Source: Candidatus Brocadiales bacterium
Lineage (GTDB): Bacteria; Planctomycetota; Brocadiia; Brocadiales; Bathyanammoxibiaceae
Length of the DNA stretch: 32,428 nt
Direction of reading: 5' to 3'
Assembly: GCA_035283825.1 (NCBI GenBank)
Contig: DATETB010000217.1
Coordinates: forward strand, 1 to 32,428
How positions within the stretch are numbered: the first letter of the stretch is position 1; every line of letters starts with the position of its first letter. Shown here piece after piece: positions 1 to 32,428 of this stretch. The translations under genes were made by a program, and so were the position numbers. Under the pieces are notes generated by a model. That model was not told the DNA's origin and searched no databases. It saw nothing but the letters and a program-made list of their open reading frames with translations.

Positions 1-459
1 TATCTCTACCAGCTCCATTACCGGGGCAGGGTTCATGAAGTGTATGCCAATTACCTTCTCTGGCCTCCTGGTGGCTGAGGCAAGCCGGGTGATGGGTATG
101 GAAGAGGTGTTGGAGGCGAGGATGGTCTGCGGTGGGACGACGCTATCCAGTCTCCTGAAGATTTCCAGTTTTAGAGGCTCTGCCTCCGATACCGCCTCAA
201 TAATTATCTCAGTCCCGGCCAGCTCTTCCAACCCCTGGGACCCCTTTACCCTTTTTAGTATCTCTGCCTTCTTCTCCTGGGGGAGTCTGCCCCTCTGGAC
301 TAATTTGTCCAGGTTTTTGGCCACACCCTCCAGCGCCCTCTGGAGGAGGTCTCTATTGGCCTCTACTACCCTGACCTCCAACCCGGCGACTGCGGCAAGC
401 TGGGCTATACCCTGCCCCATCTGACCGCCTCCCACTATACCCAATCCGCTTATGGTCAT
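1..459 (-). CDS. hbd: 3-hydroxybutyryl-CoA / 3-hydroxyacyl-CoA dehydrogenase, N-terminal ~153 codons; the gene continues past the left edge
   Basis: Absent from the ORF track because it has no stop in the window. My translation of the minus strand from ATG 459-457 gives MTISGLGIVGGGQMGQGIAQLAAVAGLEVRVVE...EKVIGIHFMNPAPVMELVEI. It has a GxGxxG Rossmann motif and the HFxNP motif. GGAGG lies 8 nt upstream. The + ORF 35..424 is its antisense shadow. Confidence 0.85.
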   Translation of the reverse strand, partial: MTISGLGIVGGGQMGQGIAQLAAVAGLEVRVVEANRDLLQRALEGVAKNLDKLVQRGRLPQEKKAEILKRVKGSQGLEELAGTEIIIEAVSEAEPLKLEIFRRLDSVVPPQTILASNTSSIPITRLASATRRPEKVIGIHFMNPAPVMELVEI

Positions 460-495
460 GTGACTATCCTCCCATATCATTTCCACTGCTAGAAG

Positions 496-522
496 CAGGG
501 GCACGTTGCAACGTGCCCCTAC
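496..522. repeat. REP-like hairpin, GTAG head on the minus strand (GTAGGGGCACGTTGCAACGTGCCCCTG)
   Basis: Perfect palindrome AGGGGCACGTTGCAACGTGCCCCT at 497-520. Its core recurs at 14859-14887. The CTA at 522-524 is the thiolase TAG stop. Confidence 0.85.
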
Positions 523-1724
523 TACATCATCTCTACTGCCAGGGCTACGGCCTCGCCGCCACCTATGCAGAGACTGGCAATGCCCCTCATCCGCCCGGCG
601 GTGCTACCGCCCGCCCCAGGATGCCCTGAGAGGGCGTAGAGCAGGGTGGTAAGGATCCTGGCGCCGCTGGCCCCGATGGGATGTCCCAGGGCGATGGCGC
701 CACCCCTTACGTTAACCTTATCCAGGTCCAGACCCAACTCCCTATATATAGCGATGCAGGTGGAGGCAAAGGCCTCGTTTATCTCAAATAAATTAATATC
801 CGTTACGTCCAGTTTCAACTTCCTTAATAGTTTATTGATGGCCTCCACGGGGGCCAGGGAAAAGAGTTCGGGCGCCATGGCCGCCTCGGAGTAGCCCAGG
901 ACCCTGGCCATAGGTCTTACTCCCAATTCCTTTGCCCTATCCTCTGTGGCAAGCACCACTGCCGCCGCCCCATCGCTCAGGGCAGAGGAGTTAGCCGCCG
1001 TGAGTACGCCCCCCTCCTTAAAGACAGGGGACAGGGCGGCCATCTTATCCCTGTCCAGCCTCTTGGGGCAATCGTCCTCTGACACCAATATCTTTTTGCC
1101 CTGATGGGTCATCTCTATGGGGATTATCTCCTCCCTGAAGTCCCCCTGTCTCTGGGACTGGACGGCCCTCTCGTAGCTCTGGAGGGCAAGGTCATCGGCC
1201 TCTTTACGGCTTATACGGTATTTCTCTGCAATGAGTTCTGCGGCATGGCCCATATGAAAATTATTGTAAACGTCCCACAACCCATCCTTTATCATGCTGT
1301 CAACAAGTGAACCGTGCCCAATGCGGTAACCCCACCGCCCCTCTTCTAGTAGATAGGGGGCACGACTCATACACTCCATCCCCCCGCAGAGGACGACTTC
1401 TGCATCGCCACAGAGTATGGCCTGGGCCCCCAGCATCACGGCCTTTAACCCTGAACCACATACCTTGTTCACTGTCAGGGCATTGGTACCAACGGGGAGT
1501 CCACATCCCAGGGCCACCTGCCTGGCCGGGGACTGTCCCAGCCCGGCAGAGAGTACGTTTCCCATTATCACCTGCTCTACATCGGCGGCCTTTATACCTG
1601 ATTTCTGGATGGCCCCTCTTGCGGCTAGGGCACCTAGCTGTGTTGCGGGGATTTGACTCAAAGAGCCGCCAAAGCCCCCAATGGGCGTCCTGGCGGCGCT
1701 GAGGATGACGGGTATATTGGCCAT
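522..1724 (-). CDS. acetyl-CoA C-acetyltransferase (thiolase II)
   Basis: 400 aa with thiolase signatures: VNKVCGSGLKAV (active-site Cys), NEAFAS, GHPIGASGARIL, CIGGGEAVA. Sits directly downstream of hbd. Confidence 0.95.
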   Translation of the reverse strand: MANIPVILSAARTPIGGFGGSLSQIPATQLGALAARGAIQKSGIKAADVEQVIMGNVLSAGLGQSPARQVALGCGLPVGTNALTVNKVCGSGLKAVMLGAQAILCGDAEVVLCGGMECMSRAPYLLEEGRWGYRIGHGSLVDSMIKDGLWDVYNNFHMGHAAELIAEKYRISRKEADDLALQSYERAVQSQRQGDFREEIIPIEMTHQGKKILVSEDDCPKRLDRDKMAALSPVFKEGGVLTAANSSALSDGAAAVVLATEDRAKELGVRPMARVLGYSEAAMAPELFSLAPVEAINKLLRKLKLDVTDINLFEINEAFASTCIAIYRELGLDLDKVNVRGGAIALGHPIGASGARILTTLLYALSGHPGAGGSTAGRMRGIASLCIGGGEAVALAVEMM

Positions 1725-1773
1725 TAGCCTGATATATTAGCCTTAATCGGCCCAGTTGCAAAGTCTTTTTAAT

Positions 1774-1802
1774 GTAGGGGCAGGTTTCAAACCTGCCCCT
1801 AC
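1774..1802. repeat. REP-like hairpin GTAGGGGCAGGTTTCAAACCTGCCCCTAC
   Basis: Perfect 12-bp stem with conserved GTAGGGGC/GCCCCTAC termini. Immediately followed by a CGCCTCAGGCG palindrome. Confidence 0.85.
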
Positions 1803-1819
1803 TTCGCCTCAGGCGGATG
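1803..1819. repeat. CCGCCTNAGGCGG-family palindrome (variant TTCGCCTCAGGCGGATG)
   Basis: Palindromic core CGCCTCAGGCG at 1805-1815. Confidence 0.8.
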
Positions 1820-1859
1820 TCACCCATCTCTATGGCAAAATAGCAAATACCATCTCATA

Positions 1860-1887
1860 TTGACTTTGGAATAGTTTCTTGTAAAAT
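1860..1887 (+). promoter_or_regulatory. candidate sigma70-type promoter (TTGACT-16 nt-TAAAAT) for the 1940 gene
   Basis: TTGACT at 1860-1865 and TAAAAT at 1882-1887 with a 16-nt spacer, about 50 nt upstream of the ORF. Sequence match only. Confidence 0.35.
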
Positions 1888-1939
1888 CTATCACGTTGAC
1901 ATTGAGACAGGTTACTTTATCATCCTCTCGGAGGGATGC

Positions 1940-2389
1940 TTGAAGAAATCTCTGGCCCTTAAAATCCTGTGCCTGTGGATTAGTTGCCTCCTACTAGTAG
2001 GGAGTCTATACAATGGCCCTACGCTGTCTGTAACCAAGAAAGGGGGCTACCCTTGTGAGGGGCATGGGTGCGGGTGCAGGAGTGCAGAGGATTGCCTGAG
2101 ACATTGCTGTTGCCATTCCCACGCCTTGCACGAAGACGGGTCTTGTAGGCATGACATAACAGGGGCACAAAGCGCCTCACCGCTATCAAAGTACTCCTTC
2201 CTGCGGGGCCTTGCCTGTCTGGGATATCCACATAAATTCTCCCCCCTCACTAACCTTGTCTTCCTTCCCCAGGAGGGTCATGCACTCCCCATGGAGACCC
2301 CCCAGGGTTTCACAAAAGAGATTACCTTTCCTGTACTTCCCCAGGGTTGTATCTCGCCGTTAGAAAGACCCCCAGAGACCCCTTGCTGA
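1940..2389 (+). CDS. secreted Cys/His-rich hypothetical protein, possibly metal-binding
   Basis: TTG start 4 nt after GGAGGG. N-terminal signal-like segment MKKSLALKILCLWISCLLLVGS. Dense Cys/His block CEGHGCGCRSAEDCLRHCCCHSHALHEDGSCRH. I recognise no family. Confidence 0.5.
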   Translation: MKKSLALKILCLWISCLLLVGSLYNGPTLSVTKKGGYPCEGHGCGCRSAEDCLRHCCCHSHALHEDGSCRHDITGAQSASPLSKYSFLRGLACLGYPHKFSPLTNLVFLPQEGHALPMETPQGFTKEITFPVLPQGCISPLERPPETPC

Positions 2390-2429
2390 GACGTAACGTG
2401 CGACCCGCTTCAGGTGGACGTTGCACGAC

Positions 2430-2456
2430 AGCGTGCCAGATGAACTGGCACGCTAC
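2430..2456. repeat. REP-like hairpin, GTAG head on the minus strand (GTAGCGTGCCAG-TTCAT-CTGGCACGCT); possible terminator of the 1940 gene
   Basis: Perfect 10-bp stem AGCGTGCCAG/CTGGCACGCT with a 5-nt loop, about 40 nt after the stop at 2389. Confidence 0.7.
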
Positions 2457-2553
2457 ATCCTAAGGCAAGGGGAATAAGTCCATCCATAACATGCTACCCT
2501 GCATGCCATCTACATAAACATTATGCAGGCAGGGAAGGACTTCCCCATAGATA

Positions 2554-2581
2554 GTAGGGGCAATTCACGAATCGCCCCTAC
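2554..2581. repeat. REP-like hairpin GTAGGGGCAATTCACGAATCGCCCCTAC (imperfect stem)
   Basis: Conserved GTAGGGGC/GCCCCTAC termini around an imperfect inner stem. Confidence 0.75.
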
Positions 2582-2640
2582 ATAACCGGTATCCGCTTCA
2601 GACGGGCTAATCCGTCTAAGACGGGAAAGGAGCATTGGGG

Positions 2641-3669
2641 ATGAAATATCTAGTTTGTATTGTTACCCTTTTTTTCTGTCTTCTTGCAAGAGAAGTCTTT
2701 GGTGGGTGCCATGGCAGTGTAGGGGTCGGACCAGGGAAGTCAGGGCCTGTCATCACGACCCCAGCCACAACACTGCGAAAGGGCCATTTTTTTGTGGACT
2801 TCCGTCTGGAAAACCTCAAGTTTGACCGCTACAGCGATGGCGAACTACGGGACTTTGCCTCAGAGGGGGGGCAGGAGGTACACAGCGTAGACTCCAGGTG
2901 GAGTACTATCTTGACCGGGGCCTATGGGGTAACAAATGACTTCTCAATAGGCCTTCGTCTCCCATACGTCTCTTTTGAGCAGGTAAAAGAAGGACACGTG
3001 CATGAGGATGGGGACGTAGAGTTACACAGACACGGCGACTCGGCAGACTTTGGAGACCTTACCCTCTTCGGACAATATAGACTCTTGCACCGTCATAGCA
3101 AGGAGCTGGAGGTGTCCGCCCTCTTCGGGCTGAAGACGCCCACGGGACGCACCTCTGAGAGGCCCCGCCATGGCCCGCGCTTTGAGGTGGAACACCAGCC
3201 AGGTTCTGGCTCCTGGGACCCCATGGCCGGCCTGGCCGTAACAAAACGCTGGGGTAAGTTATCCCTGGATAGCAACATCCTCTACATGTTCACCACCCAC
3301 GGCAGTCAACGCACCGTTCTGGGGGACACGTTCCTCTACAATTTCGCCACCTCTTACAGGATTGGTGAGATAAGGCACGTACACCACCACATGGTGGGTG
3401 ACCAGGTGCACGACAAGGAACACACCCACCTGGCATGGGACCTCGTGGCAGAATTAAACGGGGAGTGGCATGGCAAAAATGAAATCAGAAATAGGAATGA
3501 CGATAACAGTGGCGGGAACCAGGTCTATTTCTCCCCTGGTGTGAGGGCCACCATTGCCGACCGCTATTCGCCCTTCTTCTCCGTGGGCATACCCATTCTC
3601 CAGGACATGAACGGAAAGGAGCAGGAATCGGACTACAGGTTTGTGGTGGGAATAGGCATAGGATTCTAG
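2641..3669 (+). CDS. outer-membrane beta-barrel protein (MetA-pathway/'transporter' PF13557-like) with His-rich loops
   Basis: ATG 2641 lies 8 nt after AAGGAG; the track's TTG 2635 is less likely. Signal peptide present. FGDLTLFGQYRL and FGLKTPTG motifs and a C-terminal ...GIGIGF ending in Phe. His-rich inserts HVHEDGDVELHRHGD and IRHVHHHMVGDQVHDKEHTH. Confidence 0.7.
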   Translation: MKYLVCIVTLFFCLLAREVFGGCHGSVGVGPGKSGPVITTPATTLRKGHFFVDFRLENLKFDRYSDGELRDFASEGGQEVHSVDSRWSTILTGAYGVTNDFSIGLRLPYVSFEQVKEGHVHEDGDVELHRHGDSADFGDLTLFGQYRLLHRHSKELEVSALFGLKTPTGRTSERPRHGPRFEVEHQPGSGSWDPMAGLAVTKRWGKLSLDSNILYMFTTHGSQRTVLGDTFLYNFATSYRIGEIRHVHHHMVGDQVHDKEHTHLAWDLVAELNGEWHGKNEIRNRNDDNSGGNQVYFSPGVRATIADRYSPFFSVGIPILQDMNGKEQESDYRFVVGIGIGF

Positions 3670-3675
3670 GGCCTT

Positions 3676-3713
3676 GCAGGGGCGACCCGCCTACGGCTGA
3701 CGGTCGCCCCTGC
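3676..3713. repeat. hairpin GCAGGGGCGACC-N14-GGTCGCCCCTGC (REP-like variant); likely terminator of the OMP gene
   Basis: 12-bp perfect stem starting 7 nt after the TAG at 3667-3669. Confidence 0.7.
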
Positions 3714-3779
3714 CCCTTCACGCCCGTCTGAGACCTCTGATATTATGTTAGGCCACCTCCTGCGGGTTTGGTAAACTTA

Positions 3780-3839
3780 GGGGGTAGGGAGTAGGGAACA
3801 GCAATCTTTTTCCCTAATCCCTACGCCCTACTCCCTGCC
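3780..3839. repeat. inverted heptamer arrays: (NNTAGGG)x2, spacer, (CCCTNNN)x4
   Basis: GGTAGGG AGTAGGG at 3783-3796. CCCTAAT CCCTACG CCCTACT CCCTGCC at 3812-3839. The two arms are partly complementary. Confidence 0.8.
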
Positions 3840-3860
3840 TTTTGGGGTGGTAAGTCCGCT

Positions 3861-3873
3861 CCGCCTCAGGCGG
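3861..3873. repeat. CCGCCTCAGGCGG palindrome
   Basis: Exact 13-mer palindrome in intergenic sequence. Confidence 0.85.
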
Positions 3874-3969
3874 AGAGGGAGAAAAGTTGGTGGTATTTAT
3901 GGACTTTTTCAGAAGTCTCCGAGGGTAGAAGCTAACCCCTCTCAATAAAGAGGGGACAGAAGGCCTTGG

Positions 3970-5178
3970 ATGTCAAAAGGACTTAGACCCATTAATGCCC
4001 TTGACACGGGAGCGCCCATCAAGGTACTCCATGTCATAACCAGGCTACTGCCTGGAGGTGCGGCAGACGGTACCCTAAACCTATGTCAGGGGTTAAAGGA
4101 GAGGGGCTTCCAGGTGGAGTTGGCCGCCGCCCCAGACCCAAAGATGGCTGAGACGGTCCAAAGAATGGGCATCCCTTTTCACTCTATCCCGGAGTTCAGG
4201 AGGGACATCAACCCCTTTTACGATACCTGGGCCTTCTTCAAACTGTATAAACTCATCCGTAGCGGTGGTTATCAGGTAGTCCACACCCATACCTCAAAGG
4301 CAGGCATACTGGGCAGACTTGCCGCAAGGCTTGCCCACACCCCTGTAATAGTCCATGCACCACGGGGGAGCATCTTTCACCCCGCGTTTTTTAGCCCCCT
4401 TGTCCAGTGGTTTTTCACCTTAATAGAAAGGTTAGCGGCCCCCTGGGCCGATAAAATTATAGCCATGTGCCAAAGCGAGGCCAGGGATTATCTGGGTCAT
4501 AGAATTGCCCCAAAAGAAAAGTACACCGTAATTGATAGCGGCATTAACCTGAATAGATTCAGGCATACCCGGGTTGACGCGGCAGAAAAGAAACAGGGGC
4601 TTGGTCTGCCCAGGGATTCTTTTGTGATAGGCATAATAGCCCGACTAAGTCCCGAAAAGGGACACTTTACGGCGCTGGAGGCCTTCCAGAAGGTATATAA
4701 AGAGGTCACAGACGCCTTCCTACTGATAGTAGGAGAGGGAGAATTAAAAGAGGCGATTCGTCAGAGAATAACCAGGATGGGCATTGGGGATAGGGTGGTA
4801 ATGACCGGTTACAGGACGGATATACCTGAGATTACCCGCACTCTTGACGTATCCCTCAACCCCTCCTTATGGGATTGTAGCCCCCGTTCCGTCCTGGAGG
4901 CCATGGTCTGCGGCATACCTGTAATTGCCACTAATGTGGGCGGTATACCGGAGATGGTATCAGACGGAGAAACGGGTCTGCTTGTCCCGGCAGGAGATGC
5001 AGAGGCTATGGCCCATTGTATCCTCCGCCTGAGGAGGGATGCAGGACTGGGGAAGAAACTAACCGGCCAGGCGGCCAAAAGGGGTCAAGGACTCTTTGAC
5101 CTGCCCAGGACCGTAGAGATGGTAACGCAGTTATACCTGGAGCTACTGACCGAGAAGGGATTTTTAGGAAAGACCTAA
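3970..5178 (+). CDS. glycosyltransferase family 4 (GT-B fold)
   Basis: 402 aa. N-terminal IKVLHVITRLLPGGA. C-terminal SVLEAMVCGIPVIATNVGGIPEMV...GETGLLV, an E-x7-E-type GT4 signature. Confidence 0.85.
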   Translation: MSKGLRPINALDTGAPIKVLHVITRLLPGGAADGTLNLCQGLKERGFQVELAAAPDPKMAETVQRMGIPFHSIPEFRRDINPFYDTWAFFKLYKLIRSGGYQVVHTHTSKAGILGRLAARLAHTPVIVHAPRGSIFHPAFFSPLVQWFFTLIERLAAPWADKIIAMCQSEARDYLGHRIAPKEKYTVIDSGINLNRFRHTRVDAAEKKQGLGLPRDSFVIGIIARLSPEKGHFTALEAFQKVYKEVTDAFLLIVGEGELKEAIRQRITRMGIGDRVVMTGYRTDIPEITRTLDVSLNPSLWDCSPRSVLEAMVCGIPVIATNVGGIPEMVSDGETGLLVPAGDAEAMAHCILRLRRDAGLGKKLTGQAAKRGQGLFDLPRTVEMVTQLYLELLTEKGFLGKT

Positions 5179-5185
5179 TAACCCT

Positions 5186-6082
5186 ATGTCAGTTAAGACC
5201 CGATGTAACTTTTGTAACTCTGATGATTACATTACCCTCACCCAGGTGATTGTCTCTCCAATCCCTGAGACCTCCTGGCTGGTACGATGTAAGAGATGCG
5301 GCTTTACCTATATAAACCCCAAACCCACCCTGGAGAGGGCGAGGGGGTTTTATGACCTTGAGTATTTTAAACCGGGAGAGGAGGCGCTCTGGAGGGAGGA
5401 CAGATACCCACTGTTTGAAAAGGTGCTCTCCCGTATTGAATCCACTATCCCAGAGGGTAGGCTCCTGGACATAGGTTGTGGCAAGGGCTACTTCCTTGAC
5501 CTGGCCAGGAAGAGGGGGTGGCAGGGAGTGGGGACTGACGTCTCCTCCACCGCCATACAGTTTGCCAGGGACACCCTGGGCCTTGAGGTCTATATGGCTG
5601 AATTGAAAGACCTGAAACTACCCGAGAACTCCTTTGATGTGGCTACCGCATGGAACGTACTGGACCAGATTTATGACCCGTGGGGTAACCTGAGGGAAAT
5701 CTTCAAGGCGCTAAGAAGCGGAGGTCTCATCGCCTTAAGGGTATCCAACCTACACTTCCACTACTACCTGCAACACCTCTCTAACCTAATCAATTCTATC
5801 CTGTCAGATAGTCTAAAGGTTACAGCCCCCACCGTCTTTCACCTATACATGTTTTCCCCGGGGACACTGGAGATGCTCCTAAGGGAGGCAGGTTTTGTGG
5901 ACATACGGGTAGAGAATTCCACCCTTGACCCTAACGTCCCAGCCCTTGTAAACCTTGCCGGGAAACCTGCCGAGGTCTTATTACGGAATACCACCTATCT
6001 TTTTGCCCAGACTATCTCTTATTTGTCGTTTGGAAATCTGCTAATAAGCCCTTCCCTGGTAGCTTTTGCCAAAAAGCCCTAG
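5186..6082 (+). CDS. class I SAM-dependent methyltransferase with an N-terminal Cys4 zinc-ribbon
   Basis: CNFCNS...CKRCG ribbon, motif I LLDIGCGKGYF, and post-I/II motifs. Starts 8 nt after the GT4 gene. Confidence 0.85.
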   Translation: MSVKTRCNFCNSDDYITLTQVIVSPIPETSWLVRCKRCGFTYINPKPTLERARGFYDLEYFKPGEEALWREDRYPLFEKVLSRIESTIPEGRLLDIGCGKGYFLDLARKRGWQGVGTDVSSTAIQFARDTLGLEVYMAELKDLKLPENSFDVATAWNVLDQIYDPWGNLREIFKALRSGGLIALRVSNLHFHYYLQHLSNLINSILSDSLKVTAPTVFHLYMFSPGTLEMLLREAGFVDIRVENSTLDPNVPALVNLAGKPAEVLLRNTTYLFAQTISYLSFGNLLISPSLVAFAKKP

Positions 6083-6201
6083 TAGGGGCAGCATTGGGGG
6101 CAGAGCCCCAATGCTATAGCCCTGGTGCTCCGCCACCAGGGCTGCGTGTCTGCCCCAGACCTGGTGGTGGCGACCCATCCGCCTCAGGCGGACGCCCCTA
6201 C
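6082..6201. repeat. composite REP-like element bounded by GTAGGGGC...GCCCCTAC with nested hairpins
   Basis: Outer termini at 6082-6089 and 6194-6201. Inner hairpins GCATTGGGG/CCCCAATGC (6091-6114), CCCTGGTG/CACCAGGG (6120-6141) and CCGCCTCAGGCGG (6179-6191). Lies between convergent genes. Confidence 0.8.
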
Positions 6202-6206
6202 ATCTT

Positions 6207-6234
6207 AGAATCCAGAATTCAGTAGTCAGAATTC
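6207..6234. repeat. heptamer array AGAATCC AGAATTC AGTAGTC AGAATTC
   Basis: Four tandem 7-mers. The same AGAATTC-type array recurs at 32382-32428. Confidence 0.8.
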
Positions 6235-6242
6235 TGGACGTT

Positions 6243-7415
6243 CTATATTCTGAATTCGCTTATGAGCCTCCAGGCGCTTTTAAACCTCCAAGCCATGCAC
6301 CTCAGGTAATGGACTATCCCTATCTCAGAACCATCAAGGGCCTCCATCTCCGCCAGGATATCCCTGGGGGGGAAGAAGGTCCGCCAGAGAAATCTCATCT
6401 TATTCATCACACCCTGGTTCATTGGGAAATATACCAGGTATTGTAAACCAGGTTTATGGATACCCCTATTGATAAAATAGACGAAGGCTCTTTCCTCCAG
6501 ACCAAGGCTTAAGGGCCTGAGTCTGTCTAAAACATGTTGTGGTACATCTGTATGCATTAAGAGTTTGGTTAGATAAAGCCCATAGTATAAAGGTCTGGAG
6601 AGACGGAATTCCAGGGCCTCCCGCACTAATTCCTCCCAGTCCAGCTGCCCCCTGTAGTGGTTAATTACCAGGTGTATATCCCACAGGAGGAGGAGCCTAT
6701 CGTAGGCGTGCCTCAGGGCATGGACGCTGAGGTGGAGGAGTTGATGATGCGGGGCAAGGATGAGGCTTCTATAGCCTTCTATCTCTACGGGTATAGCCTC
6801 CTGCCACAGCTTGTCTAATGAAATTCTGTGCAGGTTAGGGAACATCCCATTTTCAATGTGCCAGTGTACCTCCAGGGACAGGACGGACTCGTCACGGTTC
6901 AGGAGGATAATTCTATTAACATACGGACCAGCCATCCCATAGGGTTTATACCCCAGAGAATCTAGCCGCCCCGTTACCTTTTCCAGGTCTTTGCGATGGA
7001 TCAGGATGTCAAAATCCATGAGGGGCTTTGCCCCTAAATCGTTATAAACCGTAGGAAGTAGGGCGGCCCCCTTCAACAGGATGACAGGTACGTCCACTGC
7101 CTTAAGACATCGCACCAACTCTCTAAAACAATACTTATGCTGGACCAGGGTTAAGAAATACTCCCGCCTCAAGTCCTCCAGATACTCCTGGGGCAGGAGA
7201 CCGTTACGGCCCTTCAACTCCTTATATAATACAAGAGATAGCCCCTCCTCCCTGGCCGTCTTTATTATGCCTCCCCAATCGTAGGGTGCGTCCTGCCTGA
7301 AAGACGGCGGATTTGCAACTTGACGTGCCCTGGAGGCTGAGCATAGAAATATGAGTTGCAAGACGTCACTCTGACGTTCTGAGACAAGTCCTCTTCGGAT
7401 ATTGCTCATAGACAC
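6243..7415 (-). CDS. uncharacterised nucleotidyltransferase (PF14907 / NTP_transf_5-like)
   Basis: 390 aa. VPVILLKGAALLPTVYNDLGAKPLMDFDILIHRKDLEKVTGRLDSLGYKP matches my memory of the family core (LLKG...R.M.D.DILV...GY). Start is GTG 7415 or ATG 7409. Last gene of the RiPP-like operon. Confidence 0.7.
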   Translation of the reverse strand: MSMSNIRRGLVSERQSDVLQLIFLCSASRARQVANPPSFRQDAPYDWGGIIKTAREEGLSLVLYKELKGRNGLLPQEYLEDLRREYFLTLVQHKYCFRELVRCLKAVDVPVILLKGAALLPTVYNDLGAKPLMDFDILIHRKDLEKVTGRLDSLGYKPYGMAGPYVNRIILLNRDESVLSLEVHWHIENGMFPNLHRISLDKLWQEAIPVEIEGYRSLILAPHHQLLHLSVHALRHAYDRLLLLWDIHLVINHYRGQLDWEELVREALEFRLSRPLYYGLYLTKLLMHTDVPQHVLDRLRPLSLGLEERAFVYFINRGIHKPGLQYLVYFPMNQGVMNKMRFLWRTFFPPRDILAEMEALDGSEIGIVHYLRCMAWRFKSAWRLISEFRI

Positions 7416-7463
7416 AGGCTATCTGTCTAAGGTGGGCCGGATTCCAGGGTTTTACGCCTTGGT

Positions 7464-8330
7464 CTAGCGATAGGCCTCCTCTGAGGTCTGTATCGTTGCT
7501 ATGGCAGGGGCGCTATATACGCCTATCCGCCTAAGGCGGACTAAGGCGGATCCGGGGCTTCGGCCTTGCTCACTACGGGCCTTGAACTTTCCTTTTATTG
7601 CCTTACCCCCTTCAATGAATTTTTCTAATGGGAACAAGGCGGCGAGCGAGATGAAACACCTTGGATAGGTCCGCCCTGTCAGGAGGATTTCCAGTGTCCG
7701 GGATAGTTCGGCCACCTTTTTCTGTAATTTGAGTACGTCAAGAGTTGGCAACACAGTCGGACATCCGGATGATAGTTCAAGTGGACTCTGGGTATTTTTC
7801 TCACACTCAGAATAATCTCTTGCATCTTCCCATATCCTGTGGGGGATACCGTATAGCCTGTCACTGGGGGGTCTGTATTCATATACCAGGCATCCACCTT
7901 GTTCGCCCGCAAAGGGGCATCTAACTTCTCTTCTAAGGAGGTGTCTTAAATATACTCTAGCATCTTGAACAACTCCGCCCAATTTCTTCTATATGGCCCC
8001 TGCAAACCTCTCAAGCCTTTCTATCTTTGGTATATCTCTCATGGCCCTTAGTCTTATGTCATGCCTTGTCTGTGGCTCAAGGGCCTGCATACCCATCCGT
8101 AGGTAATAGGCCCCTATGAAGTGGACAGAGACACCCCAACAACAGCACTCTGAACAGGCCAGTCCACAGGTTATCTTCAGGGAATGGGTGTGGACGTAGT
8201 CTTGAAACAGCCTGTCGGCCTCCGCCAGGAGGGACTTATATTCGGCCAGGATGGCCTGGACGGTGGTATTCACAGGTATTGTATGTGCTATTGTCATTAC
8301 AGTCAAGAAAGACAGCCTACGGTCTGTCAT
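7464..8330 (-). pseudogene. YkgJ/FliB-type CxxCxxCC zinc/iron-chelating domain protein (PF03692-like) interrupted by one in-frame TAG at 7989-7991
   Basis: Track ORFs 7989..8330 and 7464..7982 are in the same frame: (8330-7982) is divisible by 3. They are separated only by TAG-AAG-AAA. The upstream half has CGLACSECCC and the downstream half has RCPFAGEQGGCLVYEYRPP, which are the two halves of one domain. The second ORF has only a TTG and no SD. Confidence 0.6.
7527..7550. repeat. CCGCCTAAGGCGG palindrome plus duplicated half (ACTAAGGCGGA)
   Basis: Read as GSALVRLRRIG in the C-terminal tail of the YkgJ-like ORF. Confidence 0.8.
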
Positions 8331-8346
8331 TCTGAGTGAGCCGAAG
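8326..8346. repeat. GTCATTCTGAG(T/C)GA..CGAAG element
   Basis: GTCATTCTGAGTGAGCCGAAG here and CATTCTGAGCGAAGCGAAG at 11392-11410. Related GAAGCGAAGAATCTCAGAG at 8376-8394. Confidence 0.6.
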
Positions 8347-8354
8347 CCCTGAGT

Positions 8355-8367
8355 CCGCCTTAGGCGG
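8355..8367. repeat. CCGCCTTAGGCGG palindrome
   Basis: Exact 13-mer palindrome inside the 209-nt intergenic spacer. Confidence 0.85.
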
Positions 8368-8395
8368 ACGAAGGGGAAGCGAAGAATCTCAGAGA

Positions 8396-8490
8396 CCCTT
8401 CGCTCCGCTCAGGGTGACAGTGAGATTGTAGGGATAGACCTGCCCTGTACCAGACCTGCCCTAGAGCGGAGCGAAGGGACGGTACAGGGC
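8396..8490. repeat. interleaved inverted repeats (A-B-A'-B' order)
   Basis: CCCTTCGCTCCGCTC (8396-8410) pairs with GAGCGGAGCGAAGGG (8464-8478), 15/15. GCCCTGTACC (8442-8451) pairs with GGTACAGGGC (8481-8490), 10/10. Confidence 0.7.
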
Positions 8491-8539
8491 CTGCGTGTCA
8501 ACCCCTGTAGGGGCAGATCATGCCAGAGGCAGACCCGCC

Positions 8540-9406
8540 TCAGGTGGACTTTCCTACAAGCCCCTCCACCAGTTCGCAGGCCTCTTCCAGGTCTCCCATC
8601 TCCAGGGTATAGCACCGCGCCCTTCGTACAAGCCCTGTGAATATCTTTAGTCCCCTAGCTGGAAAGGACCGCTGGTTCCAACCCCGTTGCATCAGGGCCA
8701 TAACGGCTTTAGCCGGCTCAAGGGGTTTCAATATGGCTTTACCTTTAGGGACGTATTTGGGGAAGATAATCCAATCTACCTTCCATCGGACGTCCCTGGG
8801 CATAACGGCCCCGTCCTGAGGCACAAAGCACTGCCATCTCCATGTAGTATCATCCATGTCACGGTAACGGTAGACTCTGAAATCTTTACTCACCCCTTGA
8901 CGGAGGGGGCGGGTCCATCCGGATGCGTAGATGGGCCTCTGGAAGGGTACGACCTCCACAGTCTCATGGTGGATAGCGCTTATTTCGTCAGTAAGGTATT
9001 TATAACCGTAGTTCATAAGCCCCAGGGTAAGGGTGCTCTTTCCGCTCTCTGACTTCCCTGGCAAGAGGATGGCCCTGCCATTTTTTACTACGGCGCCGGC
9101 GTGTAATAGTATGTAATCCCTTACGTGCTCATAACAACTACTCCTAATCTCATCCATCAGGAGTGTGGACACTGCATAATCCTTATCTAGACGGTAAACA
9201 GTACGGCCTTCTTTTTCTATGTGTGTATATTTTCTCTTCTGCATCACCCTGAACCTCACTACAGGCGCCTCCCCATTAGCGGGGGATACCAGGGCCGAGG
9301 TAAGGTCACAAAATTCTCTCAGGAAGGATTTGTGGTTAGTAGTGATTTCTATGGGGAGGGAGAGTACCTTTACGTTAAGCGTTAAAAGTGTGGTGGCGGG
9401 GGCCAT
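8540..9406 (-). CDS. HPr kinase-like P-loop serine kinase (RiPP tailoring-kinase type)
   Basis: 288 aa. LLHAGAVVKNGRAILLPGKSESGKSTLTLGL matches the HprK C-terminal-domain P-loop as found in lasso-peptide kinases. Starts 11 nt after the rSAM gene. Confidence 0.75.
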   Translation of the reverse strand: MAPATTLLTLNVKVLSLPIEITTNHKSFLREFCDLTSALVSPANGEAPVVRFRVMQKRKYTHIEKEGRTVYRLDKDYAVSTLLMDEIRSSCYEHVRDYILLHAGAVVKNGRAILLPGKSESGKSTLTLGLMNYGYKYLTDEISAIHHETVEVVPFQRPIYASGWTRPLRQGVSKDFRVYRYRDMDDTTWRWQCFVPQDGAVMPRDVRWKVDWIIFPKYVPKGKAILKPLEPAKAVMALMQRGWNQRSFPARGLKIFTGLVRRARCYTLEMGDLEEACELVEGLVGKST

Positions 9407-9417
9407 TACCTTAATTC

Positions 9418-10953
9418 CTATACCACTTCCAGGAGGCCTTTGCTCTGGAACTCCTCAATGGTCTTAGTAACGTCCCTTTCCACTTGAACGGGGTCGGTCT
9501 CCAGCACACTGACGACCTCCTCCGCTATCTCCTTGGGGGTATGATTCCCGTCGCATAACTCCCAGATAACGCCTGCCATAGGGTTCAGGTGGTGTAAATT
9601 ATGGTTCTTTGGGTCATAAATAACCACCTCCTCTTCCACAGTCTCATTGATGAGGTCTATCCTTATCTTTGGCCTTTCTTTCATTCCTTTTCCTCCATGC
9701 CCCTCCACAAGCCCGGTGTAGGGGTTATACTGACAGCGCGGGTCCTTGGCCAGCAGTCTACCAGTGGTAGTCAGCGCCAGGGCACGGCAGTTAAAACATC
9801 CATAACGCAGTTCACAATCTTTACAGGTTTCTACGTTGTCCAGGGTTATCTGCCACAGCTTCTGTACGGCCTGGCCTTGTATAATTTCCTTCAGACGCAT
9901 CTCAGGAAATCTGCCTACTGGCAGGCACCTGGCAAATATGCAAGGGTATACCACCCCTTCACTACTTATGACTATCTCGCTCTTCCAACAGGTAATCCAG
10001 GAGCAAGGCCTTTCGTCAAAAACCCTCCGTCTTCTTTCTGATGGGCGCGGCAGATTTGGCTCAGGCTTCCCCTTTCCCACCCCTTCACCCACGAGGCGCG
10101 ACTCTACCTCCCCCCTCCCGGTAGGCCGAACGTAATCGTGCCCAATCTCCTCCAGTCCCAATCCCTCCAGAAATTCTCTAGTGCCTTTGAGGTGAGTGAG
10201 GTTCCCCTGCATGAGGACGATATTGGCCCGTACAGGTATTTGGTAGGACAGGAGGGCCTTTATCCCTTCTACTGTCTGCCTGAAACTTCCAGGGCTTCTG
10301 GTAATGCCATCATGGGCCTCGGGGTCGTAAGAGTAAAAAGACACAGCTACCTTTACCCCTAGAGTGGCCCACTGTCGTAGTAGCCTATCTTCCAGGCGAG
10401 TGGCATTGGTAACGACCTCTATTCCTGTATAATGACAGGACCTTGCGTACTCAACAAGGTCAATAAGACCGGGGTAGAGGGTGGTTTCTCCTCCAGTTAG
10501 CTGTACGTGCCTTGCGCCAAGTTCCGAGCCTTCCTCAAGGATTTCCTTCCACTGTCTATGGGAAAGCTCGTTAGTGCGGCGTACCCCAGCCTCCGCATAG
10601 CAGTGGGCACAGGAGAGGTTGCAGGCATTGGTGAGCTCCAGCCACATGAAACTGAGTCCGGCAGGGCCAGATTGACAGGACAGGGATTTAACGATTCCTT
10701 CGGAGACCCCACTGTTATTATTGGACGTCTCGTACTGGGCAAGTGCGGGGTGTCTTACAAAGTACCCCCTGAGCACCTGGAGGGCCTTTCCACCAATGTA
10801 GGAAGGCTTAAGAGACTGTACCCCACCTAATACATCCACCACCCGGGGGTCTATGGTATATATTTCCCCCCTCCCCAGGTCATATAAGGCAGAATTGACA
10901 GGCCCTCTTACCAGGACGATGTGGCTTTTTGCGTGGTCAACCTCGTTAACCAT
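9418..10953 (-). CDS. radical SAM / SPASM-domain peptide maturase with a C-terminal PqqD-like (RRE) domain
   Basis: 511 aa. CNLSCAHCY (CxxxCxxC). SPASM-type Cys cluster C-x2-C-x5-C-x2-C (CKDCELRYGCFNC) plus upstream and downstream Cys. C-terminal VVIYDPKNHNLHHLNPMAGVIWELCDGNHTPKEIAEEV...IEEFQSKGLL is PqqD-like. Confidence 0.85.
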   Translation of the reverse strand: MVNEVDHAKSHIVLVRGPVNSALYDLGRGEIYTIDPRVVDVLGGVQSLKPSYIGGKALQVLRGYFVRHPALAQYETSNNNSGVSEGIVKSLSCQSGPAGLSFMWLELTNACNLSCAHCYAEAGVRRTNELSHRQWKEILEEGSELGARHVQLTGGETTLYPGLIDLVEYARSCHYTGIEVVTNATRLEDRLLRQWATLGVKVAVSFYSYDPEAHDGITRSPGSFRQTVEGIKALLSYQIPVRANIVLMQGNLTHLKGTREFLEGLGLEEIGHDYVRPTGRGEVESRLVGEGVGKGKPEPNLPRPSERRRRVFDERPCSWITCWKSEIVISSEGVVYPCIFARCLPVGRFPEMRLKEIIQGQAVQKLWQITLDNVETCKDCELRYGCFNCRALALTTTGRLLAKDPRCQYNPYTGLVEGHGGKGMKERPKIRIDLINETVEEEVVIYDPKNHNLHHLNPMAGVIWELCDGNHTPKEIAEEVVSVLETDPVQVERDVTKTIEEFQSKGLLEVV

Positions 10954-11005
10954 AGTAATCCATCACCCCTTCACTACGACCAGGACTTCGGCTCACGGCT
11001 GCGAC

Positions 11006-11197
11006 TCAGGATTTAGGGGGGCAAGCCCCGTTTTTGGGCTTACACTTTCGAGGACTACAGATGGCGAGGGCCTCACCACTTGCTACAATGGTGGTGATAA
11101 TGGGGATGCTGTATGCACCCAACTTTAGGAGCCCGCGGCGAGTCTTTTGTCTCTGTCCTTCATCCGCCTGAGGCGGATTGGTAGGTTCTTTGGACAC
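11006..11197 (-). CDS. candidate RiPP precursor: twin-arginine-type leader plus an 18-aa Cys/Lys/Pro-rich core ending in Ser
   Basis: GTG 11197 lies 7 nt after GGAAGGAGGG; the track's upstream GTG 11233 has no SD. Product is VSKEPTNPPQADEGQRQK-TRRGLLK-LGAYSIPIITTIVASG-EALA / ICSPRKCKPKNGACPPKS. Sits 52 nt upstream of the rSAM gene on the same strand. Confidence 0.6.
   Translation of the reverse strand: MSKEPTNPPQADEGQRQKTRRGLLKLGAYSIPIITTIVASGEALAICSPRKCKPKNGACPPKS
11164..11176. repeat. CCGCCTGAGGCGG palindrome inside the precursor leader
   Basis: Encodes N-P-P-Q-A-D-E in the n-region of the leader. Confidence 0.85.
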
Positions 11198-11259
11198 TAA
11201 GAGCCCTCCTTCCGTTGGACTGAACACATACACAAATAATTAAGAGACCTCTACAAGTT

Positions 11260-11357
11260 GTAGGGGCGGTTCGCCCTACACCACAGGGGTATAGGGCAAA
11301 GAGGCAGATAAAGCCCTGTACCTTATTAATTATTGGTACGGGGCGAACCGCCCCTAC
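11260..11357. repeat. long REP-like composite: GTAGGGGCGGTTCGCC ... GGCGAACCGCCCCTAC with an inner hairpin
   Basis: The outer arms are complementary. Inner GGTATAGGGC / GCCCTGTACC pair has one mismatch. AT-rich TTATTAATTATTGG lies between them. Confidence 0.75.
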
Positions 11358-11370
11358 AGCACCGTTTGTC

Positions 11371-11383
11371 CCGCCTGAGGCGG
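11371..11383. repeat. CCGCCTGAGGCGG palindrome
   Basis: Exact 13-mer. A half copy CCTGAGGCGGA follows at 11416-11426, then palindrome TTCGCCTATGGCGAA at 11427-11441. Confidence 0.85.
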
Positions 11384-11448
11384 ATTTTCAACATTCTGAG
11401 CGAAGCGAAGTCATACCTGAGGCGGATTCGCCTATGGCGAAAATCTGA

Positions 11449-11476
11449 GTAGTGGCGGTTCGCGAACCGCCCCTAC
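11449..11476. repeat. REP-like hairpin GTAGTGGCGGTTCGCGAACCGCCCCTAC
   Basis: GGCGGTTCGCGAACCGCC palindrome with GTAG/CTAC ends. Confidence 0.8.
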
Positions 11477-11557
11477 AGCTTAATTAAATTTATTGTACTA
11501 GCAATTGGAGGGCTGTCAAGGATAATTGCTTGAGCCAAAAATAGACATAGACCAGGG

Positions 11558-11603
11558 GTCAGCAATCAGCAGGTCAGCAGTCAGCAAGATTGCTGATTAC
11601 TGA
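11558..11603. repeat. (G)TCAGCA heptamer/octamer array followed by its partial inverse
   Basis: GTCAGCA ATCAGCA GGTCAGCA GTCAGCA then AGATTGCTGATTACTGATTA. Abuts the HD-GYP stop codon. Confidence 0.75.
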
Positions 11604-12971
11604 TTAATGTTTGCCCTCCTCTACGGGGCTCTTTATGAATAACTGGGGTTTTTCCAGGAGGTTCAGTATTTTACTTATTGGTTTCCCTTCTGAGTCTGCC
11701 ATAAGCTGTACGACTGGTCTGAGTGGGAAATCCCTGTGTACGGCGATTACCCTGGCCGTCTCCCCGGTGTTCAGCATCACGGTACTACCCACGGGGTACA
11801 CACCGAATTCCCTTATGAATGCCTTGGTAACCCTGCGGCCAAAAAAGGCCACCCCCTCCTCCAGTATCTCTCTCATGGCGGTGTGCGGGGGCAGTCCTGC
11901 GCGGACGGGGCGGTTGTGCGTCAGACTCTCGTAGGCCTCGGCCACTGCTATAATCTTTGCGTATTCGTGGATGGCCTCACCTTTTAATCTGTCCGGGTAA
12001 CCACTGCCGTCCTCCCTTTCATGGTGCTGTAGGACTACCTGTTTGAAGACCTCGTTTCTAATACCAAAACCCTCCAGAAACCTTTCGGTGTATAGGGGGT
12101 GCTTCTTTACTTCCTCATATTCACTTGCCTTCAGCTTCCTCGGCTGTTCTATGATGTGGCTCAACAGGACTAGACCTATGTCTCTCAAGAAGGAAATCAT
12201 CCCCAGTTCCATCAGGCCTGACTTGTTATAGTGCAGAGACACGCCTATTTTAATAGAAATGATGGTTACGTTTACCGCATTGGAGGCAAATTGACTATAG
12301 CTTCCGTCTGAAGCGGCCGCAAGCCTGACTATACTTTCATTCCCTAAGGTGAGGTCGTCTATGAGCTTCTCTATTGCCTTTCTTAACCTTTCTATTTCAA
12401 AGTTGTGCCCGTCCTTTATTTTATCAAAGACCTCCTGGGCAAGGACCACAAACTCATGGTAAAAGGCCTGGGCCTCTTTCCATTCGTCCTTTAATTCTTT
12501 AGTCACCTGCATTTGAGGGGTTGCCTTCCCTGCGGCCCCACTCTTCTGCACGGCGTCCATTTGTTTAGATTGTTCATGTATCATCTGCCCAATGGTGCTA
12601 AAACGGAGTCTCTCCTTTGGAGGTTCTTCCCGCTCCGGCGGGTTAAGCCCCTTTAACTGCACGTTTTCTTCTGGGGCGGTTGGGGCGGCAACCTCTTTTT
12701 CTCTCTCCAGGATATCTCTAGAACTTCTTAGACTCAATTTTGCCTTCTTTCCTCTCTTTTTTGTGATTTGAGACCCCCGAAAGAGTGCCTCAATAGACTT
12801 CCTGTATGAGTCATCTTGTGATATCCCCAGTAATTCATTCTTTTCATCTTCAGACATGACCCCTTTAAAAATCAGCAGTTTACGGTCAACGTCGTAACTT
12901 ATCTTCTCTTTAAGGTTACCGGGAAATTTTGCCTTTGAAGGCAGGTTTTCCAGTCTTTCTGAAATCTCCAT
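11604..12971 (-). CDS. HD-GYP domain protein (putative c-di-GMP phosphodiesterase) with an uncharacterised N-terminal region
   Basis: 455 aa with HHEREDGSGYPD and upstream HD residues. Its start ATG overlaps the ExeA stop (TAATG). Confidence 0.85.
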   Translation of the reverse strand: MEISERLENLPSKAKFPGNLKEKISYDVDRKLLIFKGVMSEDEKNELLGISQDDSYRKSIEALFRGSQITKKRGKKAKLSLRSSRDILEREKEVAAPTAPEENVQLKGLNPPEREEPPKERLRFSTIGQMIHEQSKQMDAVQKSGAAGKATPQMQVTKELKDEWKEAQAFYHEFVVLAQEVFDKIKDGHNFEIERLRKAIEKLIDDLTLGNESIVRLAAASDGSYSQFASNAVNVTIISIKIGVSLHYNKSGLMELGMISFLRDIGLVLLSHIIEQPRKLKASEYEEVKKHPLYTERFLEGFGIRNEVFKQVVLQHHEREDGSGYPDRLKGEAIHEYAKIIAVAEAYESLTHNRPVRAGLPPHTAMREILEEGVAFFGRRVTKAFIREFGVYPVGSTVMLNTGETARVIAVHRDFPLRPVVQLMADSEGKPISKILNLLEKPQLFIKSPVEEGKH

Positions 12972-13804
12972 TACTTTACGTACCGTGCCGCCAGCCTCAG
13001 GTCCTCTGCAACTGCCTTTACTATGGCGTCGCTCACCAGTTCAACCTGACTGCTGAATCCCATGAGGAGGCTCAAGTCACAGACATTATTTATAATCCTG
13101 GGGATGCCATTTGAGGCCCTGTATATCAACTCAATGGTGCTAACGTTGAATATCTCCCTGTTGCTGCCCGCCGCTTTCAGCCTGTAATCTACGTATCTTC
13201 CCACCTCTTCTCTGCTAAGGCCCGAGAGGTTGTATCTTATTGCTATACGTTGTGCCAGGGGCTCGTGTTGCTTGATCCTTTGTGCCAGTTCCGGCTGGCC
13301 CAGAAGGACGATGGTCACCAGGAAGGCGTCGTTCTTCTGGAAATTCAGTAGCAGCCTGATTTCCTCAAAGATGGCCTCGTCCTTGATGACATGGGCCTCG
13401 TCAATTATGAGTACACAGTATCGGCTTTTTTCGTTACTCTCAAATACAATGTCCTCCAGTCTATGGAGCAAATCTAGCTTACTTGTTGCCTGAGGCAGGC
13501 TTTCAAGCCCTCCGAACTGATATATCAGTTCTCGTAATAGGTCATCAACGGTGAGGGCCGGGTTTACTATTACGGCTATATTGTAGTTCTTTTCCTCTCT
13601 AGAGAGTATTCTCACCAGCATCCGGCTGAGGAGGGTCTTGCCGGCGCCAATATCCCCTGTAATCATAACAGCCCCCTTCCTCTCCTTTACCCCGTATAAT
13701 AGCCTGGTGAGGGCCTCCTCGTGGCCTGCCGAGTAAAAGAAGAAATCCGGGTTAGGGGTGTTTTCGAAGGGTTTCTTTTTTAGTCCCCAATAGTCCAGGT
13801 ACAT
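12971..13804 (-). CDS. ExeA/GspA-like AAA ATPase
   Basis: 277 aa. N-terminus MYLDYWGLKKKPFENTPNPDFFFYS is typical of the ExeA family. Walker A GDIGAGKT and Walker B LIIDEAH. Confidence 0.8.
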   Translation of the reverse strand: MYLDYWGLKKKPFENTPNPDFFFYSAGHEEALTRLLYGVKERKGAVMITGDIGAGKTLLSRMLVRILSREEKNYNIAVIVNPALTVDDLLRELIYQFGGLESLPQATSKLDLLHRLEDIVFESNEKSRYCVLIIDEAHVIKDEAIFEEIRLLLNFQKNDAFLVTIVLLGQPELAQRIKQHEPLAQRIAIRYNLSGLSREEVGRYVDYRLKAAGSNREIFNVSTIELIYRASNGIPRIINNVCDLSLLMGFSSQVELVSDAIVKAVAEDLRLAARYVK

Positions 13805-14828
13805 GGCCTGTTCCCGCCCTCTTTAAGTCCACCAATTTAACGATAACTGTAAATATAAGAAAAAGTTGGAGCAAAAGCAATAGTGCATCTATCGGCCTTG
13901 AGTTCCTGAGGGTTACTGCGCCTATAGATATTACAAGACTAATGAGATAGATAAGTAGCACTGCCTCCCGCCTGCTAAGGCCTATGGCTACCAGCCTATG
14001 CGGGAGATGGTCAACCCCGTGGTAGATAATCGCCTCTTTTATGGTATGCGTAGTCCCTTTCAAAAATCTTATGATAATAGTGTACAAAAAGTCAAGGATA
14101 ATTACACCTAATATTAGTATGGGTATTATGACTGCCTTGATGGGATGTGTAGACCATTCCCCCATAATCCCAATGGCGGCAAGGATATAACCCAGGAAAA
14201 AGGAGCCTGAATCACCTAGAAAGATGTTGGCGCCATTGTAGTTGTACCTCAAGAAGGCAAGGGTTGAGCCCATAAGGGCACAGGCCAGCAGACCCCAGCC
14301 CCACTGGCAGGTCTGCACGGCCACCAGCATATAGGCGAGGCCGGCTATAAAGGCAAGGCCGGACGCAAGCCCATCCATGGTATCGGAGGCATTAAAGGCA
14401 CTTACCACCCCTGTTATCCATATGAGGGTAAAAAGTAAGTTGAGGTAATAATTGTGAAATAATGTCAGGATTATCCCGTATCTGGAGAGGAGACATGTTA
14501 TACCCAGGAGCAGGAGTAATTTTATCGTGGCGGGCAACCCCCATATATCGTCTACCAGACCTATGGCGATTACAAGGGCGCCGCCCAGCAGGATACCAAG
14601 CTGTTTGTCGGCAAGGAGGTCAGCGTTGTAGAGCAAAGGGGCCGTAAAGCCCAGGAATACGGCAACCCCTCCCAGGCGTGGGGTAGGTCTTGCGTGGGGT
14701 TTTGTCTTCCCAGGGTGGTCTATTGCCCCGATCTTCTCGGCTATAACCCTTACGATAGGTGTTGCCACCAGGGTGATTAATAGGGCCATCCCAAAGATTT
14801 TACCGCAGGCTACTAATGGATCTGGCAT
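13752..14828 (-). CDS. polyprenyl-phosphate sugar-1-phosphate transferase, MraY/WecA family (Glycos_transf_4)
   Basis: 358 aa polytopic membrane protein with VDDIWGL and NASDTMDGLA motifs. Its 3' end overlaps the ExeA start by 53 nt. Confidence 0.85.
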   Translation of the reverse strand: MPDPLVACGKIFGMALLITLVATPIVRVIAEKIGAIDHPGKTKPHARPTPRLGGVAVFLGFTAPLLYNADLLADKQLGILLGGALVIAIGLVDDIWGLPATIKLLLLLGITCLLSRYGIILTLFHNYYLNLLFTLIWITGVVSAFNASDTMDGLASGLAFIAGLAYMLVAVQTCQWGWGLLACALMGSTLAFLRYNYNGANIFLGDSGSFFLGYILAAIGIMGEWSTHPIKAVIIPILILGVIILDFLYTIIIRFLKGTTHTIKEAIIYHGVDHLPHRLVAIGLSRREAVLLIYLISLVISIGAVTLRNSRPIDALLLLLQLFLIFTVIVKLVDLKRAGTGHVPGLLGTKKETLRKHP

Positions 14829-14858
14829 CTGGACTCTTTGTCCTTAACCTCTTGTTTT

Positions 14859-14887
14859 GTAGGGGCACGTTGCAACGTGCCCCCTAC
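14859..14887. repeat. REP-like hairpin GTAGGGGCACGTTGCAACGTGCCCCCTAC
   Basis: Same core as 496-522. The CTA at 14884-14886 is the WbqC TAG stop. Confidence 0.85.
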
Positions 14888-15594
14888 AACTGACAACTGA
14901 CAGCCGACCCCAGGAGTATCTCAAGACTCCTCTCACCTTCATTAAATAGGAGGTCAATAGTGGACATGTTGGGCATAAAAGGCTCGTGGACCTGCCTGTA
15001 TTTGGGGTGAGGAAATTCCTGGAACAGGCACTCTATTCCCTTTTCCCGCATCTGGTTGACGTCCACATAGTCTTTCCCATGCATACCGTACAAGTGTTTG
15101 TCAGCACCCAACTTTTCACACATGTCTATGACGAATTCTGCGCCCTTCCCCTCAATCCCTAAGGTAGAGGCCTTGAGGACCCTGGTCTTTATGCCCAATG
15201 CCTCTTTTATATAGAGTATCAGGGCCTCGTTCAGGTCTGACAATCTTTCCCACTCTCTATTATAGGTCTCGTGGAAGAAATCGGCGTATCTGTTAAAATA
15301 GGGGGCCTTCTGGTAGTTAAGCCACATAGATTTCCAGTGCTTTCGCCTCCAGTGGATGGTGTTATTGACGTAGACGTCTATAATCTTCTGGGTGGACTTC
15401 CCCTTGGTGAGGACTGGAACGGTGAGCCACATCCATCCTTCCTGTGTGCGGATCCTGTTGCGGTTCATCCACCCAAAGAGGCCGCCCTTCACGAATTGTA
15501 CGTCGTCCATGAGAACAAAGGTATCGCATAGGGTCATCTTATGGAAGAACCCGGAATAAGGAAGATAATTGGGCTGGTGCCCTGCTATCATCAT
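14884..15594 (-). CDS. WbqC family protein
   Basis: 236 aa. N-terminal IAGHQPNYLPYSGFFHKM is characteristic of WbqC-like proteins. ATGA overlap with the upstream DegT gene. Confidence 0.75.
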   Translation of the reverse strand: MMIAGHQPNYLPYSGFFHKMTLCDTFVLMDDVQFVKGGLFGWMNRNRIRTQEGWMWLTVPVLTKGKSTQKIIDVYVNNTIHWRRKHWKSMWLNYQKAPYFNRYADFFHETYNREWERLSDLNEALILYIKEALGIKTRVLKASTLGIEGKGAEFVIDMCEKLGADKHLYGMHGKDYVDVNQMREKGIECLFQEFPHPKYRQVHEPFMPNMSTIDLLFNEGERSLEILLGSAVSCQL

Positions 15595-16667
15595 GACCCC
15601 GAAAACACCTCCCCAACGTTCCTGGCTACGTATTCCACCTGTTCCTGTCTCAGGGAGGGGTAAATGGGTATGGAGACCAGGGTACGGTGGGCCTCCTCCG
15701 CATTGGGGAACTCCCCATTGTCCAGGTGTAGGTACTGGTGAAGGGGCTTGAAGACGGGCCTCTTGGATTCTACCCCCCTGGCCTCCAGACTCTTAATTGT
15801 TTCCTCTACGGTCTGCCTTGTCTTGAGGACGTACCTGTAAAAGGCGTGGGTAGAACCCTCCCTCCTGTAGGGTATTTCCAGACCATAATCCTTTAGTATC
15901 CTGTCGTAGGTAGCCGCTATCTCACGTCTCCTTGAGATAAAGTAGTCTAACTTTTGCATCTGGCTCAGTCCCATGGCGGCTTCTATGTCCGTCATCCTGT
16001 AGTTGTATCTTACCTGATAATCCTCTCTCTCGTCATACTCTCTGAGGTCCCTTGCCTTTTCCATCAGGGTGGAGGAATTGGAGGCAAGCATGCCCCCGTG
16101 TCCTGTGGCAATCATCTTGGTGGCGTAAAAGGAGAAGATGGAGGCCGTCCCCAGGCCTCCCAACCTCCTTCCCACCCCGGAGGGGTCCGCCTTAGGCGGA
16201 CCGCCAAGGCTATGGGCACAGTCCTCAATAATTGGAATTTCCAACTCTAACAGACTATTTACGTCAGCAGACTGACCAAAGGTATGGACGACAATAAGGG
16301 CCTTTGTCTTTGGATTGGCCTGCTTCTTGACTTCTTTTAGGTCTATATTCAGGTCTTGCCCATCTACGTCAACCACCCTGGGCGTGGCCCCCACGTAGAG
16401 GATGGGGTTGAGCACTGCCGTGCATACGTAACTGGGGACGATGACCTCGTCCCTTGTCCCTACGCCCATGGCCAGGAGCAGGAGGTGCAAGGCCGATGAA
16501 CCGGAGTTGGTGGCGAGGGTATGCTCCACCCCCAGATAGTCCTTAAATACCCCCTCCAGCTCCTCCACCTTCGGTCCCTGGGCAATGTAGTTGGAGCTAA
16601 GCACTTCCCTTACCATGTCTAACTCCTCTTTCTCTAACGTGGGCAAGGAGTGAGGTATCTTCCTCAT
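15591..16667 (-). CDS. DegT/DnrJ/EryC1/StrS-family PLP-dependent sugar aminotransferase
   Basis: IEDCAHSLG...FSFYATKMI contains the PLP-Lys region. I prefer ATG 16667, which gives an ATGA overlap with the PIG-L stop and N-terminus MRKIPHSLPTLEKEE. The track start is GTG 16685. Confidence 0.85.
   Translation of the reverse strand: MRKIPHSLPTLEKEELDMVREVLSSNYIAQGPKVEELEGVFKDYLGVEHTLATNSGSSALHLLLLAMGVGTRDEVIVPSYVCTAVLNPILYVGATPRVVDVDGQDLNIDLKEVKKQANPKTKALIVVHTFGQSADVNSLLELEIPIIEDCAHSLGGPPKADPSGVGRRLGGLGTASIFSFYATKMIATGHGGMLASNSSTLMEKARDLREYDEREDYQVRYNYRMTDIEAAMGLSQMQKLDYFISRRREIAATYDRILKDYGLEIPYRREGSTHAFYRYVLKTRQTVEETIKSLEARGVESKRPVFKPLHQYLHLDNGEFPNAEEAHRTLVSIPIYPSLRQEQVEYVARNVGEVFSGS
16187..16199. 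repeat. CCGCCTTAGGCGG palindrome in frame within the DegT CDS
   Basis: Extended palindrome GGTCCGCCTTAGGCGGACC at 16184-16202, read as G-P-P-K-A-D-P. Confidence 0.85.
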
Positions 16668-17386
16668 ATTACCATGCGATAACACACGAAGGCCTCGGCG
16701 GCCTCTACAGCTATCTCGCTCCCCCGCAGTCTTGCCAGCCTTTCTATGTTTTCCAGACTATAATTATGATTGGGCTCCTTCAACTGGGAACGGTGACACC
16801 TTATTGCCCCCAGTTTTTTGTCCAGGTACCGGGATATGTCTACGTAGAGGTTAGGTTGAAAGACCTTGTCTGAACTCCAGCACAGGGTGGGGCATTCGTA
16901 AGAGACGACTACTTGCTGGAAGGCCTTGTATTGGGGCAGGGCTGGGCGGCACGCCGTAAACCCTGCATAAAACACGGCGGCATGGTCCTGGTTATATGAG
17001 GGTGCGGGGAGGGCTATCATGGTGGGGCTTATCTTGTCTATAGAAACACTGCTCTCCCTCTCTATCACGCTTACCAGGTCTCGTCTGGGGATGGCGTCAA
17101 GACGGAGGTATTTCTCGTCGTCCGTGTAGACTATGTCATAACCGTCCAGTTTCAGGAATTCTGCCGCCGCCAGAAACTCGTCCTTCCGTATCTGCGCCGG
17201 GACTACGCCGTCCACCCCATAGTGCTTCAGACTCCCAATGGACATCACCATGACATAGACCTCTCCACCCATGTCCTTTATCTTGGCTATAAGGCCCGCG
17301 CACCCCAGAGACTCGTCGTCCGAATGGGCGGCTAGTACCAGGAGTCTCTGCCTTGACAGCAATTTTTCGGCCAGGTCTTTGTGCAT
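16664..17386 (-). CDS. PIG-L/LmbE-family N-acetyl-sugar deacetylase
   Basis: 240 aa. LVLAAHSDDESLGCAG matches the AHPDDE-type motif. Confidence 0.85.
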   Translation of the reverse strand: MHKDLAEKLLSRQRLLVLAAHSDDESLGCAGLIAKIKDMGGEVYVMVMSIGSLKHYGVDGVVPAQIRKDEFLAAAEFLKLDGYDIVYTDDEKYLRLDAIPRRDLVSVIERESSVSIDKISPTMIALPAPSYNQDHAAVFYAGFTACRPALPQYKAFQQVVVSYECPTLCWSSDKVFQPNLYVDISRYLDKKLGAIRCHRSQLKEPNHNYSLENIERLARLRGSEIAVEAAEAFVCYRMVI

Positions 17387-17620
17387 TTGGCTAGTAAATT
17401 GCCTTTTTATTGGAAGTTAGTGCATTATAATTATTACTACAAGGGCCATCTTTAAGCAAAATCTACCCCCACCCCGTATCTTTCGTAAGTGTCAGATGTT
17501 ATTAGTTTACAGGAAAAATTTTATCTATTCAACAGGTTTGTTTTTAGAAATATGGATGATACAACTCAGGCGGATTATCTGTATCTATACACAGTACACA
17601 AAATTTATGCCAAGAAGAAA

Positions 17621-17648
17621 TTGACAAAGCGATTTTATCGGTTAATCT
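17621..17648 (+). promoter_or_regulatory. candidate sigma70-type promoter TTGACA-16 nt-TAATCT
   Basis: Lies in the AT-rich 400-nt divergent intergenic region, about 140 nt upstream of ATG 17787. Sequence match only. Confidence 0.3.
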
Positions 17649-17673
17649 AACCGCTAGGGTGGCGTCTTGATTA

Positions 17674-17689
17674 GGGGTCAGGGGTCAGG
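17674..17689. repeat. heptamer array GGGGTCA x2 (complement of CCCTGAC type)
   Basis: GGGGTCA GGGGTCA GG directly abutting the hairpin at 17691. Confidence 0.75.
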
Positions 17690-17690
17690 T

Positions 17691-17713
17691 GTAGCCGCAG
17701 GCTTTAGCCTGCG
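17691..17713 (+). repeat. GTAGCCGCAGGCTTTAGCCTGCG hairpin element, copy 1
   Basis: CGCAGGCT-TT-AGCCTGCG stem. An identical 23-mer is at 21045-21067 and the inverse at 26463-26485. TGCGGCTAC at 17766-17774 can pair with the GTAGCCGCA head. Confidence 0.85.
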
Positions 17714-17735
17714 AAATGAACGCAACCTAAAGTCA

Positions 17736-17762
17736 CGCCTTAGGCGGATCCGCCTCTGGCGG
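17736..17762. repeat. tandem palindromes CGCCTTAGGCG and CCGCCTCTGGCGG
   Basis: The same pair arrangement recurs at 21002-21027. Confidence 0.8.
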
Positions 17763-17786
17763 AGTTGCGGCTACTGATATACCCTT

Positions 17787-18638
17787 ATGGTCAAGAAACA
17801 GACCGATGAAACCAACCCTTCGGCAGGCTCAGGGCAGACCCTGCACCGTTCTGGTGCAGGGCAGAGCTTTATAAAATTCCTGGGTACGGCTGGGGCCCGT
17901 TTTGTGGTATCCACCCAGCTAAGGGCCTCTGGAGGGATATGGTTCTCACTGGATGGGGTAAACATCCTTGGTGACCCGGGCCCAGGGTGTCTCGTCCGCT
18001 GTACGACCAGCAGACCGAAGATGAACCCTGCAGGACTTGATGCTATAATATTAACCCACAGGCACCTGGACCACTGTGGCGATGTCAACATCATGATAGA
18101 GGCAATGACTGAGGGCGGCACAAAAAAGAGGGGTGCACTCTTTGCCCCACAACAGGCCCTGGAGGATGACCCTGTGGTCTTTCAGTACGTAAGGAAATTC
18201 TTGCCCAGGCTGGAGGTGCTTAAAGAAGGAGGCACTTACCAGTTAGACGGTATATCCTTTTCCACCCCCGTCAGACACCAGCACCCTGCGGAGACCTACG
18301 GGGTAAACTTCAAGACCTCACTGGGGACTATCTCCTGGATGGTGGACACCGCCTTCTTCCCTGAGTTGTTAAAACACTACAGGGGAGACGTACTGATACT
18401 CCATTCCGTCAGATACAAGGACGAAAATGATAAAGAAAAAGGGATTTATCATCTAAACATGGAGGATATAAAAAATATAGTCAACGAACTTCGTCCCCGT
18501 GTCACCCTCCTTACCCATTTTGGCATGACAATGCTGCGGGCCAGGCCCCATGAGCTTGCAGGGAGGCTTTCAGAGGAGACGGGGTGCAGGGTGATAGCCG
18601 CCAGCGACGGGATGAGGTTTGAATTAGCAGGGGTCTGA
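17787..18638 (+). CDS. MBL-fold metallo-hydrolase
   Basis: 283 aa with the THRHLDHCGD (HxHxDH) motif. Confidence 0.8.
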   Translation: MVKKQTDETNPSAGSGQTLHRSGAGQSFIKFLGTAGARFVVSTQLRASGGIWFSLDGVNILGDPGPGCLVRCTTSRPKMNPAGLDAIILTHRHLDHCGDVNIMIEAMTEGGTKKRGALFAPQQALEDDPVVFQYVRKFLPRLEVLKEGGTYQLDGISFSTPVRHQHPAETYGVNFKTSLGTISWMVDTAFFPELLKHYRGDVLILHSVRYKDENDKEKGIYHLNMEDIKNIVNELRPRVTLLTHFGMTMLRARPHELAGRLSEETGCRVIAASDGMRFELAGV

Positions 18639-18653
18639 AAATCCACTAATAAG

Positions 18654-20984
18654 ATGACTACCCTTTATACATTCCTTGCCGCAGTTACCCTGCCAGAAGA
18701 GGGCCTTGAACTGGGGACCCCCCGCTCACTCCCACATATTTCCATCCCTCACAGTCTGAAACTCCTGTACGGCCTGGCAAAGGCACACCCGCAGTACGTG
18801 GTGGCCTTCCTGCTGATTGCGGCCATAGGTATCATTATAGGAATAGCCATTGGAGTAGCCAGGGGGCGAGTGAAGAGATTAAAGCGGCTGGCCCTCTTTA
18901 AACCTGTGTCCAGACTGGCCCCCGCTGACCTGGGCATTGAAAATTATCTGGGCCAGGGGTGTTACATAAGGAGGGAAAGCGACGATACCCTGGCAGGTTT
19001 CTTGGAAGAAGGGGTGTCGGCTATCCTTGTCGTAGGAAAGACAGGCTCAGGAAAGACCCGTACGGCCTTTGAGGCCCTGAAAGGTGGCAGGGCTGCCCCT
19101 ACCGCTCATATAGAGGCACATGGCAGGGTCTTGCCTGATAAAGGAAAAGAAGACTACTACATACTAGCCCCCAGGCCCAGACTGACTTCCTTGAGAGAAC
19201 TCTCGGTGCCTGGGTTGTCCAGGAAGAGGATTGTCCTGTTCCTGGACGACCTCCCCAGGTATATCAAGAAACTAGACGCAGCAGGGTTATTCAGACAAAT
19301 GGAAGGGAAGGCAAAGGGGCTAGTGCTCCTTGCCACATGCCCGCCCGATAAGCTTCCACTCCTGGAAAGAGAAGCACCTGAGTTCCTGCGCCTCTTCAGG
19401 CCCAAGAACCGTATCTCCTTGAGGGACCTTGCCCCTGCCGAACAAAAGTCCCTTGCCAGTACCCTGGGCCGTGACGAGACAACCTCCCTGGCCAACGCAA
19501 CACCCGCCTCTCTCGCCCTGAATCTGGCCGAAATGAAAGAGCGATACAAAGACTCCGGGGATGCCAGGCTGATTATCCACTCCCTGCTCCTCCTGCACGG
19601 GGCATTTATATCTACCTGTCGTGAGTCCCTGGTAAGGGAGGTCTGTGGACGGGTCTTTAACAAGACGTTCTCACGCTCCCAGTGGAAGGCCGCCTTGAAG
19701 GGATTAATTGCCAGGGGCCTTATGGCAAGAGGCCGTACACCCAACAAAGAGGGCACACTGGAGATTTACGAGGGGTACCTGGAAGAAGGGTTCGTAGACG
19801 ACTATGCCCCCAGGGAAGAGGATATGGACGCCTTGCAGGAAGTCTTGCTCAAATCAAGGGACTGGGAGGGGTTGTTTTCCATAGGGGTGTACCGCAGCAC
19901 CAAGGGGCAGTGGGAAAAGGCCCTCCAGGTACTGGAAAGGGCCGTTGAGGTGAACCCCCATTCCGGTGAGATACGCTATCTCCTCGGTGAGGCCCATCAG
20001 CGGACAGGCATGACAGAAAAGGCCCTGGAGGCCTATAAAGAGGTAGTAAGACTGGACAAACGTAATCCGAAGGCCCTCTATGCCCTTGGGACTATCTACA
20101 ACGAGATGTATATGATAAAGGAGGCCGTAGAGGCCCTGAGGCGGGTCGTACTACTGGACCCCAATCACTCCGGCGCCTGTTTTCAGTTAGCCATGGCCTT
20201 TGAGAAGGCCGGTATGATAGAGGAATGCCTGGCAATGCTACGGGAGGCCACAAGTATTGACCCTAATTACACCGAGGCCCATCGTTATCTGGCGGGCCTG
20301 TATCAGAAGAGGGGACAGTACGGAGAGGCCCTACAGGAATACAGGGAGTTAGCCAGGATAAACCCTGATGACGAGGAGGCACACCTTGTACTGGCTACGG
20401 CCTACAATAAAATCGGCAGGGTAAATGAGGCCGTAACGGAGTTAAAGGAACTCATCAGGATAAACCCCGCCAACCTCAAGGCCCATTACACCCTGGCCCT
20501 AAGCTACTATAAGAAAGGCATGCTGGAGGAGGCCATCAAGGAGTTCAAAGCCGTGCTCATCCTTAGCCCTAAGGACCACAGTGCCCGCTCTAACCTGGCC
20601 CTGTCCTACTCCAAGAAGAACCTGTTAGACGAGGCCATAGAGGAATACAAGGAGATACTACGCCTGAGGCCCCAGGAGATAGGGGCCTGCTACAACCTGG
20701 CCCAGACCTATGAAAAGAAGGGGTACGGGGAGGAGGCCGTGGCAAGGTATAAAGAGGTGATTGGGCTTAACCCCGAACATGCCGAGGCCCACTATAGGCT
20801 GGCCTTAATCAATCTAAAGGGTGAGTTACTGGAAGAGGCCATGCACGGGTTCAGAGATGTGATAAGGCTGAGGCCCACCCACGCTATGGCACACGGCCAG
20901 CTCGCCATGGTTTACCAGAAGATTGGCCTCATGGCAGAGGCAAGACGGGAGTATAGACTGTATACACAACTTAAGACCCGCTAG
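18654..20984 (+). CDS. membrane-anchored P-loop NTPase fused to a long TPR array
   Basis: 776 aa. TM helix YVVAFLLIAAIGIIIGIAIGVA. Walker A VVGKTGSGKTRT and Walker B-like IVLFLDDL. At least 10 TPR units in the C-terminal ~370 aa (repeating A..Y..A/L...P motifs). Confidence 0.75.
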   Translation: MTTLYTFLAAVTLPEEGLELGTPRSLPHISIPHSLKLLYGLAKAHPQYVVAFLLIAAIGIIIGIAIGVARGRVKRLKRLALFKPVSRLAPADLGIENYLGQGCYIRRESDDTLAGFLEEGVSAILVVGKTGSGKTRTAFEALKGGRAAPTAHIEAHGRVLPDKGKEDYYILAPRPRLTSLRELSVPGLSRKRIVLFLDDLPRYIKKLDAAGLFRQMEGKAKGLVLLATCPPDKLPLLEREAPEFLRLFRPKNRISLRDLAPAEQKSLASTLGRDETTSLANATPASLALNLAEMKERYKDSGDARLIIHSLLLLHGAFISTCRESLVREVCGRVFNKTFSRSQWKAALKGLIARGLMARGRTPNKEGTLEIYEGYLEEGFVDDYAPREEDMDALQEVLLKSRDWEGLFSIGVYRSTKGQWEKALQVLERAVEVNPHSGEIRYLLGEAHQRTGMTEKALEAYKEVVRLDKRNPKALYALGTIYNEMYMIKEAVEALRRVVLLDPNHSGACFQLAMAFEKAGMIEECLAMLREATSIDPNYTEAHRYLAGLYQKRGQYGEALQEYRELARINPDDEEAHLVLATAYNKIGRVNEAVTELKELIRINPANLKAHYTLALSYYKKGMLEEAIKEFKAVLILSPKDHSARSNLALSYSKKNLLDEAIEEYKEILRLRPQEIGACYNLAQTYEKKGYGEEAVARYKEVIGLNPEHAEAHYRLALINLKGELLEEAMHGFRDVIRLRPTHAMAHGQLAMVYQKIGLMAEARREYRLYTQLKTR

Positions 20985-21002
20985 CTGAAAGTCCTGAAAG
21001 TC
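20985..21002. repeat. CTGAAAGTC x2 tandem repeat
   Basis: Two exact 9-mers straight after the TAG stop. Shares the AAAGTCC word with the array at 23874. Confidence 0.7.
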
Positions 21003-21027
21003 CGCCTCAGGAGGACGCCTCTGGCGG
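21002..21027. repeat. tandem palindromes CCGCCTCAGGAGG (degenerate) and CGCCTCTGGCG
   Basis: Same arrangement as 17736-17762. Confidence 0.75.
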
Positions 21028-21044
21028 GAACAAAGACAGACACT

Positions 21045-21067
21045 GTAGCCGCAGGCTTTAGCCTGCG
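21045..21067 (+). repeat. GTAGCCGCAGGCTTTAGCCTGCG hairpin element, copy 2
   Basis: Identical 23-mer to 17691-17713. Confidence 0.85.
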
Positions 21068-21083
21068 TGAACAGGGGAACGAG

Positions 21084-21353
21084 ATGAAGAGTATAGGCGA
21101 AGTTTCCCAAAGGCTTTCTGTTTATCAGGCTAGTTGTCCTCAGACTGAACCGGTCTACATTGAAATCTTGCGGAAAATGGGGGGAGAAAAAAGGCTAAGG
21201 GTTGCCCTGGAACTCTACGAAATAGCACTTAATTTGGCAAGACAAAATATATTAGAAAAGTACCCGGATATTACAGAGGAAGAACTCAAAAGGAAAATCT
21301 TTGAAAGATTTGGTTATGATACAGGAAGACTTGCTGGTAAAAGTAATAGATAG
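21084..21353 (+). CDS. hypothetical small protein, upstream partner of the nucleotidyltransferase-fold protein
   Basis: 89-aa ORF that overlaps the next gene. I recognise no family. Confidence 0.45.
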   Translation: MKSIGEVSQRLSVYQASCPQTEPVYIEILRKMGGEKRLRVALELYEIALNLARQNILEKYPDITEEELKRKIFERFGYDTGRLAGKSNR

Positions 21354-21876
21354 ACTAAACCAGGTGAATATTCCATACATGATTACCGGCGGGATTGCTA
21401 CCATCTTCTACGGAAGACCTAGACTGACCCATGATTTTGACATTGTAATAGATGTGGGCCCTGAGCAAATACAAAGGCTTATAGACACCTTTGGAGAAGA
21501 GTTTTATGTAAGCAAAGAGGCCGTCAAGGAGGCCATGGATAGACACAGTATGTTTAACTTGATACACCTGGACTCTGGAATAAAGGTGGATTTCTGGATG
21601 CTTCAGGATGACCCATTTGACAGGAGGAGATTTGGACGAAGACAAAGACACGCCTATTCAGGAAGGGAGAGTGTCTTTTCTTCACCTGAGGATGTGGTTC
21701 TTAAAAAGCTTCTATGGTTTAAAGAGACAGAGGCAGAAAGACACCTTGTAGACGCCCTTGGGGTCCTGGAAGTCCAGCAAGACCTGGACGTGGCCTATCT
21801 CAAGGAGTGGGCGGAGAGACTGACCATTAAGGACTTACTAAACGAACTGTTGAAGAAGGTAGGAAAAGAGGACTAA
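21316..21876 (+). CDS. nucleotidyltransferase-fold protein (MNT/AbiEii-like), possible toxin-antitoxin component
   Basis: MITGGIATIFYGRPRLTHDFDIVID resembles the G..A...YG..R.T.D.D core of minimal nucleotidyltransferases. I prefer ATG 21316 to the track's TTG 21301. Confidence 0.5.
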   Translation: MIQEDLLVKVIDRLNQVNIPYMITGGIATIFYGRPRLTHDFDIVIDVGPEQIQRLIDTFGEEFYVSKEAVKEAMDRHSMFNLIHLDSGIKVDFWMLQDDPFDRRRFGRRQRHAYSGRESVFSSPEDVVLKKLLWFKETEAERHLVDALGVLEVQQDLDVAYLKEWAERLTIKDLLNELLKKVGKED

Positions 21877-21882
21877 GAGGTT

Positions 21883-21893
21883 CGCCTCAGGCG
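21883..21893. repeat. CGCCTCAGGCG palindrome
   Basis: TTCGCCTCAGGCGGAC, followed by hairpin GCCCTGTA-N10-TACAGGGC at 21909-21934. Confidence 0.8.
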
Positions 21894-21985
21894 GACTTGA
21901 CAGCCCTGGCCCTGTACCGTTTCTGATACAGGGCTGGTGGGCCTTGATAGTCTCCCTCTGGTTTCCACAAGCTAATCAATCTCAG

Positions 21986-22315
21986 ATGTTAAAAGGCGTG
22001 AGCTATATCCTCAAAAAACTGGACGAAGGCTGGGGGAAGCTGAGGCGGTTCTACCTGGTCCACTACAGGAAGGACTACGTCCGGAGCCAGTTAGCCCTCA
22101 GGAGGGGAGAGTGCCGGCGGTGCGGGAGCTGTTGTCGTCTCATGTTCAGATGCCCACACCTGGGGGGAGAAAATCAGTGTAACATATATACCTGCCGCTA
22201 CAAACAGTGCATAGCCTTCCCTATTGATGACCGAGACCTAAAATATCTACGCCATACCTGTGGGCACCATTTTGTAAATTCAAGAGAAGTGGAAAAGGCC
22301 GAAGCAGTAAGATGA
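21986..22315 (+). CDS. small YkgJ-type CxxCxxCC Cys-rich protein, translationally coupled to psd
   Basis: CRRCGSCC ... CPHLGGENQCNIYTCRYKQCIAFP. I prefer ATG 21986 to the track's TTG 21944. ATGA overlap with psd. Confidence 0.55.
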   Translation: MLKGVSYILKKLDEGWGKLRRFYLVHYRKDYVRSQLALRRGECRRCGSCCRLMFRCPHLGGENQCNIYTCRYKQCIAFPIDDRDLKYLRHTCGHHFVNSREVEKAEAVR

Positions 22316-22977
22316 AACTCCCCATCTCCAGATACGGTCTGAGAGAGGTACTTCTCTTCACTTCCCTCTTGTCCCTACTGTTTTTACTATCCCTTTATTT
22401 CCTTCCCCCTACCTCCTTAAAGATAGCAGTCCCCCTCTTCCTCACGGCCATTGCCTTTGTCTTTTACTTCTTCCGCGACCCGGAGAGGCCAATCCTTAGA
22501 GACGAAAGGAAACTCCTTGCCCCTGCCGATGGCAGGGTGATGGAGATAGCCTTAGTAGAAGAAAAGGAGTTTCTCCATAAAGAGGCCACGAAGATTAGCA
22601 TCTTCATGTCCATCTTTGACGTCCATGTGAACCGTGTACCCTGTAGTGGCAGGGTGGAGTACCTCAGGCACCAGGAGGGGCGTTTCCTGGATGCCCGCAG
22701 GAAGGAGGCCTCCCTGGAGAACGAGTGTAATTTTATAGGGTTAGTAGCGGACGGGGGCAGGCGTTTCCTTGTGAAACAGGTGGCGGGTATAATTGCCAGA
22801 CGGATTGTGTGCCCGCTCTCTACCGGAGACTATCTGGAACAGGGACAGCGCTTCGGCATGATAAAATTTGGCTCCCGGGCAGAGGTCTTTATCCCCAAAG
22901 AAATACCATGCAAGGTACTGGTAAAGGAAGGGCAAAAGGTAAAGGCCGGGCTGACCGTCCTGGCTGAGCTGGGTTAA
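22312..22977 (+). CDS. psd: phosphatidylserine decarboxylase proenzyme, short (archaetidylserine-type) form
   Basis: 221 aa. N-terminal TM segments. The FGSR self-cleavage motif sits in MIKFGSRAEVFIP. Confidence 0.85.
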   Translation: MKLPISRYGLREVLLFTSLLSLLFLLSLYFLPPTSLKIAVPLFLTAIAFVFYFFRDPERPILRDERKLLAPADGRVMEIALVEEKEFLHKEATKISIFMSIFDVHVNRVPCSGRVEYLRHQEGRFLDARRKEASLENECNFIGLVADGGRRFLVKQVAGIIARRIVCPLSTGDYLEQGQRFGMIKFGSRAEVFIPKEIPCKVLVKEGQKVKAGLTVLAELG

Positions 22978-22982
22978 GACCT

Positions 22983-23041
22983 GTAGGGGCGTATTGTTCG
23001 CCACAGGCGAATCTGCCTCAGGCACGACAATACGCCCCTAC
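22983..23041. repeat. REP-like hairpin GTAGGGGCGTATTGT...ACAATACGCCCCTAC with a large loop
   Basis: 15-bp outer stem. The loop contains TGCCTCAGGCA. Lies between psd and the SDR gene. Confidence 0.8.
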
Positions 23042-23053
23042 CAGGAGGTTAAA

Positions 23054-23815
23054 ATGAGGCTGGCAGACAAAATAGCCCTCGTTACGGGGGGTGGAACAGG
23101 GATAGGCAGGGCCATAGCCAGGGTCTTTTTGGAAGAAGGGGCAAGGGTAGCAATCACCGGCAGACGAAAAGAACCACTGGAGGAAACCCTATCTAAACTG
23201 GACCCGGCAGGTAAAAAGGCCATCTCCATCCAGGGAGACGTCTCCCTGGCCAAGGATGCAAAAAGGATGGTGGCGGAGACGGTCAAGACCTTTGGGGGGC
23301 TAAATATACTGGTCAATAATGCAGGCGTGGTGTATAAGGACGGTGGTACTATGGAGTGCCAGGAGGAAGGATGGGATGTAACCCTTAATATTAATGCCAA
23401 GGGCATATATCTGATGAGTAAGTTTTCGGTGCCAGAGTTAGTGAAGACGGGGGGGAACATTGTGAATATAGCCTCTACCCTGGGGCTTGTGGGCTCCAGG
23501 TGGGCCATAGCTTATGGCGCCTCGAAAGGGGCGGTGGTCAGTCTGACCAGGGGTATGGCCCTGGATTTGGCGCCAAAAAAGGTCAGGGTGAATTGTATCT
23601 GCCCGGGGGCAGTAGATACCCCCATGTATCAAAGCTGGATAAGGAAGTACGGAGACCCTAAAGAGGTAGAAAAGAAGATGCTAGAGGACTACCCCCTCTC
23701 CTGGGTGGGTAGGCCGGAGGACGTTGCCTACGCCGCCCTTTACCTGGCCTCCGACCAGGCCAATTGGGTAACAGGAGTTGCCCTCCCTGTGGACGGAGGA
23801 TTCACGGCGAGATAA
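23054..23815 (+). CDS. SDR-family oxidoreductase
   Basis: ATG 23054 follows AGGAGG at 23043-23048; the track start 22994 would read through the hairpin. TGGGTGIGRAIA and YGASK motifs. Confidence 0.9.
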   Translation: MRLADKIALVTGGGTGIGRAIARVFLEEGARVAITGRRKEPLEETLSKLDPAGKKAISIQGDVSLAKDAKRMVAETVKTFGGLNILVNNAGVVYKDGGTMECQEEGWDVTLNINAKGIYLMSKFSVPELVKTGGNIVNIASTLGLVGSRWAIAYGASKGAVVSLTRGMALDLAPKKVRVNCICPGAVDTPMYQSWIRKYGDPKEVEKKMLEDYPLSWVGRPEDVAYAALYLASDQANWVTGVALPVDGGFTAR

Positions 23816-23816
23816 A

Positions 23817-23844
23817 GTAGGGGCGAACGGCCGTTCGCCCCTAC
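23817..23844. repeat. REP-like hairpin GTAGGGGCGAACGGCCGTTCGCCCCTAC
   Basis: Perfect 28-nt palindrome starting 2 nt after the TAA stop. Likely terminator or mRNA stabiliser. Confidence 0.9.
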
Positions 23845-23873
23845 AATACAATATACCATAGACTAAAAAATCC

Positions 23874-23908
23874 AAAGTCCATAGTCTAAAGTCCTTAGTC
23901 CAAATTCT
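23874..23908. repeat. heptamer array AAAGTCC ATAGTCT AAAGTCC TTAGTCC AAATTCT
   Basis: Five tandem 7-mers ending 6 nt before the ribE ATG. Confidence 0.8.
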
Positions 23909-23914
23909 AAAGAA

Positions 23915-24616
23915 ATGTTTACAGGCATAATAGAACACGTGGGCAGGGTCAAGGAACTGAGGCGGGCAGGGGAGGGTGGTCTGCTCGTCCTGGAGTTGGG
24001 AGCTATGACTAAAGAGGTCAAGCCGGGGGAGAGCATATCTGTGGAAGGGGTATGCCTCACGGTAACGGGGCTAAAAGGGGAACAGGCCAGTTTTGACGTC
24101 TCTCAGGAGACGCTCAAGCGTTCCACCCTCGGAGAGCTAAGGGTTGGACAGGGGGTGAACCTTGAGAGGTCCCTCAAGGTGGGAGAACGCATGGGGGGAC
24201 ACTTTGTACAGGGACACGTGGACGGTACCGGTACCATCCAGAAAAAGGAGGAACACCCAGGACAGTGCACCATGTGGTTCACCGTATCAAAGGAACTGGC
24301 GGAGAACATGATTGAGAAGGGCTCTGTGGCAGTGGATGGGATAAGCCTTACTGTGGTAGGAGTGAAGGCAGACGGTTTCTCAGTAGCACTAATCCCCTTC
24401 ACCCTCACCAATACTACGCTGGGTCTTAAAAGGGGGGGAGACAGGGTCAATATTGAGACGGACATACTGGGCAAGTGGGTAAAGAGACTCCTTATGGAGT
24501 CCAGTCTGCCTAAGGCGGATGTCGCTGGTTTAAATCCATTGACGCAGTCAATGGACTCCAAATCTACACAGGGCGGAATTACGATGGAATTCCTGAAGGA
24601 AAAGGGGTTTGAATAA
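23915..24616 (+). CDS. ribE: riboflavin synthase (alpha chain) with an extended C-terminal tail
   Basis: MFTGIIEHVGRV start, duplicated lumazine-binding halves, and GDRVNIETD. The ~35-aa tail after KWVKRLL includes LPKAD, encoded by a CCTAAGGCGGA half-repeat. Confidence 0.9.
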   Translation: MFTGIIEHVGRVKELRRAGEGGLLVLELGAMTKEVKPGESISVEGVCLTVTGLKGEQASFDVSQETLKRSTLGELRVGQGVNLERSLKVGERMGGHFVQGHVDGTGTIQKKEEHPGQCTMWFTVSKELAENMIEKGSVAVDGISLTVVGVKADGFSVALIPFTLTNTTLGLKRGGDRVNIETDILGKWVKRLLMESSLPKADVAGLNPLTQSMDSKSTQGGITMEFLKEKGFE

Positions 24617-24630
24617 CAGGTACACTTGAA

Positions 24631-25059
24631 GTGGCAGAGACAGTTTCGATAGAAAGGCTTAAAGAATACTTTAGCAAGAGGCAGGACGTGGCCTTCGCCT
24701 TCCTATTCGGTTCGCAGGCCAGGGGCGTGGCAACTAAACTGTCGGACGTTGACATTGCCGTATATTTTTATCCGAAAAGGAGATATCCACTGGAATACGA
24801 GAAAGATGTCTTCTACCCCTCTGAGGATGAGATACATACAGACCTTGAGCGGCTACTAAAGAGGGAAGTAGAGTTACTAATTTTAAACAGGGTATCTTCA
24901 ACAATCACCGCAAGTGCTATAAGGGGTATACCCCTGGTGATAAGTGATTGGGGGCTATACCTTGATTTCATGCTGGTCGTAACAAGAGTAGCAGAAGACT
25001 TCATGGACCTTGTGATAAACGATTATAAAGAGAAGACCTCCATTGAAAAGAGAAGTTAA
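24631..25059 (+). CDS. mntA: MntA-type nucleotidyltransferase antitoxin
   Basis: GTG start. FLFGSQARG...SDVDIAVYF is the GSx10-11DxD minimal nucleotidyltransferase motif. Confidence 0.8.
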   Translation: MAETVSIERLKEYFSKRQDVAFAFLFGSQARGVATKLSDVDIAVYFYPKRRYPLEYEKDVFYPSEDEIHTDLERLLKREVELLILNRVSSTITASAIRGIPLVISDWGLYLDFMLVVTRVAEDFMDLVINDYKEKTSIEKRS

Positions 25060-25486
25060 ATTTAGGCTCATAAAACATATAACTTTTCTGGAAAAGGAGC
25101 TGGAGGATTATAAAATCTTCCAAAACCTTTCATGGAAAGAGTATTCCGAGGAAAGAAGCAAACGAAGGGATGTAGAAAGATGGATTGAAAACATCATAAA
25201 CTCGTCCATAGATATTGCCAGGATAATCTTAACCTCGGAGGGGAAAACACCACTTGCAGATACATATAAAGATATTGTTCGTTCCCTTCTTGTCGTGCCA
25301 GGTTTTGATGAAGCACTTATGAATAATCTTTCCGAATGGACACCGCTAAGGAATGTCATTTCCCATGAATATTTGGATATTAGATGGTCTTCAATAAAAA
25401 AGTTTATAAGTGAAACCGAACCCCTATATAAGAACTTTCTTGGGCAGGTCAAGAAGTACCTAGAGAGGCAATTACTAGCCGAGTAG
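25043..25486 (+). CDS. hepT: HepT-type HEPN (DUF86) toxin
   Basis: RNVISHEYLDIRW contains R-x4-H-x-Y. Overlaps mntA by 17 nt. Confidence 0.8.
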   Translation: MKREVKFRLIKHITFLEKELEDYKIFQNLSWKEYSEERSKRRDVERWIENIINSSIDIARIILTSEGKTPLADTYKDIVRSLLVVPGFDEALMNNLSEWTPLRNVISHEYLDIRWSSIKKFISETEPLYKNFLGQVKKYLERQLLAE

Positions 25487-25492
25487 TGGAGT

Positions 25493-26449
25493 ATGAGTAA
25501 GGTCATCGGTATAACCATGGGAGACCCCTGCGGGGTGGGACCTGAGGTGGCGCTTAAGGCTATATCTCTACTGCCTCCGGGTTACGAGCCTTTGGTGATA
25601 GGTTCTAGTGAGGTACTGCAACGTACCGCCGAGGGATTGGGCCTGAAACCTGACTGGAAAGAGAGGGTGAAGGTCTTAGACCTGGCTAATTTTGACCCCG
25701 GGAAGACGAGCCTGAGAGAGCCTAACCCCGAGGCAGGGAGGGCCTCTCTTGAGTACGTCCTCAAGGGGATAGAACTTGCCCTGAAGGGGGAGATAGGCGC
25801 CCTGGTCACGGGACCCATAAGTAAGGAGGCCCTGCACCTTGCAGGCTATCCGTACCCCGGGCATACAGAGATTTTAAAGGAAAAGACGGGCGCCCCCAGA
25901 GTAACCATGATGATGGTGGTGGGAGACTTCAGGGTGTCCTTCGTAACTATCCACGTCCCCCTCAAAGAGGTACCAAGACTCCTTTCCCCTGAGAGGGTCA
26001 TGGCAACCATAAAGCTGACCCACAAGGGATTAAAGGAATGGTTTCACATAGAAAGACCCAGGATAGGCGTATGTGCCCTTAACCCACATGCCGGGGAGGG
26101 GGGCTGTTTCGGCTCAGAGGAGGGGGAGGTTATACTGCCTGCCATCAGGGCAGCCCAGGAGGCAGGTATTAACTGTAGCGGGCCTATCCCTGCAGACGTG
26201 GCCTGTCATAAGGCCCATGAGGGAGAGCTGGAGGTGGTGGTGGCCCTTTACCACGACCAGGGGACTATTGCCATAAAGCTCCTGGGGTTCTTTAGTGGTG
26301 TCAACCTTACCCTGGGCCTCCCCATCGTACGGACCTCCCCCACCCACGGCACTGCCTTTGACATCGCAGGGAAGGGCCTTGCCCAACCGGGTTCCATGCT
26401 GGAGGCCATCAAGCTGGCGGCCCGCCTTAGAACAGGGGTTAGGGATTAG
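25493..26449 (+). CDS. pdxA: 4-hydroxythreonine-4-phosphate dehydrogenase
   Basis: 318 aa with GITMGDPCGVGPEV, ALNPHAGEGG and LYHDQGTIAIK motifs. Confidence 0.9.
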   Translation: MSKVIGITMGDPCGVGPEVALKAISLLPPGYEPLVIGSSEVLQRTAEGLGLKPDWKERVKVLDLANFDPGKTSLREPNPEAGRASLEYVLKGIELALKGEIGALVTGPISKEALHLAGYPYPGHTEILKEKTGAPRVTMMMVVGDFRVSFVTIHVPLKEVPRLLSPERVMATIKLTHKGLKEWFHIERPRIGVCALNPHAGEGGCFGSEEGEVILPAIRAAQEAGINCSGPIPADVACHKAHEGELEVVVALYHDQGTIAIKLLGFFSGVNLTLGLPIVRTSPTHGTAFDIAGKGLAQPGSMLEAIKLAARLRTGVRD

Positions 26450-26457
26450 GGGATAGG
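26435..26457. repeat. heptamer array GGGGTTA GGGATTA GGGGATA
   Basis: Overlaps the last pdxA codons and its stop. It is the inverse partner of the CCCTNNN array at 26486-26516. Confidence 0.75.
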
Positions 26458-26462
26458 TATAA

Positions 26463-26485
26463 CGCAGGCTAAAGCCTGCGGCTAC
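26463..26485 (-). repeat. GTAGCCGCAGGCTTTAGCCTGCG hairpin element, copy 3 (inverted)
   Basis: CGCAGGCTAAAGCCTGCGGCTAC is the reverse complement of copies 1 and 2. Confidence 0.85.
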
Positions 26486-26516
26486 CCCTGGCCCCTGGCC
26501 CCTAGTCCCTGGACCC
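26486..26516. repeat. heptamer array CCCTGGC CCCTGGC CCCTAGT CCCTGGA CCC
   Basis: Four tandem CCCTNNN units. Confidence 0.8.
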
Positions 26517-26521
26517 GAGGT

Positions 26522-26578
26522 GTAGGGACAGACCTTTAGGTCTGTCCAATATGGACAGGTTTGAAAACCTGTCCCTAC
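26522..26578. repeat. double REP-like unit GTAGGGACAGACCTTTAGGTCTGTCC ... GGACAGGTTTGAAAACCTGTCCCTAC
   Basis: Two hairpins at 26526-26547 and 26553-26574, bounded by GTAGGGAC/GTCCCTAC. The left unit recurs inside moaA. Confidence 0.85.
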
Positions 26579-26589
26579 ATTTACCAAAT

Positions 26590-27534
26590 ATGGTTACTAT
26601 CACCTTTCCAGGCACATCTTCGGCCCTGAAGGCCCTCCTGAAGGAGAGGGGGCTTAGACCCAGAAAGCACCTGGGGCAAAACTTCCTGGTTGACCAGAAC
26701 CTCCTCAGGGTGATAGTTGAAAAGGCGGCCGTGGGGGACAGGGATATTATACTGGAGGTGGGCAGTGGGACAGGTCTCCTTACGAGACACCTTGCCGAGA
26801 GGGCCCACAGGGTGCTTGCCGTGGAGATAGACCCCCGACTGTACGGCCTGACCATGGAACTCCTCCAGGGTTATGCGAACGTACACTTCTTAAATAAGGA
26901 CGTGCTTAAGACAAAGACCACTATTGACCCAGAAATAGAGGCAGTAATCCTCCACTGGCTCAAAGAGGAAGTAGGGGTTGAACATGTTCAACCCCTACGA
27001 CTAAAGGTGGTGTCAAACCTCCCTTACTCTATAAGTACACCCTTTATAATAGCTATCCTTACAGGGGGATTGCCCGTAGAATGCATGGTGCTCACCCTGC
27101 AGAGGGATATTGTGGACAGGCTCCTGGCCCGCCCTGGTACCAAGGAATACGGGGTGCTATCCGTGATAGCACAGTTATTTTCGGACGTGGAACTCCTGAG
27201 GCAGTTGCCCCCCGATGTATTCTGGCCGGTGCCACAGGTGGAGTCCGCCATAGTAAGGATGACAGTCAGGAGGGAAAGGGCACTTGAACGGATTCCGGAC
27301 CTTCCGCTATTCAACCGCTTAGTGAGGTGCGTCTTTCAGAGCCGTAGAAAGACCTTAATAAACAGTCTCCTCAAGCTGGGCCTGCCTTCCCTGAGCAAGG
27401 AGGCTGTGATGGACGTCCTTAAGGGGCTGGGACTTGAGCCCCGTATAAGAGGGGAGGCGCTGGACCCGGAGGGCTTCACTGCCCTTTTAAGGGAGATTCA
27501 TCTCCTCACAGGCAGCAGTACCGCCAAACGTTAA
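26590..27534 (+). CDS. rsmA: 16S rRNA (adenine1518/1519-N6)-dimethyltransferase
   Basis: LGQNFLVD, EVGSGTGLLT and SNLPYSISTP motifs. I prefer ATG 26590, since the track start 26551 lies inside the REP hairpin. pdxA-rsmA adjacency is a conserved arrangement. Confidence 0.9.
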   Translation: MVTITFPGTSSALKALLKERGLRPRKHLGQNFLVDQNLLRVIVEKAAVGDRDIILEVGSGTGLLTRHLAERAHRVLAVEIDPRLYGLTMELLQGYANVHFLNKDVLKTKTTIDPEIEAVILHWLKEEVGVEHVQPLRLKVVSNLPYSISTPFIIAILTGGLPVECMVLTLQRDIVDRLLARPGTKEYGVLSVIAQLFSDVELLRQLPPDVFWPVPQVESAIVRMTVRRERALERIPDLPLFNRLVRCVFQSRRKTLINSLLKLGLPSLSKEAVMDVLKGLGLEPRIRGEALDPEGFTALLREIHLLTGSSTAKR

Positions 27535-27544
27535 GGAGGGAAAG

Positions 27545-28036
27545 ATGTTAGAAGTTAAAGAGGCAGACCTACCAGCAATAGGTAAGAAATTCACAATAGA
27601 AACGGCGGCAGAGGAAACCATAGTGGTAATTATACGCCTTACCGGAGAAAGGGAGGTATACCGCTTTCTCAAAGGCAAGGAAGAACCAGAGTCTGTAACC
27701 AACCTCGCCGAGGAAGAGGCCAGGACTATCGGGAACATCCTGGCAGGGGCATACTTTGAGCCTGTACACGAGAAGGCGGTGGAATTGGTAATGAAGCAAC
27801 TCTCCATGGAGTGGATAAAGGTGGAGGAGGATTCCCCCCTGGCTAACAAGACCATCGGCGAGGTGGGCATCAGGAAGAAGACGGGGGTATCGGTTATCTC
27901 CATACTCAGAGACGCCAAATACATACCCAATCCCCTCCCGAGTGAGGCGATGCACGTGGGTGACACCCTTGTTGTATTGGGCAGTAGTGAGCAGATGAAA
28001 AAATTCCTGAGTTTTATTGGTAAGTCCAGAGAATAA
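27545..28036 (+). CDS. cation:proton antiporter regulatory subunit with a TrkA-C/RCK_C domain (KhtT-like)
   Basis: 163 aa. N-terminal MLEVKEADLPAIGKKFTIET is typical of KhtT/YhaT-like proteins. C-terminal KTIGEVGIRKKTGVSVISILRD is the RCK_C domain. GGAGGG SD. Confidence 0.8.
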   Translation: MLEVKEADLPAIGKKFTIETAAEETIVVIIRLTGEREVYRFLKGKEEPESVTNLAEEEARTIGNILAGAYFEPVHEKAVELVMKQLSMEWIKVEEDSPLANKTIGEVGIRKKTGVSVISILRDAKYIPNPLPSEAMHVGDTLVVLGSSEQMKKFLSFIGKSRE

Positions 28037-28082
28037 TAAGCCCATTTTTCCCCAGTAGCAGGGCGACGGGAAACCGAATCCA

Positions 28083-29246
28083 ATGGAAGTCTCCACAACA
28101 CTATTTGAGATGGGCCTTACATGCCTGGTGCTCTTCCTGAGCGGGCTACTGGCCAAGAAGGTAAAGCTCTCCCTCATCCCCCTCTATATCCTTGCCGGGC
28201 TGGCCATATCCAGGTTTGTCAAGCCCACCATCATAATGGAATTCATGTCCACAGTGGGACTAATCCTCCTCCTCTTCCTTATCGGCCTTGAGTTTACGCT
28301 GGAGAGCTTCCTCAAGAACCGGAAGAAAATCCTGGCAGGGGGGCTATACGACCTTGCCCTGAACTTTCCGGTGGGTCTGGTGATTGGCCTCCTACTGGGT
28401 TTTGACTGGCTCTGTTCCCTCTTCCTGGCAGGGATAATCTACGTGAGCAGTTCGGCCATTATCTGTAAGGGTGTGGTGGAACTAAAACGCTCTGCCAACC
28501 CTGAGACGGAGTGCCTCCTGGGGATACTCGTGTTTGAAGACCTCTTTATTGTCCTCTACCTGGCCATCCTATCAAGTATGATTGCAAACGGCGGGACGGA
28601 GCTATTCCCTGTAGGATTAGCCGTGTTCAAGGCAGTAGGGTTCTGTGCCGCCCTGATAATTATCGCAAAGGTCTTCAAAAAATATATAGAGATGGCACTG
28701 GACATAGAATCCACCGAACTCTTTGCCCTGTTGATATTTGCCATCGTAATACTAACTGCCACAAGCGCCGAGGCCATGGGCCTCTCTATAGCCATCGGGG
28801 CCTTCCTGGCGGGGCTAGTTATCTCTGAGACCAGCCAGAAAGCCAGGGCCCTGGAGGTAGTTGCCCCCTTACAGTATCTAACCGTGGCCATCTTTTTTGT
28901 GTCCTTCGGATTAACCTCACAACTCACAAACCTTAAAGAGGTATACCCCGTGGCCATTCTCCTGGTGGTGGCCTCCGTACCCTTGAAGCTCCTAACTGGT
29001 TTCTTTGCGGGAAAGGGCTATGGTCTAAGCCGCCGGGCCCAGTGGAGGCTAGGGCTGAGCCTCCTGCCGCGAGGCGAATTCTCCGTCGTCCTGGCCACCG
29101 TAGCCATGGGCGTTACGGCGGTACACCCCCCTGTAAACGCCGTCACCACCCTTTATGTCCTTATAATTGCCGTCCTGGGCTCCGTCGCTATGAAGTATGC
29201 TGATACCTTTGCTAAGTGGGTGGAAGGGAAAAAGACAATGGTGTAG
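28083..29246 (+). CDS. CPA2-family cation:proton antiporter (KhtU/Kef-like membrane subunit)
   Basis: 387 aa, about 12 predicted TM segments, Na+/H+ exchanger-like GLEF and AGL...SETS motifs. Confidence 0.85.
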   Translation: MEVSTTLFEMGLTCLVLFLSGLLAKKVKLSLIPLYILAGLAISRFVKPTIIMEFMSTVGLILLLFLIGLEFTLESFLKNRKKILAGGLYDLALNFPVGLVIGLLLGFDWLCSLFLAGIIYVSSSAIICKGVVELKRSANPETECLLGILVFEDLFIVLYLAILSSMIANGGTELFPVGLAVFKAVGFCAALIIIAKVFKKYIEMALDIESTELFALLIFAIVILTATSAEAMGLSIAIGAFLAGLVISETSQKARALEVVAPLQYLTVAIFFVSFGLTSQLTNLKEVYPVAILLVVASVPLKLLTGFFAGKGYGLSRRAQWRLGLSLLPRGEFSVVLATVAMGVTAVHPPVNAVTTLYVLIIAVLGSVAMKYADTFAKWVEGKKTMV

Positions 29247-29249
29247 AAT

Positions 29250-29648
29250 ATGGACCAAAAGATGAGAACCGAGGTCAAGAACTGGTTAGATTCTGCTCAA
29301 TATGATTTAGATACTGCCGAACACATGTTCACTACTGGCAGGTATATCTACACGGTCTTCATGTGCCATCTCGCCCTGGAGAAGGCGCTTAAGGCAAAGG
29401 TTGAAGAAATAACTGGTAAAACACCACCCAAAACCCACGACTTAGGGTATCTTGTGGGAATTGCCGGGTTATTGCCCGATAAAGACATAGAAGAGTTCCT
29501 GGTAGAAACTAGTAATCTCAGTATTGTTACAAGATATCCAGGAGACTTCCAAAGGATGCTCAGGGATTTTTCATTAGAAAAGACTGAATCTATTTTGATA
29601 AAGACAAGAGAGGCTTTTCAATGGATAAAGAAATCCATAGTATTATAA
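29250..29648 (+). CDS. HEPN domain protein (toxin-type component)
   Basis: AQYDLDTAEHMFTTGRYIYTVFMCHLALEKALKA...THDLGYL follows the classic HEPN (PF05168-like) pattern. Confidence 0.8.
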   Translation: MDQKMRTEVKNWLDSAQYDLDTAEHMFTTGRYIYTVFMCHLALEKALKAKVEEITGKTPPKTHDLGYLVGIAGLLPDKDIEEFLVETSNLSIVTRYPGDFQRMLRDFSLEKTESILIKTREAFQWIKKSIVL

Positions 29649-29941
29649 CTGAATATAGGAGAAAACTTGAGACCTCGGGGATAAAGGTTAAAAAGATTAT
29701 CCTTTATGGCTCCTATGCCTCTGGGGGGGCCAGGGAAGATAGTGATATAGACTTGGTGGTGGTCTCCAATGACTTTAAAGAGGTGGACTTGTGGGAGAGG
29801 TTATGTCTCCTGGGACGTGCCCGAATAGGGATAACGAGACCTATGGAAATACTGGGCTTCACTGAGGAAGAGTTTGAGGCAGAACGTAGTGGTACTTTTG
29901 TCGGGGATGAGGTAAAGCCTGGAGGGGTAGAGGTACTCTGA
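29621..29941 (+). CDS. minimal nucleotidyltransferase (MNT), partner of the HEPN protein
   Basis: LYGSYASGGAREDSDIDLVVV motif. Overlaps the HEPN gene by 28 nt. Confidence 0.8.
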   Translation: MDKEIHSIITEYRRKLETSGIKVKKIILYGSYASGGAREDSDIDLVVVSNDFKEVDLWERLCLLGRARIGITRPMEILGFTEEEFEAERSGTFVGDEVKPGGVEVL

Positions 29942-30086
29942 GCGAAAACAAGTTAACTAACAAGTAGGTTTAATTAGAGACGAAAATTTGTTATATACTT
30001 TTAAGTAAGATGGCTCACACCAGGAATGGGCGGAGAAGAAGTAGTAGTCATCGTTAATTAGGGTTTATAACTGGGAGGAAAATTTT

Positions 30087-30275
30087 ATGAACATCTCAAA
30101 ATCAAAATTAGAAACTCTCTTGAAAGAACTTCCCGAAAAAGTTGATATTGAGGAAGTTATGTACCGTCTTTATCTCCTTCAGAAAATAGAGGCTGGTGAG
30201 GCAGATATTAGGGAGGGACGAGTACTTTCACATAAAGTAGCAATGAAAAGGTTATCAAAGAAATGGCGGAACTAA
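30087..30275 (+). CDS. small antitoxin paired with a ParE/RelE-family toxin
   Basis: 62 aa with a GGGAGG SD. The C-terminal ...EAGEADIREGRVLSHKVAMKRLSKKW pattern is common in addiction-module antitoxins. Overlaps the toxin start. Confidence 0.6.
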   Translation: MNISKSKLETLLKELPEKVDIEEVMYRLYLLQKIEAGEADIREGRVLSHKVAMKRLSKKWRN

Positions 30276-30568
30276 TATGGAGTGAAGAAGCCATCTCAGA
30301 CCTGGAGAGTATTTATGACTACATTGCGTGTGGTTCCCCTCTATATGCTAAATATCAAGTAGAAAGTATCTATAACTCTACTGAACGATTATGTCAGTTC
30401 CCTGAATCAGGCCGACGTCTTCCCGAATTTCCACGTCTTCCTTATAGAGAAGTGATTGTTGGTAACTAGCGTGTAATTTACCACTACGACTCAAACAGTA
30501 ATGAAGTAAAGGTAGTGTCTGTCGTACATGGAAGTCGTATATTGAAAAAGAACCGATGGAAGTTATAG
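30263..30568 (+). pseudogene. ParE/RelE-family toxin with an in-frame TAG at 30467-30469
   Basis: The track ORF ends ...REVIVGN. Reading through the TAG in the same frame gives RVIYHYDSNSNEVKVVSVVHGSRILKK. The family consensus is VGNYR.IY......V.V..V.HG.R, so TAG occupies the conserved Tyr codon, a one-base change from TAT/TAC. Confidence 0.7.
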
Positions 30569-30575
30569 TTTTGCT

Positions 30576-31367
30576 ATGGAAATCTTTCCCTTACTCCTAT
30601 CCACCATCCTCCTCCGCCCCTATGTATTTATTTTCCTGGGCCTGCACCTGTTGGCGGGGGGGTTACAACTCGGACTCAAGAGGATAACCGTCTTCACCCT
30701 CCTGGCCTATCTTATTGCGTTTATCTCCGAGTATAGTTCCACCCGTAACGGGATACCCTACGGCCCTTACATCTATACAGGGGAGACCCACGGGAAGGAG
30801 CTATACATCTCCAACGTCCCCTTCATGGACTCACTTTCGTACTCCTTCCTGGCCTATTTCAGCTATTCCCTGGCACTGTTACTAATGTCTACCATAACAC
30901 GGAAGGGATGGAGATGTGAACTGATAGCCCCCCCCTGGCACTCCAGGGGCGTCCTCCTCCTCTCCGCTGCGTTAACCATGCTCCAGGACGTGGTGGTAGA
31001 CCCTGTGGCCCTCAGGGGTTCTCAGTGGTTCCTCGGACAGATATTCTACTACCCGGATGGGGGGGTATACTTTGGGGTGCCGCTGTCCAATTTCTTTGGA
31101 TGGTTCGTGGTGGGGCTGGCAATCATATACTGCTTTCAAAGACTGGACAAGAAGATGGGATGGGCGATGCCCTGGGCCGAAAATGCCCTCATGGGACCGG
31201 CCTGCTACTTCGTCAATATGCTCTTTATTTTATCCGTAACCTTCTATATTGGGGAATATCTACTGGGACTGGTGAGCCTTGTTATTTTTGCCTCTATTTT
31301 CTATCTCACACTACAAAAGGTCCGCAGCCCGAATGGGCGGACACACAGGTCCGCCCCTACCCCCTAA
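30576..31367 (+). CDS. polytopic membrane protein of the 'carotenoid biosynthesis protein' family (PF04240-like)
   Basis: 263 aa, about 7 TM segments. Motifs NGIPYGPYIYT, PFMDSLSYSFLAYFSY and DPVALRG fit my memory of the family. The last ~11 codons are encoded by a REP-like hairpin. Confidence 0.5.
   Translation: MEIFPLLLSTILLRPYVFIFLGLHLLAGGLQLGLKRITVFTLLAYLIAFISEYSSTRNGIPYGPYIYTGETHGKELYISNVPFMDSLSYSFLAYFSYSLALLLMSTITRKGWRCELIAPPWHSRGVLLLSAALTMLQDVVVDPVALRGSQWFLGQIFYYPDGGVYFGVPLSNFFGWFVVGLAIIYCFQRLDKKMGWAMPWAENALMGPACYFVNMLFILSVTFYIGEYLLGLVSLVIFASIFYLTLQKVRSPNGRTHRSAPTP
31335..31360. repeat. REP-like hairpin, GTAG head on the minus strand (GTAGGGGCGGAC-CTGTGT-GTCCGCCC)
   Basis: 8-bp stem GGGCGGAC/GTCCGCCC. 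Lies inside the 3' end of the 30576 CDS. Confidence 0.75.
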
Positions 31368-31389
31368 TCCCTACCCCCTGACCCCTAGC
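31362..31389. repeat. heptamer array CCCTAAT CCCTACC CCCTGAC CCCTAGC
   Basis: Four exact-period CCCTNNN units between convergent genes. Contains the TAA stop at 31365-31367. Confidence 0.85.
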
Positions 31390-31390
31390 T

Positions 31391-32371
31391 TTATCCACCT
31401 ATCCGGCACATGACGGCCTCGCCTGTGCCAGAATGCTCGGCAGGCTTCAGGACGGCGGCCTCCAGGAAGGCCCTCTTTATGGTCTCCGGTGTGGGATTAC
31501 CCCTGAGGATGGCCCTTATGTCCACCTCGCCCCCGGCCAGGAGGCATGCCCTGAGTCTGCCATCTGAGGTGAGCCTGAGGCGGTTACAGTCCCCACAGAA
31601 GGGCTGACTTACGGGAGAGATAAAGCCCAGGGTGCCTACGGCGCCCTTCAGTCTGTAAAGCCTGGCAGGTCCACGTACCTTGTTGGACGGACCTAAAGGT
31701 CTGTCCCTACCTACAGGTATTAGTTCCCCAAGGCGGCTTATCCTTTCCATGACCTCTTTGCTGGGCACGAACTTGCGCTCTTCAATCATCCTGCATCCGA
31801 AGGCCATATACTCTATGAACCTCACCTCCAGGGGCTTCTCCAGGCTCATACGGGCAAACTCTTCTACCTCGTCCTCATTGGTGCCCCGCATAACCACCAT
31901 GTTTACCTTTGTCTCCTGGAACCCCACGTGCAGTGCCTCCTCTATGCCCTGGAGGACGTCTGAGATGGAGCCTCCCCCTGTAATCTGGCTGAAGCGGTCT
32001 GCCTTAAGGCTGTCCAGGCTGACGTTCAACCGCATGAGACCCGCCTCCTTTAGAACGGCGGCATATTGTCTCAAAAGGACGCCGTTGGTAGTCATGGCCA
32101 GGTCTTCTATCCCAGGGATTTTACTCAGGGAGGCAACGAGACGTTCTACGTTTCTCCTCGTGATTGGTTCGCCACCTGTCAGCCTGACGCTCCGTATGCC
32201 CAGTTCGGCGCCGTACTTTACTACGGTGGCTATCTCCTCAAAGCTAAGGATATCCTTACGCTCCAGGCGAGGGACACCCTGGGAGGGCCTACAGTAGATG
32301 CAGGAGAGGTTGCAGAGGTCGGTTACCGAGACCCTCAGGCGTGTTACATTTCTTTGAAAGCGGTCCTGCAT
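31391..32371 (-). CDS. moaA: GTP 3',8-cyclase (molybdenum cofactor biosynthesis protein A)
   Basis: 326 aa with CNLSCIYCRP (rSAM cluster), GGEPITR and the C-terminal FCGDCNRLRLTSDGRLRACL cluster. Confidence 0.9.
   Translation of the reverse strand: MQDRFQRNVTRLRVSVTDLCNLSCIYCRPSQGVPRLERKDILSFEEIATVVKYGAELGIRSVRLTGGEPITRRNVERLVASLSKIPGIEDLAMTTNGVLLRQYAAVLKEAGLMRLNVSLDSLKADRFSQITGGGSISDVLQGIEEALHVGFQETKVNMVVMRGTNEDEVEEFARMSLEKPLEVRFIEYMAFGCRMIEERKFVPSKEVMERISRLGELIPVGRDRPLGPSNKVRGPARLYRLKGAVGTLGFISPVSQPFCGDCNRLRLTSDGRLRACLLAGGEVDIRAILRGNPTPETIKRAFLEAAVLKPAEHSGTGEAVMCRIGG
31685..31710 (-). repeat. REP-like unit embedded in frame in moaA
   Basis: GGACGGACCTAAAGGTCTGTCCCTAC matches the reverse complement of 26522-26547 at 25 of 26 positions. 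It is read as V-G-R-D-R-P-L-G-P-S. Confidence 0.8.
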
Positions 32372-32381
32372 TTTTAGACAA

Positions 32382-32428
32382 AGAATTCAAAATTAAGAAT
32401 TAAGAATACAGGATTCTGAATGCTGAAT
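32382..32428. repeat. heptamer array AGAATTC AAAATTA AGAATTA AGAATAC AGGATTC TGAATGC TGAAT (runs off the right edge)
   Basis: Strict 7-nt period starting 11 nt upstream of the moaA ATG. Same word family as 6207-6234. Confidence 0.8.

Follow-up and report, generated by a model that had tools for sequence, protein, structure and literature searches.

The kinases of lasso-peptide clusters carry a His-Lys-Asp-Asp motif (PMC9266682), and the addition of one or two hexoses to phospho-pseudomycoidin needs PsmN, which is inactive as D134A/D136A (PMC6993621). An HprK-related kinase and a nucleotidyltransferase-fold protein of family PF14907 also occur in a minus-strand operon of a Brocadiales (anammox-order) bacterium, where they follow a small precursor peptide, a radical SAM (rSAM)/SPASM enzyme fused to a PqqD domain and, for the transferase, a YkgJ-like gene (Table 1); the window, that is, the whole stretch of DNA analysed, comprises 32,428 nucleotides. 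We lean, with slightly better than even confidence, towards a reading in which the operon would make a Tat-exported peptide whose Cys-x-Pro motifs are modified by the rSAM enzyme and whose terminal serine is phosphorylated and then elaborated, the chemistry being argued by analogy.

Gene content and distribution of the system

An earlier note on this DNA had described an orphan operon of five genes. The gene set is real, and the intergenic gaps given there are exact by the ORF calls (52 nt from peptide to rSAM gene, 11 nt from rSAM to kinase gene, 209 nt from kinase gene to Cys-motif ORF, then 48 nt), as is the description of a repeat-filled spacer, the palindrome CCGCCTNAGGCGG being found on both sides of the Cys-motif ORF and once inside the peptide ORF (11164-11176). 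What did not hold is the orphan status, discussed below, and the intactness of the fourth gene: an in-frame TAG divides the YkgJ-like gene into ORFs of 113 and 172 aa, and the window copy is probably a pseudogene. Neither half matches Pfam or NCBIfam, and the joined sequence has no Pfam match even at E<=1; PF03692 is reached solely by the intact orthologue of locus L098 (E 3e-4; 21.8 bits, where the cutoff is 23). Orthologues in the same position are intact in L098 and L101 and frameshifted in L095, and the gene is missing from the rSAM-type loci other than the window; it is an optional accessory. The promoter-like site upstream of the peptide gene is only suggestive, since sites of this kind are not more numerous than in shuffled sequence.

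Table 1. Features of the operon and its surroundings (window coordinates).
Feature	Position	Strand	Evidence or remark
PF14907 (NTP_transf_5) nucleotidyltransferase-fold protein, 390 aa	6243-7415	-	Pfam 6e-46
CxxCxxCC (YkgJ-like) accessory gene	7464-8330	-	In-frame TAG 7989-7991
HprK-related P-loop kinase, 288 aa	8540-9406	-	TIGR04352 HprK_rel_A 1e-32, alignment, AF2 model
rSAM/SPASM enzyme with C-terminal PqqD (RRE) fusion, 511 aa	9418-10953	-	Pfam, alignment, PDB profiles, AF2 + Foldseek
Precursor peptide gene, 63 aa + stop	11006-11197	-	GTG start 11197, GGAGGG ribosome-binding site; NCBI-called P0247 identical
Precursor core, residues 46-63 (18 residues)	11009-11062	-	
Precursor leader, residues 1-45	11063-11197	-	
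Promoter-like site TTGACA-16-TACAAT	11492-11519	-	~295 nt upstream of peptide start
HD_5 (HD-GYP-like) protein	11604-12971	-	Conserved upstream neighbour
AAA_22 ATPase	12971-13804	-	Conserved upstream neighbour; related to XrtA/PEP-CTERM system ATPase
REP-like palindrome CCGCCTNAGGCGG	3861-3873; 6179-6191; 7527-7539; 8355-8367; 11164-11176; 11371-11383; 16187-16199	.	7 copies vs 0.02 expected in window

The arrangement recurs on independent contigs, far beyond chance. The four ways of refuting its reading that the earlier note listed were all tried, and none of them went against it. Genes for rSAM-PqqD and kinase occur together in nine further independent loci, eight of them with PF14907, so that the co-occurrence about which the earlier note had asked exists; the rSAM enzymes are 34-88% identical to that of the window (44-88% in L001-L005, L092 and L093, 43% in L012, 34% in L007), and only L007 among these loci and the window lacks PF14907. 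Each of the eight independent rSAM loci with upstream flank has peptide, rSAM-PqqD and kinase, and seven of them also have the nucleotidyltransferase; the small ORF is conserved, adjoining the rSAM gene in every one (on the opposite strand in L005). Sister loci have a stand-alone PqqD and no rSAM gene; their precursors combine the same leader with essentially Cys-free cores and a GLS end. They act as a natural control, and Cys-x-Pro thus tracks the rSAM enzyme. Fusion proteins found elsewhere (PqqD-kinase and kinase-PF14907) further tie the parts of the system together.

The radical SAM enzyme and the Cys-x-Pro core

The core of the window precursor, ICSPRKCKPKNGACPPKS, contains three Cys-x-Pro motifs and ends in Ser. 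Among 18 distinct close rSAM-type precursors, the motif holds for 38 of 39 core cysteines (binomial probability 1e-33 at a Pro frequency of 0.12). Distant precursors keep it as well: that of L012 has about ten such repeats, with neither RR leader nor terminal Ser, and that of L007 has three, with no RR motif and a C-terminal Gly; in leader and terminus both depart from the reading favoured here.

The enzyme matches PF04055 (1e-24), PF13186 (1e-6) and PF05402 (4e-14); its CX3CX2C motif (C111/C115/C118) occupies invariant alignment columns, seven conserved cysteines (C322 to C407) mark the SPASM region, and the PqqD domain, which falls under the NCBIfam family cutoff, lies at about residues 430-511. 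The N-terminal ~100 residues possibly hold a second RRE-like fold. The best solved relatives of the enzyme by sequence profile in the PDB are SkfB (1e-32), PqqE (2e-21) and CteB (2e-11), and Foldseek matches of an AF2 model of mediocre quality (pLDDT 66.7) are SkfB (1e-17), CteB (2e-12) and anSME (2e-10); it thereby groups with peptide maturases, as the reading in the earlier note implies, and the closest solved relatives, SkfB and CteB, are thioether-forming enzymes. By the reading we favour, the PqqD/RRE domain would bind the leader in the cytoplasm and the rSAM domain would then modify the cysteine of every Cys-x-Pro, most likely into a thioether cross-link, whose partner may be the +2 proline of the same motif; we know of no precedent for a Cys-Pro thioether.

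The same genes could alternatively convert this cysteine to formylglycine or another single-residue product by an anSME-like oxidation, with the +2 proline as recognition element. anSME is itself a SPASM enzyme and recognises C/S-x-P/A-x-R, and in the precursors, several of which have a single Cys, the +2 proline is the only invariant neighbour, many motifs reading C-x-P-K/R and some C-x-P-x-R (CGPGR, CRPKR). However, anSMEs are not known to depend on an RRE or leader, and anSME is a weaker relative than SkfB and CteB, matching the rSAM core only and lying outside the top 25 NCBIfam matches; we regard this chemistry as unlikely.

Leader and export

The leader consists of an EEQ-like n-region, T-R-R-G-L-L-K, the uncharged stretch LGAYSIPIITTIVASG and E-A-L-A, and is thus Tat-like (RRxLLK, 16 uncharged residues, then A-x-A). 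The leaders fit the TatP regular expression, with 11-21 uncharged residues of moderate hydropathy, and to this extent the Tat leader claimed in the earlier note stands; none of the Tat-signal HMMs of Pfam and NCBIfam matches the peptide, and it is from the motif that we infer Tat export. All five distant relatives have twin-arginine-leader substrates, and L010, L011 and L102-L104 again show RR.[FGAVML][LITMVF], an h-region free of charges and a small-x-small site, the substrates in L010 and L102 being proteins of 171-268 aa with ordinary-looking Tat signals. In Kuenenia, also of the Brocadiales, genes for TatA/B, TatC and signal peptidase I are present (PMC2881027). When the remaining large ORFs of the window are compared with Pfam and NCBIfam, no asparagine-synthetase-like cyclase, transglutaminase-type peptidase or ABC exporter emerges, in agreement with the absence of lasso cyclase, leader peptidase and exporter described earlier; nor do the genes called in those related loci that were inspected include a dedicated protease or exporter. 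Export of the modified peptide by the general Tat pathway, followed by cleavage after A-x-A by signal peptidase I, would account for this absence.

The leader is, however, far more conserved than is usual for signal peptides: in both peptide types Y29 and P32 never vary, and I31, I34, T36 and the EEQ motif hardly do. Moreover, the YkgJ-like product ends in a tail, RLRRIGVYSAPAIATIQTSEEAYR, that resembles the precursor leader, and leader-like tails also end the orthologues of L098 and L101; since a segment at the C-terminus cannot be a signal, the motif may be an RRE tag only. The leader would then serve for RRE recognition or membrane association; the product would be intracellular or use an export route not linked to the locus, and an unlinked protease would cut off the leader, unless it is kept. 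The missing RR in L012 and the missing HMM matches fit this alternative; the distant relatives described above, with their RR pattern, h-region and cleavage site and, in two cases, their ordinary-looking signals, speak against it, as does the lack of a dedicated protease or exporter, and we give it little credence.

Terminal serine, polysaccharide setting and relation to known systems

The kinase scores 113 bits against TIGR04352, under the cutoff of 200, and reaches PF07475 only at E 0.008; H102, K123, D140 and E141 are conserved in the alignment, and its AF2 model resembles PEPCK and HprK/P folds. It is related, below the family threshold, to the 'HPr-rel-A system', which NCBIfam lists as uncharacterised, a name already given there to the kinase (TIGR04352) and PqqD (TIGR04353) parts. 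The earlier note had regarded the kinase and PF14907 as lasso tailoring enzymes; rather than that alone, they form, with PqqD, a large stand-alone system, partly named in NCBIfam. The action on the C-terminal Ser that it proposed has strong comparative support, as Ser is the last residue in 18 of 18 distinct close rSAM-type precursors, while 69 of the 78 rSAM-less ones finish with G[LV]S or CLS; common to both types, the terminal Ser thus tracks kinase and transferase. Against it stand five distant kinase systems, whose substrates have no terminal Ser. The kinase would phosphorylate the side chain of this serine, and the PF14907 protein would elaborate the phosphoserine in the manner of PsmN.

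The operon belongs to a conserved polysaccharide gene array (PIG-L, DegT, WbqC, WecA-like transferase, AAA_22, HD_5, then methyltransferase and GT4). The AAA_22-HD_5 pair adjoins the RRE/kinase genes in L005, L009, L012 and L095-L099, and HD_5 does so in L002 and L004. Rather than being a free natural product, the peptide might accordingly serve the neighbouring pathway as carrier or anchor: a phospho-sugar link assembled on its C-terminal Ser by kinase and PF14907 would be extended by the glycosyltransferases of the locus into a peptide-linked glycan of the extracellular matrix. This has an echo in the PsmN-dependent addition of hexose to phosphoserine and in the canonical relatives L010, L102 and L103, found in PEP-CTERM/exopolysaccharide loci; but the full sugar context is missing in L003, L007 and L011, the support comes from gene context, and priming of a glycan on a peptide C-terminal phosphoserine has no known precedent, all of which makes it the least probable of the three alternatives discussed so far. 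That the small ORF is spurious, the enzymes acting on another substrate in a coincidental neighbourhood, is effectively refuted: it is short and matches no Pfam or NCBIfam family, but it has 91 homologous peptide clusters, a conserved position beside the RRE gene, strict leader and core rules, a ribosome-binding site and an NCBI gene call.

A literature search found no description of this architecture, which agrees with the earlier note, where no described RiPP class was recognised; the operon is a real RiPP-like variant, with no characterised RiPP class sharing its architecture, and represents the rSAM-bearing branch of a widespread PqqD, HprK-related kinase and PF14907 system. Of its parts, the PqqD part of the rSAM enzyme is closest, by PDB profile search, to TbiB1, a lasso leader-binding RRE; the DxD motif of the transferase (D134-x-D136, invariant in a 22-sequence alignment) matches the catalytic mutant sites of PsmN (PMC6993621); and the kinase has H/K/D/E where lasso kinases have His-Lys-Asp-Asp (PMC9266682).

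A conserved gene set in a polysaccharide-type locus

The operon, in a window from a Candidatus Brocadiales MAG, consists of five minus-strand ORFs whose gaps are exactly the 52, 11, 209 and 48 nt that the earlier note had read. Its precursor gene starts at GTG 11197 behind the ribosome-binding site GGAGGG, and the NCBI product (P0247, 63 aa) is identical. The description of the cluster as "orphan" does not hold: nearly all genes between 17386 and 6243 lie on the minus strand, and a gene array of polysaccharide type (see the table) flanks the window operon and its homologous clusters alike. The AAA_22 ATPase of this array is a relative of the XrtA/PEP-CTERM ATPase. In agreement with the note, Pfam and NCBIfam find neither an asparagine-synthetase-like lasso cyclase nor a transglutaminase-type leader peptidase nor an ABC exporter among the remaining large ORFs in these 32 kb. 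The Asn_synthase genes of two compared loci, L001 and L102, encode proteins of 617-633 aa in polysaccharide contexts, the L001 copy with additional glutamine-amidotransferase domains.

The rSAM enzyme has about 44 close cluster representatives, all of rSAM-SPASM-PqqD architecture. Neighbourhoods were taken in for loci L001-L008, the metagenome locus L012 and ten genome loci found via the kinase, all re-annotated with our own profiles. They bear out the expectation that the genes co-occur outside this genome: the kinase gene directly adjoins rSAM::PqqD in every such locus, and the PF14907 gene is present in all but L007 and L008. The small ORF is likewise conserved: wherever a locus includes the upstream flank, the ORF adjoins the rSAM gene, in L005 on the other strand; in L001 the contig end cuts the precursor, of which the last 20 codons remain (...EALAVCLPARGLVKLGTALVS). 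When metagenomes were scanned with the rSAM alignment, most hits were generic SPASM enzymes, the only informative loci being L012-L018; metagenome loci with kinase, PqqD and separate rSAMs exist as well. Domain fusions further tie the parts of the system together: besides rSAM-PqqD, there are PqqD-kinase fusions (proteins P0147-P0168; loci L011, L103 and L104), and all four single proteins of about 700 aa that were tested (P0273, P0284, P0297, P0334) are kinase-PF14907 fusions. In a Scalinduaceae locus (L093) the kinase gene consists of a 164-aa and an 87-aa ORF, possibly through a frameshift or an assembly error.

Several other features of the window are recorded in the table. The 13-nt palindrome CCGCCTNAGGCGG, which resembles a REP-like genome repeat, occurs in seven copies against 0.02 expected; one copy lies within the precursor ORF and codes for a 'PPQA' insertion in the leader n-region, common to P0255 and P0259, two precursors from other MAGs. 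A second palindromic repeat family (GTAGGGGCGGTTCGC and its complement), in several nested inverted pairs, occupies the 370-nt spacer from the HD_5 gene to the precursor gene, and similar repeat-filled spacers separate precursor and rSAM in L001. Two toxin-antitoxin-like nucleotidyltransferase/HEPN pairs are unrelated to the operon; a 191-aa ORF with a weak match (6e-6) to PF10706, an aminoglycoside-2''-adenylyltransferase family whose fold is reported as a limited structural likeness of the lasso tailoring enzyme PsmN, is probably unrelated too.

Coordinates of the operon, its neighbours and other features in the window and in compared loci.
Locus	Feature	Position	Strand
Window	Precursor gene (P0247)	11006-11197	minus
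Window	rSAM::PqqD gene	9418-10953	minus
Window	Kinase gene	8540-9406	minus
Window	YkgJ-like gene	7464-8330	minus
Window	PF14907 gene	6243-7415	minus
Window	Upstream neighbour (Pfam/NCBIfam): HD_5	11604-12971	minus
Window	Upstream neighbour (Pfam/NCBIfam): AAA_22 ATPase	12971-13804	minus
Window	Upstream neighbours (Pfam/NCBIfam): WecA-like transferase, WbqC, DegT aminotransferase, PIG-L deacetylase		
Window	Downstream neighbours: methyltransferase; GT4 related to PEP-CTERM/XrtA glycosyltransferases		
Window	In-frame TAG in YkgJ-like gene	7989-7991	
Window	YkgJ-like tail with leader copy, no core	7464-7540	
L098	YkgJ-like gene with C-terminal leader copy, no core	3608-4405	
L101	YkgJ-like gene with C-terminal leader copy, no core	177-956	
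Window	Stretch flanked by inverted repeats	7565-8339	
Window	Palindrome CCGCCTNAGGCGG	3861-3873, 6179-6191, 7527-7539, 8355-8367, 11164-11176, 11371-11383, 16187-16199	
Window	Second repeat family (GTAGGGGCGGTTCGC)	11255-11481; related copy 8505-8519	
Window	191-aa ORF, weak PF10706 match	21301-21876	
Window	Polbeta + HepT-like pair; HEPN + NTP_transf_2 pair	24631-25486, 29250-29941	
L004	Precursor with tandem CHPHQ repeat	7692-7967	
L012	144-aa protein with PqqD domain	5776-6210	
L093	Kinase gene in two ORFs	2469-3347	
L103	Two near-identical gene pairs	4001-4890, 6232-7148	

Two precursor types and two sequence rules

Searching with a profile built from 13 peptides brought up 91 peptide clusters. 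None of them carries an annotation, and the precursors match no Pfam or NCBIfam model. Two types can be told apart. Type 1 comprises 18 distinct sequences, and rSAM::PqqD adjoins all those whose locus was read; its leader follows the pattern EEQ(K/R)x(K/R)xRRxLLKLG(A/V)Y(S/T)IPI(I/V)TT...A-x-A and its core spans 14-45 residues. Core cysteines of this type stand in a Cys-x-Pro motif in 38 of 39 cases (binomial probability 1e-33 at a Pro frequency of 0.12), and the C-terminal residue is Ser in all 18. Type 2 comprises 78 distinct sequences with the same leader, followed by a core that is acidic, then basic, and essentially free of Cys; the loci read encode a stand-alone 85-aa PqqD, a 304-aa kinase, the peptide and a PF14907 protein, without rSAM. 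These peptides end in G[LV]S or CLS in 69 of 78 cases, the remainder being mostly truncated or frame-shifted. The contrast between the types assigns Cys-x-Pro to the rSAM and the terminal Ser to the kinase and the transferase. Cys-x-Pro is kept where rSAM identity falls to 43% (L012, with about ten motifs, PCKPTRPCRPCVPPCGPTPCRPWPCKPRPCRPGPCKPGPC) and to 34% (L007, CNP...CMP...CTP).

Two loci have peculiarities of their own. Directly upstream of the L012 precursor, which has no RR leader, lies the gene of a 144-aa protein that combines a Tat-like N-terminus (DRRQFIKAGLVLGAGIVLL; TIGR01409 13.3 bits, under the cutoff) with a PqqD domain. The L004 precursor carries a tandem CHPHQ repeat unit (CHPHQCHPHQCHPHQCHPKRRKCHP) and a His-rich tail, a composition that suggests metal binding.

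Enzymes, leader and accessory protein

The 511-aa enzyme has the domains that the earlier note had assigned to it: Radical_SAM (PF04055, 1e-24), SPASM (PF13186, 1e-6) and, at the C-terminus, PqqD (PF05402, 4e-14; 2e-15 for residues 421-511 alone). The CX3CX2C motif (C111/C115/C118) and seven SPASM cysteines are invariant in 14 aligned homologues, as in radical-SAM/SPASM enzymes, and the RRE-bearing enzyme adjoins a conserved small precursor. Its nearest relatives of solved structure are, as claimed, peptide maturases, both by sequence profile (SkfB 1e-32, PqqE 2e-21, CteB 2e-11) and by fold (SkfB 1e-17, CteB 2e-12); anSME matches the core only (1.5e-12, sequence profile). For the C-terminal domain, a PDB profile search gives TbiB1, which binds lasso leaders, as the nearest match (1.7e-10). 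The AF2 model is mediocre (pLDDT 66.7) and hints at a second RRE-like unit of three strands and three helices in residues 11-75. Short repeated core Cys motifs such as those of this family resemble ranthipeptide logic; together with the relationship to SkfB and CteB, they suggest that the rSAM forms a thioether at each Cys-x-Pro. The main alternative is an anSME-like oxidation of the Cys, since the sulfatase motif, too, includes a Pro at +2.

The 288-aa kinase is HprK-like by its match to TIGR04352, 'HprK-related kinase A' (1e-32), while the Pfam model Hpr_kinase_C sees it marginally (E 0.008); at 113.2 bits it lies below the TIGR04352 cutoff of 200, against 379 bits for the kinase of the control locus L010. 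It has the features of HprK/PEPCK kinases: the P-loop reads GKSESGKST, and H102, K123 and D140 are invariant in the alignment, E141 nearly so, matching the His-Lys-Asp-Asp motif required in lasso kinases (PMC9266682). Its AF2 model (pLDDT 74.5) retrieves PEPCK (5e-7) and the HprK/P structures 1knx, 3tqf and 1kkl (about 1e-4) in Foldseek. PadeK, ThcoK and PsmK place a phosphate on the C-terminal Ser of linear precursors (PMC9266682, PMC6993621), and the window kinase would by analogy phosphorylate the terminal Ser. The nucleotidyltransferase is a clear member of PF14907 (6e-46; 157.5 bits, cutoff 31.2), and its D134 and D136, invariant in 22 sequences, form a DxD motif; in PsmN, the D134A/D136A exchange abolishes activity (PMC6993621). 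PsmN is required for the addition of 162 and 324 Da to the phosphoserine (PMC6993621), and by analogy the window protein may elaborate the phosphoserine.

The window leader (T-R-R-G-L-L-K, 16 uncharged residues of mean hydropathy 1.43, E-A-L-A) agrees with the Tat-signal consensus. The note's Tat assignment is supported by the TatP regular expression, the h-region and the A-x-A site, but not by the Tat HMMs (TIGR01409, Pfam TAT_signal), to which the peptide shows no match at E ≤ 0.1 (NCBIfam) or E ≤ 0.01 (Pfam). We infer from these sequence features that the leader is a Tat signal; the relative Kuenenia has genes for TatA/B, TatC and signal peptidase I (PMC2881027). Against this reading count the unusual conservation of the leader and the presence of its motif at the C-terminus of a protein, the YkgJ-like one. 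Given these two points and the silence of the Tat HMMs, we think that the leader is selected primarily for RRE binding, with Tat targeting as its second role. For a cargo that is cross-linked and phospho-glycosylated, Tat would be a suitable route, such peptides being poor Sec substrates according to the authors of the bufferin work. A reading of A-x-A-x-C as a lipobox fails, the -1 and -3 residues being variable (LAIC, LAVC, HAGC, HATC, LAQC) and the first Cys lying far from the site in several cores.

The fourth gene, listed by the earlier note as 'YkgJ/FliB-like', is not intact: an in-frame TAG splits it where its orthologues have Glu. The window ORF yields no HMM match even at E ≤ 1, and the PF03692 gathering score is not reached; the L098 protein comes close to the CxxCxxCC family PF03692 (21.8 bits, cutoff 23, E 3e-4). 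Orthologues follow the kinase gene at the same position in three loci, intact in L098 and L101 and frameshifted in L095, which marks an ancestral accessory; the other rSAM-type loci compared lack it. The gene represents a real family, an optional accessory that is decaying in the window. The C-terminus of the protein repeats the leader motif of the precursor (L098 EQKFKVRQRLMKMGVYSMPAVATVLAVEEET; window RLRRIGVYSAPAIATIQTSEEAYR); this tail may mimic the leader and so dock the protein to the PqqD/RRE domain. Since the intact L098 and L101 proteins carry it, the window tail is not the relic of a second precursor gene broken by a repeat insertion. Nor do the inverted repeats around the gene mark the ends of a mobile insertion, their 'arms' being copies of the genome-wide REP-like palindrome; and recoding of the stop as selenocysteine or pyrrolysine is dismissed, a nonsense mutation being simpler for a TAG that stands in place of Glu.

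A general reading, and comparison with known systems

A general reading of the system, which we regard as improbable, is that the PqqD domain, the HprK-related kinase and the PF14907 family form a 'hold, modify, then export' pathway, to which the Brocadiales rSAM adds a new reaction at Cys-x-Pro, and whose phospho-glycosylated-Ser products help to build or organise the extracellular matrix of anammox bacteria. The RRE domain would read the twin-arginine signal peptide in the cytoplasm and retain the cargo until modified; the modified peptide or protein would then be released to Tat. The rSAM reaction might be a Cys-to-Pro thioether staple, for example, and the products would be peptides with a phospho-glycosylated C-terminal Ser. 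The narrower model for the window operon, in which rSAM, kinase and PF14907 protein act on a precursor with a Tat-like leader, has consequences of its own. If it holds, this would be the first RiPP-like pathway with a Tat-type leader read by an RRE; it would extend the Sec (bufferin) and lipoprotein (DAG-RiPP) precedents and explain the exit of bulky cross-linked cargo without a dedicated transporter. Cys-x-Pro would be a strict new substrate motif for a radical-SAM/SPASM enzyme, making new chemistry likely; the large, uncharacterised HprK-related kinase A/PF14907 system would gain a substrate family and a testable function; and the pair of C-terminal Ser kinase and PsmN would be taken beyond its lasso context. 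The operon lies in a polysaccharide locus of anammox bacteria, organisms in which matrix and granulation matter in practice. Loci that have the rSAM and loci that lack it form a natural pair, in which one can test directly which enzyme acts on which residue.

The analysis establishes the gene set, the identities of the domains, their co-occurrence and the two sequence rules; the chemical steps are proposed by analogy and the export route from sequence features. Each component is of a known kind: rSAM/SPASM-RRE maturase, lasso-type Ser tailoring, the HPr-rel-A system defined in silico, and leaders that are secretion signals, as in bufferins and DAG-RiPPs. What is new is their combination, the Cys-x-Pro motif and the Tat-like leader that the RRE would read. 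Within the searchable library, a literature search on HPr-rel-A, SynChlorMet, PF14907 and Tat-leader rSAM RiPPs returned nothing relevant and no paper describing this architecture, in keeping with the note's view that it is not an already named RiPP family.

The NCBIfam 'HPr-rel-A system' (TIGR04352 and TIGR04353, the latter a 'PqqD family peptide chaperone') is an in silico definition of a PqqD/RRE protein beside an HprK-related kinase. In the loci of this type that were examined a PF14907 gene follows, in an exopolysaccharide or PEP-CTERM setting; the rSAM-less Brocadiales loci have the gene order of the window, which differs in its fusion of PqqD with a radical-SAM/SPASM enzyme. The window PqqD scores 25.7 bits, below the TIGR04353 cutoff of 35 that the stand-alone PqqD of L009, a Brocadiales locus of type 2, just passes (36.2 bits); L010, a classical exopolysaccharide locus, combines its 379-bit TIGR04352 kinase with a PF14907 gene, and has at the position of the PqqD partner a small upstream ORF that matches no family. 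By these sequence relationships to L009 and L010, the window holds a divergent, rSAM-bearing branch of the system that NCBIfam names and that is uncharacterised. The kinase family is large (2,372 representatives at 50% identity for E ≤ 1e-30, 15,325 for E ≤ 1e-10), and the loci examined for it at large lie in polysaccharide or PEP-CTERM settings. A substrate with a twin-arginine leader lies beside PqqD/kinase in all five distant systems (L010, L011, L102, L103, L104) and was likewise seen in all Brocadiales loci; a (Y/A)-x-x-(T)P-x-(I/V/L) segment is common to the distant and the Brocadiales leaders, and the distant substrates do not end in Ser. Two near-identical gene pairs flank the PqqD-kinase fusion gene of L103, each encoding a PEP-CTERM-type protein (TPEP, membrane segment, RRR) followed by a 58-aa RR-leader peptide, an arrangement that ties the system to exosortase cargo.

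C-terminal tailoring of lasso peptides (PadeK of paeninodin, ThcoK, SyanK; PsmK with PsmN of pseudomycoidin) shares with the window an HprK-family kinase and a PF14907-type 'NTP transferase', precursors with a strictly conserved C-terminal Ser, and the catalytic H/K/D/D-like and DxD residues (PMC9266682, PMC6993621). The window differs from lasso clusters in having neither cyclase nor B2 protease, in its class-defining radical-SAM/SPASM enzyme and in its Tat-like leader. Maturases of the SkfB, CteB and PapB type likewise combine rSAM, SPASM/twitch and RRE and act on Cys-containing precursors; compared with those of sactipeptides and ranthipeptides, the window enzyme has its RRE at the C-terminus, with a possible second at the N-terminus, a kinase and a transferase are added, the leader is Tat-like, and peptidase and ABC exporter are missing. 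To our knowledge, Cys-x-Pro corresponds to no described thioether donor/acceptor pair. SynChlorMet (Scm) also has an HprK-like protein (ScmC), a PqqD protein (ScmD) and rSAM/SPASM enzymes (ScmE/ScmF), and ScmD is the best NCBIfam match of the window PqqD domain (39 bits), with 73-83 bits for the rSAM against ScmE/ScmF; the scores stay far below the cutoffs (ScmC 17 against 125, ScmD 39 against 100, ScmE 83 against 400), the Scm proteins are individual polypeptides with no fusion, and the precursor differs as well. Bufferins and DAG-RiPPs use a general export signal as leader, signal peptidase replacing a dedicated protease and exporter (10.1101/2024.03.18.585515; PMC13056109); there, Sec or lipoprotein signals accompany MNIO enzymes, whereas the window has a Tat-like signal and a radical-SAM enzyme with RRE. 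The bufferin signal peptide is dispensable for modification; the window leader, by contrast, is probably what the RRE reads.

Follow-up and report, generated by a model that had tools for sequence, protein, structure and literature searches.

A small conserved gene at the head of an enzyme cassette

The window, by which we mean the whole 32,428-nt stretch of DNA that was analysed, carries on its minus strand a 63-codon gene followed downstream by genes for a radical SAM (rSAM)/SPASM enzyme, an HPr-kinase-like protein, a YkgJ-like protein and, as the last gene of the cassette, a protein of the NTP_transf_5 family (Table 1). Translation of the reverse complement, from 11197 to 11006, gives VSKEPTNPPQADEGQRQKTRRGLLKLGAYSIPIITTIVASGEALAICSPRKCKPKNGACPPKS* (63 aa), and every element that the original prediction had picked out in this open reading frame is present in the sequence, with the strand now clarified as minus. 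The plus-strand reading of 11006-11197 is an interrupted frame and was dropped, as were an overlapping plus-strand ORF (10853-11128), since conservation tracks the minus-strand frame, and a 75-aa version with a start at 11233, since homologues begin with M/V-SKEPT and a Shine-Dalgarno sequence precedes the GTG at 11197.

Table 1. Features of the precursor gene and its cassette, with positions in the window
Feature	Position	Strand	Basis
NTP_transf_5 family protein, 390 aa	6243..7415	-	Pfam PF14907 E=5.7e-46
YkgJ-like (CxxCxxCC) gene with in-frame TAG and leader-like tail GVYSAPAIATIQTSEEAYR	7464..8330	-	Intact L096 orthologue
HPr-kinase-like P-loop kinase, 288 aa	8540..9406	-	NCBIfam HprK_rel_A E=1.1e-32, 113 bits vs cut-off 200
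Radical SAM/SPASM enzyme with C-terminal PqqD (RRE) domain, 511 aa	9418..10953	-	Pfam Radical_SAM E=1.3e-24, SPASM E=1.3e-6, PqqD E=3.7e-14
Precursor peptide gene, 63 codons plus TGA stop	11006..11197	-	Translation, homologues, synonymous-biased divergence
Core ICSPRKCKPKNGACPPKS, 18 residues, three C-x-P units, C-terminal Ser	11009..11062	-	Hypervariable among homologues; C-x-P enrichment
Leader, residues 1-45: n-region, twin-arginine motif, Y-x-x-P hydrophobic stretch, A-L-A	11063..11197	-	Near-invariant in close homologues (alignment A1)
T-R-R-G-L-L-K, residues 19-25, twin-arginine consensus-like	11123..11143	-	Family consensus [A/T]-R-R-[R/H]-[L/F]-L-K
Palindromic repeat CCGCCTGAGGCGG, in-frame insertion in n-region, encodes P-P-Q-A	11164..11176	.	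Repeat count; homologue alignment
Shine-Dalgarno sequence GGAAGGAGGG	11204..11213	-	Read from sequence; conserved in L001 and L004
REP-like palindromic repeat insertion, ~245 nt, between -10 box and conserved 5'UTR	11244..11489	.	Absent from L001 and L004 (alignment A4)
Sigma-70-type promoter of precursor gene, TTGACA-16-TACAAT	11492..11519	-	11/12 consensus positions

The Shine-Dalgarno sequence GGAAGGAGGG is separated by a 6-nt spacer (CTCTTA) from the GTG start codon (11197-11195), and both elements are kept in the related loci L001 and L004. The 43 nt around the promoter are also near-identical in these two loci (alignment A4), where they directly abut the 5'UTR. The REP-like insertion that lies between the two in the window holds GTAGGGGCGGTTCGC-type hairpins and a copy of CCGCCTGAGGCGG at 11371-11383 and is, as judged from the alignment, specific to the window's genome. 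The repeat CCGCCTNAGGCGG occurs seven times in the window, where 0.02 copies are expected, and one copy falls within codons of the n-region (11164-11176), which bears out an earlier caution that this part of the leader contains a genome-wide repeat. The corresponding extra PPQAD segment is confined to P0001-P0003 and missing from P0004-P0010.

Changes in the leader codons are mostly synonymous, with 13 synonymous and three non-synonymous differences from L001 and six and two, respectively, from L004. Judged by these counts, the leader codons are under purifying selection, and the 63-codon ORF is, on comparative grounds, a genuine conserved RiPP-type precursor gene, far beyond what chance would produce. 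It is kept in related loci beside the genes for the rSAM enzyme, the kinase and the NTP_transf_5 protein, and no rival small ORF is better conserved in the related cassettes examined.

No Pfam or NCBIfam model matches the window peptide, even at E<=10. A profile search recovered at least 240 members of its family, all small and unannotated, which are spread over Brocadiales, Myxococcota, Zetaproteobacteria and other groups; the motif counts given below cover 122 analysed members, alignment A6 and the HMM tally 100 members, and the set inspected by eye 24. The nine close homologues (56-62 aa) share a near-invariant leader and differ in the core, the combination of conserved leader and hypervariable core by which RiPP precursors are recognised. 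In a search of 1.84 billion representative proteins, the leader was found on small peptides only, never on enzymes; the best match of that search, P0011 (2434 aa), was set aside as a low-complexity repeat protein.

The end of the precursor gene lies 52 nt upstream of the rSAM/SPASM/PqqD gene, the adjacency looked for in RiPP loci, and peptide and rSAM genes are likewise adjacent in L001-L005, L025, L026, L028, L029, L090, L091, L096 and L098. Peptide, rSAM/SPASM/PqqD enzyme, kinase and NTP_transf_5 protein co-occur in cassettes of Brocadiales, Myxococcota and Zetaproteobacteria, and a PqqD domain is always present in cassettes with the peptide. The original prediction had remarked on a missing protease and transporter; we too found neither, be it in the cassettes examined from any phylum or across the 32-kb window. 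Genes for a methyltransferase and a GT4 protein, which are syntenic in L001-L004 and L090 and not in L092 and L098, were left out of the cassette, and the upstream HD_5 and AAA_22 genes were left out on the same grounds. A scan of a genome collection with the rSAM profile, which gave no close Brocadiales relative among the 80 loci listed, informs the distant cassettes only. L010, L011, L031 and L044 encode an rSAM enzyme and a kinase and have no detectable Tat-like peptide (the L010 locus starts within the rSAM gene, and the architectures of L011 and L044 are different), so the wider enzyme superfamily uses other precursors too.

As for the enzymes, the three Cys of the rSAM CxxxCxxC motif (C111, C115 and C118) and seven Cys of the SPASM domain (C322, C338, C377, C380, C386, C389 and C407) do not vary among 15 homologues (alignment A2). 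The best solved relatives of this enzyme are SkfB (E=1.3e-18) and PqqE, and its scores against curated maturase models all lie below cut-off, at 122 bits vs 395 for TIGR04053, which is the best, 88 vs 625 for StsB, 79 vs 300 for SkfB and 73 vs 850 for AlbA. In the kinase, H102, G122 and K123 are invariant among 14 orthologues and D140, followed by E141, is near-invariant. A search of solved structures gave no informative relatives for either the kinase or the NTP_transf_5 protein. The YkgJ-like gene has its in-frame TAG at 7989-7991, and an intact 293-aa orthologue is encoded in L096; judged by its distribution, this gene, which is missing from most related cassettes, is accessory.

A leader resembling a twin-arginine signal

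The leader had been described as carrying a near-consensus Tat motif, TRRGLLK, and this description holds well beyond the window. T19-R-R-G-L-L-K25 fits the Tat consensus S/T-R-R-x-F-L-K at six of seven positions, the exception being Leu for Phe, and at least 28 of the 31 residues of the leader block are identical among the window, L001 and L004. Across the 122 members, which come from several phyla, the Arg pair and the second Leu are invariant and the hydrophobic position is always Leu or Phe; Ala or Thr stands before the Arg pair in 110, and the motif ends in Lys or Arg in 121. The longer pattern RR-x-[L/F]-L-[K/R/Q]-x3-4-Y-x-x-P is present in 122/122 members, and R20, R21, L24, Y29 and P32 are invariant across the 100 diverse members of alignment A6.

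A hydrophobic h-region and an A-x-A site follow, also as originally described. The uncharged stretch of the window peptide, LGAYSIPIITTIVASG, has 16 residues and a mean Kyte-Doolittle hydropathy of 1.43, the Tat h-region criterion being at least 13 residues. In the family, the longest uncharged run after the Arg pair has a median length of 19.5 residues and a median hydropathy of 1.15 (122 members), with ranges of 15-27 residues and 0.9-2.0 in 24 hand-curated members; nine reference Tat signals of E. coli span 0.98-1.60. A-L-A (residues 43-45) provides the small residues at -3 and -1 of a signal peptidase I-type site. Such a small-x-small site closes the hydrophobic stretch in 24/24 members checked by eye, taking the form ALA, AHA, ARA, AWA, AQA, ADA, ASA, AYA or others in c-regions that are otherwise unrelated, and an automated search (A/V/S-x-A or small-x-A/G) located one in 105/122 members, the misses being ascribed to crude parsing of the h-region. 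Taken together, these features make the leader look like a Tat export signal.

The first Cys of the core stands one residue past A-L-A, and L-A-[V/T/I]-C is seen repeatedly among close homologues, so the peptide might instead be a lipoprotein-type RiPP, cut by signal peptidase II between the Ile and the Cys of L-A-I-C and diacylglycerol-modified on Cys47, for which the DAG-RiPPs offer a precedent (PMC13056109). The probability of this reading is close to negligible and it was dropped: L-A-I-C does not fit the lipobox [LVI][ASTVI][GAS]C, the residue at -1 being Ile, Val or Thr and not Gly, Ala or Ser; the Cys is absent from the P0008, P0010, P0013, P0178 and L092 peptides; and in other subgroups the Cys lies 3-20 residues past the small-x-small site, with Q/G/K at -3. 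It is also very improbable that the peptide is of the Sec type or an uncleaved signal anchor, inserted by Sec/YidC so that its modified tail would be tethered to the membrane. A positively charged N terminus with an uncharged stretch behind it (family median 19.5 residues, 16 in the window) would suit such a peptide, and RiPPs with Sec signals are known, bufferins among them, but the hydropathy of 1.43 in the window, where the h-region is broken by Ser, Thr, Pro and Gly, is low for a Sec signal or an anchor, the strictly invariant RR and L-L-K are no Sec feature, the small-x-small sites speak for cleavage, and a cross-linked or phospho-glycosylated cargo is expected to be poor for Sec (PMC11626156).

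When curated models are used, the window peptide has no match at E<=10 to the Tat-signal HMMs PF10518 and TIGR01409, and the relative L025 reaches 15.0 bits with a curated Tat-signal HMM vs a cut-off of 16.7. The only curated families matched recurrently among 100 members are nonetheless Tat-signal models, TIGR02811 in 20 and TIGR01409 in seven, all of these matches being weak and below cut-off. That the window peptide goes unscored would fit a RiPP leader merely resembling a Tat signal, in which RR-LLK-Y-x-x-P would serve purely for PqqD/RRE recognition and the peptide would be processed by an unlinked protease and exporter or remain cytoplasmic. The invariance of Y29 and P32, which exceeds the Tat consensus, and the constant presence of a PqqD domain point the same way, as does the leader-like tail at the C terminus of the YkgJ-like protein (E=0.041 against the peptide HMM; IRQRLLKLGIYSAPAIATIQTTEEAYR in L096), which by its position cannot be a signal peptide. 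In these tails, where export is impossible, LLKLGxYSxP is kept, which shows that the hydrophobic motif has a role or a history independent of export. The Arg pair, however, is not intact there (it reads RQR in L096 and is repeat-coded in the tail of the window), which speaks against a leader for recognition alone. This reading is further opposed by the Arg pair in 122/122 members, by a consensus, [A/T]RR[R/H][L/F]LK, that follows that of Tat position by position, by the recurrence of small-x-small sites in unrelated c-regions, by the lack of a protease or exporter in the examined cassettes of any phylum and by Tat models being the sole recurrent curated matches, and we regard it as unlikely.

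Since Y29 and P32 are invariant although Tat needs neither, the h-region of the Tat-like leader probably doubles as the PqqD recognition sequence. This second role of the leader is a point that the original prediction had not considered.

A variable core and modular cassettes

The 18-residue tail has the composition first read from it, with Cys at positions 2, 7 and 14, four Pro, four Lys and Ser as its last residue, and the cores of homologues align at Cys, Pro, Lys and the terminal Ser only. C-x-P units hold 355 of the 481 core Cys (74%), vs ~47 expected (~10% in shuffles). An earlier comparison of CSPRK with the sulfatase motif stood in part: the core of the family is defined by C-x-P, but the strict C-x-P-x-R reading was dropped for want of conservation. 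None of C-S-P-R-K, C-K-P-K-N and C-P-P-K-S in the window fits C/S-x-P/A-x-R, and Arg at +4 of C-x-P occurs in three of ten close homologues (P0004, P0006 and P0009, which have the full C-x-P-x-R) and is absent in Myxo and Zeta types.

Formylglycine-forming sulfatase maturases of the anSME type are SPASM enzymes, and the C-x-P Cys might by analogy be oxidised to formylglycine or another C-beta product and not converted to a thioether, an outcome that would be compatible with Tat export. The dominance of C-x-P, which is the first half of C-x-P-x-R, the three homologues with the full motif and the lack of a conserved thioether acceptor residue apart from Pro would all agree with such chemistry. 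We find it distinctly unlikely, more so than a leader for recognition alone, given that Arg at +4 is not conserved (CSPRK in the window) and that the rSAM enzyme stands no nearer to anSMEs than to other SPASM enzymes, no anSME appearing in the top 25 NCBIfam matches or among PDB matches at E<=0.001, the latter being led by SkfB and PqqE; anSMEs are not known to use RRE domains either.

The C-terminal Ser, noted at the outset as belonging to the residue class phosphorylated by HprK-like RiPP kinases, is found in 10/10 close homologues, and 46 of the 47 peptides of the Brocadiales-type subgroup end in Ser or Thr. It also persists with the kinase and the NTP_transf_5 protein where the rSAM enzyme is missing, since L092 and L097 combine Cys-free, Ser-terminated peptides with a stand-alone PqqD, the kinase and the NTP_transf_5 protein. 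Peptides beside the window's rSAM subfamily have at least one Cys in every case, and the Cys-free peptide of L094 is paired with a different rSAM enzyme. Across these loci, as far as sequence comparison goes, cassette modules co-vary with peptide features, and these natural variants, which differ in whether they have the rSAM enzyme and Cys, allow a direct test of which component does what. In Myxo-type and Zeta-type members, kinase and NTP_transf_5 protein are retained although the peptide ends in neither Ser nor Thr, so the C terminus is not a universal kinase target.

A candidate Tat-routed pathway and its relation to known systems

We think it fairly probable that the leader is bifunctional, acting in PqqD docking and as a Tat signal, and that the peptide is modified in the cytoplasm, exported by Tat and released by signal peptidase I as an 18-mer. 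The export route, the cleavage site and every biochemical step, phosphorylation included, are what we infer from the features above. In the cytoplasm, the leader stretch L-L-K-x-x-x-Y-x-x-P would dock on the PqqD (RRE) domain that forms part of the rSAM/SPASM enzyme, and this enzyme would modify the core at its C-x-P Cys, a thioether-type cross-link being the default guess. The HPr-kinase-like enzyme would phosphorylate the C-terminal Ser, and the NTP_transf_5 protein might build on the Ser phosphate, nucleotidylating or glycosylating it in the manner of the PsmK/PsmN lasso system. The same leader would then act as a twin-arginine signal and direct the modified, non-linear peptide to the housekeeping Tat translocase; cleavage after A-L-A45 by signal peptidase I would leave a cationic 18-mer free outside the cytoplasm. 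Among anammox bacteria, K. stuttgartiensis has genes for TatA/B, TatC and signal peptidase I, and the Tat system of anammox bacteria is predicted to lie in the anammoxosome membrane (PMC2881027). If Tat does sit in that membrane, the product could reach the organelle.

We propose tentatively, with a little less than even confidence, that this is the first natural RiPP family with a bifunctional Tat leader that recruits an rSAM enzyme, a kinase and an NTP_transf_5 protein and dispenses with a dedicated protease and pump. A full-text literature search over some 8 million papers found no natural Tat-routed RiPP, nor Tat combined with RiPP and radical SAM. What the rSAM enzyme does to the repeated C-x-P units may be an undescribed type of reaction, and the motif points to possibly new chemistry.

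RiPP pathways normally require their own leader protease and exporter. Tat translocates folded cargo, so a Tat leader would solve the poor passage of bulky peptides through Sec. RiPPs with Sec signals have been recognised only recently, and Sec is expected to handle bulky or macrocyclic peptides poorly (PMC11626156). The peptide described here would, if the proposal is true, possibly be the first natural modified peptide to leave by the folded-protein export route without its own protease and pump. Confirmation would extend RiPP biology to a third general-secretion route, provide genome mining with a handle, namely a small ORF with RR-x-[L/F]-L-K-x3-4-Y-x-x-P beside a PqqD domain, and open up an unannotated family of at least 240 members in anammox Planctomycetota, Myxococcota and iron-oxidising Zetaproteobacteria.

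Like canonical Tat signals (e.g. E. coli EfeB), the leader has [S/T/A]-R-R-x-[F/L]-L-K among its first 35 residues, 13 or more uncharged residues of moderate hydrophobicity and A-x-A. It differs from them in that its cargo is an 18-residue peptide and not a folded cofactor enzyme, in its invariant h-region Tyr and Pro and in scoring below the curated HMM threshold.

The lasso peptide systems of paeninodin (PadeK/ThcoK) and pseudomycoidin (PsmK/PsmN) likewise combine an HPr-kinase-like kinase, a PqqD-type RRE, a nucleotidyltransferase-like protein and a conserved C-terminal Ser. HPrK-like kinases phosphorylate the C-terminal Ser of linear lasso precursors, and the nucleotidyltransferase-like PsmN adds hexoses to the phospho-Ser of the lasso peptide (PMC9266682). 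For the kinase the likeness is in sequence (HprK_rel_A E=1e-32, with the His, Lys and Asp residues kept) and the PqqD domain has sub-threshold matches to lasso PqqD chaperones; the NTP_transf_5 protein is here likened to PsmN by its nucleotidyltransferase-like type. Unlike lasso systems, the window and the conserved cassette have no Asn-synthase-like cyclase, B2 transglutaminase protease or ABC exporter, there is an rSAM/SPASM enzyme and a signal-peptide-like leader, and NCBIfam scores are below cut-off. A lasso peptide identity was dropped, no lasso cyclase or B2 leader protease being present in window or cassette.

With sactipeptides (SkfA/SkfB, subtilosin/AlbA) and ranthipeptides the system has in common the CxxxCxxC motif, a seven-Cys SPASM domain, an RRE and a Cys-containing core. 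In contrast to these, its RRE is C-terminal and not N-terminal, C-x-P is repeated without a conserved acceptor, the leader resembles a Tat signal, the cassette further includes a kinase and an NTP_transf_5 protein, and the maturase models score far below cut-off.

Haft's HPr-rel-A system (TIGR04352/TIGR04353) and SynChlorMet cassette (ScmC/D/E/F), both defined by bioinformatics and the latter with two rSAM/SPASM proteins, also contain an HPrK-related kinase and a PqqD chaperone, and their models are the best or near-best NCBIfam matches of the window proteins. Since every score is below the curated cut-off (HprK_rel_A 113 vs 200, PqqD_rel_X 26 vs 35, ScmD 39 vs 100, ScmE 83 vs 400, ScmF 73 vs 400 and ScmC 17 vs 125), the window cassette is, by this measure, a relative and not a member of these systems. 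A full-text search for the HPr-rel-A system, SynChlorMet, the HprK-related kinase and PF14907 returned nothing relevant, and neither system has a described function.

Finally, bufferins, chryseobasin/oxazolins and DAG-RiPPs carry a general-secretion signal on the precursor, and their Cys-rich cores are modified in the cytoplasm prior to export (PMC11626156, PMC13056109). The family described here resembles these MNIO RiPPs in its Cys-rich core and in that a general-secretion signal, here the Tat-like leader, would stand in for a dedicated leader, protease and exporter. They use Sec with signal peptidase I, or a lipoprotein signal with signal peptidase II, together with an MNIO/DUF692 enzyme, whereas the present family has the Arg pair, an rSAM/SPASM enzyme, a kinase and an NTP_transf_5 protein. 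Moreover, the bufferin signal peptide is dispensable for modification, whereas the leader here has an extra invariant Y-x-x-P and is always accompanied by a PqqD domain.

The precursor gene and its cassette

The original prediction placed a precursor peptide at 11006-11197, a position that proved right, but the gene lies on the minus strand, the plus-strand frame being interrupted. Translation of the reverse complement gives VSKEPTNPPQADEGQRQKTRRGLLKLGAYSIPIITTIVASGEALAICSPRKCKPKNGACPPKS followed by a stop codon, that is, a 45-residue leader and an 18-residue core in which the three Cys (positions 2, 7 and 14), four Pro, four Lys and terminal Ser described originally are all present. As read from the sequence, a Shine-Dalgarno motif (GGAAGGAGGG) is followed by CTCTTA and then a GTG start; L001 and L004, two related loci in other genomes, share this start along with the Shine-Dalgarno sequence and the 5'UTR. 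Among 5.8 billion proteins, a word-indexed search identified an identical copy, encoded by a Candidatus Brocadiales MAG, and nine homologues of 56-62 aa, whose alignment displays a nearly invariant leader (MSKEPT..EEQRQKTRRRLLKLGAYSIPIITTIVASGEALA) and a hypervariable core with one Lys and the C-terminal Ser invariant. At the DNA level, leader divergence is mainly synonymous (13 synonymous and 3 non-synonymous changes versus L001, 6 and 2 versus L004), and the core has few positions alignable with either locus. The precursor ORF is a real gene. The original caveat that the n-region contains a repeat is borne out, since a copy of the CCGCCTNAGGCGG palindrome occupies 11164-11176, where it encodes PPQA and leaves the frame intact; the window holds seven copies versus 0.02 expected. 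The translation, the Shine-Dalgarno sequence, the tail residues and this repeat copy confirm the ORF as first observed. Repeats of the CCGCCTNAGGCGG/GTAGGGGCGGTTCGC type also occur in the related loci L007 and L096.

Downstream of the precursor, on its strand, are genes for a radical SAM (rSAM)/SPASM enzyme with a C-terminal PqqD domain, an HPr-kinase-like kinase and an NTP_transf_5 protein, with a YkgJ-like CxxCxxCC gene between the last two. Fifteen homologues of the rSAM enzyme all retain its CxxxCxxC cysteines and seven SPASM cysteines. Conservation in related loci, proposed originally as a check, was found for both the ORF and its setting: the four-gene cassette recurs in the Brocadiales-like contigs L001-L004, L090, L096 and L098 (Scalinduaceae), most of which lack the YkgJ-like gene. 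In line with the missing protease and transporter of the original prediction, the 32-kb window has no gene for a peptidase, an ABC or MFS exporter or a Tat component, and none of the cassettes examined encodes a protease or exporter.

Glycan-biosynthesis genes surround the cassette (GT4 glycosyltransferase, SAM methyltransferase, WecA/MraY-like Glycos_transf_4, WbqC, DegT aminotransferase and PIG-L deacetylase), and the synteny of the convergent methyltransferase and GT4 genes is kept in L001-L004 and L090. They are possibly linked to the NTP_transf_5 step, for example by supplying a sugar. An HD_5 (HD-GYP-like) and AAA_22 ATPase gene pair directly upstream of the precursor promoter is found ahead of the cassette in L092 and on the contig of homologous peptide P0010 as well, but not in L001-L003; it could be regulatory or reflect simple lineage synteny. 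Farther away lies a toxin-antitoxin-like pair.

Features of the window
Feature	Position	Strand	Remarks
NTP_transf_5 protein	7415-6243	-	PF14907, 5.7e-46
YkgJ-like gene, interrupted	8330-7464	-	in-frame TAG at 7989-7991
HPr-kinase-like P-loop kinase	9406-8540	-	HprK_rel_A 1.1e-32, 113 bits vs cut-off 200
rSAM/SPASM enzyme with C-terminal PqqD domain, 511 aa	10953-9418	-	Radical_SAM 1.3e-24, SPASM 1.3e-6, PqqD 3.7e-14
Precursor, 63 codons	11197-11006	-	GTG start at 11197
Shine-Dalgarno sequence	11213-11204	-	
REP-like palindrome insertion, ~245 nt	11244-11489		GTAGGGGCGGTTCGC-type hairpins; between -10 box and precursor 5'UTR
Strong sigma-70-type promoter	11519-11492	-	TTGACA-16-TACAAT; conserved in L001 and L004
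HD_5 and AAA_22 genes	11604-13804	-	
Glycan-biosynthesis genes	3970-6082	+	
Glycan-biosynthesis genes	13752-17386	-	
MNT/HepT-type pair	24631-25486	+	Polbeta/NTP_transf_2 nucleotidyltransferase, then overlapping HepT-like RNase
CCGCCTNAGGCGG 13-mers	3861, 6179, 7527, 8355, 11164, 11371, 16187		

A peptide family with a Tat-like leader

The peptide belongs to a family that crosses phyla. When 1.84 billion representatives were searched exhaustively with phmmer, all matches were small peptides, apart from one repeat protein discarded as spurious; a peptide profile search yielded at least 240 clusters at E<=0.01, all of them small, named "hypothetical" and devoid of any Pfam domain. When a peptide HMM was run on every small ORF of the 80 loci listed from an rSAM-profile search, it identified members whose genes immediately precede rSAM/SPASM/PqqD genes, both in Myxococcota (L025, L029) and in Zetaproteobacteria (L022, L024, L026 with two copies, and L028), again accompanied by kinase and NTP_transf_5 genes. 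The zetaproteobacterial peptides (tandem genes at 5692-5997 and 6208-6609 of L026; L024, L028) carry long Lys/Arg-rich tails after S-C-x-P-S-A-C-x-P-C, with a (GNQGQ)n low-complexity spacer in one of them; NTP_transf_5 is upstream of their genes and divergently transcribed.

All 122 sequences analyzed contain RR-x-[L/F]-L-[K/R/Q]-x3-4-Y-x-x-P. The residue before RR is Ala in 64 and Thr in 46, that after it Arg in 96 and His in 18, the hydrophobic position Leu (101) or Phe (21), the next one always Leu, and the last Lys (111) or Arg (10). This agrees at each position with the Tat consensus S/T-R-R-x-F-L-K, myxococcal members displaying a perfect RRHFLK. Nearly all members have RR among their first 35 residues (median position, 17). 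In 24 hand-curated members, it is followed by an uncharged stretch of 15-27 residues with a mean hydropathy of 0.9-2.0, versus 0.98-1.60 for nine E. coli Tat signals. By eye, this stretch ends in a small-x-small site in all 24 (ALA, AHA, ARA, AWA, AQA, ADA, ASA, AYA, VHA and others), in c-regions that are otherwise unrelated. The sole recurrent NCBIfam matches among 100 members are to Tat models (TIGR02811 in 20, TIGR01409 in 7). None of these reaches its cut-off, and curated Tat HMMs give no match for the window peptide, which counts against a Tat signal. The leader motif, the small-x-small sites and cassettes devoid of protease and exporter speak for one. The original interpretation, a putative Tat-exported modified 18-mer, passes every sequence-level test run.

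Alignment of 100 diverse members shows R20, R21, L24, Y29 and P32 to be invariant, and K25, C47 and P49 nearly so. Since Y29 and P32 are not needed for Tat targeting, the leader is likely to have a second function. A PqqD-type leader-binding domain (RRE) is always present with the peptides, either fused to the rSAM enzyme or stand-alone, and the beta-strand-prone stretch L-K-L-G-A-Y-S-I-P-I-I is presumably of the type that RREs bind. The leader would thus be both a predicted Tat signal and a PqqD docking site.

The C-terminus of the YkgJ-like protein mimics this leader (LLKLGIYSAPAIATIQTTEEAYR), with neither core nor intact RR, in both the window and its close relative L096. The window protein ends in SALVRLRRIGVYSAPAIATIQTSEEAYR, its RLRRI being encoded by the second in-frame coding copy of the repeat; the intact 293-aa orthologue in L096 (2905-3786), which has Lys at the position of the window TAG, ends in IRQRLLKLGIYSAPAIATIQTTEEAYR. 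In L007, a YkgJ-like gene is followed, 70 nt on, by a distinct Cys-free family peptide, P0013. The tail is possibly the fossil of a fusion of the YkgJ-like gene with a peptide gene, or else a leader mimic docking on the PqqD domain. On either reading, loss of RR with retention of the hydrophobic motif fits a division of labor in which RR would serve export and LLK...Y..P recognition.

Predicted core chemistry and natural variants

Downstream of Y-x-x-P, 355 of the 481 Cys in the 122 peptides (74%) lie in C-x-P, as compared to 47 +/- 6 in shuffles (maximum 67 in 500); C-x-P-x-x-C-x-P occurs in exactly 82 peptides, and all three cysteines of the window core are in C-x-P. The C-terminal residue is Ser in 30, Thr in 16 and Asn in 1 of 47 Brocadiales-type peptides, Gly in 20 of 21 Myxo-type ones and mixed in a third group. 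In 14 kinase orthologues, His102 and the P-loop Lys123 are invariant and Asp140, followed by Glu141, nearly so; the catalytic set of lasso-peptide kinases is His-Lys-Asp-Asp (PMC9266682).

Natural variants separate the modules of the cassette. L092 (4441-7308), whose synteny with the window extends over the upstream AAA_22 and HD_5 genes, lacks the rSAM gene and encodes a stand-alone 85-aa PqqD, the kinase, NTP_transf_5 and two Cys-free peptides ending in KKGVS. L097 (87-3060) has a similar layout, also without rSAM, and its Cys-free peptide P0178 ends in GGSVS. These Cys-free peptides are acidic/basic with GVS or SVS ends, and L097 has a small MJ0235-like gene pair between PqqD and kinase. 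Peptides adjoining this rSAM subfamily all contain one or more Cys. We infer a base module of PqqD, kinase and NTP_transf_5 that acts on the terminal Ser/Thr, to which rSAM/SPASM would be an add-on acting on C-x-P cysteines. Two exceptions stand out: in L094 a Cys-free peptide occurs with a different rSAM of 351 aa, and in the Myxo and Zeta types the kinase is retained although the peptides do not end in Ser/Thr. Distant rSAM and kinase cassettes with a stand-alone PqqD upstream of rSAM occur in Dehalococcoidales (L044, 6182-10148, also with a transglutaminase-like ORF) and Nitrospirota (L011, 6262-9164); no Tat-like peptide was detected in either, which suggests that the enzyme set also serves other precursors.

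For the rSAM chemistry, anSME-like C-beta oxidation of these cysteines is a real alternative, C-x-P being one half of the sulfatase motif. Against it, the family does not conserve the Arg at +4, and the enzyme shows no greater similarity to anSME than to SkfB or PqqE. Thioether formation is our default guess.

Proposed maturation and relation to known systems

In the route that we propose, the precursor would be translated from its dedicated strong promoter and its leader bound by PqqD, after which the rSAM/SPASM enzyme would modify the C-x-P cysteines and the kinase would phosphorylate Ser63. NTP_transf_5 may then extend the phosphate in the manner of PsmN, the pseudomycoidin enzyme (PMC9266682). 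The modified peptide would be exported by Tat and cut by signal peptidase I after Ala45, releasing ICSPRKCKPKNGACPPKS. Such export matches the expectation, expressed for bufferins, that macrocyclic or bulky RiPPs are poor Sec substrates (PMC11626156). Anammox bacteria possess TatA/B, TatC and signal peptidase I, with Tat predicted to be anammoxosomal (PMC2881027).

No natural Tat-routed RiPP emerged from full-text literature searches, which yielded only a speculative remark and an unsuccessful attempt, in a phage-display paper. We class the system as a putative signal-peptide RiPP with predicted radical SAM and phospho-Ser tailoring. NCBIfam's uncharacterized HPr-rel-A and SynChlorMet cassettes resemble it, but below every cut-off. 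An rSAM/SPASM enzyme and Cys are shared with sacti- and ranthipeptides, but the rSAM falls well short of all curated maturase cut-offs, and the RRE lies at its C-terminus. Like bufferins and DAG-RiPPs the system would use a general secretion signal, but one with a twin-arginine motif, and its enzymes are not related to theirs. C-terminal handling would be as in phosphorylated lasso peptides, in a system that dispenses with cyclase, B2 protease and exporter.
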